Shown here: piece by piece, positions 1 through 64,000 of the stretch | How positions within the stretch are numbered: position 1 is the first letter of the stretch | How the letters are laid out: every line of letters starts with the position of its first letter | Assembly (NCBI RefSeq): GCF_050320075.1 | Contig: NZ_CP190018.1 | Direction: 5' to 3' (one strand) | DNA from: Escherichia coli | GTDB taxonomy: Bacteria > Pseudomonadota > Gammaproteobacteria > Enterobacterales > Enterobacteriaceae | Length of the DNA stretch: 64,000 bases | Notes under the pieces: generated by a model | Database searches by the model: none | What the model was told of the DNA's origin: nothing | Seen by the model: the letters and a program-made list of their open reading frames with translations, nothing else | Position numbers and translations under genes: made by a program

Positions 1-624
1 GATTTCCAGCGGGTTGTGCAACAGTTTTTCCGCCAGAGCTTTAATATCGTCAGAGAAGGTCGCGGAGAACAACAGGTTCTGGCGCTTCGCAGGTAGTTTT
101 GTTAACACGCGACGGATATCGTGGATAAAGCCCATGTCGAGCATGCGGTCAGCTTCATCGAGGACGAGGATTTCAACCTGATCCAGCTTCACCGCATTCT
201 GATGTTCCAGGTCCAGCAGACGTCCCGGCGTTGCAACCAGCACATCAACGCCGCCGCGCAACTTCATCATCTGCGGGTTAATGCTGACACCGCCAAACAC
301 CACCAGCGAACGAATGTTCAGGTATTTGCTGTAATCACGGACGTTTTCGCCAATCTGCGCCGCCAGTTCACGGGTCGGGGTAAGAATGAGCGCACGTACC
401 GGACGACGCCCTTTGGCGTGCGGCTGGCGAGTGATCAGGTGTTGCAACAGCGGCAGCGTAAAGCCCGCTGTTTTGCCGGTGCCAGTCTGGGCGCTAGCCA
501 TCAGGTCGCGGCCTTCCAGCACCGCAGGGATCGCCTGCTGCTGAATAGGGGTGGGTTCACGGTAACCCTGCTCGGCAACGGCGCGCAGGATATCAGGGCT
601 TAAACCCAAAGAATCGAAAGACAT
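1..624 (-). CDS. rhlE: ATP-dependent RNA helicase RhlE, N-terminal part (gene runs off the window start)
   Basis: Minus-strand frame starting at ATG 624-622 reads [28 protein letters not shown]... with DEAD-box helicase motifs; the listed + strand ORF 121..603 is its antisense shadow. Confidence 0.9.
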
Positions 625-852
625 AACTACTCCGAACCGCCCCGACCGTTACCGGTGTAGTTTTCAGGGAGATACTGAAAAGGAAAATGACAAAAACCAC
701 AATGTCATGAGGGAGCGGAGTGTAGCAGTTTTTGTGACGCAGCGCATAAATTATCCCTGTGACTGGCGTTGCTAAAATTCTTAGCCATACTGGACAACTC
801 CCATATGGAGTCATAATCTTAATCAATCATTTGATTAAGAATGGACTGTGCG

Positions 853-4243
<3,391 letters not shown>

Positions 4244-4251
<8 letters not shown>

Positions 4252-5377
4252 TCCGATCCTGTCCTGGCGTCGCGTGCGGGCGCTGTGCGTCAAAGAGACA
4301 CGGCAGATCGTTCGCGATCCGAGTAGCTGGCTGATTGCGGTAGTGATCCCTCTGCTGCTGCTGTTTATTTTTGGCTACGGCATTAACCTCGACTCCAGCA
4401 AGCTGCGGGTCGGGATATTGCTGGAACAGCGTAGCGAAGCGGCGCTGGATTTCACCCACACCATGACAGGTTCGCCCTACATCGACGCCACCATCAGCGA
4501 TAACCGTCAGGAACTGATCGCCAAAATGCAGGCGGGGAAAATTCGCGGTCTGGTGGTTATTCCGGTGGATTTCGCCGAACAGATGGAGCGCGCCAACGCC
4601 ACCGCACCGATTCAGGTGATCACCGACGGCAGTGAGCCGAATACCGCTAACTTTGTGCAGGGGTATGTCGAAGGGATCTGGCAGATCTGGCAAATGCAGC
4701 GAGCGGAGGACAACGGGCAGACTTTTGAACCGCTTATTGATGTACAAACCCGCTACTGGTTTAACCCGGCGGCGATTAGCCAGCACTTCATTATCCCCGG
4801 TGCGGTGACCATCATCATGACGGTCATCGGCGCGATTCTCACCTCGCTGGTGGTGGCGCGAGAATGGGAACGCGGCACCATGGAGGCTCTGCTCTCTACG
4901 GAGATTACCCGCACGGAACTGCTGCTGTGTAAGCTCATACCCTACTATTTCCTCGGGATGCTGGCGATGTTGCTGTGTATGCTGGTGTCGGTGTTTATTC
5001 TCGGCGTGCCGTATCGCGGGTCGCTGCTGATTCTGTTTTTTATCTCCAGCCTGTTTTTACTCAGTACCCTGGGGATGGGGCTGCTTATTTCCACGATTAC
5101 CCGCAACCAGTTCAATGCCGCTCAGGTCGCCCTGAACGCGGCTTTTCTGCCGTCGATTATGCTTTCCGGCTTTATTTTTCAGATCGACAGTATGCCCGCG
5201 GTGATCCGCGCGGTGACGTACATTATTCCCGCACGTTATTTCGTCAGCACCCTGCAAAGCCTGTTTCTCGCCGGGAATATTCCGGTGGTGCTGGTGGTGA
5301 ACGTACTGTTTTTGATCGCTTCGGCGGTGATGTTTATCGGCCTGACGTGGCTGAAAACCAAACGTCGGCTGGATTAG
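4244..5377 (+). CDS. ybhS: ABC-2 type transporter permease YbhS
   Basis: 377 aa polytopic membrane protein, overlaps ybhF stop; conserved operon order. Confidence 0.9.
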
Positions 5378-5387
5378 GGAGAAGAGC

Positions 5388-6494
5388 ATGTTTCATCGCT
5401 TATGGACGTTAATCCGCAAAGAGTTGCAGTCGCTGCTGCGCGAACCGCAAACCCGTGCGATTCTTATTTTACCCGTGCTGATTCAGGTGATCCTGTTCCC
5501 GTTCGCCGCCACGCTGGAAGTGACTAACGCCACCATCGCCATCTACGATGAAGATAACGGCGAGCATTCGGTGGAGCTGACCCAACGTTTTGCCCGCGCC
5601 AGCGCCTTTACTCATGTGCTGCTGCTGAAAAGCCCACAGGAGATCCGCCCAACCATCGACACACAAAAGGCGTTACTACTGGTGCGTTTCCCGGCTGACT
5701 TCTCGCGCAAACTGGATACCTTCCAGACCGCGCCGTTGCAGTTGATCCTCGACGGGCGTAACTCCAACAGTGCGCAAATTGCCGCCAACTACCTGCAACA
5801 GATCGTCAAAAATTATCAGCAGGAGCTGCTGGAAGGAAAACCGAAACCTAACAACAGCGAGCTGGTGGTACGCAACTGGTATAACCCGAATCTCGACTAC
5901 AAATGGTTTGTGGTGCCGTCGCTGATCGCCATGATCACCACTATCGGCGTAATGATCGTCACTTCACTTTCTGTTGCCCGCGAACGTGAACAAGGTACGC
6001 TCGATCAGCTACTGGTTTCGCCGCTCACCACCTGGCAGATCTTCATCGGCAAGGCCGTACCGGCATTAATTGTCGCCACCTTCCAGGCCACCATTGTGCT
6101 GGCGATTGGTATCTGGGCGTATCAAATCCCCTTCGCCGGATCGCTGGCGCTGTTCTACTTTACGATGGTGATTTACGGTTTATCGCTGGTGGGATTCGGT
6201 CTGTTGATTTCATCACTCTGCTCGACACAACAGCAGGCGTTTATCGGCGTGTTTGTTTTTATGATGCCCGCCATTCTCCTTTCCGGTTACGTTTCTCCGG
6301 TGGAAAACATGCCAGTATGGCTGCAAAACCTGACGTGGATTAACCCTATTCGCCACTTTACGGACATTACCAAGCAGATTTATTTGAAGGATGCGAGTCT
6401 GGATATTGTGTGGAATAGTTTGTGGCCGCTACTGGTGATAACGGCCACGACAGGGTCAGCGGCGTACGCGATGTTTAGACGTAAGGTGATGTAA
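5388..6494 (+). CDS. ybhR: ABC-2 type transporter permease YbhR
   Basis: 368 aa polytopic membrane protein paralogous to YbhS. Confidence 0.9.
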
Positions 6495-6866
6495 CTTCTT
6501 ATCTTTCGCCAGCAAAGACACCACCGCCGGGCCGGCAAGGATTGCCAGCCCTGCAATCGCCAGCAAAAAGTTGTTTTCCAGTACACGGGACAATAGCCAC
6601 AGCACAATCAGCGCTGCGCCAAAATACCAGGTCGTGGTCAGCTCTTCCAGCACGTCTGCCACCTCACGCCAGCGTTGCTCGGGGTGGCGCTGAAACACCA
6701 GCATCATCACTACCGTGACACAATACAGTGCGCATAATCCCACGCCGACGTGAACCAGAGTCTTACTCATCCAGCCCACCACCAGCAGCGCCACTACCAG
6801 TAAATGCAACATAATCTGCCAGCAACTTAGACCCGTTGCGACACGAACACGTTGTTGCCACTTCAT
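6456..6866 (-). CDS. ybhQ: inner membrane protein YbhQ
   Basis: 136 aa, four hydrophobic segments; convergent with ybhR, 3' ends overlap. Confidence 0.85.
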
Positions 6867-6998
6867 GGCTTCTCTCCTGAAGAATTTATCTCTACTTACT
6901 CAGAGTACCGAACTTTACGGAAAATTCCGTAAGACCGCACCTTTTTGTGACGCCGACTACACTATTTCAATGAGATAAGAGGCAAAGACAGGAAAATT

Positions 6999-7760
6999 AT
7001 GCCCGATCAAACACAACAATTTTCGTTCAAGGTGCTCACCATCAATATTCACAAAGGCTTTACCGCGTTTAACCGACGCTTCATTTTGCCGGAACTTCGC
7101 GACGCCGTGCGTACCGTCAGCGCCGATATTGTTTGCCTGCAGGAAGTGATGGGCGCGCACGAAGTTCATCCGCTGCATGTGGAAAACTGGCCCGATACCT
7201 CGCACTACGAGTTTCTCGCCGACACTATGTGGAGCGATTTTGCCTACGGTCGCAATGCCGTATACCCGGAAGGGCATCACGGTAACGCCGTACTGTCGCG
7301 CTATCCCATTGAACATTATGAAAACCGCGATGTTTCGGTCGATGGTGCGGAAAAGCGCGGCGTGCTCTACTGCCGCATTGTGCCGCCGATGACCGGAAAA
7401 GCGATTCATGTAATGTGCGTACATTTGGGCCTGCGTGAGGCGCACCGTCAGGCGCAGCTTGCGATGCTCGCCGAATGGGTGAATGAGCTACCGGACGGCG
7501 AACCGGTATTGGTGGCGGGTGATTTCAATGACTGGCGGCAAAAAGCTAATCATCCGTTAAAAGTGCAGGCCGGACTGGATGAGATTTTTACCCGCGCCCA
7601 CGGACGCCCGGCGCGCACGTTTCCGGTGCAATTTCCTCTACTACGACTGGACAGGATCTACGTCAAAAATGCCAGCGCCAGCGCGCCAACCGCGTTGCCG
7701 CTGCGGACATGGCGACACCTTTCTGATCATGCCCCTTTAAGTGCGGAGATTCATTTATGA
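6999..7760 (+). CDS. ybhP: endonuclease/exonuclease/phosphatase-family protein YbhP
   Basis: 253 aa; EEP-fold motifs ([24 protein letters not shown]). Confidence 0.9.
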
Positions 7761-8998
7761 AATGTAGCTGGCGCGAAGGCAATAAGATCCAGTTGCTGGA
7801 AAACGGCGAGCAATATTATCCCGCGGTGTTTAAGGCGATTGGCGAGGCACAAGAACGCATCATTCTTGAAACGTTTATCTGGTTTGAGGATGACGTCGGC
7901 AAACAACTGCATGCGGCACTACTGGCAGCAGCGCAACGCGGGGTAAAAGCGGAAGTCTTACTTGATGGCTACGGTTCGCCGGATCTCAGCGATGAGTTTG
8001 TCAATGAACTGACGGCCGCTGGCGTGGTGTTCCGCTACTACGATCCCCGCCCTCGCCTTTTTGGTATGCGCACCAATGTGTTTCGCCGGATGCATCGCAA
8101 AATTGTGGTGATCGACGCGCATATCGCCTTTATTGGCGGGCTGAATTACTCCGCCGAGCATATGTCCAGCTACGGTCCAGAGGCTAAACAGGATTACGCG
8201 GTGCGCCTTGAAGGGCCGATTGTCGAAGATATTCTGCAATTTGAACTGGAAAACCTGCCAGGACAGAGCGCGGCACGACGCTGGTGGCGACGTCATCACA
8301 AAGCGGAAGAGAACCGCCAGCCGGGAGAAGCGCAGGTATTGCTGGTCTGGCGCGATAACGAAGAACATCGCGATGATATTGAACGTCACTATCTGAAAAT
8401 GCTCACTCAGGCACGGCGGGAAGTGATTATCGCCAACGCCTACTTCTTCCCCGGCTATCGATTTTTACACGCCTTGCGTAAAGCGGCACGGCGCGGGGTG
8501 CGGATCAAACTGATCATTCAGGGCGAACCGGATATGCCGATTGTCAGAGTCGGCGCGCGCTTGCTGTATAACTATCTGGTTAAAGGCGGCGTTCAGGTTT
8601 TTGAGTATCGCCGCCGCCCGCTCCACGGCAAAGTGGCGTTGATGGACGATCACTGGGCGACGGTAGGGTCCAGTAATCTCGATCCGCTCAGTTTGTCACT
8701 GAATCTCGAAGCAAATGTCATCATCCACGATCGTCATTTTAACCAGACGCTGCGCGATAATCTGAACGGCATTATCGCCGCAGACTGCCAGCAGGTGGAT
8801 GAAACCATGCTGCCGAAACGCACCTGGTGGAATCTGACCAAAAGCGTGCTGGCCTTCCACTTTTTACGCCACTTCCCGGCGCTGGTCGGCTGGCTTCCGG
8901 CACACACACCACGTCTGGCGCAGGTTGACCCGCCCGCTCAGCCGACAATGGAAACGCAGGATCGGGTAGAAACTGAAAACACGGGGGTAAAACCCTGA
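7757..8998 (+). CDS. clsB: cardiolipin synthase B (phospholipase D family)
   Basis: 413 aa with two HKD motifs ([18 protein letters not shown] and [18 protein letters not shown]); start overlaps ybhP stop. Confidence 0.92.
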
Positions 8999-9954
8999 TG
9001 AGTAAATCACACCCACGCTGGCGCTTAGCAAAGAAGATCCTCACCTGGCTGTTTTTTATCGCGGTGATAGTGTTGCTGGTGGTCTACGCCAAAAAGGTGG
9101 ACTGGGAAGAGGTCTGGAAGGTCATCCGCGACTACAATCGCGTTGCGTTGCTCAGTGCGGTCGGGCTGGTGGTCGTCAGTTATCTGATTTACGGCTGCTA
9201 TGATCTGCTCGCCCGCTTTTACTGCGGTCACAAACTGGCGAAGCGCCAGGTGATGCTGGTGTCGTTTATCTGCTACGCCTTCAACCTGACGCTCAGTACC
9301 TGGGTCGGCGGCATTGGTATGCGCTATCGTTTGTACTCCCGGCTAGGGTTACCGGGCAGCACTATTACGCGGATTTTCTCGCTCAGTATTACCACCAACT
9401 GGCTGGGCTATATTTTACTGGCAGGGATTATCTTTACCGCAGGCGTGGTGGAGTTGCCGGATCACTGGTATGTCGATCAAACCACGCTGCGTATTCTCGG
9501 CATTGGCTTATTGATGATTATCGCGGTTTATTTGTGGTTTTGCGCTTTCGCGAAGCACCGCCATATGACCATCAAAGGACAAAAGCTGGTGCTGCCTTCA
9601 TGGAAATTTGCCCTCGCCCAGATGCTGATTTCCAGCGTTAACTGGATGGTAATGGGGGCGATTATCTGGCTGTTACTTGGTCAAAGCGTGAACTATTTCT
9701 TTGTACTGGGCGTGTTACTGGTTAGTAGTATTGCTGGCGTCATCGTGCATATTCCGGCGGGGATTGGTGTGCTGGAAGCGGTATTTATCGCGCTACTGGC
9801 TGGGGAGCATACCTCGAAAGGGAGCATTATCGCCGCCCTGCTCGCTTATCGCGTCCTGTATTACTTTATCCCGCTGCTGCTGGCGCTGATCTGTTACCTG
9901 CTACTGGAAAGCCAGGCGAAGAAGCTACGAGCGAAAAATGAAGCGGCGATGTGA
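8998..9954 (+). CDS. ybhN: inner membrane protein YbhN (lysylphosphatidylglycerol-synthase-like TM domain family)
   Basis: 318 aa polytopic membrane protein, ATGA overlap with clsB stop. Confidence 0.88.
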   Translation: MSKSHPRWRLAKKILTWLFFIAVIVLLVVYAKKVDWEEVWKVIRDYNRVALLSAVGLVVVSYLIYGCYDLLARFYCGHKLAKRQVMLVSFICYAFNLTLSTWVGGIGMRYRLYSRLGLPGSTITRIFSLSITTNWLGYILLAGIIFTAGVVELPDHWYVDQTTLRILGIGLLMIIAVYLWFCAFAKHRHMTIKGQKLVLPSWKFALAQMLISSVNWMVMGAIIWLLLGQSVNYFFVLGVLLVSSIAGVIVHIPAGIGVLEAVFIALLAGEHTSKGSIIAALLAYRVLYYFIPLLLALICYLLLESQAKKLRAKNEAAM

Positions 9955-9989
9955 AGTTTAGTTAAGTTCTTTAGTATGTGCATTTACGA

Positions 9990-10406
9990 CTAATGAAAAA
10001 AACGCGTATGCCTTTGCCAGACAAGCGTTATAGCTATCGCGGCAAGTATCCCAAAGAAGCCGATAAAATAGTAATAGAGTGTTAATGCACCTGTAAAAGC
10101 GCAACGAACCGGACTCCACAACTCTTCGCTATGGCATTTTCCTGCCAGTTCAAGGAGCTTATTTCGTCCATGCGAGATAATGCCTGACCATAACACTATC
10201 ATTAAGCAACTTATTACCCAAACGGGTCGTTCACTCATTAATGCGGCATCCATGATGATCACCAGGGCCAGCTCTGCGGTTGCCACCATACCCAAAGCGG
10301 TAATGAGCCATATACCGTTTAATATCCTGGCCTCGTGCTGAAAATCTAATTTATTGCTGTTTTGCGAGTATGATTCCATTCTTTTAGTTGTCCTTAGAAA
10401 AAACAT
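9990..10406 (-). CDS. hypothetical small polytopic membrane protein in the ybhM position
   Basis: 138-aa ORF, AT-rich codon usage, 3-4 hydrophobic segments; sits between ybhN and ybhL where K-12 has ybhM; identity to YbhM not confirmed. Confidence 0.5.
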   Translation of the reverse strand: MFFLRTTKRMESYSQNSNKLDFQHEARILNGIWLITALGMVATAELALVIIMDAALMSERPVWVISCLMIVLWSGIISHGRNKLLELAGKCHSEELWSPVRCAFTGALTLYYYFIGFFGILAAIAITLVWQRHTRFFH

Positions 10407-10583
10407 TAATATTCACCATCAATAAATTTAAAACCACGCATACAAAATATTTTTGTATTTATGGATACGGAAAACACTTCCGCTCGGCCATAAGGCATAT
10501 TTTATACCTGGTACTTGTTAAGTGTCGTTTTTAGTAAGAAAAAAATCCCGACACATGGCCGGGATATTGATGGTGAAAAAGAA

Positions 10584-11288
10584 TTAACGGCGGTTGCCGA
10601 AGATCCGCAACAACATCAGGAACAAGTTGATGAAGTCCAGATACAAGGTTAACGCGCCAAGAATGGAATATTTGCGCAGGTTCGACGTGTCGCGGGTATC
10701 AATCTGCTCACCCATATTTTTCAATTTCTGAGTGTCATACGCCGTCAATCCGACAAAGACAATCACGCCGATGTAGGTAACTGCCCACATCAATGCTTCG
10801 CTTTTCAGCCAGAAGTTGACCAGCGATGCCAGCACAATGCCGATTAACGCCATAAACAGCATATTGCCAAAGCCGCTTAGATCGCGCTTCGTGGTGTAAC
10901 CGTACAGGCTCATTGCGCCAAACATCCCGGCAGTAACGACGAAAGTACTGGCGATAGAAGCAGCGGTATAGACAATGAAAATACTGGAAAGCGTAAGACC
11001 CGTCAGCGCCGAATAAAGCATAAAGAGCATCGTCGTTACACCTGCGCTCAGCTTTTGAATCATCGCTGATAACACAATAACCAATGCTAATTGCGCGATG
11101 ATCAGACCGATTAAAAAGACACGGTTAGTGAACAACAGCTCCATCACGGCCGCGGAATTAGCCGCATACCAGGCAACAAATGCGGTCAGCAACAAGCCAA
11201 CGGTCATCCAGCCATAGACTTGCGCCATATAAGTTTGCAAGCCAGCCCGGGGTTGTACAATTGAATCAGAACGTGGGAATCTGTCCAT
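10584..11288 (-). CDS. ybhL: Bax-inhibitor-1 family inner membrane protein YbhL
   Basis: ORF 10584..11369; 234-aa product from internal Met MDRFPRSDSIVQPRAGLQTYMAQVYGWM, seven hydrophobic segments. Confidence 0.88.
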   Translation of the reverse strand: MDRFPRSDSIVQPRAGLQTYMAQVYGWMTVGLLLTAFVAWYAANSAAVMELLFTNRVFLIGLIIAQLALVIVLSAMIQKLSAGVTTMLFMLYSALTGLTLSSIFIVYTAASIASTFVVTAGMFGAMSLYGYTTKRDLSGFGNMLFMALIGIVLASLVNFWLKSEALMWAVTYIGVIVFVGLTAYDTQKLKNMGEQIDTRDTSNLRKYSILGALTLYLDFINLFLMLLRIFGNRR

Positions 11289-11424
11289 GACGATCTCCTG
11301 AAGATATAAGGAATATCTTAAGGATACTGCAAAATGATGAGGCTGTGCATCGACGCAGCGTAAACGCATGTACTGAGCGGTGAAATTGCCGGACGCAGCG
11401 GTGCCTTATCCGGCTAACAAAAAA

Positions 11425-11877
11425 CTACCAGCGTTTTGCCGCCTGCTGATCGCTCTCCCGAGCTTCGACCCAGCGGTCGCCTTCCGGCGTGGCTTCGCGC
11501 TTCCAGAACGGTGCGCGGGTTTTGAGATAATCCATAATAAACTGCCCGGCTTCAAACGCACTGCTGCGATGCGCACTGGTGACACCGACAAAAACGATTT
11601 CATCGCCCGGCCATAATTCCCCGATGCGGTGAATCACCGTGACGCGCCCCAGCGGCCAGCGGTTACGCGCTTCATCGACAATTTCTGCCAGTGCTTTTTC
11701 AGTCATCCCCGGATAGTGTTCGAGGGTTAATGCTTTGACGCTGTCGCCAAGGTTATGGTTGCGCACCTTACCGGTAAAGGTGACTACCGCACCGTCTTCA
11801 TCACGCTCCGCCAGCCACGGATACTCTTCTCCTACGCTGAATGGCTGCGGGCCGACAACAATTTTGGTTTCTGCCAT
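11425..11877 (-). CDS. moaE: molybdopterin synthase catalytic subunit MoaE
   Basis: 150 aa, MAETKIVVGPQPFSVGEEYPWLAERDEDGAVVTFTGKVRNHN; last gene of moaABCDE. Confidence 0.95.
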   Translation of the reverse strand: MAETKIVVGPQPFSVGEEYPWLAERDEDGAVVTFTGKVRNHNLGDSVKALTLEHYPGMTEKALAEIVDEARNRWPLGRVTVIHRIGELWPGDEIVFVGVTSAHRSSAFEAGQFIMDYLKTRAPFWKREATPEGDRWVEARESDQQAAKRW

Positions 11878-11878
11878 C

Positions 11879-12124
11879 TTAACCTCCGGTTACCGGCGGG
11901 AAGAAAGCCACTTCGTCGCCGTCAGTCAGCGGATGGTCAAGACTCACCAGCGTCTGGTTGACGGCAGCCAGCAATTTGCCATCTTCCAGCGCCAGCGCCC
12001 AGCGATCGCTCTGCGCAGCCAGATGTTGGCGTAACGCTTCAACGGTTGGGAAATCCGCAGCCACTTCGGTTGCATCTGTTCCCACCAACTCGCGCACCTG
12101 GGCGAAAAAAAGAACTTTAATCAT
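11879..12124 (-). CDS. moaD: molybdopterin synthase sulfur-carrier subunit MoaD
   Basis: 81-aa product from [21 protein letters not shown] ending in the GG motif (…FFPPVTGG). Confidence 0.93.
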
Positions 12125-12602
12125 CCGCTTCCACCTTAAAGTCACCCGACTTGCCGCCGCTCTTCGCCAGCAAACGTACCGGACCAATTACCATATCTTT
12201 TTGCACCGCTTTGCACATGTCATAAATGGTCAGCGCCGCCACGGAGGCCGCGGTTAACGCTTCCATTTCGACACCGGTTTTCCCGGTCAGGCGGCATAAG
12301 GTTTCTATACGTACCCGATTGTGCTCCGGCTCGGCCTGTAAATTGACTTCAACTTTGCTGAGCATCAGCGGGTGACACAGCGGGATCAGATCCCAGGTGC
12401 GTTTTGCCGCCTGAATACCGGCGATACGCGCAGTGGCAAATACGTCGCCTTTGTGGTGGCGACCATCAATAATCATCGCCAGCGTCTCGCTGCGCATGGT
12501 GACAAAGGCTTCCGCCCGCGCTTCACGCACGGTTTCCGCTTTGGCGGAGACATCCACCATGTGTGCTTCGCCAGCGGCGTTGATATGGGTCAGTTGCGAC
12601 AT
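12117..12602 (-). CDS. moaC: cyclic pyranopterin monophosphate synthase MoaC
   Basis: 161-aa product from [21 protein letters not shown]. Confidence 0.93.
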
Positions 12603-12604
12603 AC

Positions 12605-13117
12605 TTATTTCTTCAAATGTGGATGGAAATTGCATGGACGTGTACGGGCATCGAGCTGCGGCGCGATGATATTTTCCCACGCGGTGCGGCACGCTTTGGT
12701 CGAACCCGGCATGGCGAAAATCAGCGTTTTGTTAGCGACGCCCGCTACCGCACGAGATTGCAACGTTGAGGTGCCAATCTCTTCAAACGACAACATCCGG
12801 AACACTTCACCAAAACCTTCAACTTCACGGTCGAACAACGGCAGCAGCGCTTCGGGAGCCTGATCACCTTCCGTCAGGCCAGTACCACCCGTAATCAATA
12901 CCACTTGTACATCGTCGCTGGCGATCCACGCAGATACCTGAGCGCGAATAGCGTAGCGGTTTTCTTTCACAATGGCTTTATCGACAACGTGATGGCCCGC
13001 TTCCTGCGCCGAATCGCGCAGATAGTGACCGGAGGTATCGTCTTCTTCACCACGACGATTAGAAACCGTAAGAATAGCAATACGGGTCGGGATAAATTCA
13101 GTGCTTACCTGACTCAT
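12605..13117 (-). CDS. moaB: molybdenum cofactor biosynthesis protein MoaB
   Basis: 170 aa, [35 protein letters not shown] (MogA/MoaB fold). Confidence 0.93.
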
Positions 13118-13138
13118 CTGATCTCTCCTTTTGACGTT

Positions 13139-14128
13139 TTAGCCGCCAATGTACGATAAGTTTTGCGTAATACCGGTGTTGTTTTGATGCAGGAAATGGG
13201 TCTGTTTCTTCTCCCGCAGCGCCGCTGAAATACGCGCTTCCAGCGCCTGTTGCTGGGTATCGTCTTCCAGCAGATCGCGCAGGTTAACGCCGCCTTCACC
13301 AAACAGGCAGAGATGGAGTTTACCAATGGAGGAAACGCGCAGGCGGTTGCAAGTGGCGCAGAAGTCTTTTTCATACGGCATGATAAGGCCAATCTCTCCG
13401 GCGTAATCCGGATGACAAAAGACTTGCGCGGGACCGTCGCTGCGTTGACGTAATTGGTGGATCCAGCCGCGACGCAGTAGCTCGTCACGCAGAACCTGAC
13501 CAGAGATGTGATGCTTACGGAAGAGCTCGCTGCCCTCACCCGTTTCCATCAATTCGATGAAACGCAGCTGGATAGGGCGATGCTGGATCCAGTTCAGAAA
13601 GGTGTCGAGCTGATGATGATTAACATCACGCATCAGCACGGTATTGACTTTGACCTTTTCAAAACCGGCCTCAAATGCGGCATCGATCCCTGCCATGACC
13701 TGGTTGAATTTATCCTGCCCGGTAATGGCATGAAACTGGTGAGCGTCAAGGCTATCAACGCTGACGTTGATGCCAGTAAGTCCAGCATCGCGCCAGTTCG
13801 CCACATCGCGTTCCAGACGGTAACCATTGGTGGTGACCGCAATCTGGCGGATAGCGTCGTTTTCCCGCACAGCGGCGATGATATCGGTAAAGTCGCGGCG
13901 TAAAGACGGCTCACCACCTGTCAGACGGACTTTTTCGGTGCCAAGACTGGCGAAGGCGCGCGTAACCCGGCGAATTTCATCGACGGTAAGAAAGCCTTTA
14001 TTGGTGACGCCGCTCGGTTTGTAGCCATCCGGCAGGCAGTAGGTGCAACGAAAGTTACACACATCGGTAATCGACAGGCGCAAGTAGTAAAACTTACGCG
14101 CAAATGCATCAGTCAGTTGTGAAGCCAT
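13139..14128 (-). CDS. moaA: GTP 3',8-cyclase MoaA (radical SAM)
   Basis: 329-aa product from [33 protein letters not shown] with the CxxxCxxC radical-SAM motif. Confidence 0.95.
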
Positions 14129-14290
14129 GTACACCTTTCCAGATACGGGAGGCGAAGTCATTTCTTCCTTCGCCCTGGTGGCAATCTTTACGAGCATTGT
14201 CACGGCCAAAGCACCGTATCAGTTGACCCAGGTGCAGAGGCTAGAGTGTTTAGTGGTTAAGCCGATACTAGCGTGTAAATGAGATTTTTA
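14129..14290 (-). promoter_or_regulatory. moaA 5' leader; expected position of the molybdenum-cofactor (Moco) riboswitch and moa promoter
   Basis: Placement from established knowledge of the E. coli moaA leader; secondary structure not verified by me. Confidence 0.4.
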
Positions 14291-14464
14291 CCATCCACAC
14301 TTTCGCTATGTAATCATGTATATAGCGTCATGATCGTGCTATTTCGCTACAGAATAAGGGAAAATGGCGGTTTTACTTTGATATACATCATCAGGAAGGC
14401 ATAGCGTACATCGTCCTTTAGAGGTAGAAGAAAATAGTTTGTATCCTCAATATTGGCAGGTTAA

Positions 14465-15433
<969 letters not shown>

Positions 15434-15476
15434 TGTGGCCGAGATTGCTGACCAGGCTTCTGGTGCAATGCGACCT

Positions 15477-15518
15477 GTCCCCCTCACCCTAACCCTCTCT
15501 CCGGAGGGGCGAGGGGAC
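15477..15518. terminator. GC-rich imperfect palindrome between convergent ybhK and uvrB; candidate bidirectional terminator or REP-like element
   Basis: gtccccctcaccctaaccctctctccggaggggcgaggggac can pair ccctc/gaggg and gtcccc/ggggac; a T6 run follows 10 nt downstream on the + strand. Confidence 0.3.
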
Positions 15519-15585
15519 CGTTCGAGCACTTTTTTGACTTGATCGTTAATCTGAGTCGGAAGTACATTCCGGCTTTTTCATCTTG

Positions 15586-17607
15586 TCACGACGCGGCAAT
15601 AAACAGCTCACGCAGCTGATGCAACTGGTCACGAATTTGCGCCGCTTCTTCGAACTCCAGATTCTGCGCGTGTTGCATCATCAACCCTTCCAGTTCATGG
15701 ATCTTCTGCTGCAACGCTTTAGGCGACATATCCATCGGCACATTATCCGGCTCAACAATCGGGCGCGATTTTCCTCTGCCCTTCGCTTTGGTTTTGGCAA
15801 TGTTCTGCCCCAGCGCCAGGATATCGACCACTTTCTTGTTCAAGCCTTGCGGCGTAATGCCGTGTTCCTCGTTGTACTTCTGCTGTTTCTCGCGGCGACG
15901 TTCGGTTTCGCCAATCGCTTTCGCCATTGATGGGGTGATCTTATCGCCGTAGAGAATCGCTTTACCGTTAACGTTACGTGCCGCACGACCAATGGTCTGG
16001 ATCAATGAACGTTCGGAACGCAGGAAGCCTTCTTTGTCAGCGTCGAGGATCGCCACCAGCGACACTTCCGGCATATCCAGACCTTCGCGCAGTAAGTTGA
16101 TCCCTACCAATACGTCGAACTCACCCAGACGCAAGTCGCGGATAATCTCCATACGTTCGACGGTGTCGATATCTGAGTGAAGATAACGCACGCGCTCACC
16201 GTGTTCTTCGAGATATTCAGTGAGATCTTCCGCCATCCGCTTGGTCAGAGTTGTAACCAGTACGCGTTCGTTAATTGCCGCTCGCTGACGAATCTCCGAA
16301 AGAAGATCATCCACCTGTGTTGCTACCGGCCGCACTTCGATAATCGGGTCGAGTAAGCCTGTTGGACGCACCACCTGATCCACCACATCACCACCGGATT
16401 TTTCCAGCTCGTAATTACCCGGCGTCGCCGAAACATAGATGGTTTGCGGCGCTAATGCTTCGAACTCTTCAAATTTCAGCGGACGGTTATCCAGCGCTGA
16501 TGGCAGGCGGAAGCCGTACTCCACCAGAGTCTCTTTACGCGCCCGGTCACCGCGATACATGCCACCAATTTGTGGAATGGTGACGTGAGATTCGTCGACG
16601 ACCAGCAGCCCATCGGCAGGCAGGTAATCAAACAGCGTCGGCGGTGGCTCACCCGGTCCACGACCGGAGAGGAAGCGCGAGTAGTTTTCAATCCCCGAAC
16701 AGTAGCCCAGCTCGTTCATCATCTCCAGATCAAACTGGGTACGCTGGGTCAGCCGCTGCTCTTCCAGCAGTTTGTTGTTTTCCAACAGCACTTTGCGTCT
16801 GGCGGCCAGTTCTTCTTTGATCTCCTCCATCGCCTGTACGATGCGCTCACGTGGCGTGACGTAGTGCGTTTTCGGGTAGATGGTAAAACGTGGAATAGTG
16901 GAAACAATCTGCCCGGTTAGCGGGTCAAATAACGACAATCGTTCCACTTCCTCGTCAAACAGTTCCACGCGAAGTGCAATGTCATCCGATTCTGCCGGGA
17001 AGATATCTATCACCTCACCACGAACGCGGAAAGTACCGCGCTGGAATGCCTGATCATTACGAGCGTATTGCAGCTCCGCCAGTCGGCGCAGGATCGCGCG
17101 CTGATCGATAATCATGCCGACCGTGAGATGGAGCATCATCTTGAGATATAAATCAGGATCGCCCAGACCATAAATCGCGGAAACAGACGCCACCACAACC
17201 ACATCACGCCGCTCCAGCATCGCTTTGGTAGCGGACAAACGCATCTGCTCAATATGTTCGTTTACCGAGGCATCTTTCTCAATGAAGGTGTCGGAACTCG
17301 GTACATAGGCTTCCGGCTGATAGTAGTCGTAGTAGGAGACGAAATATTCCACCGCGTTTTCCGGGAAGAACTCTTTCATTTCGCCGTACAGTTGGGCCGC
17401 CAGCGTTTTGTTGGGCGCCAGTACCATGGTTGGGCGCTGAAGGTCAGCAATGACATTGGCGATGGTGAAGGTTTTCCCGGAGCCAGTTACACCGAGTAAC
17501 GTCTGGTGCGCCAGGCCATCTTCCAGCCCCTCTTCGAGACGTCGAATCGCCTCTGGCTGATCGCCAGAAGGTTTAAAAGCGGAATTCAGTTTGAACGGTT
17601 TACTCAT
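15586..17607 (-). CDS. uvrB: excinuclease ABC subunit B
   Basis: 673 aa, [47 protein letters not shown], helicase motifs. Confidence 0.97.
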
Positions 17608-17682
17608 GAGTCGCTACCTGAAGGAGTTGGGCGGGCAGGTATGTAATTTTACTCGTCGTACTTAATTATGCCAACAAATTAT

Positions 17683-17702
17683 ACTGGATAAAAAAACAGT
17701 TT
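17683..17702. promoter_or_regulatory. LexA (SOS) box of the uvrB promoter
   Basis: tactggataaaaaaacagtt contains CTG-N10-CAG, matching the known uvrB SOS operator, about 80 bp upstream of uvrB. Confidence 0.7.
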
Positions 17703-18003
17703 CTCACCATAATATTTCTGTTACAGCGTAAACTCCGCTGTCAATCATGAGCAAAATTTACTCTGTGGCGAGATAAAACTCCGGCCTTACCGGGTTATCC
17801 CCAAAGCAACGGCTTTTTTAACATTTGTCAAGATGAGTGATGACAGTTTTATGGCAAGAGATGCCTCTTCAGTGACTGCCATTGCAATTATCTAACCAGT
17901 TAAAAAATAAAAGATATTTCTTTGAGCCGTCTTTAACGCCAATTCGCGTGCAAGCCGCGTATTCTCTCGCTTGCCTCGTGTTTTCTAACTCTAATACACA
18001 TGG

Positions 18004-18028
18004 TTATCCACAGGAATAGTGGATAACT
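18004..18028. promoter_or_regulatory. inverted pair of DnaA-box-like 9-mers in the uvrB upstream region
   Basis: ttatccaca (18004-18012) and tggataact (reverse complement agttatcca, 18020-18028). Confidence 0.4.
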
Positions 18029-18185
18029 GTCTGCAGCCCCTATCCCCCGCCGCCTGGGCAATTCCCACATTCACCGCATGATGCGGAGGTAAAATTTTTT
18101 TCGTGATTTTTTTAGAATTTAATTGGTTAAATTGCAGTCAATCGAAGACGCGATCTCGCTCGCAATTTAACCAAGTACAGGATGA

Positions 18186-18863
18186 CTACATTAAGGCAAG
18201 ATTGATGTACTTTCCGGTTGCCGCATTTTCTGGATTTTCTGCAAGCCAGGGAATTTCGCCCAGCAGCGGCGCGGGAATCATGCGGGTGAGCGTGGTCATA
18301 TATTCAGCGTGACGTTTTCCCGGAGGCGTGACATCGTTCGCCACCCAACCCGCCAGAGTCAGTCCGGCGTGTTGTATTGCCTGTGCCGTCAACATCGCGT
18401 GATTAATACAGCCGAGTTTCACACCAACTACCAGTATCACCGGCAGTTGTTCCTGTGTTACCCAATCCGCAAAAGTGAAAGTGTCAGAAAGCGGCGTAAA
18501 CCAGCCGCCAGCACCTTCCACTAACACCCAGTCAGCCTGTTGTTCAAGCGCGCGTAATCCGGCGCTCATTACCAATGATTCTATCGGCCTGCCCTCTTGT
18601 GCGCTGATGATGTGCGGCGAAGTGGGTTCTGCGAAGGTGTAAGGATTTACCGTTGCGTAATCCAGCTGCAGGCTGCTGTTGCGCTGTAACGCCAGCGCGT
18701 CGCTATTACGTAAGCCTTCCGGGGTCTTTTCGCTGCCAGAGGCGACCGGTTTATAACCTGCCGTCCGGTAGCCTACTGCCTTTGCGGCTTGTAAAAGTGC
18801 ACAACTGGCGACGGTTTTCCCCACTTCGGTATCCGTTCCGGTGACAAAATAACGTTTACTCAC
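18186..18863 (-). CDS. bioD: dethiobiotin synthetase
   Basis: 225-aa product from GTG at 18863 ([25 protein letters not shown]), P-loop GTDTEVGKT. Confidence 0.93.
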
Positions 18864-19611
18864 GAGCAATCACTCCCAAAAAAAGATGATACGTCAGAGG
18901 ATATCGCCCCTGTTTTTGTGGCCAGGCCAGTTGCAATCGCTGCAACTGCGAACGCGTTAATATCCGCGGGTCGCGCCCTTCATGAAGATGCGTGGCACCG
19001 ATGCCTTTCAGCGAACGCATGGCACTGAGCGCATCATCAAACCACAGCGTGATGGGCTGAATATGATGTTGATAATGCACGCCGTTCAGTGACTGTTCGA
19101 TTTCATCTGGCGGTAAAAAGCGATTAGCATGCGGACGCTCGTCCACCGCCTGCCACGCCTGATGCAGTTCGGGTAACGATCCCTGCACCAGCGTGGTAAA
19201 CGCGACCACGCCTCCGGGGCGCACCACCCGATACAGCTCGCGGAGTGCCGTGGATAAATTACCGCACCACTGCACCGCGAGATTGCTCCATGCAAGATCG
19301 AAGGTTGCAGTCGCTAACGGCAGGGATTCGATATCTCCCGCCAGATAATGGTCTGCGGCATCCTTCTGGCGTGCCTGAACAAGCATTGGCGGCGAGAGAT
19401 CTAACGCCGTCACCTGCGCGTGACGTTCCCGCCAATGACGGCTCATCCAGCCAGGTCCACAACCCGCATCCAGTACGTGGGTGTATTTACGCTGTGGGAG
19501 CATTGCCAGTAAGACGTCAGCACTCTGGCGCTGTAGATCCGCATGTTGCTCATAGTGCGCGGCTGCCCGACCAAATGCCGCTGCAATGGCTTGTTTATTA
19601 ACCGTTGTCAT
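18856..19611 (-). CDS. bioC: malonyl-ACP O-methyltransferase
   Basis: 251-aa product from [27 protein letters not shown]-binding LDAGCGPG. Confidence 0.93.
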
Positions 19612-20752
19612 GCAGCACCTCCAGCAGACTATCGATATCCTGCATTTCATGCGCTGCGGTTAGCGTTAAGCGCAGTCGCGCAGTACCAGCGGGTACGGTT
19701 GGCGGGCGAATCGCCGTGACCCAGCAACCTTGCTGGCGCAGTTTTTCTGCCAGTTGTAACGCACGGCTGTTATCACCGACGATCAATGGCTGGATGGCGC
19801 TCCATGAATCAGCAAGCGTAAACGGCAAATCCTGCACTCCGGCACGAAAACGCGTAATGAGTGCCGCCAGTTTTTCGCGCCGTGCATCACCCTCATCACT
19901 GCGAATGACCGCCAGCGACGCACGTAATGCCTGCGCCTGAGCGGGCGGCATACTGGTGCTGTAGATAAGATGGCGGGCGAATTGCAGCAGATAATCCGCC
20001 ACCGTATTGGAGCAAAGCACCGCTGCCCCGCTGACGCCAAATCCTTTGCCAAAAGTCACCACCAGCAATTCTGGTTTTACCTTTTGCAGCCAGCAGCTGC
20101 CACGCCCCTGCTCCCCGATAACGCCCGTGCCGTGGGCGTCATCGACCATCAACCAGCCATCGTGCTGTTGCGTTACCTGCTGGATTTCCTCCAGTGGCGC
20201 ACTATCGCCGTCCATGCTGAACACGCCTTCTGTCACTACCAGTTGCTGCCCCGGACAGGGGGAAGCAAGCAGTCGCGCCAGATGAGTGACATCGTTATGA
20301 GCAAAACGGCGAAGCGGCGACGGGCTTAAACTTGCAGCCTCCAGCAATGAGGCATGGCTAAGCCGGTCGGCAACAATACGGTCCTCTTTCGCCATCATCG
20401 CGGTAATAACTGCCTGGTTAGCGGCAAAACCAGAGATAAACAGCAGTGCCCGCGAATAGCCCAGCCACTCGGCCAGTTCTTCTTCCAGCGCCTGATGCGC
20501 CACGCTATAACCGCTGACGTGACCGGAGCCGCCGCTACCGACGCCAAATTGCTCCGCACTCAGCTTCCAGGCACGGATAATTTGCGGATGATGGCTTAAA
20601 CCTAAATAATCGTTACTGGAAAAGTTCAGATACTGGCGATCGTCCGCCACCAGCCAGCGTCCGGCTCCTTGCGCCACTGGATAACGGCGACGCAGGGCAT
20701 CGGCAGCACGCCGCGCATCGAGCGCCGCGTTGATTTTCTCCTGCCAGCTCAT
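19598..20752 (-). CDS. bioF: 8-amino-7-oxononanoate synthase
   Basis: 384 aa, [29 protein letters not shown]-dependent aminotransferase fold. Confidence 0.95.
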
Positions 20753-21789
20753 AGTGCTGCCGCGTTGTAATATTCGTCAGTGTCCGGGGTCATCAGCGCC
20801 TGCTCCAGACGCTGCTGTTGTTCGTTATCGCCCGCCAGCACGGCAGTTTGCTGCGGATTTAGCCCCAGTTTGCGGAACAGTTGCAGGTCTTTATCTTCTT
20901 CCGGATTCGGCGTGGTCAGCAGTTTGCAACCGTAGAAAATCGAGTTTGCGCCAGCCATAAAGCACATCGCCTGAGTCTGTTCGTTCATCTGCTCGCGTCC
21001 GGCAGAAAGGCGTACGTAAGAGGTCGGCATCATGATCCGCGCAACTGCAATGGTGCGAATAAAATCAAAGGCATCGACATCATCGTTATCAGCAAGCGGC
21101 GTGCCTTTCACCTTCACCAGCATGTTGATTGGTACGCTTTCCGGCGGCGTTGGCAGGTTTGCCAGTTGCAGCAATAATCCGGCGCGATCTTTTACTGTTT
21201 CGCCTAAGCCCACAATGCCGCCCGAGCAGACTTTGATCCCGGCGTCGCGCACTTTTTCCAGCGTATCGAGGCGTTCCTGATAGGTACGCGTGGTGATGAT
21301 ATTGCCGTAAAACTCCGGCGAGGTGTCGAGGTTGTGGTTGTAGTAATCCAGCCCGGCGTTCGCAAGGCGCTGCGCCTGAGATTCACTCAACGTACCCAGC
21401 GTCATACACGCCTCCAGCCCCATCGCTTTTACTCCCTGCACCATTTGTTCCAGGTAGGGCATATCGCGTTCGTGGGGATTCTTCCACGCCGCGCCCATGC
21501 AGAAGCGCGTCGATCCTGCCGCTTTCGCTTTGCGCGCCGACTCCAGCACCTGTTCAACTTCCATCAACCGCTCGGCTTCCAGCCCGGTTTTGTAGCGCGA
21601 GCTTTGCGGGCAGTATTTGCAATCTTCCGGACAAGCTCCGGTCTTAATCGACAGCAAAGTGCTGACCTGCACCTGACGTGGATCGAAATGCTGACGATGC
21701 ACCTGCTGCGCTTCAAACAGCAGATCCAGCAACGGTTTTTCAAATAATTCTGTGACTTGCGACAATGTCCAGCGTGGGCGGTGAGCCAT
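20749..21789 (-). CDS. bioB: biotin synthase (radical SAM)
   Basis: 346 aa, [46 protein letters not shown] cluster motif. Confidence 0.96.
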
Positions 21790-21829
21790 AGGGCTTCTCC
21801 AAAACGTGTTTTTTGTTGTTAATTCGGTG

Positions 21830-21870
21830 TAGACTCGTAAACCTAAATCTTTTCAATTTGGTTTACAAGT
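21830..21870. promoter_or_regulatory. bio operator (BirA-binding palindrome) with divergent bioA/bioBFCD promoters
   Basis: cgtaaacctaaatcttttcaatttggtttacaag is the near-perfect bioO palindrome, between bioB start (21789) and bioA start (21876). Confidence 0.8.
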
Positions 21871-21875
21871 CGATT

Positions 21876-23165
21876 ATGACAACGGACGATCTTGCCTTTG
21901 ACCAACGCCATATCTGGCACCCATACACATCCATGACCTCCCCGCTACCGGTTTATCCAGTGGCGAGCGCCGAGGGTTGCGAGCTAATTTTGTCTGACGG
22001 CAGACGCCTTGTTGACGGTATGTCGTCCTGGTGGGCGGCGATCCACGGTTACAATCACCCGCAGCTTAATGCGGCGATGAAATCGCAAATTGATGCTATG
22101 TCGCATGTGATGTTTGGCGGTATCACCCATGCGCCCGCCATTGAGCTGTGCCGCAAATTGGTGGCAATGACGCCGCAACCGCTGGAGTGCGTTTTTCTCG
22201 CGGACTCCGGCTCCGTAGCGGTAGAAGTGGCGATGAAAATGGCGTTGCAGTACTGGCAGGCCAAAGGCGAAGCGCGCCAGCGTTTTCTGACCTTCCGCAA
22301 TGGTTATCATGGCGATACCTTTGGCGCGATGTCGGTGTGCGATCCGGACAACTCAATGCACAGCCTGTGGAAAGGCTATCTGCCAGAAAACTTGTTTGCT
22401 CCCGCCCCGCAAAGCCGCCTGGATGGTGAATGGGATGAACGCGATATGGTGGGCTTTGCCCGCCTGATGGCGGCGCATCGTCATGAAATCGCCGCAGTGA
22501 TCATTGAACCGATTGTCCAGGGCGCAGGCGGGATGCGCATCTACCATCCGGAATGGTTAAAACGAATCCGCAAAATGTGCGATCGCGAAGGTATCTTGCT
22601 GATTGCCGACGAGATCGCCACCGGATTTGGTCGTACCGGCAAACTGTTTGCCTGTGAACATGCAGAAATCGCGCCGGATATTTTGTGTCTCGGTAAAGCC
22701 TTAACCGGCGGCACAATGACCCTTTCCGCCACGCTCACCACGCGCGAGGTTGCGGAAACCATCAGTAACGGCGAAGCCGGCTGCTTTATGCATGGGCCAA
22801 CTTTTATGGGCAATCCGCTGGCCTGCGCAGCAGCAAACGCCAGCCTGGCGATTCTCGAATCTGGCGACTGGCAGCATCAGGTGGCGGCTATTGAAGGGCA
22901 GCTACGCGAGCAACTTGCCCCCGCCTGTGACGCCGAAATGGTTGCCGATGTGCGCGTACTGGGGGCAATCGGCGTGGTCGAAACCACTCGTCCGGTGAAT
23001 ATGGCAGCGCTGCAAAAATTCTTTGTCGAACAGGGTGTCTGGATCCGGCCTTTTGGCAAACTGATTTACCTGATGCCGCCCTATATTATTCTCCCGCAAC
23101 AGTTGCAGCGTCTGACCGCAGCGGTTAATCGTGCGGTGCAGGATGAAACATTTTTTTGCCAATAA
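21876..23165 (+). CDS. bioA: adenosylmethionine-8-amino-7-oxononanoate aminotransferase
   Basis: ORF 21813..23165; 429-aa product from [23 protein letters not shown]. Confidence 0.95.
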
Positions 23166-23223
23166 CGGGAAGTTAGCGTGAGGGTTTCTGGCTACACTTT
23201 CTGCAAACAAGAAAGGAGGGCTC

Positions 23224-23700
23224 ATGAAACTCATCAGTAATGATTTACGCGATGGCGATAAGCTGCCGCATCGTCATGTCTTTAACGGCATGGGTTACGA
23301 TGGCGATAATATTTCACCGCATCTGGCGTGGGATGATGTTCCTGTGGGAACGAAAAGTTTTGTTGTCACCTGCTACGACCCGGATGCGCCAACTGGCTCC
23401 GGCTGGTGGCACTGGGTAGTTGTTAATTTACCCGCGGATACCCGCGTATTACCGCAAGGGTTTGGCTCTGGTCTGGTAGCAATGCCAGACGGCGTTTTGC
23501 AGACGCGTACCGACTTTGGTAAAACCGGATACGATGGCGCAGCGCCGCCGAAAGGCGAAACCCATCGCTACATTTTTACCGTTCACGCGCTGGATGTAGA
23601 ACGTATTGATGTCGATGAAGGTGCCAGCGGCGCGATGGTCGGGTTTAACGTTCATTTTCACTCTCTGGCGAGAGCCTCGATTACTGCGATGTTTAGTTAA
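23224..23700 (+). CDS. ybhB: PEBP/YbhB-family protein (kinase-inhibitor homolog)
   Basis: 158 aa, MKLISNDLRDGDKLPHRHVFNGMGYDGDNISPHLAWDDVP; last host gene before att-lambda. Confidence 0.93.
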   Translation: MKLISNDLRDGDKLPHRHVFNGMGYDGDNISPHLAWDDVPVGTKSFVVTCYDPDAPTGSGWWHWVVVNLPADTRVLPQGFGSGLVAMPDGVLQTRTDFGKTGYDGAAPPKGETHRYIFTVHALDVERIDVDEGASGAMVGFNVHFHSLARASITAMFS

Positions 23701-23790
23701 TCACTCTGCCAGATGGCGCAATGCCATCTGGTATCACTTAAAGGTATTAAAAACAACTTTTTGTCTTTTTACCTTCCCGTTTCGCTCAAG

Positions 23791-23805
23791 TTAGTATAAA
23801 AAAGC
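23791..23805. other. lambda att core (O) at the attR junction (host B' arm / core / phage P arm)
   Basis: ttagtataaaaaagc is the reverse complement of the 15-bp core GCTTTTTTATACTAA; left flank cgctcaag matches attB. Confidence 0.9.
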
Positions 23806-23960
23806 TGAACGAGAAACGTAAAATGATATAAATATCAATATATTAAATTAGATTTTGCATAAAAAACAGACTACATAATACTGTAAAACACAACATATGC
23901 AGTCACTATGAATCAACTACTTAGATGGTATTAGTGACCTGTAACAGAGCATTAGCGCAA
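23806..23960. promoter_or_regulatory. lambda attP P arm (Int arm-type, IHF, Xis/Fis site region) as part of attR
   Basis: Reverse complement reads ...CTGTTACAGGTCACTAATACCATCTAAGTAGTTGATTCATAGTGACTGCATATGTTGTGTTTTACAGTATTATGTAGTCTGTTTTTTATGCAAAATCTAATTTAATATATTGATATTTATATCATTTTACGTTTCTCGTTCAGC, matching the lambda P arm from memory. Confidence 0.85.
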
Positions 23961-24510
23961 GGTGATTTTTGTCTTCTTGCGCTAATTTTTTGTCATCAAA
24001 CCTGTCGCACTCCAGAGAAGCACAAAGCCTCGCAATCCAGTGCAAAGCTTTGTGTGCCACCCACTACGGCCCGCATAACCAGTAAGAAGATAGCAGTGAT
24101 GTCAAACGACGCAGCAGTCTTCTTTTCTTTCACACTTTCCCCCACCCAGCATACATACCTTTCTGCCACAGCTGAAATGAATGTCTATTATGAGCAAGGA
24201 GAGGAAATTCGTAATTGTCATCATCAATGGCGATTTGCTGGTACTATCTGTGTTAAGTAATAGGAAAACAAGTAACTGGAGAAAGATTTGATTTACACAC
24301 TATTATAGCAGTTAATAGTTTAAGCTATTGACACTTTAACTATTTTGCATAAAGTTAAACATAACAACCCCATAAATTGATAATGCAAGAGAGTACTGAA
24401 CTAAGTATTTTAGCTCTACCATATTGCCCAGGCAGTATAATATATGATACATTAAAAAATTAGATTTAATTTACTTAAACATCCTAATCACACTAAGAAT
24501 GAAGAAATAA

Positions 24511-25389
24511 ATGCTGTTTAAATATTGTCCTATTAATGAGTATTCAATTAAATCTCTAGTGGAAAACAAACTATATCTTAATCATCTCAACATGATGAAT
24601 GACAGTGCTGAAGGTTTTTGTAAGATAATAAGTGGTTTCCCAGATTATAATGAAAAAACTGAGAGATATGATTTGATAATAAAAACATGGTGTGGAGAGT
24701 CTGGCTGGCTACCTTCTGAATATGAATATAACGAATATATTGATTCAATGAGAGAACTGGAACCAAATGTCCCGCAATTGCTGGACTCTGCAAGGATATC
24801 ATGCTTTACGAATACGGCGTTAAACCCTACAATGTGGGCTCATTATGCTAACAACAGAACAGGTATATGTATAGAATTCGATCAAGACAAAATAAGAGAA
24901 CTAGAGGATATCTATATCTTTGACGTCAAATATAAAGATCGCCCTCCGACTATTGATACTGCAGTACTAACATTAATAGCTGATCAGGTGAACTATAATC
25001 ATGATGCAATTTATGATGATTATCAAGAAAAGTTCAAACATCTTTATGAACAAGCATTTGACGAGGGAAGAAATTTGCTTTTGGAAATTTACAATGGAAT
25101 ATTGGCAACTAAATCTCAAGAATGGTCTTATGAACAAGAAAAACGGCTAATATATATTTTATCCTTCTCACAAGAAGACAAATTGGCAAAAAAATATAAA
25201 ACTGGCATAAACATATCACTCCCTGAAGGATGCATTAAAAGTGTTATCCTAGGTGAGAAGACAAGTGAGCATGATAAAAAACTTATAGTTTCAGCTATAA
25301 AAAAACATTCTAAACACATTAAGTTGAAGAGAGCTACAATAACACAAGGCGAATATTTATTATCTATTCGTGATGAAGTTTTTAGCTGA
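24511..25389 (+). CDS. hypothetical protein, DUF2971-like (cargo of the b-region slot)
   Basis: 292-aa ORF in roughly 30% GC DNA; N-terminus MLFKYCPINEYSIKSLVENKLYL...NDSAEGF and central NPTMWAHYANNRTGICIEFD resemble DUF2971 signatures as I remember them. Confidence 0.6.
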   Translation: MLFKYCPINEYSIKSLVENKLYLNHLNMMNDSAEGFCKIISGFPDYNEKTERYDLIIKTWCGESGWLPSEYEYNEYIDSMRELEPNVPQLLDSARISCFTNTALNPTMWAHYANNRTGICIEFDQDKIRELEDIYIFDVKYKDRPPTIDTAVLTLIADQVNYNHDAIYDDYQEKFKHLYEQAFDEGRNLLLEIYNGILATKSQEWSYEQEKRLIYILSFSQEDKLAKKYKTGINISLPEGCIKSVILGEKTSEHDKKLIVSAIKKHSKHIKLKRATITQGEYLLSIRDEVFS

Positions 25390-25678
25390 TGGTATTATAA
25401 TCGAACAGATATTTTCTCCTAAGCGTTGCATTTATCCCACGGTAACATATTCATACTCAAATATCCTGCGACATGGAAGATTTGAGTATGGTTGTTCTTC
25501 ATGAGCGAAAAGCAGATGTTCGCGCTAAGGTATAATCAATTGGTTGTTAAATAGTTTAAACACAAGCAATGACTAATAAAACAATGCCACAAACCTTATT
25601 ATTTCTAAACTAGCATTTAGCTTTCAGACAATTTATTGATTGTTAATACATATTTTTAATATTTAATTATCATTTATT

Positions 25679-25689
25679 CCCCCCCCCCC
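25679..25689. repeat. homopolymeric C11 tract (possible slipped-strand or phase-variable site)
   Basis: tt-ccccccccccc-tcatg, in the intergenic region about 245 bp upstream of ORF 25935. Confidence 0.8.
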
Positions 25690-25934
25690 TCATGCTTATC
25701 AAATACTTCACAACAACGGAATTTTAATCCACATTTGTTATCTGTCTCTATCAGATTCATCCATACCCCCCTCCATTATTATTTAATTTCCAGATAAAAA
25801 TCTTCATCCTGTTATACATATAAAAAAGTGCAATATTTAAATAATGATAACAAATTATTGATTTTGCTCACATAAATTTTATTGACAAGATGATAAGCTG
25901 ATATCTACACATTGTATTTTCTCAAGAGGAATTT

Positions 25935-26348
25935 ATGGCTGACATTGTCACTGGTTTGACCGCACTCAAAACCGCCTTTGATTTAGCAAAAGATATAAAA
26001 AATGCCACTGGCGCATACAATGATGCAGAAATGAGGCTTAAGTTTAGTGAGCTTTATAGCGCGCTATCTGAAGCCAAAATAGAACTGGCTGATACACAGC
26101 TAGAAATGTATGAACTAAAGCTGAAGATCGAAGAGTTGCAAGCTAAGCTTGATGCATCGGACGAGCTTGAATATAGGGAAAACGTATACTGGAGGGCCTC
26201 ACCTATCAATGGCAAACCAAACGGTCCTTTTTGCCCAAGATGTTATGAAAGTTCAGAGAAGAAGCTATCTTCAATGAGTCAAGTAACGGGGCATGCAACT
26301 ATTGCTGGAAAATACAAATGTAATACTTGTAACGCCTACGTTAGATAA
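25935..26348 (+). CDS. hypothetical coiled-coil protein with C-terminal four-cysteine zinc-ribbon-like motif
   Basis: 137 aa; N-terminal heptad-rich helix (LSEAKIELADTQLEMYELKLKIEELQAKLDA), C-terminal CPRC...(23 aa)...CNTC; AT-rich; preceded by aagaggaa RBS-like sequence. Confidence 0.55.
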   Translation: MADIVTGLTALKTAFDLAKDIKNATGAYNDAEMRLKFSELYSALSEAKIELADTQLEMYELKLKIEELQAKLDASDELEYRENVYWRASPINGKPNGPFCPRCYESSEKKLSSMSQVTGHATIAGKYKCNTCNAYVR

Positions 26349-26684
26349 AAAGCCGTTATGGGGCTGGGACGGAGGCTCAAATCCTCTCGTGCAAAAATTC
26401 AGCTAAAACTTTTGTTCAGGAGACTCTGAAAGATACCAAGAAGTCTGCTGACGAGTGGTTTATTTACTAATTAGCACGTAAAATCTATTATGGCTGGAAA
26501 TCATTCAATACTCGTACTATCGAAAGTTCGCCAGCCGACAGCAAAACGCTATTGCATGGCAGGGATTGCAGGCCTCTCGATATTCGGTGCTAAGGATGTA
26601 TCAACACGGTTCAGCAGAACCCGATGCGTCTTCAAAACCGCAGCAACGATATCTCTTCCTCCGTTCCATTTACAGCCACCTTTT

Positions 26685-26993
26685 TCACCCTCGATTAACC
26701 AACAACCAGACCAGAAGACACGCTACCACCGGCACAGCAAAATCCATCAGGCTTGCCATATCCCACGCGCGTGGGTCAAAACCGCCCCACCACGGCATAT
26801 TCATTCGCTTGCCATGCCCGAACATTTCGATCCAGCGATATTCTGCCTGGGTGTGTTCACGCGCAATGAAGAACGTACAACCGGCTATCGCCCCGTAAGC
26901 CCAGTTCCCGGTAAAAAGACCAATCAGTAGCTGCGCAGCCACAGCACAAAGCGCATGAAGGAAAGGTGTTATATCCATTTTCATCCCACCCAA
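26685..26993 (-). CDS. hypothetical small membrane protein
   Basis: 102-aa ORF with two hydrophobic segments, immediately downstream of the tail-fibre genes on the late strand. Confidence 0.45.
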   Translation of the reverse strand: MGGMKMDITPFLHALCAVAAQLLIGLFTGNWAYGAIAGCTFFIAREHTQAEYRWIEMFGHGKRMNMPWWGGFDPRAWDMASLMDFAVPVVACLLVWLLVNRG

Positions 26994-27020
26994 TAAAACG
27001 GGGCGCTCGGCCCCTTAATA

Positions 27021-28061
27021 TTATTTAGACGCAAGCGCCGCATCAATTGCAGATAATCTTTGTCTTAATTCTGCGTTTTCTTCTTCCAGTGCTGTTATTC
27101 TGTCGTCTGACTCTCTGGCTACCTGAACAAGCAAGCCAGTAACACCAGAATAATCTACTGTGTAATAACGTTCACCTTCTTCACCTTCCGATCCGCTCGC
27201 ACCGTCCTGATATTTCATTACGGAACCTACAACTTCTGGGATTGCTTCCAGAGCTTCCTGTGCAATGACACCAGCATAGGGCATACCGTTTTCTTTAAGC
27301 GTGTATGTATAGCCGTTCATTTTACGGATGCGGTCGGTTGCATTATCGATCACCTGAATGTTGTCTTTCAGATCCCGGTCGGAATGCTGGTTAAATGCGG
27401 TGGCATGACATGCACCATTAACGCTTAACATATAGGTGTTATCGGTATTTTTCTGCGCATAGAACATATAAGCGCCACCATCAACACCGACTTCATAAAC
27501 AACAGGACGGCTGGAGTTGCCCCACAATTGAGCAGTAACACCAGCATAAGCGGTTCCCTGTGTGTTTAATGTCATGGTTGACCCATGATTGGCATATTTG
27601 ATCTGTAATGTGTCGGTGTAATCAAATTTAATAAGCGCGTTACTTCCACGCTTGCTGTATGACATAAGGCAGTTACCCATTTTGAGGTATCCGCTGTCAC
27701 CGGGAAAAATCATCGTACCGCCATAAAGGTTGGTAAAGTCCCAGCAAATGTTTGTCCCGTTATCGTTCAGGTTAAGGCGCGCCATTGCGTTACCTGGACT
27801 GTCTATCCATTTTTTGAGGTATAGTTCGCAATATGCATCCTCAACACCTGCCGTCCTGTGAGTTGAGCGGAGTTTTCTCCCAAATATAGCTCCGCTAGTT
27901 GGCAATACCTGCTGATACCATGAAGCAGACCAGTCACCAACGGTTTCATCTTTGCTGTCTACATATGATTTTGTTGCGTAGCTTCCTTGATCGTTTTTTA
28001 ATTTGCTAACGTCGGATTTTAGCGTTTTGATGTCATCAGGAATTACTGTCGATGTAGCCAT
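27021..28061 (-). CDS. tail fibre/spike-like protein with C-terminal intramolecular-chaperone (peptidase S74-like) domain
   Basis: 346 aa; C-terminal 120 aa (SDRDLKDNIQVID...GYTYTLKENGMPYAGVIAQEALEAIPEVVG...YYTVDYSGVTGLLVQVARE...LEEENAELRQRL) resemble the self-cleaving chaperone domain of endosialidase-type fibres. Confidence 0.6.
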   Translation of the reverse strand: MATSTVIPDDIKTLKSDVSKLKNDQGSYATKSYVDSKDETVGDWSASWYQQVLPTSGAIFGRKLRSTHRTAGVEDAYCELYLKKWIDSPGNAMARLNLNDNGTNICWDFTNLYGGTMIFPGDSGYLKMGNCLMSYSKRGSNALIKFDYTDTLQIKYANHGSTMTLNTQGTAYAGVTAQLWGNSSRPVVYEVGVDGGAYMFYAQKNTDNTYMLSVNGACHATAFNQHSDRDLKDNIQVIDNATDRIRKMNGYTYTLKENGMPYAGVIAQEALEAIPEVVGSVMKYQDGASGSEGEEGERYYTVDYSGVTGLLVQVARESDDRITALEEENAELRQRLSAIDAALASK

Positions 28062-28070
28062 TTTTCTTCC

Positions 28071-28352
28071 TCACATCCAGCCACGAAGTTGATGCTCAAC
28101 AGCAACCACGTATTCATCGAATATTGACGGTGTTTTCACATCATTAATGATGCGCACGTTTACAAAATATCCGTCTTCCTTAACACATACCGGTTCGCCA
28201 TCTTCATTCAGTTCTCCGGTTTCTTTGTACACGTTACCTATCACGTCAATAAGAATATCATCCTGCATCGACTCATCATCATAATAGCCAGTGCTATCCA
28301 TAAAGGCCGAAAAATCGGCCCTGTCGGCAAATTTAAGTGTTAAATCTTTCAT
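28071..28352 (-). CDS. hypothetical acidic protein between the two fibre genes
   Basis: 93-aa ORF, start overlaps stop of upstream fibre gene; no recognisable Tfa motif. Confidence 0.5.
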   Translation of the reverse strand: MKDLTLKFADRADFSAFMDSTGYYDDESMQDDILIDVIGNVYKETGELNEDGEPVCVKEDGYFVNVRIINDVKTPSIFDEYVVAVEHQLRGWM

Positions 28353-30754
28353 TTAATACTCTCCCCCATTTGCGCATCAGTTAATTCTTTATGCCAGAGA
28401 CGAAGATTTCTCAAATGGCCGAATAGATGACGTGTCCCTGATGTGGCTTGACCTCCTATTCTAATAAAGGTCCGCGTTTTTACGCCCGTCCATTCCGTTT
28501 CAATGGTTTTAGTAGCCTCACCGTTAGAAACTACTCGTTTAGTACCGTCAGAATAAATATTAAAACCACCAATGAATTTTCGAACATCCGTTCGACCAGT
28601 AAACAAACTAGAAACGTAACTACTTGTCGACGCTTTATAAGTTTGCATATAAAGCTGACCGTAATATCTCTCGGTTGTGTTAAAAGCGTATGTGATTGAC
28701 TCAATAGGCGGCACACCAGAAAAATCAAAAATACGCGGTGCTACATTAGGGGGAATATCGCCCCAATTCCTGTTAACCTCGACCAAACAAGTAAGCGGTC
28801 TGTTATAAATGTTGTTTTCGGTCGGGATCGTAACCATATCACTCGCACGAGTCGCCGCCGTCGCTCCTGATATAATAAAAGATGATACACAAGGCCCATC
28901 TTCTACTTGTGGGGTGGCCAGATAAATATAGTCACCAGATACGGTTGCCCCGCTCTGCTTAGGAGAATACTGTATCTGAGAGCCTATTTTTAACTCCCCA
29001 TCAATTGCCTGAATTGTTGCCTCTGCAAAAATCCATCCGGTAGCTTCGTCCTTTCTGACTCTCGCTGTAATCCTTGAGGCAGCACCGCCTGTCATATTAA
29101 TTTCAAGCGTTTGTGTATCAATATACGCATCACCAAGAAAAGTTGTTGCGCTACCGTCATATTTATCAAACCGGATACGCAACCTTACCTGCAGTTCTGT
29201 TTTAAAACGACATGAGGTTGTCACGTATTTATTATCGCCTGAGACATCAACTGACTTTGTTGCAGCAATTGATGCCATATTAATGGCTGAGGTTTGCCCA
29301 ATCAGAGAATCGTTACAGACAAACTTTCCATAGGTAAAACCAAAACTATCCGTCCCGGTTTCGGGAACATCCATATTTGACGATCGCCCCCAACTGGCAG
29401 GGCTTTCCGAATTGAGCATGTAGTTCGCTCTTTGCCCCTCAATAAGCAGGCCATCACGTTCAAATCGTGGCTCGTCAATGGCAGCCTCTGTCAGCACACC
29501 AGATTTATTAATATAGGTTGCTTTCGATGCGCGTTTAAACTTTACAACCTTATCGCCAGGCATCGTTATTTCATCATCACCAATAACAATCTTTTTATAT
29601 GACGGCGAAAACCCCGTAATCATATCCAGTGAATCGTTAAACGGTATCCACACATCAGGCAACGGCTGCAAAACTTGTTTATACGGCTCCGCTGCCTGGC
29701 TTGCATACTCTCTGGCTGCGTCTTCACTTGCTTTAGCTGCTGTCTGGCTTGCTGCCGATGCTTGCGCCGAGTTCGCCGCTGTAGTCTCGCTCGCCTTTGC
29801 GTTGTCTTCACTGGTTTTTGCAGCTCTTTGACTGTTGGCTGATGCCGTGGCAGAAGCAGCCGCCGCGCTTGCAGAACCAGCTGCGGCACTCTCGCTTTGG
29901 GCCGCTGCATCCTGACTGTTTTTCGCCGCAGTTTCGCTGGCTTTGGCATTCGTTTCGCTGGTCTTCGCTGCAGTCTCGCTTGTCTTTGCGTTGGTTTCAC
30001 TGGTTTTTGCAGCTCTTTGACTGTTGGCTGATGCCGTGGCAGAAGTAGCCGCCGCACTTGCAGAACTGGCTGCCGCTCTCTCGCTTTGGGCTGCTGCATC
30101 CTGACTGTTTTTTGCTGCGGTAGCGGAGTTTGCTGCGGCACTCTGACTCGATTCTGCAGCCACCTCGCTATTTTTCGCATTAGTTTCGCTGGTCTTTGAA
30201 GCTGTCTCACTCGCTTTTGAGTTGTTTTCTGATTTTTTGGCTGCAGTCGCGGAGTTTGCCGATGCAGTCTGTGAGGCCGCTGCCGCCTGTGCGCTGTTAG
30301 CTGCATTCGTTTCTGAGGTTTTCGCCGCGTTCTTCGATGATGCCGCTGCAGTTTCGGATGTCTTTGCCGCCGCTGCGCTCTGAGAGGCGGCTTCAGCGTT
30401 GCGTGCCGCTTCTTCCACCATTTCCTGAAAACGGCGCAATGCCTCCGGCATGACATCATCTTCCGTCATGGCACCGAGAAAATCATTCAGCGTCCCCGGA
30501 CTGGAACCTTCATAGACGGTAATGGTCCCGGCATGTGAAGGCGGAAAACCTTCAACCAGCAGGATGACGCTGTACTGGCCATACTCAACGTCCATACTGT
30601 AACGCCCGGCTTCATCAGGATTTTCAGAGGCCACCGTGTTCACCAGTACCGTGGTGCTGTTACGCTTTGCCTTCAGTTGAATAGTGCAGTTCTGTATTGG
30701 TTTTCCCGCACCATCTTTCAGCACACCTGAGATTTTTACTGCTGCCATATCCAC
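28349..30754 (-). CDS. stf: side tail fibre protein (Stf-like): lambda-type N-terminus, Ala/Ser/Thr-rich repeat shaft, divergent C-terminal domain
   Basis: 801 aa; N-terminus MAAVKISGVLKDGAGKPIQNCTIQLKAKRNSTTVLVNTV...GRYSMDVEYGQYSVIL matches lambda Stf; central AAKTSETNAK/AAAQSE repeats; C-terminal 450 aa unlike lambda. Confidence 0.85.
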   Translation of the reverse strand: MDMAAVKISGVLKDGAGKPIQNCTIQLKAKRNSTTVLVNTVASENPDEAGRYSMDVEYGQYSVILLVEGFPPSHAGTITVYEGSSPGTLNDFLGAMTEDDVMPEALRRFQEMVEEAARNAEAASQSAAAAKTSETAAASSKNAAKTSETNAANSAQAAAASQTASANSATAAKKSENNSKASETASKTSETNAKNSEVAAESSQSAAANSATAAKNSQDAAAQSERAAASSASAAATSATASANSQRAAKTSETNAKTSETAAKTSETNAKASETAAKNSQDAAAQSESAAAGSASAAAASATASANSQRAAKTSEDNAKASETTAANSAQASAASQTAAKASEDAAREYASQAAEPYKQVLQPLPDVWIPFNDSLDMITGFSPSYKKIVIGDDEITMPGDKVVKFKRASKATYINKSGVLTEAAIDEPRFERDGLLIEGQRANYMLNSESPASWGRSSNMDVPETGTDSFGFTYGKFVCNDSLIGQTSAINMASIAATKSVDVSGDNKYVTTSCRFKTELQVRLRIRFDKYDGSATTFLGDAYIDTQTLEINMTGGAASRITARVRKDEATGWIFAEATIQAIDGELKIGSQIQYSPKQSGATVSGDYIYLATPQVEDGPCVSSFIISGATAATRASDMVTIPTENNIYNRPLTCLVEVNRNWGDIPPNVAPRIFDFSGVPPIESITYAFNTTERYYGQLYMQTYKASTSSYVSSLFTGRTDVRKFIGGFNIYSDGTKRVVSNGEATKTIETEWTGVKTRTFIRIGGQATSGTRHLFGHLRNLRLWHKELTDAQMGESIK
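29770..30140. repeat. tandem direct repeat of 189 bp (about 90% identical copies) inside stf
   Basis: tcactggtttttgcagctctttgactgttggctgatgccgtggcagaag at 29808 recurs at 29997; flanking sequence also repeats. Confidence 0.85.
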
Positions 30755-30812
30755 TCCACAAAAAAGCCCGCCTGAACCGGCGGGCTGTCATAACACTGTG
30801 TTACCTGGCTAA

Positions 30813-31412
30813 TCAGAATTTATAACCGACACCCACGATGAAACCGTCAGTGTGCCAGTCACCACTGCCGGAGCCTTCATAAGCAAGGTCAATGGCCACG
30901 GATTCGGTCGGGTTAAACTGCACGCCAGCCCCCCACGCCAGAGACGTGTCGCTGTGGCGACCGTCATCACTTCCGTTCAGCACATCGTACGTTTTCCCCT
31001 TATTGTCAGTTACGCGGAGATAATCCCCGGAGAAGGTCGACACACGGCTGTAAGCCACGCCCGCCATCGCATACGCGCTGAACCATTCATTCACGCGTAC
31101 AGACGGCCCCGCCATCATGCTGAACCAGCGGTTACGCACTGAATCTTCATGCCAGCGGGTATCGCTGTAACGGGTAATCTGGCGATTCTTGTCTCCTGCA
31201 TAACTGAATGACGTCACCAGCCCCAGCGTGTCCGTAAATTCATAACGGTATTTCACGTTAATGCCCTTCAGGTCATCACTGCCTGGCATATCAGTATGGG
31301 CCTGAAGATACCCGGCGCTTAGTGTGGACTGATGCTCTGCTGCGCTCGCTGGCGTACCAACGGCAACCAGCCAGACTACTGCGGACAGAATAACAGCACA
31401 TAATTTACGCAT
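30813..31412 (-). CDS. lom: outer-membrane protein Lom (Ail/PagC/OmpX family)
   Basis: 199 aa with signal peptide and C-terminal ...[11 protein letters not shown] identical to the lambda Lom terminus; directly downstream of J. Confidence 0.9.
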
Positions 31413-31479
31413 AATTACCTCTCGCTTTTCTGCAATAAAAAAGGCGTCATTTCTGACGCCCGTATTGGGGTTATAAAAT

Positions 31480-34400
31480 TCAGCTGATACTGATGCCTGC
31501 GGTGGCTTTCTTCATCACCACAACCAGCAAATCGCTGATACTTGCTGTGGGATACCAGTCATTTACCAGCCATGCTGACACCGAAAACTCCAGCGTCATG
31601 TGACCGTGACCGGCAGGCATATCAACAACGCCACTGTAAATCAGCGTATTATCCAGCGCGGTACGGTTATAAATTTCAGCACCGTTTTTCCGCACTATCA
31701 GACGGCATGAGGAGTAAATATCAGTATGCTCTCTCTCATGTTTAGCGCCGCTGAATGCCACCGCCGGAATAACAATCTGCCGGTCAAACGGCTGATCGTC
31801 ATAAACCCTGACGGTAATGGTCCCTGATGGCCACCGTTCCGGTGCACGGGAGTCACGGGGGAAAGCTTTGCCCACTGTTTTAACGAGATCGCCTTCAATC
31901 TGGTTCGCGGACAGTTTTCCCAGAACCCGGCAATTCTCGTTAATCGTGACGTTGTTGAGCGTCCCGGAGTTCGCATTCACGTTACCGCTGATATCGGCAT
32001 TTTTTGCCGTCAGCCGCCCGTCCGGTGTCAGGGAAAATGCCGGAGGATTACCGCCGCTGGTAATGGTGGGAGCCGTCAGATATTTCAGGAACACTTCATT
32101 CATAAATATCTGATCGCCCTGACCAACAAACATCGGCTTTGTGTTGCCATTCGCAGGATTAATCATCGCAATCCTGTCTGCCGCCAGCAGCACCTGACTC
32201 TGCATGCCGTCAGGGGTGTTTTCAATACCGGCACCAATACCCGCGATATAAAGGCGTCCGTCCTGCATCTGCTGCAGCTTCACAGCCCACATGCTGCTCA
32301 GGTTATTATTTGTATCAACCTGAACCTTCTGTATCTGCTGGATCGCTGCACTCTGGTCTTCCAGTTTCTTATTGACGGTCTGCGTGATTTCATTGCTGAC
32401 ATCCGTAATGGACGTCCTGATTTCAGCCAGGTCAGGCGCAAGCTGACCGTTATCAATCTGCGTCCACAGCTCCTGAGCCAGATGGGTTTTCCCTATCTCT
32501 CCTTTGAAAAAATCCAGATAGCCGGATGCATCATCACTCGGCTGGCCAACAGCCTCCACAAATGCCGATTTGCCAACGGTGTTCACACTGCGGATGTAAA
32601 AATAATAATCACGGCCCGGTTTGATATTGATACTGGCGGCTATCCAGTACAGCGCCGTGCCAAGATAGCGGGCTGTGGTTTCAACCTGCCTGATATCGGT
32701 AATCCGCGTTTCCGAGAACCAGAACTCAAACTGTACCGTCGGATCATAAACCGCAAGATGCGGCGTGGCAGTTATCTGAAAATAGCCCGGCGTCAGCTCA
32801 ATCCGCGACGGCGCTGCCGGTGCGGCAATCCGGAACGATACCGACGCCGGATCGCCCTGCTGCCCCCAGGCATTTGCCGCCCGGACTGTCAGCCTGTAGT
32901 TTCCCAACGCCAGTTGCGTGAAGCGGTATGTGGTTTCCGTCGTCCGGGCCGTGCTGACCAGCCGCTCACTGCCGTCATCCGCTGCCACGGTCAGGCGAAG
33001 CATAAAGCTCACGCCCTTCACCACCTTCGGCGTGTCCCAGCGCGCCAGTACCTGATATTCCCCGCTGTCTGCGGTGACTTCGGCAGTCAGGTGCTGCACC
33101 GCTGGCGGCGTGACACCATTCACCGTGCCACTCTGGTCGCCGTCAAAGTGCGCCCCGTTATCCACGATGGCCTCTTTTTCCGGCACATGCTGCACAGCGG
33201 TGATGGCATACGTGCCGTCGTCGTTCTCACGGATACTCACACAGCGGAACAGGCGCTGACGCAGCATCGGCAGCTTCAGCCCCCACACGCTGTATTCGGC
33301 AACGCCGTCAGGAACACGGCTCACTTTTACCTTCACGCCGTCGGTGACGGACTGGACCTCCACGCTCACCGGATTACCCTGCCCGTCAACCAGGCTTATC
33401 AGCGTGGTACCGGAGGATGGCAGCGTGATTTCACGGTCGAGCGTCAGCGTCCGGGTCTGGCTGTTCACCGCCAGCACGCGACCACCGATGCTGATACCGG
33501 CATAGTCATCATCACAGATTTCAATGACATCGCCCGGTACATGGCGAAGCCCTTCGGCACCCACGCTGAAGTCCACGGTCTGCGTTTCCAGCAGTTCCGT
33601 TTTAATCAGCCACAGCCCGGCGCGGTGCGCCTGCCCCCGGCTGGTACAGCCAAAGGCATCCATCTTCGTGACGTTACGACCGTAACGGAGAATGGCCTGC
33701 GTATCTTCAACAAGCTCTGTCGCCGTCTCCCAGCCGTTATTCGGGTCAATCCAGTTCACCTCAACGGCATTATGGCGGTCCTTCAGGGCGCTGAAGCTGT
33801 AGCGGAACGGCGCGCCATCATCCGGCATCACCACATTACTGTGGTTATAGGTCCACACCTTATCCGACGGTCGGTCCTGCACGAACGTCAGCGTCTGCCC
33901 GTTCCATACCGGCATACAGCGCATCGCCGAACAGAAATCACTGAGCACATCCCACGCCTTACGCTGTGTGGTCAGCCAGGCATTACAGGTGATGCGCGGC
34001 TCCGTACCACCAAAGCCATCCGGCACTGACTGATCGCAATACTGGCCGATGACATACAGCGCCCATTTGTCCACATCCGCCGCACCAAGACGTTTCCCCA
34101 TGCCGTAGCGCGGGTGGGTCAGCATATCCCACAGACACCAGGCCATGTTGTTGCTGTATGCCGGTTTAAACGTCCCGTCCCAGATACCGCTGTATTGCCG
34201 CGTCTGCGGGTTATAGTTCGATGGCACCTGCAGAATGCGCCCGCGAAGATGATAATTACGGCTCACCTGCTGGCTGCCGAACTGTTCCGAGTCCACCTGC
34301 ACGCCGACCAGTGCCGTGTTCGGGTAGCACTGTTTCACATCGATGATTTCAGTGTATGACGACCAGAGCGTTTTGTTCTGCAGCTGGTCTGTGGTGCTGT

Positions 34401-34959
34401 CCGGCGTCATCCTGCGCATCCGGATATTAAACGGGCGCGGCGGCAGGTTACCCACCACCACCGATGCCAGATACTGTGAGGTGGTTTTGCCTTTAATGGT
34501 GATGTCTTTTTCCGTCACCCAGCCACCGTTACGCTGTATCTGAACCAGCAGGCGGACTTCCGACGGATTCCGGTCCCCCTTTGAGGTGGTTTCCACCAGT
34601 GCCTGCACACCGAAGGTAAAGCGCAGACGGTCGATGTTTGCAGACGTGATGGTCCGGGTAATCGGCGTGTCGTACTTCACTTCCGTACCCAGCACCGTCT
34701 CGGAGCCGGAGGATTCAAATCCCTCCGGCGGTGTCTGCTCCTGCTCACCTGCCCGGAAAACCACCGTGACACCGGAGATATTGGTATTCCCCTCACTGTC
34801 CAGCACTGGCGTACTGTTCAGCAGCACACTTTTTAATCCGTCCACCGGACCTTCAATCGGCCCTTCACTGATGGCGTCTATCACGCTCAGCATCTGCGTG
34901 GACTTCAGGTTGTCCTTCGCTTCGCGCGGGGTATGCCCCTTACTGCTGCCTTTACCCAT
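31480..34959 (-). CDS. J: tail tip host-specificity protein J with divergent C-terminal receptor-binding region
   Basis: 1159 aa; [22 protein letters not shown]... near-identical to lambda gpJ for about the first 800 residues; last 330 residues diverge. Confidence 0.93.
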
Positions 34960-35019
34960 TCCTCACGCTCCAGAAACGACAAAACCGCCCTGAGGCGGTT
35001 TCACATAAAACGTTTTTCA

Positions 35020-35691
35020 TCAACGACCAATCACCACAACCTGACCACCGTCCCCCTCGTCTGCCGTGCTGATCTCCTGAGAAACCACGCGTGACCCCAC
35101 GCGCATTTCCCCGTACAGAACAGGCAGAACATTGCCCTGGGCAACCATGTTATCCAGTGAGGAGAAATAGGTGTTCTGCTTACCGTTATCCGTTGTCTGT
35201 GTACGGGGAGTTCTGGCTTTCGGTGCCAGCATCTGCGCCACACCACCGAGCACCATACTGGCACCGAGAGAAAACAGGATGCCGGTCATACCACCGGCCC
35301 CAATGGCTGCCCCCCATGCTGCAAGGGTGGCTCCGGCGGTAAAGAATGATCCGGCAATGGCGGCAGCCCCCAGGACAATCTGGAATACGCCACCTGACTT
35401 GGCCCCGGCGACTCTGGGAACAATATGAATCACAGCGCCATCAGGCAGAGTCTCATGTAACTGCGCCGTTAACCCGGACGTGCTGACGTCCCGCCCGGCA
35501 ATCCGTACCTGATACCAGCCGTCGCTCAGTTTCTGACGAAACGCCGGGAGCTGTGTGGCCAGTGCCCGGATGGCTTCAGCCCCCGTTTTCACACGAAGGT
35601 CGATGCGGCGACCAAATCGTTGTAAATTCCCGTAAAGGCAGATGCGCGCCATGCCCGGTGACGCCAGAGGGAGTGTGTGCGTCGCTGCCAT
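35020..35691 (-). CDS. I: tail assembly protein I
   Basis: 223 aa, same length and position as lambda gpI. Confidence 0.9.
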   Translation of the reverse strand: MAATHTLPLASPGMARICLYGNLQRFGRRIDLRVKTGAEAIRALATQLPAFRQKLSDGWYQVRIAGRDVSTSGLTAQLHETLPDGAVIHIVPRVAGAKSGGVFQIVLGAAAIAGSFFTAGATLAAWGAAIGAGGMTGILFSLGASMVLGGVAQMLAPKARTPRTQTTDNGKQNTYFSSLDNMVAQGNVLPVLYGEMRVGSRVVSQEISTADEGDGGQVVVIGR

Positions 35692-36332
35692 TTGTCGGTG
35701 TACCTCTCTCGTTTGCTCAGTTGTTCAGGAATATGGTGCAGCAGCTCGCCGTCGCCGCAGTAAATTGCGGCGTGATTCGGCACCGATGAACCAAAACAGC
35801 ACAGCAGCACATCGCCCGGCTGTGCCGCTGACAACGGCACCTGATACAGCCCCGTCGCCTCCAGATTATCCAGATAGAGATTCTGGCCGTTACGCCACCA
35901 GTCATCCTCACGATGAAAGTCCGGCATCTCAATCCCCGCCAGATGATAAGCATCCCGGAACAGGGTGTAACAGTCCGTCACACCGTGCTCAAAGCGCCGC
36001 CCGGTAAGATGCGGCACACAGCGGAACTTATGAATCGTCCCCCGGCAGACCAGCCACCACGGCAAATCACTCTGCACCTGCAGCCGCCGGTCGGCCTCAC
36101 TCAGCCAGGGCAGACCACCGGGGTGGCTGTGGACCAGCGCCACAATCTCACCCTGCATTTCTGCCTGCAGCCAGTCTTCCGGCGACATACGGAAATACGC
36201 CTCCGGCTCACCGGAGATATTCACGCAGGGGAAATATCTTTCCCCCTCCGGCGTGCTTACCACGAAGCCGCACGACTCCGCTGGCGCACATCGCCGGGCG
36301 TGCGCCAGAATCGCTGATTCTGTCTGTGTCAT
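35589..36332 (-). CDS. K: tail assembly protein K (NlpC/P60-like)
   Basis: ORF 35589..36374; product from MTQTESAILAHARRCAPAESCGFVV matches lambda gpK. Confidence 0.9.
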   Translation of the reverse strand: MTQTESAILAHARRCAPAESCGFVVSTPEGERYFPCVNISGEPEAYFRMSPEDWLQAEMQGEIVALVHSHPGGLPWLSEADRRLQVQSDLPWWLVCRGTIHKFRCVPHLTGRRFEHGVTDCYTLFRDAYHLAGIEMPDFHREDDWWRNGQNLYLDNLEATGLYQVPLSAAQPGDVLLCCFGSSVPNHAAIYCGDGELLHHIPEQLSKRERYTDKWQRRTHSLWRHRAWRASAFTGIYNDLVAASTFV

Positions 36333-36336
36333 GGGA

Positions 36337-37035
36337 TTACTGCGAAAGTTTGTTAATGGAAAGGAAGCCGCCAAAGTTGCCGACGTTATTGCGAAACTTA
36401 CAGCCGCTCAGGCATTTGCTGCATTTATCCTTCGTGATATCGGACGTCGGCTGGTCATATTCATCCGCGACCGCCGGACCGTGATAACCGCACTCATCAC
36501 CGCGATAGGTCCAGGTGCAGGTATTAGCAAGCATGATGCGCCCCGGAAAAACAGCGCCGTCCGTTTCCGTCGGCGTGGACAGTACAAAGGAGGCACTGAC
36601 CGCGCTCAGTTCGCTGCACTGCTCAATACGCCAGCGGCTGATCACCTCCTGCTCCGGATCGGCGTCACTGTTTCCGTTGACGAAGTTCACCGCATCCAGA
36701 AAACGGGCGTAAACCTTACGCCTGACCACCGTTCCGCCGACCAGACTCTGCAGGTCTTCCGCCATCCCGGTGACCATACCGTACAGGTTAGAAACCGTCA
36801 GCGTGGGGCGCGTACTGGTGCCTTTGCCATTCAGTTCAAAACCGCTCCCCTGAATGGGATACGGCTGATACTGTCGCCCCTGCCAGGTGACCGGCTCACC
36901 TTTTTCGTTCTGCTCATTACAGAAAAAATAACGTTCTCCACCGACCTCTGTCAGGTCGATTTCCCAGAGCACCAAGCTGGCCGACTGCTCCGCACGGGTG
37001 CATTCATTCAGTGTTTCCTGCCGGATATCCTGCAT
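36337..37035 (-). CDS. L: minor tail protein L
   Basis: 232 aa, lambda gpL-like, conserved order. Confidence 0.92.
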   Translation of the reverse strand: MQDIRQETLNECTRAEQSASLVLWEIDLTEVGGERYFFCNEQNEKGEPVTWQGRQYQPYPIQGSGFELNGKGTSTRPTLTVSNLYGMVTGMAEDLQSLVGGTVVRRKVYARFLDAVNFVNGNSDADPEQEVISRWRIEQCSELSAVSASFVLSTPTETDGAVFPGRIMLANTCTWTYRGDECGYHGPAVADEYDQPTSDITKDKCSKCLSGCKFRNNVGNFGGFLSINKLSQ

Positions 37036-37364
37036 CAGTTCACCACCTGTTCAAACTCTGCGCTGAACTCAACACGCAGCATACTGACCCGCGACGACCA
37101 TTTTGCGCAGGTCACCTTTATCTGCCGCCACTCATAAGGCGGCGTCCACAGAAAGGATTTCCAGCCCCCGTGCTCTTCCAGAAACGACTCCAGTACCATG
37201 GCCTCCTCACGGGGGACAGAAAGCGTCACGCTGTACGTTTTCAGGTTGGCATTCAGCCCGGCAGGCGCTCGCTGGGAATAGCCATCACCAAAGCGCACCT
37301 TTCTTACAGAAGGGGCCGAAGCCACATCCATACCGGGTTTCACTTTCCAGCGGAAGGTTTTCAT
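37035..37364 (-). CDS. M: minor tail protein M
   Basis: 109 aa, lambda gpM-like. Confidence 0.92.
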   Translation of the reverse strand: MKTFRWKVKPGMDVASAPSVRKVRFGDGYSQRAPAGLNANLKTYSVTLSVPREEAMVLESFLEEHGGWKSFLWTPPYEWRQIKVTCAKWSSRVSMLRVEFSAEFEQVVN

Positions 37365-51678: not shown

Positions 51679-52143
51679 TTATCTGAGGCATTGCTCTCGA
51701 ATGTATAGCTGTGCCCCTTCAAGTTGTTTTTGCATTATTATCAGTCGCGCTCTGAGGGTGAAATAATCCCGTTCAGCGGTGTCTGCCAATCGGGGGGAGG
51801 CTGCATTATCCACGCCGGAGGCGGTGGTGGCTTCACGCACTGACTGACAGACTGCTTTGATGTGCAACCGACGACGACCAGCGGCAACATCATCACGCAG
51901 AGCATCATTTTCAGCTTTCGCATCAGCTAACTCCTTCGTGTATTTTGCATCGAGCGCAGCAACATCACGCTGACGCATCTGCATGTCAGTAATTGCCGCG
52001 TTCGCCAGCTTCAGTTCTCTGGCATTTTTGTCGCGCTGGGCTTTGTAGGTAATGGCGTTATCACGGTAATGATTAACAGCCCATGACAGGCAGACGATGA
52101 TGCAGATAACCAGAGCGGAGATAATCGCGGTTACTCTGTTCAT
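51679..52143 (-). CDS. Rz: spanin inner-membrane subunit Rz (i-spanin)
   Basis: [60 protein letters not shown] matches lambda Rz; ATGA overlap with R stop. Confidence 0.93.
51741..51923 (-). CDS. Rz1: spanin outer-membrane lipoprotein Rz1 (o-spanin), embedded in Rz in another frame
   Basis: 60 aa, [60 protein letters not shown]: lipobox LVVVGC and proline-rich stretch as in lambda Rz1. Confidence 0.9.
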
Positions 52144-52637
52144 TGCTGACCCCACAAACAGATTTCACGCTCAATCTCACGACGAGTCATGAGACCTTTC
52201 CATTGCTTACCGCCAGCATATGTCCAGCGACGTAACTGATCACATGCGCCTTTGATATCGCCCTGGTTTATTTTGCGAAGAAGCGTCGATGTTCTGAAAT
52301 TGCCAGCACCCACGTTGTAAACGAATGAGTAAAGAGCGCCGCGCGTTGTTTCCGGTATATCGACTTTGATGTACGGGTTAATTTGTCTGGCGACAGTGGC
52401 AAGGTCTTTATTCAAGAGTGCTTTGCATTCTGCTTTGGTATACGTTTTACCGAGCATGATGTCTTTTCCTGTATGCCCGTGACATACAGTCCATACACCA
52501 ACAATATCTTTGTATGGTATGTAGCTGACACCCTCCAGACCATCGTTACCACCTGGACCAGTGATTAACACTGATGCTATAGCAATTGCTCCGCCACCAA
52601 TAGCAGCAGCAACGGCTTTTCGTAATGATGGAGGCAT
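52140..52637 (-). CDS. R: SAR endolysin (lysozyme R, phage-21/DLP12 RrrD type)
   Basis: 165 aa; N-terminal signal-anchor-release segment [28 protein letters not shown]4-lysozyme-like catalytic region. Confidence 0.93.
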
Positions 52638-52852
52638 TATTCACCTCTCGCAGCCTTGCGCTTATCTTCTTTAATCTTGAAATAAAGGTTTGTCAGGTAC
52701 GTCAGCAGGCCAAATACCAAGCTACCCAGCACACCTATTGCTGCCCACTGTGAGGGCGTGACTTTATCGAGCAGCTGTAAAAACCAGTAGCCAGCACTGC
52801 CTGCGGAGGTGCCGTAGGCAATGCCCGTTGTTAACTTATCCATGGATTTCAT
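52637..52852 (-). CDS. S: pinholin S (phage-21/DLP12 EssD type) with dual-start motif
   Basis: 71 aa, [71 protein letters not shown]; Met1 and Met4 give antiholin/holin starts. Confidence 0.92.
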
Positions 52853-53045
52853 AGCCTCACCTCCGCAAATAACGGATGGTGTACACGGTTCGGAACGAAG
52901 AGGAAAGGTATAGAAGTTACATTAGCGTAAGGCTTGAACATCTATTCAAAAAGAAAAACGCCAGCGATTATTCTGGCGTAGCTGAAAGCATCATACAATT
53001 ATCAAATACGAAAATTACAAAATCATTAAAACGCATCACGTTACA

Positions 53046-53627
53046 TCATGTCTTTTCTAAAAAAAATCTTGATGAATATTGATGGGGAGGAACACCAAAA
53101 TATCTTCTGAAAACACTTACAAAATATGACGTGTTTTCATAACCGCATATCTCAGCAACTTTTCCAACAGAATATAAATTGTAGCTTAATAACCTTTCCG
53201 CCATCACCATTCGCTCTTCAAGAATTAACTTACTAAATGATAAGCCTTCGTGCTTTAATTTTCTTTTTAACAGACTTTCACTCAGATACAGTCTTGAAGA
53301 TATATCACAAAGTCTCCATGCTGCAGATATATCCGTGTGAATAATAGCCTTAACTTTACTTCCTAAACTATTAAGACATCCAAATAAAAAACTTTGCACT
53401 ATTTTCTCTGAAGATAAGATAGCAAGACATGCAAGTGATATTTGATTTCTAACAAAATCCACAGTTCTGCCATCACAATTCAAGCATGCAATCAAGTTCT
53501 TTAACAATGAAAAATCTTCACATTCCACCATCAAGTATGCCGGATAAAACCTTCTTACAGAAAAAGGTGAGAGTGTGTTGCTTTTAAAGAAATCATTAAC
53601 TGTTTTCTCTTCAACATCTACGATCAT
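53046..53627 (-). CDS. short AraC/XylS-family transcriptional regulator (cargo between Q and S)
   Basis: 193 aa; C-terminal AraC-type HTH (VGKVAEICGYENTSYFVSVFRRYFGVPPHQY); very AT-rich gene and 500-bp AT-rich upstream region. Confidence 0.75.
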   Translation of the reverse strand: MIVDVEEKTVNDFFKSNTLSPFSVRRFYPAYLMVECEDFSLLKNLIACLNCDGRTVDFVRNQISLACLAILSSEKIVQSFLFGCLNSLGSKVKAIIHTDISAAWRLCDISSRLYLSESLLKRKLKHEGLSFSKLILEERMVMAERLLSYNLYSVGKVAEICGYENTSYFVSVFRRYFGVPPHQYSSRFFLEKT

Positions 53628-54121
53628 TGCATGATCTATATTTGATGAAAAAAATCTTTTAAATTTTAATCAATGAGAACAGCACTTCCTTTTTTAAATA
53701 AAATATCTTCTTTACCAATTCGGACATCAAACGAGTTCAACACCAAAATGATAGAACATATGTATGGCATATTATCCACCTGATATCATTGGGGTTACAC
53801 CAAGTAAGTATAGGTGGAAAATCAATATTCGCCAGTTCAACAATAAGGAAAATCTCATTGCATCACAAGTATAAAATTATGTATTTAACTCACAAAGACA
53901 AATTATTAAACCAATCTGTTATATTATATATAGCTGCGTGGAATCATAATATTATATATTTTGACTGGCATGTTTACCAACTTTAAGTTGCATCTCAATG
54001 GTTTCTTCAGCGTAAACAGAGTTTTTATACAAACTGACACTCTGGGTATCATAGTGTAGTTTTTACGATTGTAAATATCCTGCATGCAGGAACTCATCCT
54101 TTTGGATGATATCGCATACAA

Positions 54122-55081
54122 TTAATTTACCATCAGTCTTAGAGCCAGTTCGTCCGGATAGGGATCGAAGTAATTCTGTGTAAGCAAGTAATCATTAGGA
54201 TACTCACCCAGATAATGCTTCAGCAGAGTCAACGGCGCAAGAAGAGGTAATGTGCCAGAACGATAGTTAAGTATAACCTCGCTCAACTCTTTACGCTGGC
54301 GTGTACTTAAGTAGTTACTAAAATACCCCTGTATATGCATCATCACATTCGTGTGATTTTTACGTGATGCAGGTTTTCTGAGAATCGCCATCAGCTTATC
54401 ACGATACACCTCAAAGTATGATTCAAGGTCCGCCCACTCGTGTATTGCAGCCACAAATGGTCCCATATCTTTATAGCCTGCCTGACTATGCGCCAACAAC
54501 TGAAGCTTATAACGACTATGAAAAGCTAATAACTCTCTTCTTGATAATTTCTCCTTGTAAAGGTGATTGAGCTCATGCAAAGCAAAAACTCTTTCAACAA
54601 AATTCTCACGAAGCACTGGATCATGTAATCGCCCATCCTCTTCAACCGGTAGCCAGGAAAACTTTTCCATCAAAGTGCTCGTAAATAGTCCCACTCCATC
54701 TTTACGACCTCGATTACCATTTTCATCATAGACACGCACGCGCTCCATGCCACAGCTGGGAGATTTAGCACAAACCACAAACCCCGATACATCCTTTAAT
54801 TTGTCCATATAAGAACGACTAAACTCTGTCATTCTCTCTGTCACATCCTCATTCTGGTCGTGGCTGAAACACATCCGTATATTTCCTTGCGTCGAGCGCA
54901 CAAGACGTAGAGCAGGACGCGGAACTGGCAGCCCTATAGCCATTTCCGGACATACTGGTCTGAATGTTACCCATTCCACTAATTTGTCCATTAAAAAGTC
55001 AGCTCTTTTGTGACCACCATCAAAACGAACAGCAGAACCGGCCAGACAACCGCTGATTCCAATCACAGGTTTTTTTATCAT
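54122..55081 (-). CDS. DUF523 (TudS-like) / DUF1722 (YbgA-like) fusion protein
   Basis: 319 aa; N-terminus IGISGCLAGSAVRFDGGHK plus conserved Cys (CPEM, CAKSPSCGMERVRVY) resembles DUF523; C-terminal half resembles DUF1722; assignment from memory of family signatures. Confidence 0.6.
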   Translation of the reverse strand: MIKKPVIGISGCLAGSAVRFDGGHKRADFLMDKLVEWVTFRPVCPEMAIGLPVPRPALRLVRSTQGNIRMCFSHDQNEDVTERMTEFSRSYMDKLKDVSGFVVCAKSPSCGMERVRVYDENGNRGRKDGVGLFTSTLMEKFSWLPVEEDGRLHDPVLRENFVERVFALHELNHLYKEKLSRRELLAFHSRYKLQLLAHSQAGYKDMGPFVAAIHEWADLESYFEVYRDKLMAILRKPASRKNHTNVMMHIQGYFSNYLSTRQRKELSEVILNYRSGTLPLLAPLTLLKHYLGEYPNDYLLTQNYFDPYPDELALRLMVN

Positions 55082-55273
55082 ATCCTCCCCCTTGACTAAT
55101 TCATTAACACATAAACTGTGTAGTGCACGGAATAAATTGCCTTTCTGGCGTCATCACTGACAATTTTTCTGTTATGGACTATTCCTAATATAGTATGAAA
55201 GTTCTTTAAGTGATCGGTCGTAATCATCTATCTTTCATACTTACTCTCAACTATCAAAAGTACAGGATTTATT

Positions 55274-55798
55274 ATGAAGTTATGGCCTGTGTTGACTGGC
55301 ATTGCACTCTCTTTCACTCTTATAGCATGTAAGGCCCCGACACCACCTAAAGGTGTGCAGCCGATTACAAATTTTGACGCCAACCGCTACCTCGGAAAGT
55401 GGTATGAAATAGCTCGCCTCGAGAACCGGTTCGAACGTGGTCTGGAACAGGTCAGCGCTACTTATGGAAAACGGAACGACGGAGGGATTCGTGTACTTAA
55501 CCGTGGATACGATCCAACGAAAAATAAATGGAGCGAGAGCGAAGGTAAAGCATACTTTACTGGAGATACTAAAACTGCAGCGTTGAAGGTTTCGTTTTTT
55601 GGCCCCTTCTATGGTGGCTATAATGTAATCAAACTGGATGATGAGTATAAGTATGCTCTTGTCAGTGGTCCGAACAGAGAATACCTATGGATTCTGGCAA
55701 GGACCCCAACTATTCCAGATAAAGTAAAAGCAGACTATGTGCGAACCGCTCAAAAGTTGGGATTCAATGTCAATGAATTATTATGGGTTAAACAATAA
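55274..55798 (+). CDS. outer-membrane lipocalin, Blc-like lipoprotein
   Basis: 174 aa; lipobox LIAC, then NFDANRYLGKWYEIARLENRFERGLEQVSATY...KAYFTGDTKTAALKVSFFGPFYGGYNVI very similar to E. coli Blc; on the strand opposite to late genes. Confidence 0.85.
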   Translation: MKLWPVLTGIALSFTLIACKAPTPPKGVQPITNFDANRYLGKWYEIARLENRFERGLEQVSATYGKRNDGGIRVLNRGYDPTKNKWSESEGKAYFTGDTKTAALKVSFFGPFYGGYNVIKLDDEYKYALVSGPNREYLWILARTPTIPDKVKADYVRTAQKLGFNVNELLWVKQ

Positions 55799-55835
55799 AA
55801 TCCCTACCCGAAATAATACTTATTAGAATAAATAT

Positions 55836-55860
55836 CCTCCGGCATAGCCGGAGGTTTTTC
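55836..55860 (+). terminator. rho-independent terminator after the blc-like gene
   Basis: cctccggcatagccggagg followed by tttttc. Confidence 0.7.
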
Positions 55861-55869
55861 AAATGCGCC

Positions 55870-56570
55870 TATAAGGCTCTCTTACCAGCCGCGCCCTAAC
55901 AGGCGCACACGATCTGACATTTGCATCCAACTTCGTTACTTACGGCCCGTAAACGGGCTGCCCGGATAGGGAATCGATAACTGCTCTCCCATTTTATCCT
56001 CTTCAAGCTGGTGCTTTATGTAGTCCTGTATCTTCGCCGTGTTCTTACCCACCGTATCGACATAGTACCCTCGGCACCAGAACTCCCTGTTTCTGTATTT
56101 GAATTTCAAATCCCCAAACTGCTCGTAAAGCATCAGACTGCTTTTCCCTTTCAGATATCCCATAAAGCCGGATACGCTCATTTTGGGTGGGATTTCCACA
56201 AGCATATGGATATGATCTGCGCAGCACTCTGCTTCCAGAATCCGTACGCTTTTCCACTCACACAGCTTTCTCAAAATACTGCCTATCGCCCTACGCTTCT
56301 CTCCGTAAAACGCCAGTCTTCGGTATTTCGGCGCAAAAACTATGTGATATTTACAGTTCCAGCGGGTGTGCACTAAGCTCTTTTCGTCCCCCATTGGGAC
56401 CCCCTTTTGATTTCTTGTTTGACACTTGCAGTTGCCAGACCGCAAGGTGTTTTAACAAATCAAAAGGGGTTTTAATAACTGGCTCAAAGCTGAAAGCTTT
56501 CCGGAACCCCCAGCCTAGCTGGGGGTTTTCTGTGCACAAAAAAACCAGCCTTTGGGGAGGCTGGCTAAAT
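55870..56570 (-). mobile_element. IS200/IS605-family (IS200-like) insertion sequence; boundaries approximate
   Basis: HuH Y1 transposase gene flanked by subterminal hairpins (gcccgtaaacgggc at 55937-55950; cccccagcctagctggggg at 56508-56527; ccagcctttggggaggctgg at 56546-56565). Confidence 0.75.
55936..56394 (-). CDS. tnpA: IS200-family transposase TnpA (Y1 HuH)
   Basis: 152-aa product from MGDEKSLVHTRWNCKYHIVFAPKYRR with HxH motif (DHIHMLVEIPP) and catalytic Tyr region (RGYYVDTVG). Confidence 0.9.
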   Translation of the reverse strand: MGDEKSLVHTRWNCKYHIVFAPKYRRLAFYGEKRRAIGSILRKLCEWKSVRILEAECCADHIHMLVEIPPKMSVSGFMGYLKGKSSLMLYEQFGDLKFKYRNREFWCRGYYVDTVGKNTAKIQDYIKHQLEEDKMGEQLSIPYPGSPFTGRK

Positions 56571-56664
56571 CAGGAAACAAGCTGTTATATGATAATAACT
56601 ACGTTGCGATTCCAACATTTAAAATGTTAGACTAATGAGAATCAGACAGCAACTTTTCCTTTAA

Positions 56665-57057
56665 TTATTTCGAACAATCAGCATCCATCTCCAATCGGAG
56701 ATCCAACACCATCAGCATACCCTCCACTACGCCCTCAGCTTTCTGGAGCATCCTGCCAACCCAACAATCAGATCGCCCATGCTTACGTGCAAGCGCCATA
56801 AAAGTCATGCCGCCGACATAATAGTCCACCAATAAATCATGCAAATCGCTGTTGTTCTTTTTCAGACGGGCCATGCACCCGCAAATGATCATCGCGTCAT
56901 CGTCACAACATTGTGGGCGAGATTTTACTTTTGAAGGAATTAATCCCTTAAAACCGGCGGCAATGGACGACCAGGTCACATCTTCATGATTATTAGCCGC
57001 CCACGCTCCCCAACGCTCAAGAACCATCTGAATATCACGCATCAACTTACTCCACAA
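56665..57057 (-). CDS. Q: late gene antiterminator Q (QuuD-like)
   Basis: About 125-130 aa, [62 protein letters not shown] matches DLP12 QuuD; true start probably the internal Met at 57042. Confidence 0.88.
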
Positions 57058-57127
57058 AACTCAGACCAGAACGCCAATTACAAGCAAAAATCAACAAAAC
57101 AGTATTAGTTGATTGTTATCTCTGACT

Positions 57128-57268
57128 TCATACTCCTGCTCCTGTCAGGGTTTTGGCGTAATTCTTCAGTATTCGGTAATCGGTCAAAACAGAACCAGGG
57201 AAACGATATAAGCGCAGGCGCATCCAGCGGTGGCGAAGAAGTTCTGCCATATAAAACTCAAACATCAT
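57128..57268 (-). CDS. ylcG: small protein YlcG (below the ORF-track size cut-off)
   Basis: Manual translation: [46 protein letters not shown] (46 aa); ATGA overlap with rusA stop. Confidence 0.8.
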
Positions 57269-57627
57269 TCATCTCCCTGTTCAGTGATGGTCAGTTCCAG
57301 CTTTCCACCTTTGACAACCGGCATCTTCACAACGCGGTAATCAACGACCTGAGCATCATCCAACCAGAAACCTGCTTTGGTGAGTGCGTCAAAAGCGGCC
57401 TTTTGTAGATTATCCAGGTCACGGCGACGGCGATCCGGCATGTGACACTCAATGCGGATTTTCACAGGCATAGCCAGGCCGATATCCAGCATTGCGTTTT
57501 TAATGATTCGGGCGACGTTTTCGCGGTATGCCTGCCCCTCTGCGCTGATGTGCGTGCGCCCGCGATTATGGCGGTAATAGCGATTATTGCTCGGCGGCCA
57601 GGGTAATGTGATATTGTAGGTATTCAC
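57265..57627 (-). CDS. rusA: Holliday-junction resolvase RusA
   Basis: 120 aa, [73 protein letters not shown]. Confidence 0.95.
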
Positions 57628-57914
57628 GCCTTAATTACCCCCTCTTTCAGCCAGATAACCTGCGTTCTCGCCATACCTTCCAGCGCGCATTCTTTTGCAT
57701 ATCCAGCGTCAACAAAATGCGTGCGACGGTCGATCTCGTCGTGACAGGCAGAACATGCAATGGTGGCAATCAGGTCTGGCGGTTTGATACCGGTACCGCA
57801 CAATCCAGCCAGCCGGATATGTGCCAGTACAGACGTTTCAGGATTGCCATTACATACGCCAGGGATTCTTACCTGGCATTCCCGACCACGCGCTGCTTTT
57901 CTCAAATCAGCCAT
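57624..57914 (-). CDS. ybcO: YbcO-like protein (DUF1364, putative nuclease)
   Basis: ORF 57624..57953; 96-aa product from [40 protein letters not shown], preceded by aggagg. Confidence 0.88.
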
Positions 57915-58077
57915 GATTCCTCCTTGCTGCCAGTCGCAACCATTTTTTATCAACCAGGCTGGCGGTATATCCGAGCAGTGTTGGTATTTCGGATGGTTTC
58001 AGCTCAGGCCTACGCTTACGACGATTTGGTACTTTGTAGATGTGTCCGTTCATGACACGAATAAGCGGTGTAGCCAT
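57907..58077 (-). CDS. ninE: NinE-like small basic protein (below the ORF-track size cut-off)
   Basis: Manual translation: [56 protein letters not shown] (56 aa); TAATG overlap with ninB stop and ATGGCTGA overlap with ybcO start. Confidence 0.8.
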   Translation of the reverse strand: MATPLIRVMNGHIYKVPNRRKRRPELKPSEIPTLLGYTASLVDKKWLRLAARRNHG

Positions 58078-58532
58078 TACGCCTCCTGCTTATCACGCAG
58101 CAGCTGGAACTCGCAGCTCTGCGGAATAGTCAGGTGGCAGCCAATATTCATCGCCCAGGCTTCAACCTTACACAGGAAGACATACATCTCTCCGGTATCA
58201 AGGTCGGAGGTATGGCGTAACGACTGGATAGTGGTGATATCACCGGTTACGACATCAACCAGGTCTTTGGTTTCATAACCGAGATATGTGTGTTTGAGAG
58301 CATCTTTTACCCAAGCTGGAGTGGCGAACGTTTTACCCCTGCTGATGAGGTATTCACTGATTTCGCTGTACCACATGTGGCTGAGTGCATTCTGGGAAAG
58401 ACTGCGTCTCTCGCGCCACGGTTTAAGCACCATGCGAAAGCATTTGCCGTCCTCCAGATAAGGCTGGATCTGCCGACCGATAGCGGTGAAGTTACCGCGA
58501 TGTAATTTGATGCCATCTTGTGGGAGGTTCAC
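58077..58532 (-). CDS. ninB: NinB-family recombination protein (YbcN-like)
   Basis: 151 aa, [62 protein letters not shown]. Confidence 0.88.
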
Positions 58533-58726
58533 GCTTCACCTCCGCAGAGGTCAAACGTTGGATGCAAAGAATCGCAGGTGCATTTCTGCATCTGTGAAGA
58601 GAGAAGAGAGTTTAGATTGTATGTGCGCATAAACGTCCCCGTTTAGCGCAGAAGTCACCGGAGTTGTTCAGGCTCCAATGGCATGATTATGGCTGGTTGA
58701 TTATTGGAAATCAAATGTGCTGAAAA

Positions 58727-59236
58727 TTAGTCTGCCAAGTCTTCCTCAGTCGCAACTGGGTAATTCCAAATATCAAAAAAAGCTATAGCCTCCTGCCATT
58801 TGCTCCATAAGTTATCAAGTACTTGTGTAGGTTCCGTACTTTTAAAAACAGAATCAGCCGCATCACCGTTATGAACTTCCTCGTACAGTTCCATTATTAG
58901 CAGATTAACAAAGTACTGTTTCAACATTAATGCCTGATTACCTTCTTTCTGCTGGCTATCCTGCTTGATGATCTCCATCGCCCGTACTAGGCACCTGATG
59001 ATATCCGCTGCATCATTAACGCTCCATTCAGATCCGCGCTTATCTTTAGCTGATGAATTGGCTCTCTCAGCGCAAGCCTTTAAAGACTCATAAAGGTAAA
59101 CTCTATTTTGTAGCTGCAGCGCTTTTTTTGACGTGTACCAACTTGCAAGCGCCGACCCCGCTGCGGCTAATGTGCCAAACGCAGAAATACCTGCTGCTAT
59201 TGCACTTAAGTCGGCACTGTCAAAGTTCCACATCAT
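58727..59236 (-). CDS. hypothetical membrane-anchored protein (cargo between ninB and ybcK)
   Basis: 169 aa; N-terminal hydrophobic segment LSAIAAGISAFGTLAAAGSALASWY then soluble helical domain; AT-rich; no family recognised. Confidence 0.55.
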   Translation of the reverse strand: MMWNFDSADLSAIAAGISAFGTLAAAGSALASWYTSKKALQLQNRVYLYESLKACAERANSSAKDKRGSEWSVNDAADIIRCLVRAMEIIKQDSQQKEGNQALMLKQYFVNLLIMELYEEVHNGDAADSVFKSTEPTQVLDNLWSKWQEAIAFFDIWNYPVATEEDLAD

Positions 59237-59905
59237 CGTTACACCTTATATAAATACCCCTCAGTAATATCCAATAAGGTATGTGCACAATCAATATAAT
59301 TTTATCCGTATCGGCACATAGCGATTTGAAGGCTACTGGTAATAGTATATTTTAGATTATATCGTCCAGTTTACAGCACCCGTATTTTATGAAATGGACT
59401 CGCATATTACCCAAAAAATGCCAGCACTTCCGTCATCGTAGAATGCTGGCAGTATTTCTAACTAGTGACTTTATTGGAACAGATTCTGACGGAAATATGG
59501 TAACACTCGACTCCACTTATCATCCAGCCACGGCTGGAATTTTACATGTGCCGTTTATCTGGCGAGGATTGCTCGCGCTCTGTTGAGTATCTGGGGATAT
59601 TCATGCTCGATAGAAGTAAAGCGGCCGGCTTCGCGGTGCTCCGCAACCTGAAGTAGTGGAGTAACGTTCTGGCAGGCAGTTAACATCACATCACCTGCTC
59701 GCCATAACCAAGCACGTGCACAAAGTTTGTTATCAGTGAATTGTTTTGTGATTGGGTATTGTTGAACTGCTAGAACGAGAACGCCAGCATCCATTGGCAG
59801 TCCCTATAGTAAAACCATAGCTCAGGACGCTTCGTTCAGGATAGATAATTTTATTGTACTTACCTAACTTTCTTACTATAGCACGGTTGAAAAAGTGATT
59901 ATTAC

Positions 59906-61432
59906 TCAAAAATAAACCTCACCATCAACCATATATTTGAGAGTACTTATCGCCTGCTGGGCGGATATTATTTTCATTAAAGGATAGTGTTTAAAAACAA
60001 TGCCATTCATAAAATAGATATCACAGGTTTTATTATCTGTATTGATTATGATTTTTTCGAATGTTTTATAGGCAAGTGTACGACATAGCTCTCGCCCATT
60101 TTTACTGGTTAAGTCAATAGCATGAAAATCACCAAGTGAACTCACCGCTTTACTCTTCAAAGTTTTTAATGATACAGAAGCCCTTCGTAATTCCTTATCT
60201 AATACTCTGATTTTTTCTGCTATAGCGGTAACTTCAGGCGCAACAGATAATGCAGCAATTAAATTATTAATTTTCATCTGGAGCTCAATAATTTTCAACT
60301 CTAAAGTTTCATTAGCATCTTTCTTGTTTTCAACTGGTTGGATTTTACTACAATTAAAAAGCAACTCATTAATGATATTATAATCAACCAAATCTCTCTT
60401 TATTGATGGCCTGTCACATCGATGCAGTCTTCTCATCGGACAAACATAATAGCCATGCAAACTTCCAGATACCGCATGAACAATCATGGTATTACCACAA
60501 GCCTCGCACTTCATAACTGTTCGAAGTAGATTTATCAACATAGGATTTTTGCTACTATTGCTAATACCAAAAGGTGCCAACCGAATTTCCTGCACAGCGT
60601 AAAACAAATCATCTGATATGACTCTGGGATAATAGCCAGCGATTTCACTTATTCCTTTACCTCTTGCACGATATGAAGGTACGCATATACCTATCAGAGC
60701 TTTATTCGCTAATAATTTTTCAATTACAGAAGGTCCCCATGCACTTTCTTTTCCTGAGAAATTCTTTACAGCATGATCATTTAAATACTTGGCTATTGCA
60801 TTCAATGAGCGCCTTTCCATCCTGAGTTTAAAAATTAGCTCAATAGTTTTCACCCTGTCGGGGTCTGGAACAAAAGCCGTTCTTTTGTCATCCAATGAGA
60901 GCCATCTCGGACAAGACGCCGTCATAATCGTGCCTGACTCCAGTGCATCCTGCCGTTTTTTCTTCCATGATAATTTAACCCGACTTGACTTTATCTCGCT
61001 TTCTTCATTTGCCCTTTGTGCTATAAGTATGGCTTTTATTAATGAATATGGCTCATTCAATGAGTCAATATTATAGACTGTATTATCGCAAAGAGTTATA
61101 ACATCAATACCGTGATTCAAAATCAATTTCAGACGCTCAATCGCTTCACCGACTTTTTCTCTTGAAAGTCTGTCCAGACTTTCAACTAACAATGTAGTCC
61201 CTGGCAATATATAACCATGTTCTATAGCATCTAAAAATTCCGAAAAAGCTCCTGATTGTGCATGCTTTCCATTGAATGCGCTTAACCCCAAATCTTCATA
61301 CGTTACGGTATCAAGGTAATAATCACTATTTACCTTTAGCCATTCAGTAATAAGCCTTCTCTGGCGGTTTAATGAATCACCAGACATCTGACCTGGTGAT
61401 GAAAATCGCATATATGCTATGGCTTTTTTCAT
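59906..61432 (-). CDS. ybcK: large serine recombinase (YbcK-like)
   Basis: 508 aa; N-terminal resolvase/invertase catalytic domain (MKKAIAYMRFSSPGQ...SLNRQ), central recombinase domain and Cys-rich zinc-ribbon region (CEACGN...CPMRRLHRC). Confidence 0.88.
   Translation of the reverse strand: MKKAIAYMRFSSPGQMSGDSLNRQRRLITEWLKVNSDYYLDTVTYEDLGLSAFNGKHAQSGAFSEFLDAIEHGYILPGTTLLVESLDRLSREKVGEAIERLKLILNHGIDVITLCDNTVYNIDSLNEPYSLIKAILIAQRANEESEIKSSRVKLSWKKKRQDALESGTIMTASCPRWLSLDDKRTAFVPDPDRVKTIELIFKLRMERRSLNAIAKYLNDHAVKNFSGKESAWGPSVIEKLLANKALIGICVPSYRARGKGISEIAGYYPRVISDDLFYAVQEIRLAPFGISNSSKNPMLINLLRTVMKCEACGNTMIVHAVSGSLHGYYVCPMRRLHRCDRPSIKRDLVDYNIINELLFNCSKIQPVENKKDANETLELKIIELQMKINNLIAALSVAPEVTAIAEKIRVLDKELRRASVSLKTLKSKAVSSLGDFHAIDLTSKNGRELCRTLAYKTFEKIIINTDNKTCDIYFMNGIVFKHYPLMKIISAQQAISTLKYMVDGEVYF

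Positions 61433-64000: not shown

What the first reader, a model, noticed from the sequence alone, without database searches (positions are those of the whole stretch)
9955..10583. Short, AT-rich gene in the ybhM slot
Only about 630 bp separate ybhN and ybhL, holding a 138-aa AT-rich membrane-protein ORF. From memory the K-12 ybhM gene is considerably longer, so this strain may carry a truncated, replaced or differently annotated gene here. I am not certain of the K-12 length, so treat this as a prompt for comparison.
Basis: inference. Interest (0 to 1): 0.2.

Follow-up and report, generated by a model that had tools for sequence, protein, structure and literature searches.

The report
Common internal-deletion allele of ybhM
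The short gene between ybhN and ybhL is E. coli ybhM with an in-frame 324-bp internal deletion, a natural variant found in roughly one complete E. coli genome in ten; it probably disables a dispensable, uncharacterised membrane protein, so it is ordinary.

Summary
ybhN ends at 9954 and ybhL ends at 10584, so 629 bp lie between them. That interval holds a minus-strand ORF, 9990..10406 (138 aa). The conserved start is at 10379, which gives 129 aa, the length RefSeq annotates. GC is 39.7% in the interval and 51.1% in the whole window.

K-12 ybhM is 237 aa. The window gene is the same gene (95% protein identity on the retained parts) minus 324 bp, or 108 codons, in frame. The deletion lies between two imperfect 11-bp direct repeats. 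It removes predicted helices 2-4 and fuses helix 1 to helix 5, leaving 3 of the 7 helices of a Bax-inhibitor-1/YccA-type protein. The remnant scores below Pfam's Bax1-I threshold.

The exact junction occurs in 467 of 5,426 complete E. coli genomes, and up to 107 more carry it in another haplotype. RefSeq already annotates it (WP_000446922.1). The promoter, ribosome-binding site and reading frame are intact.

The most likely reading is an old, nearly neutral loss-of-function allele of a dispensable gene, spread by recombination. IS insertions, a frameshift and near-complete absence at this locus in other strains fit that reading. Interest is low.

The parts
9990..10379 (-). ybhM deletion allele, 129-aa CDS (stop codon 9990-9992; conserved start ATG 10379-10377)
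   Evidence: identical to RefSeq WP_000446922.1; aligns to K-12 YbhM residues 1-~36 and ~145-237 at 95% identity
10380..10406 (-). In-frame upstream extension that makes the mechanical 138-aa ORF. Its ATG at 10406 is a strain-polymorphic SNP and is probably not the real start.
   Evidence: ATG in the window, NRZ14408 and SE15; ATA in K-12, Q65, AR_0067 and 23CRST046
10266..10276 (-). Deletion junction: one hybrid copy (coding strand CAGAGCTGGCC) of the two 11-bp imperfect direct repeats that lie 324 bp apart in full-length ybhM. The crossover is within TGGCC (plus strand 10266-10270).
   Evidence: full-length alleles have CAGG(A/G)CT(A/G)GCC upstream and CAGG(G/T)TTGGCC downstream; every short allele sampled keeps the upstream-type C followed by downstream sequence
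10391..10395 (-). Shine-Dalgarno-like AAGGA, 11 nt upstream of the conserved ATG
   Evidence: read directly from the sequence; AAGGA in most alleles compared (AR_0067/PEC011 have AGGGA and CUVET17-1418 has GAGGA)
10501..10528 (-). ybhM promoter, -35 ACGACA (10528..10523), 16-nt spacer, -10 TATAAA (10506..10501), intact in the window
   Evidence: The sequence matches the constitutive sigma-70 promoter ACGACA-16-TATAAA listed for the ybhL-ybhM spacer, flagged H-NS, in PMC3946193. The scan finds the same -35 hexamer.
10545..10565 (-). Intrinsic-terminator-like hairpin plus T-run just downstream of ybhL. It separates ybhL from the ybhM promoter.

Best explanation
The gene in the slot is ybhM, a Bax-inhibitor-1/YccA (TMBIM) family inner-membrane paralogue of ybhL, carrying a 324-bp (108-codon) in-frame internal deletion. 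The deletion arose by illegitimate recombination or replication slippage between two imperfect 11-bp direct repeats (CAGGRCTRGCC ... CAGGKTTGGCC), both of which encode a Gly-Leu-Ala motif. It removes the end of helix 1, all of helices 2, 3 and 4, and the start of helix 5. What remains is a 129-aa protein with three predicted helices: a helix 1/5 hybrid, helix 6 and helix 7. Helices 1 and 5 cross the membrane in the same direction, so the topology of helices 6-7 would be preserved. The seven-helix bundle cannot form, however, and in BsYetJ helix 2 is the gating helix. The allele is therefore most likely a loss-of-function remnant that can still be expressed, since its promoter, ribosome-binding site and frame are intact. 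It persists as an old, effectively neutral polymorphism because ybhM is dispensable. It is identical by descent in most carriers and has been moved between backgrounds by homologous recombination. Shown: the deletion, its endpoints and repeats, its frequency, the loss of helices 2-4 (predicted), and the Pfam score falling below threshold. Inferred: loss of function, neutrality, the slippage mechanism and a single origin.
For: Deletion and its endpoints:
- K-12 ybhM is 237 aa, against 129 aa here. A single 324-bp gap sits in otherwise 96% identical DNA.
- The direct repeats flank the deleted block in every full-length allele examined, and a hybrid repeat sits at the junction in every short allele.

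Protein consequences:
- The AlphaFold2 model of K-12 YbhM has 7 helices: 2-43, 54-76, 79-100, 103-127, 134-154, 159-192 and 198-235 (pLDDT 78, pTM 0.76). The short protein has 3 helices: 3-48, 53-84 and 90-128. Hydropathy agrees.
- Pfam Bax1-I scores K-12 YbhM at 75.1 bits over profile positions 3-205. The short protein scores 30.4 bits, below the cut-off of 34.1, and covers only positions 127-205.

Frequency:
- The junction 80-mer is in 467 of 5,426 genomes.
- A second-haplotype junction is in 107 genomes.
- The deleted segment is present in 4,734 of 5,426 genomes.

Dispensability:
- IS200C or IS2 sits in the spacer of several strains, and one short allele is frameshifted.
- IS1 lies in or next to ybhM in several genomes, and IS5 interrupts ybhM in RR1/HB101 (PMC5379014).
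- Some genomes match almost none of the interval (H30).

Identity by descent:
- The short alleles of the window, NRZ14408 and Q65 have identical ybhL DNA (0 of 705 differences), while their ybhN differs at 22-29 of 957 sites.
- Full-length strains differ from the window at 9-44 ybhL sites.
- All sampled junctions resolve on the same side of the repeat mismatch.
Against: - No expression or phenotype data exist for either allele, and the function of full-length YbhM is itself unknown.
- The ORF has stayed open in nearly all carriers. In the 85 C-terminal codons the short alleles show 8 synonymous and 0 nonsynonymous segregating sites, which looks like purifying selection. However, 6 of those 8 sites are also polymorphic in full-length alleles and may have been imported by recombination.
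- All six nonsynonymous segregating sites among the 8 intact short alleles compared fall in codons 28-44, around the junction. This could mean adaptation of the fused helix rather than neutrality.
- Short alleles differ from each other at up to 20 of 390 nt, and all four combinations of residues 31 and 36 exist. Recurrent deletion at the repeats is therefore not excluded.
Confidence: 0.75

Rival explanations
1. The short allele is a maintained, functional three-helix mini-protein, sub- or neo-functionalised. It might modulate YbhL, YccA or FtsH, or form a new oligomer, with the fused helix adapted by amino-acid changes.
For: - The promoter, Shine-Dalgarno sequence and frame are intact.
- The fusion preserves topology, because helices 1 and 5 have the same orientation.
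- The C-terminal 85 codons show 0 nonsynonymous and 8 synonymous segregating sites.
- All six nonsynonymous sites cluster in codons 28-44 around the junction. They include G36E and N44D, which place two acidic residues in the hybrid helix of the window's allele.
Against: - Most of the synonymous diversity is shared with full-length alleles, so it can be imported rather than filtered in place.
- Some carriers have an IS element in the promoter region or a frameshift.
- A wider sample of the protein cluster shows scattered singleton changes and truncations in the C-terminal part.
- The sample is only 4-7 haplotypes.
- Helices 2-4 of the fold are gone.
Confidence: 0.1
2. The same 324-bp deletion has arisen repeatedly, a slippage hotspot at the 11-bp repeats, in different full-length haplotypes. 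It did not arise once and spread by recombination.
For: - Short alleles span most of the locus diversity, differing at up to 20 of 390 nt.
- The P0006 type differs from the full-length 23CRST046 allele at only 7 of 390 nt (3 upstream and 4 downstream of the junction).
- The P0004 type differs from other short alleles on both sides of the junction.
- No SNP is private to all short alleles.
Against: - A ybhL-side haplotype is shared among three short-allele groups, identical over 705 bp, despite divergent ybhN.
- L31M is shared by three groups and absent from all 8 full-length alleles sampled.
- Every junction resolves on the same side of the repeat mismatch.
- The exact homology is only 4-5 bp, which makes a poor hotspot.
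Confidence: 0.15
3. The slot holds a different, foreign AT-rich gene that replaced ybhM, or the short gene is an assembly or annotation artefact.
Against: - The retained DNA is 96% identical to K-12 ybhM, in the same place and orientation.
- K-12 ybhM is equally AT-rich, at 0.423.
- The junction is in at least 467 independent complete genomes.
Confidence: 0.01

Closest known systems
E. coli K-12 YbhM (b0787, WP_000446911.1, 237 aa), an uncharacterised Bax inhibitor-1/YccA family inner-membrane protein
   Same: Same locus between ybhN and ybhL, same strand, same promoter and start codon. The 129 retained residues are 95% identical.
   Different: About residues 37-144 are missing: helices 2-4 and parts of helices 1 and 5. 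The result is 3 predicted helices instead of 7, and the Pfam Bax1-I score falls below the gathering threshold.
The same short allele as already catalogued: RefSeq WP_000446922.1, with sister variants WP_000446924.1, WP_001522650.1 and WP_001589933.1; GenBank EFJ82071.1 (138-aa call in E. coli MS 69-1)
   Same: The 129-aa sequence is identical to WP_000446922.1. It is annotated 'Bax inhibitor 1 family protein' or 'hypothetical protein'.
   Different: Nothing, except that some sources call the longer 138-aa ORF.
Bacillus subtilis YetJ (BsYetJ, PDB 4PGR/4PGS), the structural prototype of the TMBIM/BI-1 family: a pH-gated Ca2+ leak channel
   Same: The parent protein YbhM shares the seven-helix family profile and gives a modest fold match. 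The remnant keeps the equivalents of TMD6 and TMD7.
   Different: The remnant lacks TMD2-4, and TMD2 is the gating helix (PMC4416878). Both full-length YbhM and the remnant lack the Asp171/Asp195 sensor pair and have Gly and Tyr at those positions. YbhL keeps both aspartates.
E. coli YbhL (adjacent paralogue) and the third BI-1 paralogue (WP_001299026.1) found between ybhM and ybhL in IAI1, D6 and MB52
   Same: Same family and same gene array.
   Different: Only 22-28% identical to YbhM. Both are full-length seven-helix proteins. The third paralogue is absent from the window and from K-12.

Membership tests
ybhM (orthologous allele of the E. coli K-12 gene) | Same chromosomal position and orientation between ybhN and ybhL, with high nucleotide identity | tested here: met
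   96.3% DNA identity to K-12 over all 629 bp, in two collinear pieces flanking one 324-bp gap
ybhM (orthologous allele of the E. coli K-12 gene) | Full-length 237-aa product | tested here: not met
   129 aa (138 aa by the longest ORF); 108 codons are deleted in frame
Bax inhibitor-1 / YccA (TMBIM) family, Pfam PF01027 Bax1-I | Whole-protein score at or above Pfam's gathering threshold (34.1 bits) | tested here: not met
   the short protein scores 30.4 bits (E 4.3e-7) and matches only profile positions 127-205 of 207; K-12 YbhM scores 75.1 bits and YbhL 212.1 bits
Bax inhibitor-1 / YccA (TMBIM) family, Pfam PF01027 Bax1-I | Seven transmembrane helices with helix 7 at the core (BsYetJ architecture) | tested here: not met
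Bax inhibitor-1 / YccA (TMBIM) family, Pfam PF01027 Bax1-I | Di-aspartyl pH sensor (BsYetJ Asp171/Asp195) and its arginine partner in helix 2 | tested here: not met
   YbhM has Gly and Tyr at the two Asp positions in both the full-length and short forms; the helix-2 region is deleted here; YbhL retains both Asp
Bax inhibitor-1 / YccA (TMBIM) family, Pfam PF01027 Bax1-I | Ion-leak or FtsH-modulating activity | not testable with these tools
   No functional data for YbhM turned up in the literature searches

The most novel reading that the evidence does not exclude
The 129-aa remnant is not a dead gene. It would be a selectively maintained three-helix membrane mini-protein whose fused helix has been tuned by substitutions (L31M, G36E, A38V, N44D). 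It might act, for example, as a modulator or dominant-negative partner of the intact paralogues YbhL/YccA in D-group lineages such as the ST38-like lineage of the window.
Probability: 0.08. Interest if true: 0.35.

Novelty: already known. Interest (0 to 1): 0.1.

Why it matters
It matters little. For annotation, the 129/138-aa 'hypothetical protein' or 'Bax inhibitor 1 family protein' in this slot is better labelled as an internally deleted ybhM allele, and ybhM belongs among the frequently inactivated, dispensable E. coli genes. The junction could serve as a simple presence/absence marker for certain lineages. The window's own haplotype is shared by ST38-like genomes. A maintained function for the remnant would be a small example of a membrane protein reshaped by a topology-preserving deletion, but the evidence for that is weak.

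Tried and rejected
- **phmmer of K-12 YbhM against PDB sequences** found nothing. A profile of the paralogues found YetJ only weakly, at E 0.0085.
- **NCBIfam** has no model that hits the short protein, K-12 YbhM or the third paralogue.
- **Literature**: 'ybhM' occurs in 11 papers, none about function or this deletion. 'ybhL + yccA + Bax inhibitor' returned nothing.
- **K-12 ybhM as a chimera** of the third paralogue and ybhM by unequal crossing-over: rejected. The third paralogue is only about 27% identical and its N-terminus differs.
- **A diagnostic SNP shared by all short alleles**, which would prove a single origin: none found.
- **Phylogroup of the carriers** could not be assigned with these tools. 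The only clue is a named 'ST38' genome among the 100% matches to the window.
- **Exact number of carriers** is known only as a range of 467-574, because the two junction searches may overlap.

Full report
**1. What is in the sequence**

ybhN (plus strand, 8998-9954) and ybhL (minus strand; RefSeq-equivalent CDS 10584-11288) are separated by 629 bp, at 9955-10583. Gene order around the slot is ybhP-clsB-ybhN on the plus strand, then the short gene, ybhL, moaE, moaD and moaC on the minus strand. This is the K-12 order.

The interval holds one sizeable ORF on the minus strand, 9990..10406, of 138 aa. Its first ATG exists only because of a SNP. The window, NRZ14408, SE15 and some others read ATG there, while K-12, Q65, AR_0067 and 23CRST046 read ATA. 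The conserved start is the ATG at 10379, preceded by AAGGA at 10395..10391. It gives 129 aa, which is what RefSeq annotates in genomes identical to the window (WP_000446922.1, 'Bax inhibitor 1 family protein').

GC is 0.397 for the interval, 0.444 for the CDS and 0.328 for the upstream spacer. The whole window is 0.511.

**2. Comparison with K-12**

In K-12 the same interval is 953 bp and ybhM is 714 bp / 237 aa. Aligning the two intervals gives 96% identity, interrupted by a single 324-bp gap in the window. At the protein level, residues 1 to about 36 and about 145 to 237 of K-12 YbhM are retained at 95% identity, and 108 residues are missing in frame.

The long form is ancestral, for three reasons:
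- It covers the whole Pfam Bax1-I profile, positions 3-205 of 207.
- Both paralogues in the array (YbhL and a third gene in some strains) contain the segment.
- 4,734 of 5,426 complete genomes have the segment.

K-12 ybhM is as AT-rich (GC 0.423) as the remnant, so the composition is inherited and is not a sign of a foreign replacement.

**3. How the deletion arose**

On the coding strand, full-length alleles carry CAGG(A/G)CT(A/G)GCC, encoding Gly-Leu-Ala at the end of helix 1. Exactly 324 bp downstream they carry CAGG(G/T)TTGGCC, encoding Gly-Leu-Ala in helix 5. Every short allele examined has one hybrid copy (window: CAGAGCTGGCC, plus strand 10266-10276), with the upstream-type C followed by downstream sequence. 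This places the crossover in the shared TGGCC.

This is the signature of RecA-independent short-homology deletion, that is, replication slippage or illegitimate recombination. That assignment is an inference from the anatomy of the junction.

**4. Consequence for the protein**

The deletion runs from inside helix 1 to inside helix 5. The short protein is predicted to have three helices: 3-48, 53-84 and 90-128. Helices 1 and 5 have the same orientation, so the hybrid helix would keep helices 6 and 7 in their native topology. Helices 2-4 are gone, however.

In BsYetJ, helix 7 sits at the core of the seven-helix bundle, and helix 2, which carries Arg60, moves to open the channel (PMC4416878). The remnant scores 30.4 bits on Pfam Bax1-I, below the 34.1-bit threshold, and matches only profile positions 127-205.

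The inference is that whatever full-length YbhM does, the remnant cannot do it in the same way. The function of YbhM itself is unknown, and no functional paper was found. Even the full-length protein lacks the two aspartates of the BsYetJ pH sensor, which YbhL retains.

**5. Expression signals**

The sigma-70 promoter reported for the ybhL-ybhM spacer, ACGACA-16-TATAAA, flagged as H-NS associated in PMC3946193, is intact at 10528..10501 on the minus strand. The ybhL terminator hairpin lies at 10565..10545. The Shine-Dalgarno sequence and start codon are unchanged. Nothing in the sequence prevents expression of the remnant.

**6. Population picture**

| Measure | Result |
|---|---|
| 80-bp probe across the window's junction | 467 of 5,426 complete genomes, always one copy, always chromosomal |
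| Junction of a diverged short haplotype (P0004 type) | 107 genomes, some possibly overlapping the 467 |
| Carriers overall | 8.6-10.6% |
| Genomes lacking the deleted 324-bp segment | 692 |

The first 25 kb of the window are 100% identical to a group of genomes that includes one named 'strain ST38'.

Short alleles are diverse. They differ at up to 20 of 390 nt, and they sit next to ybhN alleles that differ at up to 37 of 957 sites. On the ybhL side, however, the window, NRZ14408 and Q65 types are identical (0 of 705), while full-length strains differ from the window at 9-44 sites. L31M is shared by three short-allele groups and by none of the eight full-length alleles sampled. All junctions resolve on the same side of the repeat mismatch.

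Together these points favour one old deletion that has since recombined into different backgrounds. Repeated origin at the same repeats is not excluded, because no SNP is private to all short alleles and all four combinations of residues 31 and 36 exist.

**7. Selection**

Among the eight intact short alleles compared at this step there are 16 segregating sites:
- Six are nonsynonymous, and all six lie in codons 28-44 around the junction: A28S, L31M, A33T, G36E, A38V and N44D.
- Ten are synonymous.
- The 85 C-terminal codons carry 8 synonymous and 0 nonsynonymous sites.

This pattern is suggestive of constraint plus local adaptation, but it is weak evidence. Six of the eight C-terminal synonymous sites are also polymorphic in full-length alleles and can have been imported by recombination. 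Only 4-7 haplotypes were sampled. A wider sample of the protein cluster shows scattered singleton substitutions and C-terminal truncations or extensions.

Other observations point to a dispensable locus:
- IS200C or IS2 in the ybhM-ybhL spacer of several short-allele carriers, one of which also has a frameshift.
- IS1 in or next to ybhM in several genomes.
- IS5 in ybhM of the laboratory strain RR1/HB101 (PMC5379014).
- Genomes that match almost none of the interval (H30).

**8. Verdict**

The gene is a shortened ybhM, not a replaced one. It is a common natural allele, already annotated, of an uncharacterised and evidently dispensable paralogue in a copy-number-variable array of Bax-inhibitor-1 family genes.

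The best-supported explanation (confidence about 0.75) is an old short-homology deletion that inactivates the protein while leaving an expressible three-helix remnant. The allele would be maintained by drift and shuffled by recombination. The most novel reading that the evidence leaves open is that the remnant is a maintained mini-protein with an adapted fusion helix; I give it a probability of about 0.08.

- Novelty: already known.
- Interest: 0.1.

Noticed in passing
L016:2774-3478 (IAI1), L013:3104-3808 (D6), L014:3104-3808 (MB52); absent from window 10380-10583: Some E. coli carry a third Bax-inhibitor-1-family gene (234 aa, WP_001299026.1, about 27% identical to both YbhM and YbhL) between ybhM and ybhL. 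In those strains ybhM has a different N-terminus (MNSRSANNITN...). The slot is therefore a copy-number-variable array of BI-1 paralogues: three genes, two genes (K-12), ybhL plus a deleted ybhM (the window), or ybhM absent.
   Followed up: partly
window 9990-10379 (-); K-12 L001:1536-2249: YbhM, in both full-length and short forms, lacks both aspartates of the BsYetJ Asp171/Asp195 pH sensor. It reads IISHGRNKL and LYYYFIG, where the adjacent paralogue YbhL has AYDTQKL and LYLDFIN. Even intact YbhM is therefore an atypical family member.
   Followed up: partly
L007:2920-3378, L008:2920-3378 (IS200C); L004:2795-4023 (IS2) and L004:2261-2651 (frameshift): Several strains with the short allele have an IS200C or IS2 element inserted in the ybhM-ybhL spacer, the promoter region. 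One of them also has a 1-nt insertion that frameshifts the short ORF. IS1 insertions in or beside ybhM occur in other genomes, and IS5 interrupts ybhM in RR1/HB101 (PMC5379014).
   Followed up: partly
window 1-25000: This stretch is 100% identical to a set of complete genomes that includes one named 'strain ST38' and a series of RIVM_C03xxxx human isolates. Only 134 of 5,426 genomes are at least 99% identical. The window probably comes from an ST38-like lineage.
   Followed up: no
window 10584-11369 (-): The mechanical ORF for ybhL is 261 aa (ATG at 11369), but RefSeq annotates 234 aa (705 bp, 10584-11288) in identical genomes. The longer ORF is an upstream in-frame extension.
   Followed up: no
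window 10266-10310 (-), codons 28-44 of the short CDS: All six nonsynonymous polymorphisms among the 8 intact short alleles compared lie within 17 codons around the deletion junction. The window's allele carries G36E and N44D, which put two acidic residues eight positions apart in the hybrid helix. NRZ14408 also has both, on a different N-terminal background.
   Followed up: partly

What the first reader, a model, noticed from the sequence alone, without database searches (positions are those of the whole stretch)
23700..23960. Integration junction shows the prophage uses the lambda Int/att-lambda system
The host B' flank, the 15-bp core and a P arm matching lambda attP are contiguous, so this mosaic phage carries lambda integration specificity. 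A cognate int/xis and attL should lie beyond the right end of the window. It also means the bio-proximal side is the J side of the prophage, the geometry that yields bio-transducing particles on aberrant excision.
Basis: partly seen in the sequence, partly recalled or inferred. Interest (0 to 1): 0.3.

Follow-up and report, generated by a model that had tools for sequence, protein, structure and literature searches.

The report
Lambda-type attR prophage junction
This is the ordinary right-hand junction (attR) of a lambda-like prophage sitting in the classic lambda attachment site next to the E. coli biotin genes; about a third of complete E. coli genomes carry a junction of this type.

Summary
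Window 23701-23790 is the host B' flank after the ybhB stop. The 15-bp lambda core lies at 23791-23805 on the minus strand. Window 23791-24068 equals lambda 27738-27461 with no differences, covering the core, the whole P arm and the tI/sib hairpin.

The window matches E. coli Ec-U3 with 2 mismatches in 64 kb. In that genome the predicted partners lie 8.3-9.6 kb past the window end:
- Xis is 71/72 identical to lambda Xis.
- Int is 353/356 identical, with all catalytic residues present.
- attL (B-core-P') has a P' arm identical to lambda and abuts ybhC.

The prophage is 49.8 kb and mosaic. Joining its two host flanks with one core reproduces an empty attB found at 100% identity in another strain.

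The gene order is bioA-ybhB-attR-b region-stf-lom-J, the textbook lambda geometry. Phage DN1, a bio-transducing DE3 derivative, has the same order.

Of 5,426 complete E. coli genomes, 1,920 have a B'-core-P junction and 3,487 have an empty attB.

Excision and transduction activity are inferred, not shown.

The parts
21876..23165 (+). bioA, the first biotin gene on the host side
   Evidence: RefSeq annotation of the near-identical Ec-U3 record mapped to window coordinates.
23224..23700 (+). ybhB (PEBP-family protein annotated as 'kinase inhibitor'), the last host gene before the junction
   Evidence: 158-aa ORF; Pfam PBP E = 1.1e-41; annotated ybhB in Ec-U3.
23701..23790 (.). Host B' flank (the B' arm of attB and the ybhB 3' region)
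   Evidence: Joined to the B flank from attL with one core, it reproduces an empty attB found at 100% identity in strain CFSAN061763 and uninterrupted in 3,487 of 5,426 genomes.
23791..23805 (-). 15-bp common core (O), the crossover site; equals lambda 27724-27738
   Evidence: Exact and unique in the window; the lambda record annotates misc_recomb at 27724-27738.
23806..23958 (-). P arm of attP (to about -160), identical to lambda
   Evidence: Zero differences from lambda across 23791-24068; alignment.
23833..23845 (+). IHF consensus match at the H2 position (lambda -47 to -35)
   Evidence: WATCAANNNNTTR match. The role of H2 in excision is from PMC4880445; its position is from my own recall.
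23895..23914 (-). Arm-type Int site P2 (lambda record 'int 2', 27615-27634)
   Evidence: Identical sequence; lambda annotation. That 'int 2' corresponds to P2 is my inference from position.
23911..23923 (+). IHF consensus match at the H1 position (lambda -125 to -113)
   Evidence: The H1 position is from my own recall.
23927..23946 (-). Arm-type Int site P1 (lambda record 'int 1', 27583-27602)
   Evidence: Identical sequence; lambda annotation. That 'int 1' corresponds to P1 is my inference from position.
23951..23992 (+). tI terminator / sib hairpin (12-pair stem then a U run), the retroregulator of int, here placed at the prophage end opposite to int
   Evidence: Identical to lambda; predicted stem AUUAGCGCAAGG...CUUGCGCUAAU followed by UUUUUU, fold z = -3.2. 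Its identity as tI/sib is from my own knowledge, partly supported by PMC5300877.
23791..24209 (-). Whole lambda-homologous block at the prophage end (lambda 27738-27319; 100% identical to 24068, about 96% overall)
24511..25389 (+). b-region cargo gene (DUF2971), not lambda-derived
   Evidence: Pfam DUF2971 E = 1.1e-12; PADLOC candidate PDC-S31 E = 9.5e-38.
28349..30754 (-). Side tail fibre gene (stf-like)
   Evidence: Pfam phage_tail_N E = 2.8e-65; annotation.
30813..31412 (-). lom-like outer-membrane protein gene
   Evidence: Annotation as Ail/Lom family.
31480..34959 (-). J (tail tip), showing that the bio-proximal end of the prophage is the J end
   Evidence: Annotation; 96.8% identity to lambda from 32463 onward.
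50470..50471 (.). cos junction (lambda base 1 adjoins base 48502); packaging would run toward lower window coordinates, through J and attR toward bio
   Evidence: Adjacent BLAST blocks end at lambda 1 and 48502. The packaging direction is from established knowledge of lambda.

Best explanation
Window 23701-23958 is attR (P-O-B', read here as its reverse complement B'-O-P). It is the right junction of a 49.8-kb mosaic lambdoid prophage integrated by lambda-type Int at the canonical E. coli attB between ybhC and ybhB, in the gal-bio interval.

Integration happened by Int-mediated exchange within the 15-bp core. This split attP into a P arm next to ybhB/bio (attR) and a P' arm next to ybhC (attL).

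On induction, the following steps are inferred from sequence identity to lambda. IHF would bend the P arm at H2. Xis, helped by Fis, would bend it further so that an Int subunit bridges P2 and B'. This attR complex would then pair with attL, where IHF sits at H' and Int bridges P'1-C' and P'2-B, to regenerate attP and attB.

The tI/sib element immediately outside the P arm is separated from int in the prophage. From textbook knowledge, pL-driven int mRNA should therefore escape sib retroregulation during induction.

The prophage order is bio-ybhB-attR-b-stf-lom-J...cos. Rare aberrant excision could therefore produce bio-carrying phage in which bio replaces int/xis/red, as it does for lambda.
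For: - Core: exact and unique in the window.
- P arm: 278 nt from the core outward are identical to lambda, E = 1e-106.
- Binding sites: the annotated Int arm sites and the IHF consensus sites are all in place.
- Host side: ybhB and the bio genes.
- Precise insertion: the reconstructed empty attB is 100% identical to a real empty site.
- Proxy genome: it differs from the window by 2 of 64,000 bases.
- attL: the proxy genome has a second core 49.8 kb away abutting ybhC, with a lambda-identical P' arm.
- Recombination proteins: Int is 353/356 identical with R212, K235, H308, R311, H333 and Y342 all present, and Xis is 71/72.
- Independent relative: strain 631 has the same Int and Xis protein accessions.
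- Mechanism: the roles of H2, X1-X2, the P2-B' bridge and the P' arm come from the excisive-complex structure paper PMC4880445. sib retroregulation is cited in PMC5300877.
- Transduction precedent: DN1 is a bio-transducing phage with the same order.
Against: Nothing in the sequence contradicts this reading. The limits are as follows.
- int, xis and attL lie outside the window and were read in near-identical public genomes, not in the source itself.
- Int carries three substitutions (H164P, I248V, G267D) whose effect was not tested.
- An IS200/IS605 element sits between Q and the lysis genes, and two prophage genes are annotated as pseudogenes. Particle production, and therefore transduction, is not assured.
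- No experimental evidence of excision exists here.
Confidence: 0.95

Rival explanations
1. The integration module is intact in sequence, but the prophage is 'grounded'. It no longer makes infectious or transducing particles, so attR is a fossil of a past integration rather than a working excision substrate.
For: An IS200/IS605 transposase with its STnc490 RNA is inserted between Q and the lysis cassette at 55936-56527 and is absent from the sister prophage in strain 631. A frameshifted HTH gene and a P22AR-domain pseudogene are annotated. The element is vertically conserved in 45 related genomes.
Against: Both att sites, int, xis, cos, terminase and the full head, tail, lysis and replication gene sets are present as intact ORFs. 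The pseudogenes lie in accessory regions. An IS200 insertion downstream of Q need not block Q-antiterminated transcription (inference).
Confidence: 0.2
2. An orphan attR: a remnant P arm left next to ybhB by a decayed prophage, with no cognate int or attL.
For: Within the window alone only one core copy exists, and no int or xis is present.
Against: The near-identical genome has a complete 49.8-kb prophage ending in int-attL-ybhC. A second relative shows the same ends.
Confidence: 0.03
3. A laboratory lambda or DE3 lysogen (K-12 or BL21 background) rather than a natural lambdoid prophage.
For: The P arm is 100% identical to lambda and DE3.
Against: The structural genes are only about 96% identical to lambda. 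The immunity, nin, Q, S/R lysis genes, side tail fibre and b regions are non-lambda. The host flank is 98.2% identical to K-12 MG1655. The same junction plus b region occurs in 45 genomes, nearly all natural isolates from humans, animals, birds and water.
Confidence: 0.01

Closest known systems
Bacteriophage lambda attR and the Int/Xis/IHF/Fis site-specific recombination system (J02459 coordinates 27461-27965)
   Same: The core, the P arm with its P1, P2, H1 and H2 positions, the tI/sib hairpin and the P' arm are identical in sequence. Int is 99% and Xis 99% identical. The host site (ybhC|ybhB) and the prophage orientation (int at the gal side, J at the bio side) are the same.
   Different: The phage carrying the module is not lambda. 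Its head and tail genes are about 96% identical, and its immunity region, nin region, Q, S/R lysis genes, side tail fibres and b region differ. Int has three substitutions: H164P, I248V and G267D.
Escherichia phage DN1 (MF374379.1), a bio-transducing derivative of prophage DE3
   Same: The order J-lom-stf-b-attR-ybhB-bioA-bioBFCD-uvrB is contiguous in an encapsidated phage genome. The junction is 99.7% identical to window 23700-24000.
   Different: DN1 is the product of aberrant excision from BL21(DE3). The window shows the un-excised prophage state in a different host lineage with different b-region cargo.
Lambdoid phages HK629 and HK630 (annotated attP 'similar to lambda attP')
   Same: They carry the same lambda-type attP, 99.5% identical over the 214-nt match. 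This shows that the lambda int-att module circulates among mosaic lambdoid phages.
   Different: These are free phage genomes with an intact attP. Their overall gene content was not compared here.
Other prophages at the same ybhB junction in E. coli, for example in O157:H7 strains, with P arms about 91% identical
   Same: They show the same B'-core-P architecture at the same host site. Of 5,426 complete genomes, 1,920 have such a junction.
   Different: Their P arms are diverged (about 90-92%), whereas the P arm here is 100% lambda.

Membership tests
Lambda Int/att site-specific recombination module (attR) | 15-bp common core GCTTTTTTATACTAA at the host-phage boundary | tested here: met
   Exact match at 23791-23805 on the minus strand, unique in the window.
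Lambda Int/att site-specific recombination module (attR) | P arm of about 150 bp carrying the arm-type Int sites P1 and P2 and the accessory IHF, Xis and Fis sites | tested here: met
   Zero differences from lambda 27461-27738. The lambda record's 'int 1' and 'int 2' sites map to 23927-23946 and 23895-23914. IHF consensus matches lie at 23833-23845 and 23911-23923. The Xis and Fis sites were not scanned separately but fall within the identical stretch.
Lambda Int/att site-specific recombination module (attR) | Host flank is the B' side of E. coli attB, between ybhC and ybhB in the gal-bio interval | tested here: met
   ybhB and bioA lie immediately to the left. The reconstructed B-O-B' is 100% identical to an empty site in strain CFSAN061763 and uninterrupted in 3,487 genomes.
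Lambda Int/att site-specific recombination module (attR) | Partner attL (B-O-P') at the other prophage end, with a P' arm carrying H' and P'1-P'3 | tested here: met
   It is not in the window. In Ec-U3 (2 mismatches from the window in 64 kb) the core is at extended coordinate 73607-73621, and 242 nt of P' arm plus the int 3' end show no differences from lambda.
Lambda Int/att site-specific recombination module (attR) | Cognate heterobivalent tyrosine integrase with the catalytic residues R212, K235, H308, R311, H333 and Y342 | tested here: met
   Read in the proxy genome. Int is 353/356 identical to lambda Int and all six residues are visible in the alignment. The positions I recall as switching lambda to HK022 core specificity (N99, S282, G283, R287, E319; my own knowledge) are lambda-type in that alignment.
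Lambda Int/att site-specific recombination module (attR) | Cognate excisionase Xis overlapping the start of int | tested here: met
   Read in the proxy genome. The 72-aa protein is 71/72 identical to lambda Xis, and the gene overlaps the 5' end of int as in lambda.
Lambda Int/att site-specific recombination module (attR) | Demonstrated Int- and Xis-dependent excision regenerating attP and attB | not testable with these tools
   This needs induction followed by junction PCR or sequencing, or an in vitro recombination assay.
Bacteriophage lambda itself (Lambdavirus lambda) | Genome-wide collinear near-identity to lambda, including the immunity region | tested here: not met
   There is no lambda match for the immunity, nin, Q, S/R or b regions. 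The matching blocks are 83-99% identical.

The most novel reading that the evidence does not exclude
The att junction itself holds nothing new. The most novel reading left open concerns what sits beside it. The 2.4 kb just inside attR (24210-26600) has no counterpart in any sequenced phage isolate. It encodes a DUF2971 protein matching the untested defence candidate PDC-S31, plus an unknown 137-aa ORF. This could be a functional anti-phage cargo module acquired at the att-proximal b region. Together with the SIR2 (PDC-S25) gene at the pL side, it would make this ST38-associated (one matching genome is named ST38) lambda-type prophage a carrier of two uncharacterised defence systems.
Probability: 0.2. 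Interest if true: 0.3.

Novelty: already known. Interest (0 to 1): 0.05.

Why it matters
The finding matters little beyond annotation. It fixes the exact right boundary of the prophage at window 23791-23805. It also identifies the integration module as lambda's own and shows that the element is a full-length, precisely inserted lambdoid prophage.

It gives a useful census figure. In 5,426 complete E. coli genomes, the lambda attachment site is empty in 3,487 and carries a lambda-family B'-core-P junction in 1,920.

It also shows that the int-att module stays constant while the central modules of the prophage are swapped between closely related strains.

The biology of attR, Int/Xis directionality, sib retroregulation and bio transduction has been textbook knowledge for decades.

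Tried and rejected
- **Second core or int/xis inside the window:** I looked and found none. I therefore identified the source by similarity and read on in the near-identical Ec-U3 record.
- **Right end in the whole clade:** I expected all 45 genomes that share the attR and b region to share the right-hand 10 kb. Only 2 do. Strain 631 showed that this reflects swapped central modules, not a missing int or attL.
- **Terminator scan:** the consensus scan did not report the tI hairpin, probably because its interrupted stem gives an apparent loop longer than the scan's 8-base limit. RNA folding recovered it.
- **Rfam:** no family was found at the junction. The only hits are a Moco riboswitch and STnc490 elsewhere in the window.
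- **ORF across the P arm and sib region:** the 111-aa ORF at 23925-24260 has no Pfam match. I treat it as non-coding because the DNA there is the lambda att/sib regulatory region.
- **Failed call:** one paper reading failed on a term that was too short and was repeated.
- **Rejected readings:** chance similarity, an orphan attR remnant, and a laboratory lambda or DE3 lysogen. The reasons are given under the rival explanations.

Full report
**Observation**

The region reads, on the + strand, as follows.
- The end of a 158-aa ORF, with its stop at 23698-23700.
- About 90 bp of intergenic DNA.
- The sequence TTAGTATAAAAAAGC at 23791-23805.
- An AT-rich stretch.

TTAGTATAAAAAAGC is the reverse complement of the lambda common core GCTTTTTTATACTAA. 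It occurs exactly once in the 64-kb window, where 0.14 matches are expected even with two mismatches allowed.

A search of 50,697 phage records with window 23700-24000 hits lambda J02459 at 27529-27742, at 99.5% identity and E = 1e-106. It also hits many lambda derivatives, as well as HK629 and HK630, whose records annotate the site as attP. A base-by-base comparison shows no differences at all between window 23791-24068 and lambda 27738-27461. The first differences appear at 24069 and 24072. The single mismatch in the BLAST alignment is the first base past the core on the host side, where lambda P' and host B' diverge. The mapping is window = 51529 - lambda coordinate.

**Anatomy of the junction**

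- The lambda record's Int-binding sites map to 23927-23946 ('int 1', the P1 arm-type site), 23895-23914 ('int 2', P2) and 23782-23815 (the core region).
- The IHF consensus WATCAANNNNTTR matches at 23833-23845 and 23911-23923. These are lambda -47 to -35 and -125 to -113, which I recall as the H2 and H1 positions.
- The Xis and Fis sites lie between these, inside the identical stretch.
- Immediately outside the P arm, 23951-23992 folds on the + strand into a 12-pair hairpin followed by a U run. From established knowledge this is lambda tI, part of the sib retroregulator of int. PMC5300877 cites the sib effect.

**Host side**

- The ORF ending at 23700 is ybhB (Pfam PBP, E = 1.1e-41).
- To its left lie bioA (21876-23165, +), bioB, bioF, bioC, bioD and uvrB.

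**Source of the window and what lies beyond it**

Window 22000-34000 is 100% identical to several complete genomes, among them strain Ec-U3 (NZ_CM192149.1). Across all 64,000 bases the window differs from the reverse strand of that record at only two positions, 9948 and 15479, both outside the prophage.

Continuing the record in window orientation gives the following.
- xis at 72267-72485.
- int at 72463-73533.
- A second copy of the core at 73607-73621.
- ybhC, then the rest of the gal-side genes.

The protein and arm comparisons are as follows.
- Int is 353/356 identical to lambda Int. R212, K235, H308, R311, H333 and Y342 are all present. The substitutions are H164P, I248V and G267D.
- Xis is 71/72 identical.
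- The P' arm plus the 3' end of int, 242 nt in total, has no differences from lambda.

The prophage therefore spans 23791-73621, or 49.8 kb.

Joining the left flank, one core and the right flank gives a 407-nt sequence. It is 100% identical to an uninterrupted ybhB-ybhC interval in strain CFSAN061763. This shows a precise, conservative insertion at attB.

**Robustness of the proxy**

Forty-five complete genomes share the attR junction plus the adjacent b region. Only two of them, Ec-U3 and YZLc1-3, share the 10 kb beyond the window. I checked what the others have by fetching strain 631.
- It has the same tail and head genes.
- It has the same Int protein accession (WP_001550841.1) and the same Xis accession (WP_001303849.1).
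- It has the same ybhC junction.
- It has different modules at extended coordinates 50833-51715, 58672-62398 and 63552-68202, and it lacks the IS200 element at 55833-56537.

The window carries the Ec-U3-type modules. In both variants int, xis and attL are present, so the prediction holds whichever of these two sequenced relatives stands in for the source.

**Mosaicism**

The comparison with lambda gives the following.

| Segment | Relation to lambda |
|---|---|
| Nu1 to the N-terminal two-thirds of J | about 96-97% identical |
| Rz | 95% |
| P/ren and the 3' part of O | 94% |
| kil-gam-bet-exo region | 97% |
| int-xis | 99% |
| att/sib block | 96-100% |
| J C-terminus | diverged |
| Side tail fibre, b region, S/R, Q, nin region, immunity region | no or weak lambda match |

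cos is intact at 50470|50471.

**Mechanism**

- *Shown here:* the sequence identity of every cis element of attR; in the proxy genome, the identity of attL and near-identity of Int and Xis; and the precise core duplication.
- *Inferred from the lambda literature (PMC4880445):* excision would proceed by IHF bending at H2 and Xis bending at X1, X1.5 and X2, stimulated by Fis. An Int bridge from P2 to B' would form on attR. Synapsis would follow with attL, where IHF bound at H' lets Int bridge P'1-C' and P'2-B.
- *Inferred from textbook knowledge:* in the prophage, sib/tI lies at the opposite end from int, so pL-derived int mRNA should escape retroregulation on induction.

**Geometry and transduction**

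The order is bioBFCD / bioA-ybhB-attR-b region-stf-lom-J ... cos.

A real example is in the phage collection. Phage DN1 (MF374379.1) arose from the DE3 prophage in BL21(DE3). It carries J-lom-stf-b-attR-ybhB-bioA-bioBFCD-uvrB contiguously, and its junction is 99.7% identical to the window. Whether this particular prophage produces particles is untested.

**How common it is**

Among 5,426 complete E. coli genomes, 3,487 have an uninterrupted attB. A further 1,920 have a B'-core-P junction covering at least 80% of window 23640-23960; a sample spread across those hits ranged from about 91% to 100% identity. The configuration is routine.

**Verdict**

The feature is the textbook lambda attR in a natural mosaic lambdoid prophage, so it is already known and of low interest. 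The only mildly interesting items are side observations:
- uncharacterised cargo next to attR;
- a SIR2 gene at the pL side;
- modular replacement of the central prophage region between closely related strains while the int-att module stays constant.

Noticed in passing
window 24210-26600 (DUF2971 ORF 24511-25389 +; unknown ORF 25935-26348 +): The b-region DNA just inside attR is not lambda-like. It has no match among 50,697 phage records. The DUF2971 protein matches the uncharacterised PADLOC defence candidate PDC-S31 at E = 9.5e-38.
   Followed up: partly
L002:23704-25305 (-), about 2-3.4 kb beyond the window end (extended coordinates about 65814-67415): A 533-aa SIR2-family protein lies next to the repressor gene, in the lambda rex/N position. 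It matches PADLOC candidate PDC-S25 at E = 3e-235 and, more weakly, the ThsA SIR2 domain.
   Followed up: partly
window 55833-56537: An IS200/IS605 transposase gene with the STnc490 RNA (Rfam 146 bits, 56404-56527) is inserted between Q and the lysis cassette. It is absent from the otherwise matching prophage of strain 631.
   Followed up: partly
window 50833-51715, 58672-62398, 63552-64000 (continuing to about 68202 beyond the window): Strains sharing the same att junctions, Int, Xis and structural genes carry different central modules. The window type has DUF1398, emrE with the ybcK serine recombinase, and an XRE-type repressor with YdaT and SIR2. Strain 631 has iss, a 1,302-aa inverse autotransporter, and an S24 repressor with cII, sieB, ral and cIII. 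Only 2 of 5,426 genomes have the window-type early region, against 45 with the same attR and b region.
   Followed up: partly
window 31480-32460: The C-terminal part of J (the receptor-binding end) is diverged from lambda: about 76% identical over 31943-32293 and no match below that. The rest of J is 97% identical. This suggests a different receptor specificity.
   Followed up: no
window 54122-55798: Cargo genes lie between Q and the lysis genes: a YbgA-family protein (319 aa, minus strand) and a lipocalin-family protein (174 aa, plus strand), with a frameshifted HTH gene next to them.
   Followed up: no
window 14116-14260 (-): A molybdenum cofactor riboswitch lies upstream of moaA in the host flank. 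This is expected host biology.
   Followed up: no
window 9948 and 15479: These are the only two differences between the window and E. coli Ec-U3 over 64 kb. Both are in host DNA.
   Followed up: no
window 27021-28061 (-): A second tail-fibre gene carries a Peptidase_S74 (endosialidase chaperone) domain downstream of stf. This side tail fibre region is about 94% identical to phages Tritos, PhiR63_1 and HannyBb rather than to lambda.
   Followed up: no

Follow-up and report, generated by a model that had tools for sequence, protein, structure and literature searches.

A DUF2971 gene and a Rip1-related gene, probably acquired separately, in the b region of a lambda-like Escherichia coli prophage

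We have analysed two neighbouring genes in a stretch of 64,000 nucleotides of Escherichia coli DNA (contig NZ_CP190018.1, hereafter the window), where a near-complete lambda-like prophage is integrated at the lambda attachment site beside bioA-ybhB. Following bioA-ybhB, the order is lambda attR, gene 1 (24511–25389), gene 2 (25935–26348), a DinI fragment, tail-fibre-assembly remnants, the tail fibre, lom and J. Both genes are on the plus strand, while the tail-fibre genes, lom and J downstream of them are on the minus strand. The attR segment, i.e., the core, the P arm and the sib/tI region, covers 23787–24209 and is 95.8% identical to lambda 27742–27319. Because of this alignment, the attR core, annotated in lambda at 27724–27738, can be placed at 23791–23805, where the sequence read directly is the reverse complement of GCTTTTTTATACTAA. 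The lambda homology stops at 24209 (lambda coordinate 27319), before ea59, and the sib/tI region is kept directly upstream of the two genes. The lambda alignment thus confirms the position assigned to the genes in an earlier note on this DNA, between the attP P arm (attR) and the tail-fibre genes. That note also gave a GC content of ~30% for both genes, which is roughly right for gene 1 (32.5%) but not for gene 2 (41.4%); the window as a whole has 51.1%. When the region was compared with phage records by megablast, the DinI fragment was the sole match, and an Rfam search of 23600–27100 gave just a sub-threshold IS009-like match, outside both genes. Elsewhere, the same prophage carries virulence-type morons, namely iss and a 1302-aa inverse autotransporter.

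Both open reading frames are real, with the coordinates and strand first proposed for them, and they match two RefSeq coding sequences: gene 1 is WP_001550858.1, annotated as 'DUF2971 domain-containing protein', and gene 2 is WP_001550856.1, annotated as 'hypothetical protein', with an AGAGGA Shine-Dalgarno sequence 5 nt upstream. The probability of meeting no stop codon is 1e-10 over the 292 codons of gene 1 and 2e-4 over the 137 codons of gene 2, so low that in DNA this rich in AT chance reading frames are unlikely in both cases. Against their orthologues, both genes show purifying selection (dN/dS of 0.17 for gene 1; pN of 0.13–0.36 versus pS of ~0.8 for gene 2). The two genes are present in 45 of 5426 E. 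coli genomes, with both frames intact and identical. Since all 45 occurrences belong to one clonal prophage (at least 99% identity), they should be counted as a single observation.

For gene 1, the earlier assignment to DUF2971 is borne out by a match to Pfam PF11185 (1.1e-12) that covers model positions 1–89 of 89. In addition, its residues 1–288 align with positions 8–257 of the 259 in the PADLOC profile PDC-S31 (PDLC04990; 9.5e-38), and the protein matches phrog_1762 (3.2e-44). PDC-S31 is a candidate defence family in PADLOC, filed as single-gene and not validated, and our literature search found no paper that mentions it. NCBIfam gave only noise-level matches for either protein. The family is very large, with 4440 representative clusters (more than 4000 clusters at 50% identity). 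In an alignment of 73 of its sequences, G118, E208, E210 and R212 are invariant, and K4, N30, D31, W109, H111, Y112, Y141, K201, W205 and Y207 are at least 90% conserved; gene 1 keeps all the family-invariant residues.

A PDB profile search with the gene-1 family returned no match. The AlphaFold2 model of the protein (pLDDT 96, pTM 0.89) has an ADP-ribosyltransferase fold, whose nearest structures are DarT, a DNA ADP-ribosyltransferase, and Tpt1, an RNA 2'-phosphotransferase. The invariant E208-x-E210 stands at the head of a beta strand, and a long helical insert occupies residues 150–198. A published prediction (PMC12522546) is that DUF2971 proteins are DarT/AbiGi-like ADP-ribosyltransferases, and gene 1 has the features described there: its fold is ADP-ribosyltransferase-like, and it shows both the ExE motif and a conserved tyrosine.

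The gene lies within a cassette of ~1.2 kb (24219–25412, plus strand; 31.5% GC), where 292 bp of DNA precede it and 23 bp follow it. This cassette begins 10 bp past the end of the lambda homology and is mobile as a unit. Over 1214 nt it is 80.5% identical to part of a CP4-57-like island of Enterobacter hormaechei (L002 5690–6902). Orthologues with 82% and 68% identity stand alone in the CP4-57-like island and in a Salmonella ICE, respectively, and the latter copy is flanked by an EcoRII restriction-modification system and PADLOC NsnABC, that is, it sits in a defence island. The neighbours change with every context, the DNA held in common is confined to the 1.2-kb cassette, and the carriers are non-phage elements, including islands, an ICE and many plasmids. 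Gene 1 is therefore organised as a stand-alone single gene, and from these alignments it appears to have arrived in the prophage as the 1.2-kb cassette, bringing its own upstream DNA.

An AT-rich spacer of 546 bp separates the two genes. In it, 25431–25516 holds an integrase-gene fragment whose identity to the start region of site-specific integrase genes of the island type is ~83%; blastn with this segment found matches in ~870 E. coli records, annotated as 'site-specific integrase', and the fragment is a recombination scar between gene 1 and gene 2. The spacer also contains, on the plus strand and 246 bp upstream of gene 2, a poly-C tract of eleven residues (C11, 25679–25689), the sole difference from strain 144, which has C10. 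Beyond gene 2, the plus strand carries a degenerate 3' fragment of a tRNA-Pro gene (26353–26392), a fossil att core that travels with the gene: at the orthologous loci, an intact 3' half of tRNA-Pro and its downstream flank come directly after the stop codon, and the homology block common to these loci ends at 26392. The next segment (26393–26470, plus strand) is a DinI-like C-terminal fragment, a pseudogene recognised by RefSeq annotation, phage matches and neighbourhoods, and gene-2 orthologues usually have DinI as the next gene downstream. Overall, the b region is a patchwork in which the integrase fragment, the degenerate tRNA-Pro piece, the truncated DinI and the tail-fibre-assembly remnants lie around the two genes.

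Gene 2 encodes 137 aa with a small-residue-rich N-terminal helix, a coiled coil and a C-terminal CxxC...CxxC zinc ribbon. The coiled coil and the cysteine pairs had been recognised correctly before; throughout the family C100, C103, C129 and C132 are conserved, gene 2 keeps every residue that is invariant there, and the structural model has helices at 2–24 and 30–74 followed by a small beta domain. Pfam gave only a weak Zn_ribbon_IS1595 match (0.0027) and coiled-coil noise. On the other hand, a profile search of the PDB found as best match 9oox, 'ring interacting pore 1' (residues 9–135), i.e., Rip1, the 164-aa gp37 of Escherichia phage HK446. Both proteins belong to phrog_1244 (1.3e-16 over the full length for gene 2, 9.3e-49 for Rip1). 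With hhalign, the gene-2 family matches Rip1 alone at 94.1% (E 1.2e-7) and a three-sequence Rip1-family alignment at 97.4% (E 1.5e-11, 134 columns). The two share K19, V-Y-x-R and G-x-P...C-x-x-C-Y-E...K...C-x-x-C, together with the N-terminal helix and the coiled coil, and in each the most hydrophobic 15-residue window falls at the aligned N-terminal position. Identity is ~26–28%, and gene 2 is shorter at both ends. By these profile comparisons, gene 2 is a remote homologue of Rip1 and a divergent member of its family. PADLOC has no family for gene 2, nor for Rip1 itself, because its 2023 database is older than Rip1.

Both are small genes placed as morons in lambdoid prophages, but Rip1 is located opposite the pL operon, between N and ral, while gene 2 is next to att in the b region. 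Its orthologues lie just inside the ends of lambdoid prophages in Citrobacter, Pantoea, E. coli and Morganella, the Morganella copy adjoining GmrSD and HEPN genes. Unlike Rip1, the gene-2 subfamily occurs in no sequenced phage record, since tblastn of gene 2 against 50,697 of them gave no match.

Could the genes be expressed from the repressed prophage? The best sigma-70-like site upstream of gene 1 is a candidate promoter at 24328–24355 on the plus strand (TTGACA-16-TAAAGT, 10 of 12), whose hexamers the Enterobacter cassette retains only in part. The promoter scan gave 17 sites, not in excess of the 12.3 ± 3.6 expected in shuffled sequence. Gene 2 has no convincing promoter of its own, the upstream regions of its orthologues contain no conserved one, and no terminator is predicted between the two genes. 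DNA of 30–40% GC is, as a rule, silenced by H-NS in E. coli.

On the above analyses, we consider it probable that the b region carries two unrelated single-gene morons, acquired separately, whose families are both linked to anti-phage defence. They are new members of known families and not a novel two-gene system. The earlier statement that the genes could not be assigned to any described system is thereby superseded, as each is now placed in a recently described family. The suggestion of accessory or anti-phage cargo, in turn, gains support from the PDC-S31 and DUF2971 membership of gene 1, the latter shared with Aristaios, and from the homology of gene 2 to Rip1; by analogy with these systems, both genes may have defence activity.

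For gene 1, the closest functional precedent is lactococcal Aristaios, a validated single-gene Abi system with DUF2971 (PMC11381338). Aristaios (316 aa, compared with 292 aa for gene 1) is likewise a single gene on a mobile element with a predicted ADP-ribosyltransferase fold. It differs in residing on a plasmid, pUCCL641_199 of Lactococcus, in a Gram-positive host, whereas gene 1 is in a prophage b region of a Gram-negative one, and the two are likened by shared Pfam membership only. The resemblance to DarT (PDB 7yk3, 7omv, 8baq) is structural: sequence identity is 6–10%, gene 1 has no Pfam DarT match and thus is not of the DarT sequence family, and it has large helical inserts and ExE instead of DarT's motif. 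Unlike in DarTG, no DarG macrodomain antitoxin was found beside gene 1 in any context examined, and neither in the window nor at the orthologous loci does an antitoxin or macrodomain gene adjoin it. By analogy, gene 1 would be expressed in the lysogen with its enzyme held inactive, possibly by the helical insert 150–198, until an infecting phage switches it on. With NAD+ as substrate, the active enzyme might then ADP-ribosylate either nucleic acid or an essential protein and so halt replication in the style of abortive infection, as reported for Aristaios.

For gene 2, the model is Rip1, which is reported to be a prophage-encoded defence against incoming phage, with 12 monomers capping an 11-subunit small-terminase ring (PMC12908700), and which a preprint cites as a small-terminase sensor (bioRxiv 10.64898/2026.04.30.721860). 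If gene 2 is expressed in the lysogen and acts as secondary sources (a conference summary, a citation and the title of a PDB entry) describe for Rip1, its coiled coil and zinc-ribbon part would, by homology, bind the small-terminase ring of the invading phage as target and trigger. The ring would template an oligomer of the protein, whose small-residue-rich N-terminal helices could form a membrane pore, so that the infected cell may be killed or de-energised before progeny are packaged. The prophage encodes its own small terminase, and gene 2 must be tolerated beside that subunit.

A more far-reaching reading is less likely. In this reading, gene 2 would represent a distinct Rip1-family branch that occurs only at prophage ends, where it is always first inside att and travels with the fossil tRNA-Pro core, and that senses a different ring-shaped phage protein or acts unlike Rip1; gene 1 would ADP-ribosylate nucleic acid as a DarT-like enzyme with no need of an antitoxin; and in the attR-proximal b region defence genes would be stacked in a hotspot like those of P2/P4. 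A 246-aa open reading frame in the gene-1 slot of Citrobacter and the other neighbours of gene-2 orthologues have no PADLOC match, and therefore a general hotspot claim is unsupported.

It is rather unlikely that both genes serve the lytic cycle of the prophage itself, being read from pL through attP after excision, with gene 1 ADP-ribosylating host machinery like T4 Alt, ModA and ModB, and gene 2 modulating the prophage's own terminase or packaging. The lambda genes ea47, ea31 and ea59 are transcribed in this way. They occupy the same slot, from attP to the tail-fibre genes, in the same orientation to the late operon, and the retained sib/tI region would suit such a role. Moreover, Rip1-family proteins are reported to contact terminase, and the homologue in Pseudomonas phage D3112 is placed between terminase genes. 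However, a lytic role makes no sense in the islands, the ICE and the many plasmids where gene-1 orthologues live, and gene 1 brings its own upstream DNA. Rip1 and D3112 orf25 are oriented against the phage operons around them, as is typical of morons; Rip1 is reported to block incoming phage (PMC12908700); and the gene-2 subfamily is found in 0 of the 50,697 sequenced phage records. A kinship with the ea products, which the earlier note had raised, is rejected, as neither protein has significant blastp similarity to Ea47, Ea31 or Ea59 (best E 0.03 over 38 residues, others above 0.4). The argument from a lysogen-compatible orientation likewise falls away: lambda's own ea genes share that orientation, so it does not discriminate, and promoter-like sites are not above the shuffled level.

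It is very unlikely that the two genes form a single two-component system, such as one in which the gene-1 promoter drives both and gene 2 acts as antitoxin, sensor or regulator of a DarT-like toxin. It is true that they are neighbours with the same orientation, that no terminator is predicted between them, and that within E. coli each is found only alongside the other, but the 45 occurrences are one clonal prophage. No gene-2 homologue lies within 6 kb of the gene-1 orthologues in Enterobacter and Salmonella, and no DUF2971 gene is near the gene-2 orthologues in Citrobacter, Pantoea, E. coli, Morganella and metagenomes. Co-occurrence across independent lineages was thus not found. Furthermore, the genes fall in separate homology blocks of differing GC, 546 bp apart with the integrase scar between them, and PADLOC lists the gene-1 family as a single-gene candidate. 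That is, they form a pair, as originally described, by adjacency and not as a functional unit.

It is similarly improbable that this extraintestinal E. coli lineage secretes or injects gene 1 as an ADP-ribosylating virulence effector, with gene 2 an unrelated small regulatory zinc-ribbon protein. One bioinformatic survey predicts ~18% of DUF2971 proteins as effectors, including Legionella lpg1268 (PMC12522546), and the prophage does bear iss and the inverse autotransporter; yet no secretion system or chaperone is nearby, the closest gene-1 orthologues lie in a defence island adjoining restriction-modification and NsnABC genes, the best structural neighbours of gene 1 are nucleic-acid-modifying enzymes, and gene 2 is homologous to Rip1 over its full length. 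Finally, that both genes are decaying, unexpressed relics is hardly credible, for although the scarred patchwork of integrase, tRNA-Pro, DinI and tail-fibre-assembly remnants, the lack of strong promoters and the likely binding of AT-rich DNA by H-NS would fit decay, the frames are intact and identical in 45 genomes, the family-invariant residues are all kept and purifying selection against orthologues is clear.

Defence genes carried as prophage morons are well established, so the finding of two probable, separately acquired examples is not conceptually surprising. It provides testable annotations for two genes of a clonal prophage in a clinically common E. coli lineage; the 45 genomes that carry it are complete and come mostly from human sources. 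For work on the very large DUF2971 family, which so far has one validated member, from a Gram-positive host, gene 1 would offer a convenient model in E. coli. Gene 2 extends the Rip1 family to a divergent subfamily that is widespread at the ends of lambdoid prophages in Enterobacterales. The locus illustrates how defence cargo may build up in the lambda b region through cassette insertion.

Both open reading frames of the cargo region lie exactly where the earlier note had placed them, gene 1 at 24511–25389 (+, 292 aa) and gene 2 at 25935–26348 (+, 137 aa), and both are also annotated as RefSeq CDSs (WP_001550858.1, a DUF2971 protein, and WP_001550856.1, a hypothetical protein). They are not chance ORFs, since at their GC contents a run without a stop codon has a probability of 1e-10 over 292 codons and of 2e-4 over 137. 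The GC content of about 30% that had been claimed holds for gene 1 (32.5%) and for the spacer (30.3%), but is too low for gene 2 (41.4%); the window has 51.1%.

The host genes bioA (21813–23165) and ybhB (23224–23700) precede lambda attR, where window 23787–24209 is 95.8% identical to lambda 27742–27319. Projecting the annotated lambda core (27724–27738) through this alignment, we have placed the attR core at 23791–23805, which, read directly, is the reverse complement of GCTTTTTTATACTAA. The prophage that follows on the right is lambda-like and near-complete. Its late genes, which are minus-strand, begin with the tail fibres and lom, go from J to the small terminase subunit, and continue with the lysis genes, Q, nin region, O/P, cII, cro and cI. 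Further morons in it (window ~50000–64000, by correspondence with the comparison locus L027) are iss (bor-like), a lipocalin gene, a YbgA-family gene, a gene for a 1302-aa inverse autotransporter, which lies between the nin region and P, and sieB (SieB), which adjoins ral.

The whole b region, i.e., the segment between attP and the tail-fibre genes, is a mosaic of scars. It runs from the lambda P arm with sib/tI through the gene-1 cassette, an integrase fragment and the spacer to gene 2 with a degenerate tRNA-Pro fragment, and then through a DinI C-terminal fragment, a 64-nt lambda b-region piece, a tfa 3' fragment and a small membrane-protein ORF to the tail fibre. Rfam gives a sub-threshold match to IS009 at 26592–26704 (−), scoring 41.6 bits where the gathering cut-off is 117 (E 1.7e-7); this match shares sequence with the tail-fibre-assembly remnant and with the first part of the 102-aa membrane-protein ORF (26685–26993, minus strand).

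Gene 1 is a mobile cassette. By blastn, window 24219–25412 is 80.5% identical to an Enterobacter hormaechei island segment; the cassette starts 10 bp past the end of lambda homology and holds 292 bp of upstream DNA, gene 1 and 23 bp downstream. The Enterobacter orthologue (82% amino acid identity) sits in a CP4-57-like element among YfjS/YfjT, antirestriction, RadC and CbeA/CbtA genes, and that of Salmonella (68%) in an ICE, flanked by an EcoRII restriction-modification system and an NsnA/NsnB/NsnC-like cluster. The Nsn cluster (PADLOC; 7156–10095 in L004–L007; NsnC 1e-107, NsnB 1e-95) directly adjoins the Salmonella orthologue, and EcoRII lies ~4 kb away on the opposite side. The three make up a compact island of defence genes carried by a conjugative element. 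Less closely related DUF2971 genes are found on 430 plasmids and in a small number of phages, e.g., SSU5. None of these Enterobacter, Salmonella, plasmid and phage contexts contains a gene-2 homologue.

The assignment of gene 1 to DUF2971, a guess in the earlier note, is borne out by Pfam (1.1e-12). Moreover, the PADLOC candidate single-gene defence family PDC-S31 covers the whole protein (9.5e-38), phrog_1762 matches it at 3e-44, and with 4440 representative clusters (E <= 0.001) its family is a very large one. Across an alignment of 73 sequences (22–82% identity), G118, E208, E210 and R212 are invariant, while K4, N30, D31, W109, H111, Y112, C120, Y141, K201, W205, Y207 and G248 are at least 90% conserved. 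The AlphaFold2 model derived from this alignment (pLDDT 96, pTM 0.89) has a strand, 210–216, headed by the E208-x-E210 motif. Fold and family agree with published work. A Legionella ART survey has placed DUF2971 among the DarT/AbiGi-like ADP-ribosyltransferase families and gives it a conserved tyrosine and an ExE (PMC12522546). Aristaios, a gene of a lactococcal plasmid (316 aa, DUF2971), has been validated as a single-gene defence against phages, its phenotype being abortive infection (PMC11381338).

Gene 2 has no significant match in Pfam, NCBIfam or PADLOC searches. It is matched over its full length by phrog_1244, a family of unknown function (1.3e-16), and its own family comprises 72 protein clusters across Enterobacterales, none of them named, with K19, G97, C100 and C103 invariant and C129 and C132 at least 90% conserved. 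The model (pLDDT 78) shows helices 2–24 and 30–74 and a small beta domain bearing the four cysteines; structure searches with it returned generic helical hairpins only. In a profile search of PDB sequences, the top match is 9oox chain L, "ring interacting pore 1 (Rip1)", at a marginal E of 0.049, with an alignment over nearly the whole protein that takes in the C-x-x-C-Y-E...C-x-x-C signature. Three independent checks support this homology: hhalign of the family against the Rip1 sequence (94.1%, E 1.2e-7), the match of Rip1 itself to phrog_1244 (9.3e-49), and hhalign against Rip1 aligned with two homologues from phages (97.4%, E 1.5e-11, 134 columns, gene-2 residues 1–137). The most hydrophobic 15-residue stretch is the N-terminal small-residue-rich segment, IVTGLTALKTAFDLA in gene 2 and VSGAGGALMSAVGAV at the aligned positions of Rip1.

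In the lambdoid phage HK446, Rip1 is the product gp37, whose gene stands between N and an anti-restriction (ral-like) gene on the strand opposite to the pL operon. Its relatives are present in 56 phage records, among them those of Pseudomonas phages D3112, DMS3 and JBD30; that of D3112 is orf25, on the opposite strand between the terminase genes. Of two secondary sources on Rip1, one reports a defence encoded by prophages, with an 11-subunit terminase ring capped by 12 Rip1 monomers (PMC12908700), and the other, a 2026 preprint, cites Rip1 as a small terminase subunit sensor (bioRxiv 10.64898/2026.04.30.721860). The gene-2 subfamily forms a branch distinct from Rip1 (~26–28% identity to it), occupies another genomic position, and has no member among the 50,697 sequenced phage records.

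In Citrobacter, Pantoea, E. coli and one further enterobacterium, the first gene position inside a lambdoid prophage end is consistently taken by the gene-2 orthologue (46–78% identity). Host genes or an integrase precede it; on its 3' side come SRAP, umuD/umuC-like and DinI genes, beyond which the tail-fibre and J genes lie on the opposite strand. The Morganella orthologue adjoins GmrSD and HEPN genes. No DUF2971 neighbour stands beside any of these orthologues. In Citrobacter (L008, L009, L011), a 246-aa ORF at 4732–5472, ~530 bp upstream of the orthologue and without Pfam or PADLOC match, occupies the slot held by the DUF2971 gene in the window, so this position may be a variable cargo site.

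The orthologue loci are homologous to the window over a block that starts 11 nt before the ATG and ends at 26392. At ~10 nt or less past the stop codon, the Citrobacter, Pantoea and E. coli orthologues carry an identical tRNA-Pro 3' half with the tRNA's downstream hairpin (L008 6415–6510; L014 about 6420–6500; L016 about 5430–5510), even where the proteins share only 54%, and these loci have no complete tRNA. In the window, all that is left is a degenerate piece (26353–26392) fused to truncated DinI. This piece has the look of a fossil att core carried along with gene 2, and its present role might be to supply the 3' end or terminator for the gene-2 transcript.

Gene 1 and gene 2 are not a unit. 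Each cassette is present in the same 45 of 5426 complete E. coli genomes at an identity of at least 99%, and nowhere else among them; since these are one clonal prophage, the 45 co-occurrences count as a single observation. The "pair" of the earlier note is one of adjacency only, the genes being together only in that prophage and their orthologues lying in contexts without the partner, and a true two-gene system is less well supported. Within the 546-bp spacer, an 85-nt fragment (25431–25516) resembles, at ~83% identity, the start region of site-specific integrase genes of the island type, which are present in more than 800 E. coli genomes; this fragment is a recombination scar between the two genes. 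The rest is AT-rich DNA unique to this lineage. A poly-C tract (C11, 25679–25689) lies in it, 246 bp upstream of gene 2. Over 2.3 kb, the window differs from strain 144 only in having C11 instead of C10, and the shorter form is apparently that of most of the 45 genomes; slippage could have produced the difference, or it could be an error of homopolymer sequencing.

As to expression, the best sigma-70-like site, TTGACA-16-TAAAGT (24328–24355), is a candidate inside the gene-1 cassette and is only partly conserved in the Enterobacter cassette; such sites are no commoner here than in shuffled sequence (17 vs 12.3 ± 3.6). Gene 2 has a good Shine-Dalgarno, AGAGGA, with no clear promoter upstream and none common to its orthologues. 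The DNA between the two genes contains no predicted terminator, which leaves room for incidental co-transcription. H-NS silencing is to be expected for DNA this AT-rich. Both genes are oriented like lambda ea47, ea31 and ea59, which are read from pL through attP after excision; hence orientation alone, offered earlier as lysogen-compatible, is no argument for lysogen expression. A role in the phage's own lytic cycle is a less well supported reading, and so is that of a virulence effector. The genes are also less well explained as dead relics, and both show purifying selection (gene 1 against its Enterobacter orthologue, dN/dS 0.17; gene 2 against its orthologues, pN 0.13–0.36 at pS ~0.8).

Overall, two independent single-gene defence-type morons are the best-supported reading. 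It builds on the observed family membership, mobility and selection of both genes, the fold of gene 1 and the architecture of gene 2, while we infer the activity, targets, triggers and expression of both genes. Gene 1, an ADP-ribosyltransferase-fold DUF2971/PDC-S31 protein, would likely use NAD+ to modify nucleic acid or protein, acting as an abortive-infection system. Gene 2, as a divergent Rip1-family protein, likely senses the small-terminase ring of an invading phage and, Rip1-like, would probably form a membrane pore. Both genes belong to already known families; the region, no conceptual surprise in itself, offers experimenters good access to two defence families that are poorly characterised.

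What the first reader, a model, noticed from the sequence alone, without database searches (positions are those of the whole stretch)
25679..25689. C11 homopolymer in the promoter-proximal region of the coiled-coil/zinc-ribbon gene
An 11-nt poly-C run sits in very AT-rich intergenic DNA between the DUF2971-like gene and the next gene. Tracts of this length are prone to slipped-strand mispairing and are classic on/off switches when they lie in a promoter spacer or 5' leader. It could make expression of the downstream cargo gene phase-variable.
Basis: seen in the sequence. Interest (0 to 1): 0.45.

Follow-up and report, generated by a model that had tools for sequence, protein, structure and literature searches.

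The report
Variable poly-C run in prophage spacer
An 11-base run of C in a non-coding spacer at the end of an E. coli prophage is real and changes length (9-11) between near-identical strains, but it lies about 200 bases upstream of the conserved regulatory region of the next gene, so it looks like a slippage-prone by-product rather than an on/off switch.

Summary
The C11 run at 25679-25689 is real. It is the only G/C run of 7 or more in the 64-kb window. The locus occurs in 45 of 5426 complete E. coli genomes and 4 metagenome contigs, with C9 (5), C10 (42) or C11 (2, plus the window). Otherwise identical 18-kb haplotypes carry different lengths, which requires at least 5 independent changes, or some assembly errors. 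So the tract is hypermutable.

The switch interpretation is not supported:
- The tract ends 245 nt before the ATG, 168 nt before the only upstream block conserved across homologous loci, and 204 nt before the best -10-like element.
- Only background-level hexamer pairs span it, and no ORF crosses it.
- None of about 23 diverged homologous loci has a G/C tract upstream.

The tract sits in a mosaic spacer. One part is the 5' remnant of an integrase gene with its leader hairpin. The other is a decayed att-like region that travels with the downstream gene.

That downstream gene is probably a distant relative of Rip1, a prophage-encoded anti-phage protein. The upstream DUF2971 gene matches the candidate defence family PDC-S31.

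Verdict: an ordinary hypermutable homopolymer. A regulatory role is unproven and unlikely.

The parts
25679..25689 (+). C11 homopolymer (G11 on the minus strand). Length-polymorphic: C9, C10 or C11 in other copies of the locus, with C10 the mode.
25390..25934 (.). 545-nt spacer, 30% G+C, between the DUF2971 gene and the Rip1-like gene. It is a mosaic of remnants. No intrinsic terminator is predicted, and no plus-strand promoter hit of 9/12 or better.
25428..25516 (-). Remnant of the 5' end and leader of a roughly 200-aa 'site-specific integrase' gene. The remnant ATG is at 25454 on the minus strand and reads MNMLPWDKCNA*. It includes a hairpin at 25453-25489 that in intact copies covers the integrase SD and ATG. 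It is 80-85% identical to an element present in about 915 of 5426 E. coli genomes.
25636..25934 (+). Region homologous to the roughly 300-nt upstream region of Rip1-like genes in other Enterobacterales prophages. In those prophages this region holds the attachment site (a tRNA-Leu(UAA) 3' part). Here it is decayed, with GGAATTTTAATCC at 25718-25730 as the anticodon-loop remnant. The C tract falls in a non-conserved stretch of this region.
25858..25877 (+). TTGATTTTGCTCACATAAAT: the only upstream block conserved across diverged loci (consensus TTTGATTTTACTCACATAAAT). Probable promoter or operator region of the Rip1-like gene (inferred).
25891..25899 (+). TGaTAAGCT, an extended -10-like element. 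It aligns with TAAACT, TAAAAT or TAATCT in homologous loci. It is my candidate for the core promoter (inferred, not tested).
   Evidence: read from the sequence
25935..26348 (+). 137-aa coiled-coil plus C4 zinc-ribbon protein. It belongs to a conserved family (52-88% identity in Citrobacter, Kosakonia, Pantoea, Klebsiella and phage contigs). It falls in PHROG 1244, the same PHROG as Rip1 (PDB 9oox), so it is probably a distant Rip1-like defence protein. The SD AGAGGA is at 25925-25930.
24511..25389 (+). DUF2971 protein (292 aa). It matches the PADLOC candidate single-gene defence family PDC-S31 (E 9.5e-38) and PHROG 1762.
26353..26392 (+). Decayed 3' fragment of tRNA-Pro(GGG), a second fossil attachment site, immediately downstream of the Rip1-like gene. 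It is collinear with intact-looking fragments in L011 and L013.
23787..24209 (-). Homology to the P arm of phage lambda (lambda 27319-27742, 95.8% identity). This is the attR junction of this lambdoid prophage next to ybhB-bioA.

Best explanation
The C tract is a lineage-specific, slippage-prone homopolymer in non-functional mosaic DNA, not a regulatory element. The spacer was assembled from two remnants. One is the decapitated 5' end and leader of a small integrase gene. The other is a decayed attachment-site region that travels with the Rip1-like gene in related prophages. The tract lies in a poorly conserved stretch of the second remnant. During replication a run of 9-11 C:G pairs misaligns often, so the tract gains or loses one base far more frequently than ordinary sites mutate. 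That produces the C9/C10/C11 polymorphism. The downstream gene is most likely expressed from its own conserved proximal region (25858-25899), and possibly also by read-through from the DUF2971 gene. Tract length is not expected to change its expression. Shown: the tract, its polymorphism and homoplasy, its position, its absence from homologous loci, and the mosaic origin of the spacer. Inferred: lack of regulatory effect, the position of the promoter, and slippage rather than assembly error as the source of each variant.
For: The tract is unique in the window. Of 45 complete genomes, 2, 39 and 4 have matches of 111, 110 and 109 nt; 10 of these were read and are C11, C10 and C9. Four metagenome contigs have C10 three times and C9 once. 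The tract is the only indel in the fetched 6-18 kb loci, apart from the recombinant tail-gene block of strain 144, and in most of them the only difference within the central 3.3 kb. In the haplotype table, identical 18.1-kb haplotypes carry C10 and C11 (group I), C9, C10 and C11 (IIa), and C9 and C10 (IIb). By parsimony that is at least 5 changes, against 9 substitution sites in 18.1 kb. Indel rates in E. coli rise exponentially with run length, and 8-bp G:C runs are already outliers in K-12 (PMC8510543). No promoter hit of 9/12 or better overlaps the tract, and the spanning pairs of 7-8/12 are at background density. No ORF longer than 50 codons, stop to stop, crosses it at C8-C13. There is no Rfam match. 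Upstream homology among diverged loci is strongest in the proximal block, 168 nt downstream of the tract. The distal part aligns weakly but significantly (z 4.3-4.6), with non-homopolymer sequence at the tract position. None of about 23 diverged loci has a G/C run of 7 or more within 600 nt upstream. The integrase remnant is documented, and the tRNA-derived att remnants.
Against: No expression data exist, so absence of function is argued only from position and lack of conservation. Phase-variable tracts that act at a distance are known; nadA of Neisseria meningitidis is an example (from my own knowledge). The promoter of the downstream gene is not mapped, and the scan found no good sigma-70 site anywhere in the spacer on the plus strand. 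A weak promoter-like pair (TTGATT-16-AATATT, 8/12, 25636-25663) would start transcription just upstream of the tract and place it in a long leader. The locus is known only from one clonal sequence, so there is no evolutionary depth to judge whether the tract is maintained by selection. The tract has persisted at 9 or more C in all 49 copies.
Confidence: 0.7

Rival explanations
1. Transcriptional phase-variation switch. Tract length sets the spacing or helical phase between an upstream element and the promoter of the Rip1-like gene, or alters a long 5' leader. Slippage would then turn the defence gene up or down in a fraction of cells.
For: The tract is long enough and demonstrably variable between near-identical strains. 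The downstream gene is a plausible costly defence or abortive-infection gene, for which bet-hedging would make sense (PMC12908700). Weak hexamer pairs span or precede the tract. No terminator separates the tract from the gene.
Against: The tract ends 245 nt from the ATG, 168 nt from the conserved proximal block and 204 nt from the -10-like element. The spanning hexamer pairs are at background level. No homologous locus has a tract. C10 dominates at 86% of copies, unlike the broad on/off mixtures typical of contingency loci (my own knowledge).
Confidence: 0.1
2. The length differences are sequencing or assembly errors at a hard-to-call homopolymer. The true tract would then be C10 everywhere, and the window's C11 would itself be an error.
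For: Runs of 9 or more C are known weak points of long-read basecalling (my own knowledge). Variants are a minority (7 of 49). The two UK isolates from one project both show C9. Homoplasy on identical haplotypes is also what random error would give.
Against: Variants occur in independent projects and in 1 of 4 metagenome contigs. Apart from strain 144's recombinant block, no other indel appears in the 6-18 kb fetched from the same assemblies, which include A7 and T7 runs. GTEN_23 (C11) and GTEN_97 (C10) come from the same project and share one haplotype. Real slippage at such a run is expected from E. coli mutation data. The sequencing platforms could not be checked here.
Confidence: 0.15
3. 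A switch acting on the minus strand. As G11, the tract would lie in the early transcribed region of a leftward transcript from the promoter-like site at 25750..25721, or in the spacer of ATGAGG-N15-17-GATAAT. It would control a tiny ORF or an RNA antisense to the 3' end of the DUF2971 gene.
For: A minus-strand promoter-like site scoring 9/12 sits about 30 nt upstream of the tract. A pair scoring 8/12 has the tract in its spacer. The mini-ORF ATG-AGG-GGG... changes its end with tract length (read from the sequence).
Against: The mini-ORF is 5-9 codons long and has no Shine-Dalgarno sequence. Downstream on that strand lies only the dead integrase remnant. Hits of this quality are expected by chance in 30% G+C DNA. 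There is no Rfam family and no conservation.
Confidence: 0.03

Closest known systems
Simple-sequence contingency loci with promoter homopolymers (Bordetella pertussis fim2/fim3 poly-C; Neisseria meningitidis porA, opc, fetA poly-G/C)
   Same: A G/C homopolymer of about 9-15 nt in non-coding DNA upstream of an accessory gene, with length varying by single units among closely related isolates through slipped-strand mispairing.
   Different: In those loci the tract lies inside the -35/-10 spacer, or between an activator site and the core promoter, and its length is tied to expression. Here the tract is about 170-200 nt upstream of the conserved proximal region, no credible promoter spans it, and no expression link is known. 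E. coli is also not a species rich in such loci (my own knowledge).
Neutral polymorphic homopolymeric tracts catalogued in clonal pathogens (e.g. the Bordetella pertussis survey, PMC1891110, which I listed but did not read)
   Same: An intergenic tract that varies between isolates of a clonal lineage without a demonstrated phenotype.
   Different: None of substance. This is the category the tract best fits.
Rip1 (ring interacting pore 1; PDB 9oox), a prophage-encoded anti-phage protein that binds the phage small-terminase ring
   Same: The gene downstream of the tract shares PHROG 1244 with Rip1. Both have an N-terminal coiled coil and a C-terminal CxxCYESSxK...CxxCNA zinc ribbon, are of similar size (137 vs 164 aa), and are carried by prophages.
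   Different: The similarity is distant: phmmer E 0.45, profile E 0.075, hhalign probability 91.5% over the C-terminal 71 columns. Foldseek against PDB gave no significant match. Activity was not tested. This comparison concerns the neighbouring gene, not the tract.

Membership tests
Transcriptional phase-variation (contingency) locus driven by a homopolymer | Uninterrupted mononucleotide tract long enough to slip (about 8 nt or more) | tested here: met
   C11 at 25679-25689, and C9-C11 in other copies
Transcriptional phase-variation (contingency) locus driven by a homopolymer | Tract length varies among closely related isolates independently of phylogeny | tested here: met
   C9, C10 and C11 occur on identical 18.1-kb haplotypes, requiring at least 5 changes by parsimony. 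Assembly error cannot be excluded for individual records.
Transcriptional phase-variation (contingency) locus driven by a homopolymer | Tract lies within the -35/-10 spacer, or between a regulator site and the core promoter, of the controlled gene | tested here: not met
   No hit of 9/12 or better overlaps it. Only background-level pairs of 7-8/12 span it. It is 168 nt from the conserved proximal block and 204 nt from the -10-like element. The promoter is not mapped experimentally.
Transcriptional phase-variation (contingency) locus driven by a homopolymer | Tract length correlates with expression or phenotype | not testable with these tools
   Needs reporter fusions, RNA-seq or phage-challenge assays
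Transcriptional phase-variation (contingency) locus driven by a homopolymer | Tract maintained at the homologous position in diverged relatives | tested here: not met
   None of about 23 diverged loci has a G/C run of 7 or more within 600 nt upstream. The aligned position holds mixed sequence.
Translational phase variation (tract inside an ORF) | Tract lies within a coding sequence whose frame depends on tract length | tested here: not met
   The longest stop-to-stop frame across the tract is 50 codons or fewer at C8-C13 and has no start codon with an SD
Rip1-like prophage defence proteins (downstream gene) | Sequence membership in the same protein family as Rip1 | tested here: met
   Both match PHROG 1244: the window protein at E 1.3e-16 over its full length, and 9oox_L residues 41-153 at E 5.7e-42. 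hhalign gives probability 91.5%, E 8.6e-7.
Rip1-like prophage defence proteins (downstream gene) | Coiled-coil N-terminal part plus C4 zinc ribbon | tested here: met
   C100, C103, C129 and C132 are invariant in the 25-sequence alignment. The AF2 model has helices at 2-23 and 30-73, then a small beta domain, with mean pLDDT 78.
Rip1-like prophage defence proteins (downstream gene) | Binds the phage small-terminase ring and blocks phage replication | not testable with these tools
   Known for Rip1 only from a conference report and a citation
PADLOC PDC-S31 candidate defence (upstream DUF2971 gene) | Match to the family HMM | tested here: met
   PDLC04990, E 9.5e-38, residues 1-288. The defence function of the family is itself only a candidate.

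The most novel reading that the evidence does not exclude
The tract is a genuine contingency locus in E. coli. Single-base slippage, about 200 nt upstream of the core promoter, would re-phase an upstream regulatory or nucleoid-protein site, or alter a long leader or antisense RNA. That would make expression of a Rip1-like pore-forming defence protein heterogeneous within a clonal population, as bet-hedging between phage protection and self-toxicity.
Probability: 0.07. Interest if true: 0.6.

Novelty: new member of a known kind. Interest (0 to 1): 0.25.

Why it matters
As it stands, the tract matters little. It is a useful hypervariable marker within one E. coli prophage lineage, and a warning that homopolymer length calls at this site differ between assemblies. 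If tract length were shown to affect the Rip1-like gene, it would be a rare case of slippage-based phase variation in E. coli, and of stochastic control of a prophage-borne defence gene. More useful by-products are the identification of the downstream gene as a probable distant Rip1 relative, and of the prophage's attR-end cargo as two putative defence genes embedded in fossil attachment sites.

Tried and rejected
1. Coding phase variation. Six-frame stop-to-stop analysis with C8-C13 found nothing over 50 codons. Rejected.
2. Known RNA family at the tract. The Rfam E-value scan of 23700-27100 gave only a sub-threshold IS009 hit at 26592-26704. Rejected.
3. tRNA gene at the tract. ARAGORN found none; only decayed fragments are recognisable by alignment.
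4. Presence of the cargo in sequenced phages. Megablast and tblastn against 50,697 phage records found no copy of 24210-26560. An exact-flank pattern scan of IMG/VR and of GTDB representative genomes found nothing.
5. Promoter with the tract in its spacer. Only hexamer pairs of 7-8/12 were found, at background density. Not supported.
6. Homology of the spacer beyond the 85-nt integrase element in other E. coli loci. None was found.
7. Recurrent G/C tracts as a family trait of Rip1-like loci. One other polymorphic tract exists (G9/G8, downstream of the gene in L011/L012), but none was found upstream in 23 loci. Rejected as a family feature.
8. Structural identification of the downstream protein. 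Foldseek against PDB gave no significant match. The Rip1 link rests on sequence profiles only.
9. Literature on this tract or on PDC-S31. Nothing was found.

Full report
**Setting**

The window runs from the E. coli bio operon (bioA 21813-23165, ybhB 23224-23700) into a lambdoid prophage through its attR junction. Window 23787-24209 is 95.8% identical to the P arm of phage lambda (lambda 27319-27742). Between attR and the tail-fibre genes, which lie on the minus strand from 27021, there is a cargo region of low G+C (30-41%). No sequenced phage record contains this region. It holds:
- a DUF2971 gene (24511-25389);
- a 545-nt spacer;
- a 137-aa coiled-coil/zinc-ribbon ORF (25935-26348);
- a DinI pseudogene and a tail-fibre-assembly remnant (RefSeq annotation of identical loci).

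**The observation**

Positions 25679-25689 are eleven C in a row. No other C or G run of 7 or more exists in the 64 kb. Window composition predicts about 0.06 runs of that length. The qualifier 'promoter-proximal' is not accurate, because the tract ends 245 nt before the ATG.

**Is the tract length variable?**

The spacer is present in 45 of 5426 complete E. coli genomes, always once and always on the chromosome. A 111-nt query centred on the tract matched 111 nt in 2 genomes, 110 nt in 39 and 109 nt in 4. I read the sequence in 10 of them:

| Tract | Strains |
|---|---|
| C11 | GTEN_23, Ec-U3 |
| C10 | 144, A1_136, YZLc1-3, GTEN_97 |
| C9 | S1-JOR-02-A, E30, AF34, AF60 |

Four metagenome contigs add three C10 and one C9. 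Across the central 3.3 kb the tract is the only difference in most copies. Apart from the recombinant tail-gene block of strain 144, it is the only indel in the 6-18 kb fetched per strain.

Over 18.1 kb (window 16630-34740), nine strains plus the window differ at only 9 substitution sites and form four haplotypes:

| Haplotype | Members and tract length |
|---|---|
| I | window C11, Ec-U3 C11, YZLc1-3 C10 |
| IIa | GTEN_23 C11, GTEN_97 C10, AF34 C9, AF60 C9 |
| IIb | E30 C9, A1_136 C10 |
| IIc | S1-JOR-02-A C9 |

By parsimony this needs at least five independent length changes. The 11-nt tract has therefore changed about half as often as the other 18,100 positions combined.

This fits established E. 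coli mutation data: indel rates rise exponentially with run length, and 8-bp G:C runs are already outliers in K-12 (PMC8510543). I could not check the sequencing platforms, so some variants may be homopolymer miscalls. This is kept as a rival explanation. Against it, the same assemblies show no other indel outside strain 144's recombinant block, the variants come from independent projects, and one variant is in a metagenome contig.

**Does the tract sit in a regulatory or coding element?**

- *Promoters.* The consensus scan found no plus-strand sigma-70-like site in the spacer and none overlapping the tract. One minus-strand site (25750..25721) points at it.
- *Relaxed promoter scan.* My scan at C9-C12 found only hexamer pairs of 7-8/12 spanning the tract. 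Pairs of that quality occur 1.3-3.9 times per 40-nt footprint per strand throughout this spacer, so they carry no weight.
- *Coding.* No stop-to-stop frame longer than 50 codons crosses the tract at C8-C13.
- *RNA.* Rfam has nothing there, and ARAGORN finds no tRNA.

**What the spacer is made of**

Two remnants can be recognised.

The first is at 25428-25516. It is 80-85% identical to an element present in about 915 of 5426 E. coli genomes. In intact copies this element is the first roughly 24 nt plus the leader of a roughly 200-aa 'site-specific integrase' gene. A 14-bp-stem hairpin there covers the SD and ATG. In the window the integrase is cut off after MNMLPWDKCNA*, and the hairpin (25453-25489) is slightly degenerate.

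The second runs from about 25636 to 25934. The 137-aa protein has 52-88% identical homologues in Citrobacter, Kosakonia, Pantoea, Klebsiella and phage contigs. These always lie at a prophage end between the tail-fibre genes and the attachment site, often near DinI, UmuD-like, UmuC-like or SRAP genes.

Their upstream roughly 300 nt is homologous to the window's. The proximal block (window 25858-25877, consensus TTTGATTTTACTCACATAAAT) is found by BLAST in most loci. The distal part aligns with z = 4.3-4.6 against shuffles for two loci. In several loci this distal part contains the reverse-complemented 3' portion of tRNA-Leu(UAA), that is, the attachment site. The window keeps only GGAATTTTAATCC (25718-25730) of it.

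The C tract aligns to a non-conserved stretch, for example GTAGCCCCACA in the Kosakonia locus. A decayed tRNA-Pro(GGG) 3' fragment follows the gene at 26353-26392, as in other loci.

The gene therefore travels as a small cassette flanked by fossil attachment sites. The tract is a lineage-specific expansion inside the upstream fossil. None of about 23 diverged loci has a G/C run of 7 or more within 600 nt upstream.

**Where the downstream gene is probably controlled**

This part is inferred. The conserved block at 25858-25877 is followed by TGaTAAGCT (25891-25899). That element aligns with TAAACT, TAAAAT or TAATCT in the other loci and looks like an extended -10. These lie 168 and 204 nt downstream of the tract. 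No terminator is predicted after the DUF2971 gene, so read-through is also possible. In that case the tract would be intercistronic and frame-neutral.

**What the neighbouring genes are**

The DUF2971 protein matches PADLOC PDC-S31, a candidate single-gene defence family (E 9.5e-38).

The 137-aa protein matches PHROG 1244 over its full length (E 1.3e-16). A profile of 25 homologues gives a weak full-length hit to PDB 9oox chain L, 'ring interacting pore 1 (Rip1)' (E 0.075). The printed Rip1 segment (residues 41-153) hits the same PHROG at E 5.7e-42. hhalign gives probability 91.5%, E 8.6e-7, with a shared CxxCYESSxK...CxxCNA motif.

[quoted passage not shown] Twelve copies cap an 11-subunit terminase ring (conference report PMC12908700). 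It is cited elsewhere as a small-terminase sensor (bioRxiv 10.64898/2026.04.30.721860).

The AF2 model (pLDDT 78) shows two long helices plus a small beta/zinc domain. Foldseek against PDB gave nothing significant. The gene is thus probably a distant Rip1-like defence gene, but its function is untested.

**Conclusion**

The tract is real and hypermutable. Every test available here for a regulatory or coding role was negative. The best explanation is a neutral, slippage-prone homopolymer in mosaic, partly fossil DNA (confidence about 0.7). A distance-acting switch on a defence gene remains possible (about 0.07-0.1) and would be interesting. It needs read-level tract counts, transcription-start mapping and C9-C12 reporter constructs.

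Noticed in passing
window 25428-25516 (hairpin 25453-25489); also L008 2501-2577, L009 2501-2589, L010 2501-2586: An ~85-nt element is conserved at 80-85% identity in about 915 of 5426 complete E. coli genomes. It is the start and leader of a ~200-aa 'site-specific integrase' gene, with a 14-bp-stem hairpin covering its SD and ATG. In the window and in L010 (next to an anti-phage dGTPase gene) the integrase itself is gone. The element seems to mark boundaries of defence-gene cassettes.
   Followed up: partly
window 25935-26348: The 137-aa coiled-coil/zinc-ribbon protein shares PHROG 1244 and a CxxCYESSxK...CxxCNA motif with Rip1 (PDB 9oox), a prophage-encoded anti-phage protein that caps the small-terminase ring. 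It is probably a distant Rip1-like defence gene.
   Followed up: partly
L011 4535-4543 and L012 803-810: A second, unrelated polymorphic homopolymer (G9 vs G8) lies ~120 nt downstream of a 78%-identical homologue of the zinc-ribbon gene, upstream of a truncated SRAP gene. The Citrobacter locus L013 has GGGGAATTACTGGGG there, which suggests the run arose by a small deletion between two G4 runs.
   Followed up: partly
window 25636-25730 and 26353-26392: The zinc-ribbon gene is flanked by two fossil attachment sites: a decayed tRNA-Leu(UAA)-type att region upstream and a tRNA-Pro(GGG) 3' fragment downstream. Both are collinear with better-preserved copies in Citrobacter and other loci, although this prophage now uses the lambda att site next to ybhB.
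   Followed up: partly
window 25765-25770: A C6 run (CATACCCCCCTCC) aligns with a T6-T7 run (ATTTTTTCGCC) in homologous upstream regions. This looks like a block T-to-C replacement and is unexplained.
   Followed up: no
window 24511-25389: The DUF2971 protein matches the PADLOC candidate defence family PDC-S31 (E 9.5e-38) and PHROG 1762. A DUF2971 gene also lies near the zinc-ribbon homologue in the Kosakonia locus L017, on the opposite strand.
   Followed up: partly
window 26592-26704 (minus strand): A sub-threshold Rfam match to IS009 (41.6 bits against a gathering score of 117, E 1.7e-7) lies next to or overlaps the 3' end of a 102-aa ORF (26685-26993, minus strand; PHROG 1443, unknown function).
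   Followed up: no
window 30272-34565 compared with L033 (strain 144): Strain 144 carries a heavily diverged, evidently recombinant version of the side tail fibre, lom and J region (about 200 differences), while the cargo region is identical. This points to tail-gene exchange within this prophage lineage.
   Followed up: no

What the first reader, a model, noticed from the sequence alone, without database searches (positions are those of the whole stretch)
27021..30754. Rebuilt side-tail-fibre module: chimeric Stf, no recognisable Tfa, and a second fibre protein with a self-cleaving chaperone-like domain
The 801-aa Stf keeps the lambda N-terminus (virion attachment) but carries a different C-terminal region of about 450 aa. 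Downstream, instead of the lambda tail fibre assembly gene, there is a 93-aa acidic protein and a 346-aa protein whose C-terminus resembles the intramolecular chaperone of endosialidase-type fibres. This points to horizontal exchange of the receptor-recognition end and possibly a branched or dual fibre, so a host range different from lambda.
Basis: partly seen in the sequence, partly recalled or inferred. Interest (0 to 1): 0.5.

Follow-up and report, generated by a model that had tools for sequence, protein, structure and literature searches.

The report
Two-part side tail fibre cassette
This lambda-like prophage has swapped the outer half of its side tail fibre for a widespread three-gene cassette: a lectin-tipped fibre, a small partner protein and a short self-processing distal fibre.

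Summary

The 93-aa acidic protein (pI 4.1) belongs to a small uncharacterised family. In all 15 contexts examined it directly follows a LamG-ended fibre protein. It has no Pfam match and no solved structural relative.

The 346-aa protein carries a Peptidase_S74 chaperone domain (E 1.5e-13) with a Ser227/Lys232 dyad.

No Tfa gene is present. A 28-codon relic of the tfa 3' end survives at 26549-26635.

The cassette is common: at least 80% of it is present in 373 of 5,426 complete E. coli genomes and in phages Tritos, HannyBb and PhiR63_1. It is shared with T1-like, 9g-like, Dhillonvirus and T5-like phages.

The same three-gene layout in phage IrisVonRoten has been modelled as a proximal plus distal fibre.

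What is new here is modest. Distal proteins share a conserved ~15-30-aa N-terminal motif, and three variable modules reassort freely.

Verdict: a new member of a known kind, of low to moderate interest.

The parts
28349..30748 (-). stf: side tail fibre protein, 799 aa from ATG 30748 (801 aa if the GTG at 30754 is used)
   Evidence: ORF. GGAG ribosome-binding site and RefSeq start. Full-length match to PHROG 1419 'tail protein'.
30356..30742 (-). Stf residues 5-133: lambda-type collar / virion-attachment domain
   Evidence: Pfam phage_tail_N E 2.8e-65. PDB 9e7m E 2.5e-49. 83/93 identical to lambda. In Ur-lambda, 12 copies form the collar that carries four trimeric fibres (PMC12617516).
29672..30355 (-). 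Stf residues 134-361: Ala/Ser-rich shaft with 7-residue periodicity
   Evidence: Aligns with the lambda Stf proximal coiled coil. 21/42-nt tandem repeats.
29420..29671 (-). Stf residues 362-445: conserved junction (LQPLPDVWIPFNDSLD ... EPRFERDGLLIEGQR); left boundary of the foreign cassette
   Evidence: Conserved in all 10 aligned homologues from six phage lineages. Low pLDDT as a monomer.
28892..29419 (-). Stf residues 446-621: first beta-sandwich domain (variable module b)
   Evidence: AF2 pLDDT about 90. NCBIfam GTA_spike_fiber domain at 437-637, E 6.9e-12. Alleles at about 98, 55, 36 and 30% identity.
28349..28891 (-). Stf residues 622-801: C-terminal LamG / concanavalin-A-like domain (variable module c)
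28071..28352 (-). 93-aa acidic partner protein; its start overlaps the stf stop (ATGA)
27969..28061 (-). 346-aa protein residues 1-31: conserved N-terminal motif MATSTVIPDDIKTLK..., proposed docking peptide
   Evidence: This is the only segment shared by the alternative type A and type B distal proteins. The same motif occurs in JenP1, IrisVonRoten gp24, KarlBarth and KarlJaspers, and in 59 phage records, always next to the small-protein gene.
27384..27968 (-). 346-aa protein residues 32-226: mature distal fibre / receptor-binding part (24.9 kDa together with residues 1-31)
   Evidence: Matches to C-terminal parts of long tail fibre PHROGs 6578, 5668 and 1980. Internal variable patch at about residues 36-135.
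27021..27383 (-). 346-aa protein residues 227-346: intramolecular chaperone (Peptidase_S74) with Ser227/Lys232 and a C-terminal coiled coil
   Evidence: Pfam E 1.5e-13. Matches the S16 gp37 chaperone region 6f45 at E 8e-5. Dyad spacing equals T5 pb1 Ser1264/Lys1269 (PMC4690869).
27000..27014 (-). terminator-like hairpin directly after the 346-aa gene
   Evidence: Consensus scan only.
30765..30786 (-). terminator-like hairpin between lom and stf
   Evidence: Consensus scan only.
26549..26635 (-). 28-codon relic of the lambda-type tfa 3' end (right-hand scar of the replacement)
   Evidence: 19/27 identical to lambda Tfa 167-194. RefSeq names it 'tail fiber assembly protein'.

Best explanation
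This is the side (lateral) tail fibre cassette of a lambda-like prophage integrated next to ybhB-bioA.

Shown by homology:
- The Stf N-terminal collar domain is that of lambda. Twelve copies should therefore ring the tail tip and carry four trimeric fibres.
- The Ala/Ser-rich shaft follows.
- From residue 362 the protein belongs to a different, widely exchanged fibre family.

Predicted:
- This C-terminal part folds as two concanavalin-A/LamG-like beta-sandwiches. That is a lectin-type fold, so they probably bind a surface glycan such as O-antigen or LPS.

Inferred:
- The 93-aa acidic alpha/beta protein is translationally coupled to stf and is the obligate partner of this LamG-ended fibre type. 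It takes the positional place of Tfa. It acts either as a folding helper or as a cap or adaptor on the fibre end.
- The 346-aa protein is a short distal fibre. Its C-terminal chaperone domain drives trimer folding and then removes itself by Ser227/Lys232 autoproteolysis. This leaves a 226-residue (24.9 kDa) mature protein.
- The distal fibre plugs onto the Stf C-terminus and/or the 93-aa protein through its conserved first ~15-30 residues.

The result would be a composite fibre with up to three independently exchangeable binding modules (Stf domain b, Stf domain c, distal fibre). It would set primary adsorption specificity differently from lambda's OmpC-binding Stf.
For: Identity of the parts.

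Chaperone domain: the Pfam match starts exactly at Ser227. The S-x4-K spacing is that of T5 pb1 Ser1264/Lys1269, whose S1264A mutant stays uncleaved (PMC4690869).

One unit: there is an ATGA overlap between stf and the 93-aa gene and a 9-nt gap before the 346-aa gene. Terminator-like hairpins flank the block.

The cassette moves as a block into unrelated tails: ESCO3 and JenP1 (Nonagvirus), KarlJaspers (T1-like), KarlBarth (Dhillonvirus) and IrisVonRoten (T5-like). The only constant partners of the distal protein are therefore Stf-C and the small protein.

Docking peptide: type A (346 aa) and type B (234 aa, also Peptidase_S74) share only residues 1-31. The motif recurs across lineages.

Free reassortment of domain b alleles, domain c alleles and distal type is seen with a near-constant 93-aa protein.

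The small protein follows a LamG-ended protein in 15 of 15 contexts.

Precedent: IrisVonRoten gp22 is 52% identical over Stf-C. It was modelled as a proximal fibre with a protruding galectin-like domain, and gp24 as its distal fibre (PMC11990801).

Viability: plaque-forming phages Tritos, HannyBb and PhiR63_1 carry the module at ~94% identity.
Against: - No experiment or complex model shows where the distal fibre binds. The published IrisVonRoten models treated gp22 and gp24 separately and ignored gp23.
- Phage 21 and ev243 have the Stf-C type and the small protein but no distal fibre. The distal fibre is therefore dispensable for this Stf, and the small protein cannot be only a distal-fibre adaptor.
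- The Stf-C model is a monomer with moderate confidence (pLDDT 76.6), and its first 80 residues are poor.
- Glycan binding is inferred from fold only.
- The 346-aa mature part was not modelled.
- The Gp12-like first binding domain of the 'T-shaped' gp24 was not detected in it by BLAST.
Confidence: 0.6

Rival explanations
1. The 346-aa protein is not a virion component. It would be a trans-acting assembly chaperone for Stf, as some database records imply with names such as 'endosialidase chaperone' or 'putative lateral tail fiber chaperone'. The fibre would then be Stf alone.
For: Annotations in ESCO3, JK16, KarlJaspers and PeterMerian. The type B version has a very short mature part, about 115 aa and mostly coiled coil.
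Against: Peptidase_S74 chaperones act in cis on the polypeptide upstream of them (PMC4690869). The upstream 226 residues match the C-terminal fibre parts of several tail fibre PHROGs. They also show allelic variation typical of receptor-binding parts. Phage 21 and ev243 have homologous Stf C-termini without this gene, so Stf does not need it to fold.
Confidence: 0.1
2. The 346-aa protein forms an independent second fibre. It would bind the tail tip or collar directly, giving two separate fibre sets rather than a composite or branched one.
For: Many phages carry two independent receptor-binding proteins (PMC11990801). No junction has been demonstrated.
Against: The protein has no recognisable tail-binding domain. 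It travels with Stf-C and the small protein into at least five different tail architectures whose tips differ. A conserved N-terminal peptide would have no conserved partner there except the cassette itself.
Confidence: 0.1
3. On the role of the 93-aa protein: it is purely a non-structural folding helper for the LamG-ended Stf, a functional analogue of Tfa. It would play no part in attaching the distal fibre, which would bind Stf directly.
For: It is present with the same Stf type where there is no distal fibre, in phage 21, ev243 and metagenomic loci. It is small, acidic and translationally coupled, like many fibre chaperones. Family-wide conserved residues do not depend on the presence of a distal fibre.
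Against: Nothing tested here excludes it. Its near-invariance (>=90% identity) while Stf domains b and c and the distal type all vary would also fit a structural connector with conserved interfaces. There is no fold similarity to Tfa, gp57A or gp38.
Confidence: 0.4
4. The module is a decaying remnant in a cryptic prophage and makes no functional fibres in this strain.
For: A tfa relic and a DinI-like fragment lie just downstream. Five of 36 type A distal genes in related loci are truncated.
Against: All three ORFs here are intact and have good ribosome-binding sites. The 3.7-kb block is 100% identical across the 15 listed genomes, which come from varied sources. Upstream tail genes J, I, K, L, M and H are intact. 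Free-living phages carry the same module.
Confidence: 0.08

Closest known systems
Lateral tail fibre locus of Tequintavirus IrisVonRoten (Bas32): gp22, gp23, gp24 (PMC11990801)
   Same: Same three-gene order. gp22 is 52% identical over the C-terminal 450 aa. gp23 is 37% identical to the 93-aa protein. gp24 starts with the same N-terminal motif and ends in an intramolecular chaperone. It was modelled as a proximal fibre with a protruding galectin-like domain plus a distal fibre.
   Different: The N-terminal anchor is T5-type, not the lambda collar. gp24 is 574 aa and 'T-shaped', with a Gp12-like first binding domain that BLAST did not detect in the 346-aa protein. The paper does not discuss gp23 or the junction.
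Side tail fibre of phage 21 and phage ev243 (lambdoid)
   Same: Lambda-type N-terminus, the same C-terminal fibre family (70% and 51% identity) and a small partner protein (53% and 42% identity). The same 97-aa membrane protein follows downstream, 95% identical in phage 21.
   Different: No distal fibre gene: the small protein is followed directly by the membrane protein. The LamG-domain alleles differ.
Lambda (Ur-lambda) Stf with Tfa
   Same: Collar domain and proximal coiled coil. Four trimeric fibres attach at the gpV/gpM junction (PMC12617516).
   Different: Lambda's distal part is gp37-like, binds OmpC and needs Tfa. Here that part and tfa are replaced, and only a 28-codon tfa relic remains.
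T5 pb1 L-shaped tail fibre and K1F endosialidase (Peptidase_S74 intramolecular chaperones)
   Same: C-terminal chaperone domain with a Ser-x4-Lys dyad, released after trimer folding (PMC4690869).
   Different: In those cases the chaperone sits on the single long fibre or spike protein. Here it sits on a short separate distal protein of 226 mature residues.
DT57C LtfA/LtfB branched lateral tail fibres (PMC4728585, PMC10713586)
   Same: A two-protein lateral fibre in which the second protein is held through the first, giving two specificities.
   Different: No sequence relationship was tested here. The attachment site is also unresolved there.
T2/S16 gp37 with gp38
   Same: A fibre whose chaperone domain is related in sequence (6f45, E 8e-5), combined with a small separately encoded tip protein.
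   Different: gp38 is a glycine-rich adhesin that binds the cleaved gp37 tip. The 93-aa protein is unrelated and is encoded before, not after, the chaperone-bearing protein.

Membership tests
Lambda-type side tail fibre (Pfam phage_tail_N, PF08400) | N-terminal collar domain homologous to lambda gpStfN 1-94 | tested here: met
   Pfam E 2.8e-65. PDB 9e7m E 2.5e-49. 83/93 identical.
Lambda-type side tail fibre (Pfam phage_tail_N, PF08400) | Position directly after J and lom in a lambda-like tail operon | tested here: met
   J is 83% and Lom 43% identical to lambda, and the gene order is J-lom-stf.
Lambda Stf/Tfa receptor-binding end | gp37-like distal domain (orf-401 C-terminus / orf-314) and a Tfa assembly protein | tested here: not met
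   No similarity of Stf 362-801, the 93-aa protein or the 346-aa protein to orf-314 or Tfa (E > 0.5). Only a 28-codon tfa relic remains.
Peptidase_S74 intramolecular chaperone | Profile match to the chaperone domain at the C-terminal end of a fibre protein | tested here: met
   PF13884 E 1.5e-13, residues 227-278, model positions 1-57 of 58. 6f45 E 8e-5 and a weak MYRF hit.
Peptidase_S74 intramolecular chaperone | Catalytic Ser and Lys five residues apart at the domain start | tested here: met
   S227-DRDL-K232, invariant in 5 aligned homologues. Same spacing as T5 Ser1264/Lys1269.
Peptidase_S74 intramolecular chaperone | Autoproteolytic release after trimerisation | not testable with these tools
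   Needs expression of wild type and S227A, followed by SDS-PAGE or mass spectrometry.
Concanavalin-A-like / LamG lectin domain (Laminin_G_3) | Profile match | tested here: inconclusive
   Window protein E 0.0047. Three of 10 homologues reach <=1e-3, best 4e-6. Precomputed Laminin_G_3 hits occur on distant homologues.
Concanavalin-A-like / LamG lectin domain (Laminin_G_3) | Beta-sandwich jelly-roll fold | tested here: met
Concanavalin-A-like / LamG lectin domain (Laminin_G_3) | Carbohydrate binding | not testable with these tools
   Needs glycan arrays or adsorption assays.
Tail fibre assembly proteins (Tfa / Caudo_TAP), considered for the 93-aa protein | Sequence or fold similarity to Tfa | tested here: not met
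IrisVonRoten-type two-part lateral fibre (gp22/gp23/gp24) | Homologues of the proximal fibre C-terminus and of the small protein, in the same order | tested here: met
   52% and 37% identity, and the same gene order.
IrisVonRoten-type two-part lateral fibre (gp22/gp23/gp24) | Distal protein with the shared N-terminal motif and a C-terminal chaperone domain | tested here: met
   Motif alignment. Peptidase_S74 match.
IrisVonRoten-type two-part lateral fibre (gp22/gp23/gp24) | T-shaped distal fibre with a Gp12-like first binding domain | tested here: not met
   No BLAST similarity between the 346-aa protein and gp24 beyond the motif. The protein is 228 residues shorter. Its structure was not modelled, so only the sequence test was run.

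The most novel reading that the evidence does not exclude
The ~92-aa acidic protein and the ~15-30-residue N-terminal motif (M-A/V-T-x-T-x-I-P-x-D-I-x-x-L-K) may form a universal plug-and-socket. On this reading the small protein caps LamG-ended lateral fibres and serves as the socket onto which interchangeable, self-processing distal fibres are plugged. That would be an undescribed connector shared by lambdoid, T1-like, 9g-like, Dhillonvirus and T5-like phages. It would explain the free reassortment of three specificity modules and could be used to retarget phage particles.
Probability: 0.3. Interest if true: 0.55.

Novelty: new member of a known kind. Interest (0 to 1): 0.3.

Why it matters
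Side fibres set the first, often O-antigen-dependent, step of adsorption. They therefore influence which E. coli strains a temperate phage can lysogenise or transduce.

This cassette is in about 7% of complete E. coli genomes. It is exchanged between temperate and virulent phages of at least five lineages.

Lambda Stf chimeras are already used to retarget phage-derived delivery particles. It would be practically useful to know three things about this cassette:
- It has conserved junctions at Stf residue ~362, at the Stf end / small-protein start, and at the distal N-terminal motif.
- It has three swappable binding modules.
- It has a partner protein that probably has to be co-transferred.

Scientifically it adds a lambdoid example and some comparative detail to an architecture so far only modelled for one T5-like phage. 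It does not reveal a new principle.

Tried and rejected
- Searching the 5.8-billion-protein collection with the 93-aa protein returned only near-identical, unnamed E. coli proteins. It gave no annotation gain.
- Searching the same collection with the 40-aa N-terminal motif returned only short fragments. It was not informative. A tblastn search of phage records replaced it.
- The IMG/VR locus search returned only homologues of the small protein at >=90% identity. These were useful for the reassortment table but not for deep diversity.
- Two long proteins hit by the small-protein profile, P0166 and P0172, are TPR or repeat proteins and were rejected as spurious.
- PADLOC gave no defence-system hit for the three fibre genes or the membrane protein.
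- A linker-fused multimer prediction to test the junction was considered and rejected. The tool returns no coordinates or interface scores, so docking could not have been judged.
- The 279-aa ORF at 29620-30459, in another frame on the same strand, was rejected as an artefact of the repetitive Ala/Ser-coding shaft.


Full report
**What is in the sequence**

On the minus strand the order is J (31480-34959), lom (30813-31412), stf (28349-30754), a 93-aa ORF (28071-28352), a 346-aa ORF (27021-28061) and a 102-aa membrane-protein ORF (26685-26993).

The stf stop and the 93-aa start overlap as ATGA. The 346-aa gene starts 9 nt after the 93-aa stop, behind a GAGGA. Terminator-like hairpins lie just before stf (30765-30786) and just after the 346-aa gene (27000-27014). 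These are consensus matches only.

The most likely stf start is ATG 30748. It has a GGAG 7 nt upstream, it is the RefSeq start, and lambda Stf begins MAVKISG. That gives 799 aa rather than 801.

An identical region in E. coli YZLc1-3 places the prophage end about 3.3 kb from ybhB-bioA, in the gal-bio region where lambda integrates (my own knowledge for the attachment site). Intact tail genes lie upstream.

**Checking the observation**

- Stf residues 5-97 are 83/93 identical to lambda Stf.
- They match the solved Ur-lambda collar domain 9e7m at E 2.5e-49 and Pfam phage_tail_N at E 2.8e-65.
- The Ala/Ser-rich shaft aligns repetitively with lambda to about residue 324. It contains 21/42-nt tandem repeats, which is a seven-residue period.
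- Stf 362-801, the 93-aa protein and the 346-aa protein have no similarity to lambda orf-401 C-terminus, orf-314 or Tfa.
- The 93-aa protein has pI 4.09.
- The 346-aa protein has Peptidase_S74 at 227-278, E 1.5e-13, beginning at model position 1 on Ser227 with Lys232 five residues on. This is the same spacing as T5 pb1 Ser1264/Lys1269, where S1264A blocks cleavage (PMC4690869).

One refinement: 26549-26635 (minus) encodes LKTHRVLLNRVDTSLAPNIERPAIPAMQ. This is 19/27 identical to the last 27 residues of lambda Tfa, and RefSeq calls it 'tail fiber assembly protein'. I read it as the right-hand scar of the replaced lambda-type stf-tfa module.

**How common it is**

- The 3.7-kb block has at least 80% coverage in 373 of 5,426 complete E. 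coli genomes. Among all matching records, the best match is >=99% identical in 44 and 95-99% in 17.
- Plaque-forming phages Tritos, HannyBb and PhiR63_1 carry it at ~94% identity.
- All three proteins fall full-length into existing PHROGs: 1419, 1361 and 4563.

**The Stf C-terminus**

The last ~440 residues are homologous to fibres from several phage lineages:

| Phage | Lineage | Identity to Stf-C |
|---|---|---|
| Phage 21 | lambdoid | 70% |
| ev243 | lambdoid | 51% |
| ESCO3 | Nonagvirus | 76% |
| JenP1 | Nonagvirus | 58% |
| IrisVonRoten gp22 | T5-like | 52% |
| KarlBarth | Dhillonvirus | 50% |
| KarlJaspers | T1-like | 45% |
| CarlMeissner | rV5-like | 37% |

An AF2 monomer model built on a 10-sequence alignment has mean pLDDT 76.6. 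It gives a poorly defined first 80 residues and then two all-beta domains. One spans about Stf 446-621 (pLDDT about 90) and the other about 631-796.

Pfam Laminin_G_3 is weak on the window protein (E 0.0047) but reaches 4e-6 in homologues. NCBIfam gives a GTA head-spike-fibre domain at 437-637.

This agrees with the published AlphaFold-Multimer model of IrisVonRoten gp22 339-796 (pLDDT 95.4). That model is described as a proximal fibre with a galectin-like domain protruding from its C-terminus, possibly an extra receptor-binding domain (PMC11990801).

**The 93-aa protein**

- It has no Pfam, NCBIfam or PDB sequence match.
- A profile search of 1.84 billion representative proteins finds only 85 clusters. 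Invariant or nearly invariant positions in the 44-sequence alignment are D3, L6, F8, D36, G39, G61, N65, R67, R90 and W92.
- AF2 gives a confident alpha/beta fold (pLDDT 90.8).

Its context is informative. I inspected ten phage contexts: Tritos, ESCO3, phage 21, ev243, KarlJaspers, KarlBarth, JenP1, IrisVonRoten, CarlMeissner and the window itself. I also inspected five distant metagenomic contexts.

In all 15 the small gene directly follows a protein that ends in the LamG-type C-terminal motif, written ...IRNLRIWHxALTDxQ in its conserved form. The start and stop often overlap.

Phage 21, ev243 and at least two of the metagenomic loci (L091, L095) have this pair and no distal fibre. The small protein therefore belongs with the LamG-ended fibre, not with the distal fibre.

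Whether it is a folding helper (positional analogue of Tfa) or a structural cap or adaptor cannot be decided here.

**The 346-aa protein and its alternatives**

I examined 80 IMG/VR loci whose small protein is at least 90% identical to the window's. The ORF starting 13 nt after it falls into these classes:

| Class | Loci |
|---|---|
| Type A, full length (345-346 aa; 75-99% identical to the window protein) | 31 |
| Type A, truncated | 5 |
| Type B (229-241 aa) | 34 |
| Not assessable (contig ends) | 10 |

Type B also has Peptidase_S74, at 116-172, E 2.2e-5.

Types A and B share only residues 1-31, MATSTVIP[DG]DI[KT]TLK[SG]DVSK. The same start occurs in:
- JenP1 (MVTKTIIPTDITTLK)
- IrisVonRoten gp24 (MVTKTVIPTDITKLK)
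- KarlBarth gp30 (MVTKTNIPADITALK)
- KarlJaspers gp35 (MATVTNIPADITALK)

tblastn finds the motif in 59 phage records. In every case I cross-checked (tunus, swan01, JenP2, JK16) it lies 10-20 nt downstream of the small-protein gene.

A conserved N-terminal peptide in front of alternative, unrelated, self-processing distal parts is the expected signature of a docking segment. The cassette sits in at least five different tail architectures. The only constant candidate partners are therefore the Stf C-terminal region and the small protein. This is an inference, not a demonstration.

PHROG 6578 (1,210 aa) matches Stf residues 36-224 with its N-terminus and 346-aa residues 132-342 with its C-terminus. 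A single-chain version of the same fibre therefore exists elsewhere. This supports end-to-end or composite use.

**Mosaicism**

Within the 80 loci, Stf domain b occurs as alleles about 98, 55, 36 or 30% identical to the window. Domain c occurs as alleles about 97, 48, 42 or 36% identical. These alleles and the distal type A or B occur in many mixed combinations, while the small protein stays at least 90% identical.

The window's own combination differs from Tritos and ESCO3 only in domain c. Type A itself has an internal variable patch at about residues 36-135.

Three independently exchangeable modules flanked by conserved junctions fit a fibre with several binding specificities.

**Comparison with what is known**

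Two-protein or branched lateral fibres are established or proposed in several cases:
- DT57C LtfA/LtfB (PMC4728585, PMC10713586).
- IrisVonRoten, proposed (PMC11990801).
- The first BASEL paper already notes that lateral fibres of small siphoviruses and T5-like phages can consist of one polypeptide or of two or more (PMC8594841).

Cis-acting Peptidase_S74 chaperones are textbook.

The literature held here does not mention the small-protein family, the shared N-terminal motif, or the lambdoid version of the cassette. These are incremental additions.

I therefore file the finding as a new member of a known kind.

**Limits**

- No complex could be modelled.
- The mature part of the 346-aa protein was not modelled.
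- Glycan binding, autoproteolysis and virion incorporation are all untested.
- The reassortment table rests on prophage-derived contigs selected for a near-identical small protein.

Noticed in passing
window 26549-26635 (minus): A 28-codon ORF that is 19/27 identical to the last 27 residues of lambda Tfa. RefSeq annotates it as 'tail fiber assembly protein'. It is a relic marking where a lambda-type stf-tfa module was replaced.
   Followed up: yes
window 24511-25389 (plus): A 292-aa DUF2971 protein in a low-GC (30-41%) island between the prophage end and ybhB. It matches the PADLOC candidate defence family PDC-S31 (E 9.5e-38). A DUF2971 gene also lies about 1.4 kb from the small fibre-partner gene in an unrelated metagenomic phage contig (L095:5732-6478).
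   Followed up: partly
window 26685-26993 (minus): A membrane protein, 97 aa from the internal ATG, that is 95% identical to the gene following the small protein in phage 21. It is also present in ev243 and Tritos. PHROG 1443, function unknown. It lies after a terminator-like hairpin, so it is probably a separately expressed moron rather than a fibre component.
   Followed up: partly
window 25935-26348 (plus) and about 26393-26470: A 137-aa coiled-coil / Cys-rich hypothetical protein and a DinI-like gene fragment (placed from RefSeq annotation of an identical genome) sit in the same low-GC cargo region.
   Followed up: no
window 30748-30754: The longest-ORF start (GTG 30754) lies inside the ribosome-binding region. 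ATG 30748 with GGAG upstream is the likely stf start, giving 799 rather than 801 aa.
   Followed up: yes
window 30813-31412 and 31480-34959 (minus): Lom is only 43% identical to lambda Lom, while J is 83% identical. The J C-terminal receptor-binding region was not compared separately, so the central-fibre receptor may also differ from LamB.
   Followed up: no
window 29620-30459 (minus, other frame): A 279-aa Arg/Gln/Pro-rich ORF overlaps the stf shaft in another frame, and several ORFs lie on the plus strand. These are most likely artefacts of the repetitive GC-rich Ala/Ser coding region. AT skew reaches -0.42 here.
   Followed up: partly
L004:5270-5947 (KarlJaspers gp35) and similar records: Type B-like distal fibre proteins are annotated as 'putative lateral tail fiber chaperone' or 'chaperone of endosialidase' in several phage records. 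The whole protein is named after its C-terminal domain, which probably mislabels a structural fibre protein.
   Followed up: partly
L009, L011, L055, L083, L007 (IMG/VR loci): Five of 36 type A distal genes in related prophages are truncated (90, 189, 194 or 299 aa). The distal fibre is evidently lost repeatedly while stf and the small gene stay intact.
   Followed up: partly

Follow-up and report, generated by a model that had tools for sequence, protein, structure and literature searches.

The prophage locus and its J gene

The J protein of phage lambda recognizes the outer-membrane protein LamB, and a prophage J protein whose distal part departs from that of lambda raises the question of which host receptor it recognizes instead. 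Such a gene was found in a 64,000-nt stretch of Escherichia coli DNA, referred to below as the window. The prophage occupies the classical attB-lambda site in lambda's orientation, as the 15-bp lambda att core is present beside ybhB-bioA without a mismatch; shuffled sequence gives 0 copies. The J gene is an unbroken reading frame according to both the ORF list and the translation (Table 1).

The J product matches the NCBIfam family lambda_TipJ (NF049904) with 2384.5 bits (cut-off 1950), residues 1–1159 being aligned to profile positions 1–1163. The Pfam domains FNIII-A_GpJ, Phage-tail_3, Ig_J, Ig_J_second, Phage_Tail_Tip and Ig_GpJ_C follow each other in this order, all above their cut-offs, and outline the lambda-type arrangement of a hub, two FNIII/Ig domains, a shaft, a beta-prism and a C-terminal Ig-like receptor-binding domain (RBD). 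The late operon, as seen in the window ORFs and in an identical RefSeq locus, has the order tape measure, M, L, K, I, J, lom, stf. The J gene thus lies between gene I and lom/stf, its position in lambda-type tail operons, with lom directly downstream as in lambda. RefSeq genomes with an identical locus label the gene gpJ. The window J is the tail-tip and central-fibre protein of a lambda-like prophage at the lambda att site.

Table 1. Features of the J gene and of the surrounding prophage region. Coordinates are those of the window.
Feature	Coordinates	Strand	Evidence or remark
gpJ gene (tail tip attachment / central tail fibre)	31480..34959	-	ORF list and translation; 1159 codons + stop
Lambda-type N-terminal module (aa 1–805): hub domains, two FNIII/Ig, docks into tail tip	32545..34959	-	aa/nt identity, Pfam
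Divergent alpha-helical shaft (aa 806–871)	32347..32544	-	alignment; 20–57% identity to lambda
~27-aa shaft insertion relative to lambda (about aa 836–862)	~32374-32454	-	alignment gap
Beta-prism central straight fibre (aa 872–1000), Phage_Tail_Tip	31960..32346	-	PF09327, 110.7 bits
Conserved joint (aa 961–1012)	31924..32079	-	87% nt identity to lambda, with a divergent block on either side
Receptor-binding segment (aa 993–1159), 1A2/VT1-Sakai/PhiR55_1 type	31483..31983	-	identity, PF12421
Ig-like domain PF12421 / Ig_GpJ_C (aa 1029–1159)	31483-31875	-	Pfam, 128.6 bits
lom (Ail/Lom outer-membrane protein)	30813..31412	-	Pfam Ail_Lom, E = 1.8e-119; RefSeq annotation
stf-like side tail fibre gene, ~800 aa	28349..30754	-	Pfam phage_tail_N, 218.8 bits
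Tape measure protein	37361-39940		859 aa
DUF2971 protein, 292 aa	24511-25389	+	cargo ORF
137-aa ORF, weak zinc-ribbon match	25935-26348	+	cargo ORF
15-bp lambda att core GCTTTTTTATACTAA, exact copy	23791-23805	-	adjoins ybhB-bioA

Divergence from lambda J

Compared by BLASTP with lambda J (J02459), the window J is 83% identical overall. Identity amounts to 98.5% in residues 1–400 and 96.0% in residues 401–805 (~97% over residues 1–805). It falls to 56.7% in residues 806–835 and to 20% in residues 836–900, a value that includes the insertion of ~27 aa, rises to 75% in residues 901–992 and is 47% in the RBD (residues 993–1159), where there is a 1-residue indel. On the nucleotide level, identity is 90–98% up to gene nt 2400, 41–65% across nt 2401–2850, 87% at nt 2851–3000, and ~55% thence to the stop codon. 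The GC content along the gene drops from ~0.58–0.64 to ~0.47–0.53 in the distal part. The RBD DNA retains only ~55% identity to lambda next to 90–98% upstream, which points to an exchanged module and not to drift.

The original prediction described the first 800 residues or so as almost identical to lambda gpJ and the last 330, encoded at 31480–32470, as strongly diverged. The former statement agrees with the values for residues 1–805. The divergence in the latter is real, but it starts at residue ~806 (window position ~32544), the beginning of the shaft, and not at 32470 (residue ~830). The break therefore lies ~75 nt further upstream, and ~354 rather than 330 residues differ. Over the whole region the divergence is uneven and stepwise, and the sequence is still homologous, with Phage_Tail_Tip and Ig_GpJ_C scoring well above their cut-offs. 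Likewise, the C-terminus that was called non-lambda is a distinct RBD allele but not a foreign or unrelated sequence: it is an allelic variant with the same Ig-like RBD fold as in lambda. All four hypervariable stretches of the RBD differ from those of lambda, so that neither the RBD sequence nor the four distal loops of the LamB-binding class are conserved.

Modular structure of the J protein

In lambda gpJ, the hub is followed by two FNIII domains, an alpha-helical shaft (residues ~809–861), a beta-prism fibre, and an Ig-like RBD that bears four loops at its distal end (PMC11101478). A segment-by-segment comparison with eight other J proteins demonstrated that the window J is a mosaic of three modules: a lambda-type N-terminal part, a "long" shaft with the prism, and an RBD of the 1A2 class. 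The N-terminal part (residues 1–805) is 91–99% identical to phage 434, PhiR55_1, ev203 and PhiR40_1. The shaft (residues 806–871) is 97–100% identical to WGPS6, Lambda_ev203 and PhiR55_1. For WGPS6, an Stx2a phage, and Lambda_ev203, a gut phage, the same level is maintained over residues 806–992, and residues 901–992 are 100% identical to WGPS6. This type of shaft and prism recurs in many lambdoid phages, both Stx phages and phages of the gut. The RBD (residues 993–1159) has its closest relatives in PhiR55_1 (98.8%), VT1-Sakai (97.6%) and PhiR40_1 (87%), followed by ev203 (66%), YYZ-2008/A8 (62%), lambda (47%), and 434 and WGPS6 (43–45%).

The second and third modules meet in a conserved joint at residues 961–1012. 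Across it, the identity of WGPS6 and ev203 to the window J falls from 97–100% to 43–66%, and this abrupt switch marks the joint as a natural recombination point for RBD exchange. The point at which lambda J has been fused to other C-termini in engineered phages, residue 964 of lambda, falls within the joint.

Lambdoid phages differ in how long the J shaft is. Lambda and 434 have a short one (J proteins of 1132 and 1137 aa); in the window J and in those of WGPS6, ev203 and Sakai (1159–1164 aa) it exceeds this length by 27 aa, and in PhiR40_1 (J at 124-3822; 1232 aa) by ~100 aa.

A sequence search of the PDB with the last 330 residues retrieved gpJ713 of A8 (E = 1.6e-117) and lambda gpJ (E ~1e-97). 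In an AlphaFold2 model of residues 959–1159, pLDDT is 78–95 over the Ig-like domain. The best four structural matches to the RBD model are lambda gpJ713 with LamB in the open state (8xcj) and alone in the closed state (8xck), and A8 gpJ713 in the closed state (9wca) and with OmpC G17 of EDL933 in the open state (9wcb). In the alignment, four stretches of the RBD hold nearly all substitutions and indels that distinguish the RBD classes, and they probably correspond to loops L1–L4. The classical host-range positions of lambda J (S1012, T1040, V1077, D1107) presumably lie within or beside these stretches.

Prediction of the receptor

In the work of Brodel et al. (Nature 2024, PMC11338833), C-termini of natural prophage gpJ variants were joined to lambda J with residue 964 as the fusion point, which yielded two chimeras, A8 and 1A2, with OmpC in place of LamB as their receptor. 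The 1A2 chimera delivers DNA into ΔlamB ΔompC K-12 (MG1655) only if ompC is supplied, while wild-type lambda particles have no success in this background. When 23 plasmid-borne ompC alleles were compared in MG1655 ΔlamB ΔompC, delivery by 1A2 was 76–99% with 20 of them, including G17 (EDL933 OmpC according to the PDB title), and ~1–2% with alleles G1, G2 and G40. The G1 values equal those of the panel "OmpC-MG1655", which places K-12 OmpC at ~2% delivery by 1A2 (PMC11338833).

The DNA sequence of 1A2 was taken from a supplementary PDF, where it is recoded and damaged by OCR: 161 of the 167 RBD codons are readable, six are unreadable, and three are doubtful. It was read by a custom frameshift-tolerant protein-to-DNA alignment, because plain tblastn broke the DNA into frames. 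Of the readable codons, 158 of 161 match the RBD of VT1-Sakai, and the three mismatches lie beside OCR indels. The window RBD is identical to that of 1A2, read in this way, at 163 of 167 positions, the differences being R1076K, V1112I, D1134N and S1157T. The same four distinguish it from VT1-Sakai (163/167, 97.6%; equal length, no indels). The near-identity covers the entire transplanted segment, from lambda residue 965 to the end.

As the RBD is nearly identical to that of the experimentally OmpC-dependent 1A2, sequence similarity makes OmpC very probably the receptor of the window J, whose use of it would be allele-specific and independent of LamB. The proposal that the receptor specificity had been swapped for something other than LamB is thereby supported: 53% of the RBD differs from lambda, and the alignment with lambda J and with J proteins of known receptor, which the same prediction had named as its check, places the RBD outside the LamB type and closest to the OmpC-using 1A2. 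By analogy with 1A2, many of the OmpC alleles found in nature are probably accepted by the window RBD, the K-12 allele being an exception.

Two further OmpC users are the J proteins of phages 434 and phi330 (PMC12502783). They share the fold with the window J, as does the WGPS6 protein of the same OmpC-using group, whose shaft and prism (residues 806–992) are those of the window. The A8 type (YYZ-2008) likewise combines the same fold with OmpC, its J being deposited in complex with the EDL933 protein (9wcb), and it differs from the window RBD by indels in the loops. In contrast to 1A2, A8 accepts K-12 OmpC. Lambda gpJ itself (LamB; PDB 8xcj, 8xck, 8iyk) agrees with the window J in domain order, RBD fold and operon position, and differs by its shorter and dissimilar shaft and by all variable loops of the RBD. 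Lambda-type RBDs lie outside the coverage of a large receptor-prediction study (preprint 10.64898/2026.04.02.716166).

Several other class assignments of the window RBD were considered and rejected: the 434 type (43–45% identity and multi-residue indels in two loops), the A8 type (62%), the LamB type (47%), and the FhuA type represented by HK022. Phage HK022 uses FhuA. The BLASTP alignment of its J protein with the window J stops at residue ~959, and no significant BLASTP alignment was found between HK022 J and residues 993–1159.

The four substitutions that separate the window RBD from 1A2 are conservative (R/K, V/I, D/N, S/T), and we infer that they leave the receptor unchanged. However, R1076K and D1134N fall in hypervariable stretches, which the alignment and the secondary structure of the model suggest to be loops. 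If these loops contact the porin, the range of accepted OmpC alleles could differ. In addition, 1A2 was tested on the lambda shaft and prism, whereas the shaft of the window J is 27 aa longer. There is a small chance that D1134N, which changes a charge, together with R1076K and the longer shaft gives the window J a second receptor or a range of OmpC alleles unlike that of 1A2. In that case the window-type RBD, which is very abundant, would represent a separate host-range variant and not a synonym of 1A2.

The four substitutions, or else the greater length of the shaft, might direct the protein to another outer-membrane protein (OmpF, FhuA, BtuB, LptD) or to a second receptor. Apart from the location of two of the four substitutions, this reading draws on the observation that one or a few substitutions in lambda J can add the use of OmpF (cited in PMC11101478), and on a report that J of Gifsy-1 binds OmpC, OmpX and BtuB (PMC12312913). 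We consider it unlikely, given the conservative nature of the substitutions, the absence of homology to the FhuA-type J of HK022 past residue ~959, and the fact that RBD classes with 43–62% identity to the window (434, A8) are still OmpC users.

Closest natural relatives

The RBD of VT1-Sakai (Sp15), which corresponds to that of 1A2, matches the window RBD in length after the ADISG joint. In this Stx1 prophage, the J gene (519-3991) is represented by two overlapping truncated CDSs annotated as "truncated protein by a mutation". The VT1-Sakai copy, although of the donor type for 1A2, is thus probably non-functional; the window J, in contrast, is intact.

A closer relative of the complete protein is J of PhiR55_1 (PV340571), a member of the ECOR temperate phage panel. 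It has 1159 aa and the same three modules, the segments being 98–100% identical, and its gene is surrounded by the same neighbours I, J, lom and stf. Within the RBD, V1050I and V1112I are its only differences from the window, and neither falls in a hypervariable stretch. The deposited record of PhiR55_1 is a complete phage genome and gives E. coli C as the host; the source paper is that of Brenes and Laub (2025). Propagation on a non-K-12 host would fit a restriction by K-12 OmpC. The phage has been plated in efficiency-of-plaquing (EOP) assays (PMC13190303). The receptor of PhiR55_1 is not stated in that paper, which deals with SNIPE and gives the ManYZ dependence only: PhiR55.1 is among the temperate phages that are still modestly inhibited by SNIPE without ManYZ, and the use of ManYZ is tied to the tape measure protein (PMC13190303).

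These relatives also bear on the possibility that the window J is a relic of a defective prophage, its receptor specificity having no present function. Lambdoid prophages of E. coli are often defective, and the frameshift in VT1-Sakai is an example within the same RBD class. Nevertheless, such a state is very improbable for the window: the 1159-aa reading frame is intact and lies in a late operon that appears complete from the terminase to the tail fibre (window ORFs and RefSeq annotation), many unrelated isolates carry the 4.4-kb J-lom region with 100% identity, and the plaque-forming PhiR55_1 carries a near-identical J. Finally, that the RBD stays within the functional variation of lambda and still binds LamB is barely conceivable, despite the common fold and Pfam family and a prism that is 75% identical to lambda just above the RBD, as the RBD itself is only 47% identical with all hypervariable stretches changed, its DNA indicates a module exchange, and the near-identical RBD of 1A2 works without lamB and requires ompC.

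Proposed trigger

With OmpC as the likely receptor, the fold shared with gpJ713 of lambda and A8 suggests that the trigger would be the same as described for lambda (PMC11101478), by analogy with the complexes of lambda J with LamB and of A8 J with OmpC. The four distal loops of the trimeric RBD would enter the OmpC trimer at its extracellular face. Binding of the porin could then spread the base of the RBD, after which the prism would twist. Subsequently, the helical shaft would flip and the tip of the tail would open, so that the DNA can be ejected.

Prevalence of the RBD class

In complete E. coli genomes, the 504 nt encoding the window RBD have matches with at least 95% nucleotide identity in 2,315 replicon records, and with at least 99% identity in 407. 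The lambda RBD DNA was found in only 98 of 5,426 E. coli genomes, the matches listed being laboratory and DE3 strains. In a phage collection, 52 records, many of them Stx phages, contain the window RBD class at 95% amino acid identity or more. Hence the class to which the window RBD belongs is the one commonly found in natural prophages of E. coli, and lambda is the atypical member; the LamB specificity of lambda would be an exception among the natural lambdoid prophages of this species. If the class targets OmpC, its host range should be predictable from ompC alleles, and K-12 is predicted to be non-permissive, which may be of use for annotation and for the design of phage vectors. The allele and its receptor have been documented already, as has the exchange of modules at the ADISG joint, and they represent no new biology.

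Neighbouring tail-fibre and cargo genes

The stf-like gene downstream of lom is labelled "prophage tail fiber N-terminal domain-containing protein" in RefSeq, and its product is likely an accessory adsorption device alongside J. The side-tail-fibre region (27021-30754, minus strand) comprises this gene of ~800 codons, a 93-aa ORF, and a 346-aa Peptidase_S74 (endosialidase chaperone) protein. The GC content is 0.41–0.45 over ~27.8–29.4 kb, compared to 0.55–0.64 in J. The low GC content suggests that the distal fibre module was acquired separately, possibly with a glycan as its target. The stretch from the tail-fibre genes to the att core contains two cargo ORFs on the plus strand (Table 1), which may be morons.

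Follow-up and report, generated by a model that had tools for sequence, protein, structure and literature searches.

Host lysis by a pinholin, a SAR endolysin, and a spanin complex is textbook material, as is the Rz/Rz1 pair common to phages lambda and 21, and the pathway is summarized in PMC6116005 and PMC6139136. The described systems closest to the locus reported here are the lysis cassette of phage 21 and the essD-rrrD-rzpD-rzoD cassette of DLP12, a cryptic prophage of Escherichia coli K-12. Lambda resembles the locus through Rz and Rz1, and the Qin-like prophages (UTI89, APEC O1, and YZLc1-3) have a lysis region made up of a class II holin, YdfR, the RrrQ lysozyme, and Rz.

The locus occupies positions 51679 to 52852 of the window, by which is meant the whole 64,000-nt stretch of E. 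coli DNA (contig NZ_CP190018.1) that was analyzed. The phage 21 cassette is matched in its four genes, in their order and overlaps, and in the lengths of S, R, and Rz1 (71, 165, and 60 amino acids), with Rz having 154 residues here and 153 in phage 21. The two cassettes are joined by a continuous 1196-nt alignment at 92.5% identity, in which R and Rz1 reach 98.8 and 98.3% amino acid identity, and the dual start of S, its GxxxSxxxG motif, the SAR segment of R, and residues E35, D44, and T50 are all conserved. The differences from phage 21 are found in S, which is 77% identical in nucleotides and 87% in amino acids; in the last ~36 codons of Rz, which diverge; and in the surroundings, as the window has no bor gene downstream of the cassette and neither the tRNA genes nor the nearby pR′ of phage 21 upstream of it.

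The DLP12 cassette shows amino acid identities of 98.6% for S (EssD), 98.8% for R, and 96.7% for Rz1, and aligns at 94.8% nucleotide identity over 1176 nt; RefSeq relatives of the locus are annotated as essD, rrrD, and rzpD. However, the setting of the two cassettes differs. DLP12 has borD downstream and nmpC upstream, whereas here bor/iss has been replaced and the upstream morons are a lipocalin gene, a YbgA-family gene, and an AraC-like pseudogene. The prophage in the window also sits at the bio/ybhB site, which is that of lambda, and has complete lambda-like head and tail genes.

With lambda, the likeness covers Rz (95.5% amino acid identity, with 99.0% nucleotide identity over Rz positions 1 to 393) and Rz1 (96.7% amino acid identity). 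It extends to the embedded +1-frame architecture, the lipobox, and residues Cys99, Cys152, and Cys29, whereas S and R of the window show no relationship to the lambda holin S105/S107 and transglycosylase R (~21% amino acid identity). The Qin-like lysis region is identical in every nucleotide from position 52021 into the large terminase gene and represents the source type of the 3′ end of Rz in the window, whereas its holin, YdfR, RrrQ, and first ~20 Rz codons have no counterpart there. The first-pass annotation had assigned S and R to the phage 21/DLP12 pair and had described Rz and Rz1 as close to lambda. Both assignments agree with these identities, the former also with the Pfam matches and sequence motifs given below.

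As judged from its sequence, the locus is very probably an intact and ordinary lysis cassette of the phage 21/DLP12 type within the late operon of a lambda-like prophage. This arrangement is already known and described and holds little new biology, the sole addition being the detail of a recombination tract that begins inside Rz.

Gene layout and protein features

The minus strand of 51679 to 52852 carries four tightly packed and intact open reading frames, with no truncation or frameshift. S (52852..52637), encoding a pinholin/antipinholin of 71 residues, has its stop codon overlapped by the ATG of R in an ATGA junction, and R (52637..52140) encodes a SAR endolysin of 165 residues (GH24 lysozyme). 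The end of R is overlapped in turn by the ATG of Rz (52143..51679), which encodes the inner membrane spanin subunit (i-spanin) of 154 residues. Rz1 (51923..51741), encoding the outer membrane lipoprotein spanin subunit (o-spanin) of 60 residues, is wholly embedded in Rz in the +1 frame, its start being offset from that of Rz by 220 nt, which is 1 modulo 3. All four proteins match Pfam families far above the curated cutoffs. The RefSeq annotation of identical loci (YZLc1-3, Ec-U3, and strain 144) gives rzpD and omits the embedded Rz1 gene (rzoD), although its frame is intact; the recognition of this unannotated gene in the RefSeq relatives is one use of the present check.

S matches PF04971 (Bacteriophage P21 holin S) with an E value of 2e-35 and a score of 120.9 bits against a cutoff of 26. 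It begins with a dual-start motif, M1-K2-S3-M4 (MKSM), that is identical to the start of S21, and two forms are predicted from it, one of 71 residues and one of 68 residues starting at Met4. Residues 33 to 58 are the sole stretch that passes a Kyte-Doolittle value of 1.2 and constitute a strongly hydrophobic transmembrane domain (TMD), and the first segment is weakly hydrophobic (SAR-like) and rich in Gly, Ala, and Ser. The GxxxSxxxG motif is kept as G40, S44, and G48. RNA folding of the S 5′ region places a small hairpin immediately upstream of the Shine-Dalgarno sequence in the window and in phage 21 alike.

R matches PF00959 (phage lysozyme) with an E value of 1e-45, and its full length (residues 1 to 165) matches the solved structures 3hde_A (Lysozyme) and 4zpu_A (Lysozyme RrrD) with E values of ~1e-110. 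It shares 163 of its 165 residues with R21, the differences being S29G and M98T, and 163 of 165 also with RrrD of DLP12. The SAR stretch at residues 8 to 27 is Gly/Ala rich (65% G, A, S, or T) and is the same as in R21, and its release from the membrane is predicted. R carries E35, D44, and T50, which we take to be the catalytic triad of R21-type endolysins.

Rz matches PF03245 (E value of 5e-53; 179 bits) and has an N-terminal TMD in the form of a hydrophobic stretch at residues 1 to 27. Rz1 matches PF06085 (E value of 5e-20) and displays a lipobox, VVGC, whose Cys20 is followed by Thr-Ser, and 10 prolines in its mature part. It is identical to phage 21 Rz1 at 59 of 60 residues and to lambda Rz1 at 58 of 60, with G60D among the changes from lambda. 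The periplasmic cysteines are Cys99 and Cys152 in Rz and Cys29 in Rz1, and these are the residues that form the intermolecular disulfides in lambda and would presumably do so here.

Rz and Rz1 of the window, phage 21, and lambda

The limits of the blastn blocks place the onset of lambda similarity at 52143 on the minus strand, which is the ATG of Rz, and lambda is unrelated upstream of this position, with amino acid identities of 22% for S and 21% for R. This abrupt onset, next to S and R genes that lack any lambda similarity, favors the account given by the first-pass annotation, namely, that module exchange has placed lambda-type Rz/Rz1 genes beside 21-type S and R in this prophage and has thereby made a new hybrid cassette. 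That account has almost no probability left, because phage 21 shows the identical break against lambda and, in a multiple alignment, carries the same bases as the window on both sides of 52143. Moreover, the alignment of the window to phage 21 is continuous. A single unbroken blastn block runs from 52883 to 51688 and spans S, R, Rz, and Rz1, DLP12 aligns from 52863 to 51688, and megablast returns a single piece each against phage 21 and phage 434. A break in the similarity to phage 21 at the R/Rz boundary was sought by blastn and alignment and was not found.

Per-gene alignments gave the same picture. Rz of the window is identical to lambda and to phage 21 at 439 of 465 nt each (94.4%), a tie, and to DLP12 at 92.3%. 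For Rz1, 179 of 183 nt (97.8%) are shared with phage 21 and 178 of 183 (97.3%) with lambda, and the value for DLP12 is 97.3%. At the six sites where the Rz genes of lambda and phage 21 disagree, the window has the lambda base at three and the phage 21 base at three. As a control, lambda was compared with phage 21 directly; S and R are unrelated (19 to 21% amino acid identity), whereas nucleotide identity reaches 98.7% for Rz and 99.5% for Rz1. An entry in a published strain table (PMC12642591) describes lambda RzRz1 as having “96% & 98% identity to phage 21 RzRz1.” An Rz/Rz1 pair in phage 21 or DLP12 clearly unlike that of lambda was looked for by alignment and was not found, and by these alignments there is no division between a distinct “21-type” and a “lambda-type” Rz/Rz1.

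Since phage 21 carries the Rz/Rz1 allele family of lambda, the lambda/21 joint at the start of Rz would have been inherited from a common ancestor of the 21-type cassettes. In all likelihood, it is an old property of the whole 21/DLP12 cassette family, with no exchange having taken place at this locus. At least 80% of the cassette is present in 2657 of 5426 complete E. coli genomes, and an arrangement found in about half of these genomes likewise argues against a new hybrid. The same coverage was reached in 47 phage records, including phage 21, phage 434, mEp332, cdtI, and wild lambda-like isolates (Lambda_ev and the PhiR series).

The locus thus falls outside a class of newly formed lambda × 21 hybrids, as its Rz/Rz1 genes are indistinguishable between the two phages and there is no break at R/Rz. 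Uniformity of the cassette was to have been recognized by Rz and Rz1 aligning better to phage 21 than to lambda. The scores tie, and the cassette is nonetheless uniformly of the 21 type. What the check provides is that an inherited family trait is kept from being tallied as a new recombination event.

Local exchange between lambda and phage 21 was ruled out as a candidate because these two phages have a common Rz/Rz1 allele, as the per-gene alignments to them and to DLP12 show.

Within the 21-type family, the S/R junction is a further mosaic boundary against phage 21. Over 52651..52852, S is 72 to 78% identical in nucleotides to the phage 21 gene and 95% identical to that of DLP12, and R is 96 to 100% identical to phage 21 from 52650 onward.

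A Qin-like tract beginning inside Rz

The 3′ end of Rz is of a different origin. Over 51679..51750 (minus strand), sliding identity and alignment to lambda, phage 21, and DLP12 fall to ~60 to 72%, and similarity to these three and to the best-matching genomes ends ~37 nt short of the Rz stop codon. Compared with lambda, the C-terminal 24 residues of Rz have seven changed positions and one inserted residue. Random drift was rejected as the cause of this divergence, given that the segment matches a distinct allele, which is found at 78% identity in PhiR12-type phages (PhiR12_1) and at 99 to 100% in the Qin-like prophages of 172 E. coli records.

This variant end belongs to a tract at 52021..48216 (minus strand) that is 100% identical, with zero mismatches, to the Qin-like prophage of strain YZLc1-3, a donor-type prophage located 1.3 Mb away from the locus in the YZLc1-3 chromosome. 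The tract contains the 3′ part of Rz, Rz1, a DUF1398 gene, a YlcI/YnfO gene, and the small terminase gene and reaches into the large terminase gene, and the protein accessions within it are identical in both prophages. To the right of the tract, the window diverges from the Qin-like prophage by ~1%. To its left, homology is lacking, with no similarity upstream of 52082 and three mismatches down to 52022. The DLP12-like prophage of strain 144 provides the other boundary, as it has one mismatch to the window from 54000 to 51790 and diverges from 51789.

The left crossover is thus placed within 52021..51790 (minus strand), an interval of 232 nt inside Rz (codons ~41 to 119) that extends across the start of Rz1. 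The breakpoint is not narrowed further within this interval because 51790..52021 is identical in both parental types. The right end of the tract falls between 49460 and 48216, within the large terminase gene. In SNP maps, Rz is correspondingly chimeric, with codons 1 to 41 of the DLP12/21 type, codons 42 to 118 common to both parents, and codons 119 to 154 of the Qin-like type. The first-pass annotation had placed a recombination joint near the R/Rz boundary. This agrees with the onset of lambda similarity at the Rz ATG, but the joint that is specific to the locus is inside Rz, and its partner is a Qin-like prophage rather than lambda.

The gene order downstream of the lysis genes in strain 144 is rzpD-iss-ylcI-terminase, and the window has DUF1398-ynfO in that place, with the DUF1398 gene (50946..51371, plus strand) at the position of iss and the YlcI/YnfO-family gene (50670..50903, plus strand) at that of ylcI. 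On this comparison, a variant Rz 3′ end, the DUF1398 gene, and ynfO came in with the tract and took the place of the former Rz 3′ end, iss/bor, and ylcI. The serum resistance gene iss, a bor homologue linked to serum survival, is lost from this prophage.

Both parental forms are frequent. The Qin-like arrangement occurs at ≥99% identity in 172 records (UTI89, APEC O1, and S88 among others), ~230 genomes carry the variant Rz 3′ junction, and the strain 144 form without the patch is also frequent, including in many RIVM isolates. Among complete genomes, only YZLc1-3 and Ec-U3 contained the chimera itself at 100% identity, and the YZLc1-3 copy of the locus equals the window apart from an ISCro1 insertion. 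Because the chimera is limited to these two genomes and both parental forms are frequent, it would be the derived form, with the Qin-like prophage as its likely donor. Which way the exchange ran and how recent it was are judged here from frequency counts rather than from phylogeny. In YZLc1-3, the donor prophage was observed to be coresident with the chimera. The tract is probably the result of gene conversion or a double crossover with a coresident Qin-like prophage, and recombination from prophage to prophage is a familiar process in E. coli strains with several lambdoid prophages.

A 3.8-kb stretch of identity might also arise as an assembly artifact between similar prophages or reflect old common ancestry of the packaging module. 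Both prophages have lambda-like structural genes that are 95 to 99% identical over >20 kb, which is a setting for repeat collapse or misjoining, and in A10 and other genomes, a prophage of another background carries 21-type S/R joined to an Rz with a similar variant end. Nevertheless, these explanations are distinctly improbable, as the chimera is present at 100% in the window and in two independently assembled complete genomes (one from a chicken in China and one from a human in Burkina Faso). In addition, zero mismatches bounded by ~1% divergence on the right and by no homology on the left are the pattern of a discrete recent patch, and the unpatched, parent-like form exists in strain 144 and the many RIVM isolates.

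The junction in A10 suggests that crossovers occur repeatedly in Rz. Building on the reading of the tract as a conversion or double crossover, the chances are about even that Rz serves as a recombination anchor between coresident lambdoid prophages and that a Qin-like patch of 2.3 to 3.8 kb generated a chimeric i-spanin whose TMD is of the DLP12/21 type and whose C terminus is of the Qin type, and removed iss/bor in the same event. If this is true and the chimera is functional, the locus would constitute a natural experiment in which the N- and C-terminal parts of a spanin are interchangeable between alleles, and virulence morons beside the lysis cassette would turn over through prophage-to-prophage conversion. 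In any case, the locus-specific recombination is now placed from the middle of Rz to the large terminase gene, with the loss of iss/bor.

Prophage context and predicted function

The prophage adjoins ybhB-bioA and resembles lambda, carrying exo-bet-gam, P-ren, and head and tail genes of the lambda type. Its nin region bears DLP12 gene names (ybcN, ninE, ybcO, rusA, ylcG, and Q). The host genes rhlE to bioA-ybhB, at positions 1 to ~24000 of the window, flank the prophage, which is thus at the bio-proximal site used by lambda.

The Q antiterminator gene (57042..56665, minus strand) is separated from S by ~3.8 kb. This interval holds an IS200 tnpA gene (56445..55936, minus strand), an antisense lipocalin gene (55274..55798, plus strand), a gene for a 319-residue YbgA/TudS-DUF1722 protein with 2-thiouracil desulfurase and DUF1722 domains (55081..54122, minus strand), and a frameshifted pseudogene of an AraC-like regulator that ends at 53046 (minus strand). 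Transfer RNA genes, which phage 21 has between Q and S, were sought in this interval and across the window, and none are present. Two putative terminator-like hairpins were retrieved on the minus strand by a consensus scan, one between Q and IS200 (56566..56543) and the other after the AraC-like pseudogene, 106 nt upstream of S (52979..52958). The scan for promoters and terminators performed no better than on shuffled sequence (18 versus 13.6 ± 4.2 and 5 versus 4.6 ± 2.1), and single sites such as these are leads.

The near identity of its proteins to those studied in phage 21 and lambda implies that the locus would lyse cells by the pinholin, SAR endolysin, and spanin pathway. Late transcription driven by Q, assumed to reach S, would allow both start codons of S to be used, one for the S71 antipinholin and the other for the S68 pinholin. 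R would be exported by Sec, and its weakly hydrophobic SAR segment would keep it tethered to the inner membrane in an inactive state. At the time of triggering, the pinholin would make small holes, of nanometer scale and too narrow for a soluble endolysin, and depolarize the membrane, whereupon the SAR segment would leave the bilayer and the lysozyme would refold and degrade the murein. The Rz/Rz1 complex, joined through the C termini of its subunits, would then disrupt the outer membrane. The recombination tract, which begins within 52021..51790 and extends into the large terminase gene, makes the Rz of this last step a chimera. Rz1 and the C-terminal part of Rz come from the same donor allele, so the interacting C termini would stay a native pair.

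The cassette could conversely be a silent relic, if the IS200/moron insert cuts off late transcription from S or if the chimeric Rz fails to pair with Rz1. Such a fate might be read from the IS200 element and ~3.8 kb of foreign genes that separate Q from S, from the two terminator-like hairpins, and from the eight substitutions or insertions in the Rz C terminus relative to lambda together with G60D in Rz1. It is nonetheless unlikely, given that none of the four frames is disrupted and every known critical residue is retained. In lambda, Q-modified polymerase reads through terminators, and lambdoid phages commonly carry morons between Q and S, an example being nmpC in DLP12. As for pairing, the 3′ part of Rz and all of Rz1 represent a single donor allele, identical to the Qin-like prophage from 52021.

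The moron cluster at 53046..56445 is also found in strains 144 and Ec-U3. In YZLc1-3, the IS200 element is split at 56124..56131 by a 2.7-kb ISCro1 element of the IS66 family, whereas it is uninterrupted in the window and in Ec-U3. Past the right end of the window, the same prophage of YZLc1-3 carries a SIR2-family gene between kil and the repressor gene (L001, 2779..4380), which could be a defense moron.

Follow-up and report, generated by a model that had tools for sequence, protein, structure and literature searches.

A Q–S accessory cassette with a predicted tRNA desulfidase gene, a Blc-family lipocalin gene and a disrupted regulator gene in a lambda-like prophage of Escherichia coli

Background

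The stx genes of Stx phages and nmpC of DLP12 are accessory genes situated between Q/pR'/tR' and the holin gene, with a GC content below that of their neighbours. The bor gene of lambda is a conversion gene on the opposite strand. More than half of the lambda phages from the infant gut carry the lipocalin gene blc as a moron (Mathieu et al. 2020, PMC6969025). RudS_vir (Escherichia phage 1H12 gp66) is a fusion of TudS and DUF1722 domains with Cys12, Cys44 and Cys110, and its gene is located between blc and an AraC-like gene. Over-expression in E. coli showed that RudS_vir removes 4-thiouridine (s4U) from tRNA (Jamontas et al. 2024, PMC11417400). Its tRNA desulfidation was weaker among the enzymes assayed, despite good protein levels, and over-produced RudS lessens the UVA growth delay of E. 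coli (PMC11417400). The same work treats E. coli as devoid of RudS, and the phage cassette and the lipocalin neighbour are not discussed there (PMC11417400).

The window analyzed here is a 64,000 nt stretch of an E. coli genome (contig NZ_CP190018.1). A 100% match is to E. coli Ec-U3. The window contains a complete lambda-like prophage that is integrated beside bioA/ybhB.

Results and discussion

The slot between Q and the lysis genes

The slot is at positions 52853–56664 and is bounded exactly by the stop of Q (56665) and the start of the holin gene (52852). Its GC content is 0.40, or 0.38 without an IS200 element, compared with 0.53 in the structural genes. Three open reading frames are present, of 193 aa (53046–53627, minus strand), 319 aa (54122–55081, minus strand) and 174 aa (55274–55798, plus strand). 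The order on the late strand is Q, a predicted pR', tR', IS200, blc2 (antisense), rudS, the AraC-like gene, a terminator and S-R-Rz. An earlier note on this DNA described an AT-rich accessory (moron) island, with a regulator gene and a DUF523/DUF1722 gene on the late-operon strand and a Blc-like lipocalin gene on the opposite strand. The base composition, the completeness of the prophage and the gene orientations agree with this description, and domain searches return the same DUF523/DUF1722, Blc and AraC-type assignments. The cargo is not unusual, contrary to the proposal; the cassette is common and has already been described in lambda-like E. coli phages. The slot probably represents the accessory cassette that is standard for a single clade of temperate, lambda-like coliphages (1H12 / Jouyvirus type), and the block is ordinary, already catalogued lambdoid cargo of modest interest.

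The low GC content and the position relative to Q and the holin gene are as in the stx and nmpC slots, but the cargo is different, and the flanks of DLP12 in K-12 show no homology to the present region beyond the genes themselves. The opposite-strand location of blc2 is comparable to that of bor. With respect to other moron properties, a terminator-like hairpin with a T-run was found by terminator scan between the AraC-like gene and the holin gene (52958–52979, minus strand). Promoter consensus matches are no better than chance, with 13 found and 10.8 expected.

The Q antiterminator gene (56665–57042, minus strand, 125 aa) is annotated in RefSeq and belongs to PHROG 79. The protein is a distant relative of Q21 (PDB 6P18, E=1.9e-8). 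The interval between the Q stop and the first terminator (56567–56664, minus strand) is expected to hold pR' and the Q-loading site and is 96–100% conserved in IS-free copies. A consensus scan gives two candidate pR' sites, TTGCTG-17-TAACAT (56652–56624) and TGGAGA-18-AATAAT (56693–56664). A tR'-like intrinsic terminator follows at 56538–56566 (minus strand), as seen by terminator scan and RNA folding. It has a hairpin, AGCCAGCC..GGCTGGTT, and then a run of seven T residues, with a folding energy of -19.4 kcal/mol (z -3.2). It is present in IS-free copies and is thus native to the phage. The first gene of the lysis cassette is that of an EssD / S21-like holin (52637–52852, minus strand; ORF list and RefSeq annotation). 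Q, a promoter-proximal terminator and then essD, rrrD and rzpD are all on one strand, which is the arrangement of a lambdoid late operon.

The 319-aa protein

The gene at 54122–55081 (minus strand) is intact and is termed rudS here on the basis of Pfam domains and orthology to 1H12 gp66. The protein has PF04463 (2-thiouracil desulfurase) at residues 7–149 (E=1.6e-39) and PF08349 (DUF1722) at residues 192–309 (E=4.6e-40), i.e., the TudS-like DUF523 and YbgA-like DUF1722 signatures recognized previously. It is 93% identical to RudS_vir, with no gaps and 22 substitutions, and it has the same length of 319 aa and the same position in the cassette. The three conserved DUF523 cysteines, whose presence on alignment had been in question, are all found: C12, C44 and C110, the predicted [4Fe-4S] ligands (numbering as for RudS_vir, Table 1 of PMC11417400). 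C12 and C44 align with C10 and C43 of TudS 6Z92. Counted from the cysteines, Glu46, Ser107, Ser109 and Arg55 fall at the catalytic positions of RudS_KT. By these similarities the protein is RudS, a predicted tRNA s4U desulfidase orthologous to RudS_vir. The earlier note regarded a phage-borne desulfidase homolog as unexplained, but the ortholog in the 1H12 cassette has already been assayed (PMC11417400). The Shine-Dalgarno sequence of rudS is strong (GGGGGAGG).

The lipocalin gene blc2

The gene blc2 (55274–55798, plus strand) encodes an outer-membrane lipocalin lipoprotein of 174 aa and is antisense to late transcription. The full-length protein passes the NCBIfam cut-off for Blc (PRK10477 / NF007786, 316 vs 267 bits) and matches PDB Blc chains with E=3.5e-69, in line with the previous Blc-like assignment. 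As in E. coli Blc (PDB 1QWD/3MBT), there is a Lipocalin_2 fold and a lipobox. The lipobox is L-I-A-C with Lys at +2; direct reading of the sequence gives MKLWPVLTGIALSFTLIAC-K for the putative lipoprotein signal peptide with its lipobox cysteine. Of the 12 chromosomal copies examined, 11 have WP_000780581.1 (Blc2) annotated; in the twelfth the gene is cut by IS1.

The description of this gene as a second Blc copy is accurate as to family but not if a mere duplicate of E. coli blc is meant. Blc2 is 59.8% identical to K-12 Blc and 75–82% identical to lipocalins whose genes adjoin the MerR-rudS loci of Cedecea, Klebsiella, Scandinavium and Serratia, and by contrast with E. coli blc it is not adjacent to ampC. 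Orthology to the ampC-linked E. coli blc was considered and rejected on these identities; blc2 is best placed by sequence in a lineage paralogous to chromosomal blc. It is the same gene as the blc moron of the Lambda_ev and 1H12 phages, with 97% aa identity to the 2E9 allele. Nor is a phage blc new, as the gene already counted among the frequent morons of lambda phages in 2020 (PMC6969025).

The region between the two divergent genes (55082–55273) is expected, from its sequence and an alignment of four copies, to hold the promoters of blc2 and rudS. It contains the box AATATAGTATGA, which weakly resembles a box found in merR-lipocalin spacers of chromosomal loci.

The AraC-like gene

The 193-aa open reading frame was taken in the earlier note for a short AraC/XylS-type regulator. 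The family is correct, but the frame is the tail of a broken gene. It represents codon 49 onward of an AppY/YdeO-like gene of 243 codons (53046–53770, minus strand), which alignments and the RefSeq "frameshifted" flag identify as a pseudogene in the present genome. Relative to intact phage copies there is a TAC to TAA change at codon 35, a T8 to T7 frameshift and an A5 to A4 deletion near the 3' end. Of the three cargo genes, for which decay into pseudogenes had been considered, the regulator gene is such a remnant, while rudS and blc2 are intact. Upstream of the AraC-like gene is an AT-rich spacer (53771–54121, minus strand, GC 0.32) with promoter-like sites, including two 10-of-12 sigma-70 matches at 54075–54048 and 53980–53951.

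Intact alleles encode HTH_18 (E=1.9e-14), a C-terminal double helix-turn-helix domain that is also encoded in the 193-aa remnant. They have the size (243 aa) and architecture of the AppY / YdeO / GadX group and align end to end with YdeO and AppY, with 32% identity to AppY over 233 aa. The intact allele is not an equivalog of YdeO (127 bits, cut-off 348) or GadX (86 bits, cut-off 500), and a search of STEC-associated phage records gave no relative above about 39%. The gene is AT-rich and prophage-borne like those of the prophage regulators PsrA, PsrB and PatE; the present copy, however, is a pseudogene.

The allele of the window was found in 49 genomes. The exact T8 allele was found in 241 of 910, and all six further T8 copies are intact. 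Intact 243-aa alleles are carried by every one of the 12 phage isolates and by many genomes, and they are under purifying selection (dN/dS 0.25). About half of the close copies of the gene are inactivated. This frequent inactivation is a caution that prophage "regulators" be checked against intact alleles rather than raw open reading frames.

Distribution and selection

The rudS-blc2 pair is present in 12 phage isolates. Among 5426 complete E. coli genomes, 1046 (19%) carry the pair and 790 carry the cassette without IS200. The dN/dS values are 0.11 for rudS and 0.07 for blc2, and both genes are under purifying selection. Both are also intact where the regulator is dead. Neither therefore depends on the AraC-like regulator.

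Relationship to the MerR-rudS locus

The closest chromosomal relatives of blc2 adjoin, in five of eight contexts examined, a gene for a MerR-type regulator, and rudS is the last gene of the regulator's operon. These five are S. rubidaea, Klebsiella, Cedecea, Scandinavium and the closest metagenomic hit, in all of which the lipocalin gene is divergent from merR-...-rudS; the synteny is absent in the other three contexts, Pantoea, Lelliottia and Kosakonia. The enterobacterial operon has the order MerR(MlrA-like)-SnoaL-SDR-amine oxidase-DUF1365-CFA synthase-DUF2878-DUF3833-RudS, with the divergent lipocalin gene at the other end. The phage preserves the order and orientation of the lipocalin and rudS genes relative to each other, with 73–82% aa identity and 66–74% DNA identity, but it lacks both the MerR regulator and the lipid-modifying genes.

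No E. coli sequence matches the middle of the MerR-rudS operon. Since the synteny is found in MerR loci and the locus is missing from E. coli, the rudS-blc2 pair looks like a captured, regulator-less piece of the MerR locus, with joint capture unproven. Neither a merR remnant nor alignable intergenic DNA ties the phage cassette to a particular donor. The phage genes have 43–44% GC compared with 57% in the closest chromosomal locus, so any capture would be old. The enterobacterial operon is related to blue-light regulons of Vibrio cholerae and Pseudomonas; in V. cholerae, blue light induces MerR-like and CFA-synthase operons (PMC5241685). The MerR-rudS locus is presumably a photo-oxidative-stress locus, where we infer the light step from the homology with Vibrio and Pseudomonas. 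The link of lipocalin, MerR and rudS is the new point here; the cargo itself was known.

Proposed roles and alternative explanations

The reading that we consider probable is that of a clade-standard Q–S cassette in a copy with additional damage, with intact rudS and blc2, a dead regulator gene, an origin by capture from a MerR locus and the following roles. The phage would have taken the two end genes of the MerR locus and left the MerR regulator behind. In the lysogen, blc2 would be expressed from a promoter of its own and its product sent to the outer membrane, and RudS would lower tRNA s4U and blunt the near-UV growth delay. On induction, Q-modified RNA polymerase would pass tR', IS200 and the internal terminators and so raise rudS expression en route to the lysis genes. 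The AraC-like remnant would contribute nothing in the present strain.

The earlier note favoured the regulator, i.e., an active short AraC/XylS protein that rewires host acid-resistance and virulence regulons, with the other genes as unexplained passengers. The resemblance of the family to AppY and YdeO, the intact alleles in 12 of 12 phage isolates, their dN/dS and the survival of the DNA-binding half in the 193-aa frame are consistent with this, as is the control of GAD and LEE genes in O157 by PsrA, PsrB and PatE (PMC10877973). Still, we consider an active regulator improbable. The score is below the YdeO cut-off, no member of the subfamily has been studied, rudS and blc2 persist beside dead regulator genes, and the ATG of the remnant (53627) is without a Shine-Dalgarno sequence. 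The window gene has the codon-35 stop, the frameshift and the 3' deletion, and as a pseudogene the present copy is unlikely to rewire host regulons. The T8 tract might instead be a reversible ON/OFF switch (phase variation) and not a site of decay. Both tract lengths, T8 and T7, are common, with 241 exact T8 alleles and up to 346 further close alleles within the 95–99% band, and T7 is found on three SNP backgrounds with no other shared derived change. However, T7 alleles carry second hits, i.e., a nonsense codon, an IS2 insertion and more homopolymer deletions, a pattern that points to lasting inactivity, and a tract of 8 nt is short for efficient slippage. A switch is accordingly given little credence.

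A role of RudS mainly as a lytic helper is unlikely, though with more in its favour. RudS would be expressed in a Q-dependent manner after UV/SOS and strip UVA-sensitive s4U, or the change in tRNA would evade a host defence. Prophage induction and UV exposure are naturally linked, and rudS, with its strong ribosome-binding site, occupies the late strand downstream of tR' and ahead of the holin gene. The reduction of the UVA growth delay in E. coli by over-produced RudS (PMC11417400) also fits. On the other hand, many carriers are degraded prophages without a lytic cycle in which rudS is intact (2014EL-1346-6, H5 remnants), and RudS acts before cross-linking, such that tRNA already cross-linked is beyond its repair; for the defence variant, the literature has no known link of RudS to defence. 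That the island is neutral or decaying junk, functionless for host or phage, is very hard to reconcile with the data. One of three genes is dead, an IS element has landed in the slot and other copies have IS1 or IS2 insertions, but dN/dS values of about 0.1 for rudS and blc2 already weaken this explanation. Moreover, identical protein sequences are found across unrelated strains, and the cassette persists in viable phages as well as in 19% of complete genomes.

Returning to the clade-standard cassette with intact rudS and blc2, a more specific proposal is that the lipocalin and RudS act together as a functional unit, a regulator-less fragment of a MerR-controlled photo-oxidative-stress locus that lambda-like phages bring into E. 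coli, where the locus is otherwise missing. We regard this as tentative and rather doubtful. If it is true, tRNA s4U would be lower or inducible in about a fifth of E. coli strains, and these would respond to sunlight or UVA unlike K-12, and a rudS on the late transcript would couple erasure of a UVA-sensitive tRNA mark to UV-triggered induction. The MerR-locus link provides a concrete, testable reason for blc2 and rudS travelling together. Apart from this proposal, 1046 of 5426 complete genomes have an intact prophage rudS although published RudS work treats E. coli as being without the enzyme; tRNA s4U and near-UV physiology may therefore vary by strain, and K-12 results on s4U and near-UV may not generalise to other E. 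coli strains. The basic picture of the cassette is not changed by the lipocalin-rudS link or by the s4U point.

The IS200 element

The slot also contains a 711-bp IS200 (55827–56537, minus strand, boundaries +/-2 nt), delimited by alignment with empty sites, which the earlier note had overlooked. The tR'-like terminator is the target of the insertion, and the element sits just past it. The 711 bp are absent from empty sites and there is no target duplication. The element has a Y1 transposase gene, tnpA (55936–56394, minus strand; NCBIfam transpos_IS200 NF033573, 143 bits vs cut-off 55), and a left-end RNA element (56404–56527, minus strand; Rfam STnc490 RF01405, 146 vs 56 bits). These properties, with the size of ~0.7 kb, are those of IS200. 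The exact junction is found in only four genomes, and the insertion is specific to the present strain lineage. The plus-strand terminator behind blc2 (55836–55854), read previously as the lipocalin gene's own terminator, is the right-end hairpin of IS200 and is missing in IS-free copies.

The cassette between Q and the lysis genes

The island of low GC content that the earlier note had placed between Q and the lysis genes occupies exactly the Q-S slot (positions 52853–56664), which is bounded by the end of Q (56665) and the start of the holin gene (52852); the late operon is on the minus strand of the window. The GC content of the slot is 0.40 (0.38 without the IS200 element) compared with 0.53 in the structural genes, and the three ORFs previously described are all present in an ORF listing. 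The slot region is a 100% match to the chromosome of E. coli Ec-U3 (NZ_CM192149.1). RefSeq annotates in that record a complete lambda-like prophage with replication genes, Q, lysis genes, terminase, head and tail genes, J and Lom, and the integration site adjoins ybhB/bioA. The note was right about the existence and the position of the island, yet the cargo is known. What the present analysis adds is how common it is in E. coli, the differential decay of its regulator, the IS200 element at tR' and a syntenic link between the lipocalin gene and rudS.

The rudS-blc2 pair, i.e., the genes of the 319-aa protein and the lipocalin, is found with at least 80% coverage in 1046 of 5426 complete E. coli genomes. 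Between window-type alleles and those of phage Lambda_2E9 the dN/dS values are 0.11 for rudS, 0.07 for blc2 and 0.25 for the intact AraC-like gene. Inspection of 12 chromosomal copies shows that rudS is intact in all and that the lipocalin (WP_000780581.1) is annotated in 11; in the remaining copy, 2014EL-1346-6, blc is truncated by IS1. Both genes are thus preserved even in prophage remnants with a dead regulator. The gene identities, integrity, layout and selection of the cassette are established.

The 319-aa protein is RudS

The 319-aa protein, noted earlier as having DUF523 and DUF1722 signatures, contains both PF04463 (2-thiouracil desulfurase) and PF08349 (DUF1722). The DUF523 cysteines are kept (Cys12, Cys44 and Cys110), and Glu46, Ser107, Ser109 and Arg55, counted from the cysteines, match the positions of catalytic residues in RudS_KT. 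Judged by its sequence, the protein is RudS. The phage-borne desulfidase homolog had been considered unexplained, but an explanation has been available since 2024 (PMC11417400). Jamontas et al. showed that TudS-DUF1722 fusions strip sulphur from tRNA 4-thiouridine, and that over-production of RudS in E. coli results in a smaller UVA-induced growth delay (PMC11417400). RudS_vir, which was among the enzymes assayed, corresponds to gp66 of phage 1H12; it was well expressed but had a lower tRNA activity than the other enzymes tested (PMC11417400). The window RudS aligns with gp66 without gaps and with 93% identity, and gp66 is flanked by blc and AraC-like genes in the same cassette as in the window. 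Full-length RudS in the phage database is confined to 12 E. coli phage records of this cassette.

The AraC-like gene is a pseudogene in the window

A short AraC/XylS-type regulator of 193 aa had been described. The AraC-type domain is present (HTH_18 is detected), but the ORF is the remnant of a broken gene. Phages IdasGreatGrand and Lambda_2E9 have an intact gene of 732 nt that encodes 243 aa. Compared with these, the window copy has a TAC to TAA change at codon 35, a frameshift twelve bases on, where a run of eight T residues (T8) is reduced to seven (T7), and an A5 to A4 deletion near the 3' end. What is left downstream is the 193-aa ORF, which starts at an internal Met that has no Shine-Dalgarno sequence; RefSeq flags positions 53046–53770 as frameshifted in this genome. 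The window copy is a pseudogene, and the proposal that it rewires host regulons fails for this copy.

The window allele is found in 49 genomes with a 91-nt probe, and a T8-state probe detects the AraC-like gene in 910 genomes. These divide into 241 with a match of at least 99%, 346 at 95–99%, which are mostly T7 types, and 323 with more divergent alleles. The chromosomal copy in AR434 has the T7 change only, that in Ec-042-T20 has T7 and an IS2 insertion, and that in H5 has T7 and an A-run deletion; in the copy of 2014EL-1346-6, T8 is retained and a T6 to T5 frameshift is found elsewhere. The view that the regulator is dead in every chromosomal copy was overturned when further copies were sampled by stratum, as all six of the other T8 copies sampled are intact. 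The T7 state (T-run near position 53652) occurs on three SNP backgrounds with no other derived change in common, which points either to slippage that recurred or to an old change; phase variation could also account for it. Among protein collection clusters, the intact 243-aa form is represented by two (1131 and 449 members) and the truncated 195-aa ORF by one of 623 members.

The intact regulator has 32% identity to AppY and aligns with YdeO end to end, with a score of 127 bits against a cut-off of 348. It belongs to PHROG 1450, a family of unknown function. No name for it appears in the sources searched, where all named matches are from E. coli. Among STEC-associated phage records the best full-length match, in phiSTEC1575-Stx2k, has 38.8% identity, and an O157-derived fragment shows a partial match of 41% over the C-terminal 100 aa.

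The lipocalin gene and the origin of the pair

The 174-aa protein is a Blc-like lipocalin as proposed, with 316 vs 267 bits for the NCBIfam Blc model and a match to solved Blc structures at E = 3.5e-69. A second Blc copy is not without precedent, since blc was already noted in 2020 as a lambda moron, carried by over half of the infant-gut lambda phages of Mathieu et al. (PMC6969025). The genomes of Lambda_ev and 1H12, which match the cassette at 89%, are phages of that study (PMC6969025). The phage lipocalin shares 59.8% identity with K-12 Blc, against 75–82% with lipocalins from Cedecea, Scandinavium, Serratia and Klebsiella and with one encoded on a metagenomic contig.

The phage RudS has 70–76% identity to chromosomally encoded RudS proteins, among them those of Citrobacter, Klebsiella and Serratia. 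In Citrobacter and Klebsiella, rudS is last in an operon that encodes, in this order, an SDR, an amine oxidase, DUF1365, CFA synthase, DUF2878, an unannotated gene product and DUF3833. The unannotated 174/175-aa gene was considered as a Blc homologue and shows no similarity; its counterpart in Cedecea is chalcone-isomerase-like. A search for a lipocalin-like solved structure for DUF3833 gave no PDB sequence match.

In five of eight contexts, the lipocalin gene adjoins a divergent gene for a MerR/MlrA-like regulator, and rudS is the last gene in the operon of that regulator. The locus is long in Klebsiella, Cedecea and Scandinavium. It is compact in S. rubidaea (lipocalin, merR, rudS) and in the closest match, JGI metagenome contig 3300011748 (lipocalin, merR, a transthyretin-like gene, rudS). 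The linkage is absent in the Pantoea, Lelliottia and Kosakonia contexts. The order and orientation of the lipocalin gene and rudS are the same in the phage and chromosomal loci, and both genes have 66–74% DNA identity. The middle of the Klebsiella operon has no blastn match in any complete E. coli genome, and no merR remnant is found in the phage cassette, where the only HTH match is a spurious one within the AraC-like gene. The synteny, together with the lack of such a locus in E. coli, leads us to infer one new point, that the phage blc2-rudS pair probably represents a regulator-less fragment of a MerR-rudS locus. The two genes would have been captured jointly.

MerR neighbours and light-responsive operons are mentioned in the RudS paper, whereas a lipocalin is not (PMC11417400). 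Both a MerR-like regulator and a CFA-synthase gene (VC1122) of V. cholerae are responsive to blue light (PMC5241685). The enterobacterial MerR locus is presumed to be light-regulated. In the metagenome contig, positions 2628–7992 carry the lipocalin homologue (82%) and merR-rudS beside genes for an integrase core, a SymE toxin and an AAA_15/OLD-like ATPase; this locus may itself be mobile.

The blc2-rudS intergenic region

The intergenic region shows no conservation in excess of that of coding DNA, with approximately 90% identity to Lambda_2E9 by manual count on the alignment. No LexA box is close to either gene; the window has a single CTGT-N8-ACAG sequence, at position 37855. A perfect 10-nt inverted repeat is present (AGTATGAAAG and CTTTCATACT, positions 55192–55201 and 55232–55241). 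It is reduced to 8 of 10 in the Lambda_2E9 allele by changes at adjacent positions, and because none is compensatory the repeat is treated as a chance occurrence. Upstream of blc2, the box AATATAGTATGA (~55186–55197, plus strand) resembles AATATACTACGA of the merR-lipocalin spacers, which is conserved in five genera. Upstream of rudS, GCACTACAC (~55127–55135, minus strand) matches TGCACTACAC of these spacers in the reversed orientation. The boxes could be relics of a donor promoter or operator, or could be due to chance.

IS200 and the terminators

Alignment with IS-free copies shows a 711-bp insertion at positions 55827–56537. It encodes a 152-aa IS200 transposase (143 bits, cut-off 55) and contains the IS200 left-end RNA element (Rfam STnc490, 146 bits). 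The element is directly behind the T7 run of a phage-native hairpin terminator at 56538–56566, approximately 100 nt downstream of Q, which is read as the tR' analogue behind a putative pR' promoter. This exact junction is present in only four genomes. The plus-strand terminator at 55836–55854, previously assigned to the lipocalin gene, is formed by the right-end hairpin of IS200. Where the element is missing, blc and the short pR' transcript run towards each other and meet at the tR' hairpin. Promoter predictions in the slot region are no better than chance, and a weak Rfam match to Betaproteobacteria_toxic_sRNA (27 vs 50 bits) represents the terminator hairpin only. In the aas-galR region of CFT073 (~1540–1570 of the extracted locus), the left end of IS200 likewise borders on the T-run of a terminator, with a different hairpin and a T8 run. 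These two sites suggest that IS200 has an insertion preference for the 3' edge of terminators.

Proposed expression of the cassette

The bor gene of lambda is expressed in the lysogen, against late transcription. On the lambda paradigm, blc2 would be made in the lysogen from its own promoter, antisense to late transcription, as with bor. Upon induction, Q-modified polymerase would cross tR', IS200 and the terminator at 52958–52979 into S-R-Rz, and the same read-through would increase rudS expression on the way. RudS is expected, from the RudS paper (PMC11417400), to lower the s4U content of tRNA.

Other genes of the prophage

A comparison of the Q-S flanks with DLP12 of K-12 (quuD-nmpC-essD) shows that homology is confined to the genes themselves. 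The early region has emrE (SMR efflux pump) and a ybcK-type serine recombinase gene, as in DLP12 (~61688–62020 and 59906–61432); emrE is reported in two lambda genomes by Mathieu et al. (PMC6969025). At ~59471–59794 is an antirepressor-like gene with a P22AR C-terminal domain, a RefSeq pseudogene with an internal stop and the second decayed gene of an otherwise complete prophage. Near the ybhB-side end (~24511–26348), a DUF2971 gene and a gene for a 137-aa hypothetical protein are on the strand opposite to the tail genes and are possible further cargo or defence genes. The Rz-terminase interval has two opposite-strand genes (50670–51371, plus strand), one for a YlcI/YnfO-family protein and one for a DUF1398 (YbcV-like) protein; elsewhere in this phage type, other copies have iss/bor in their place.
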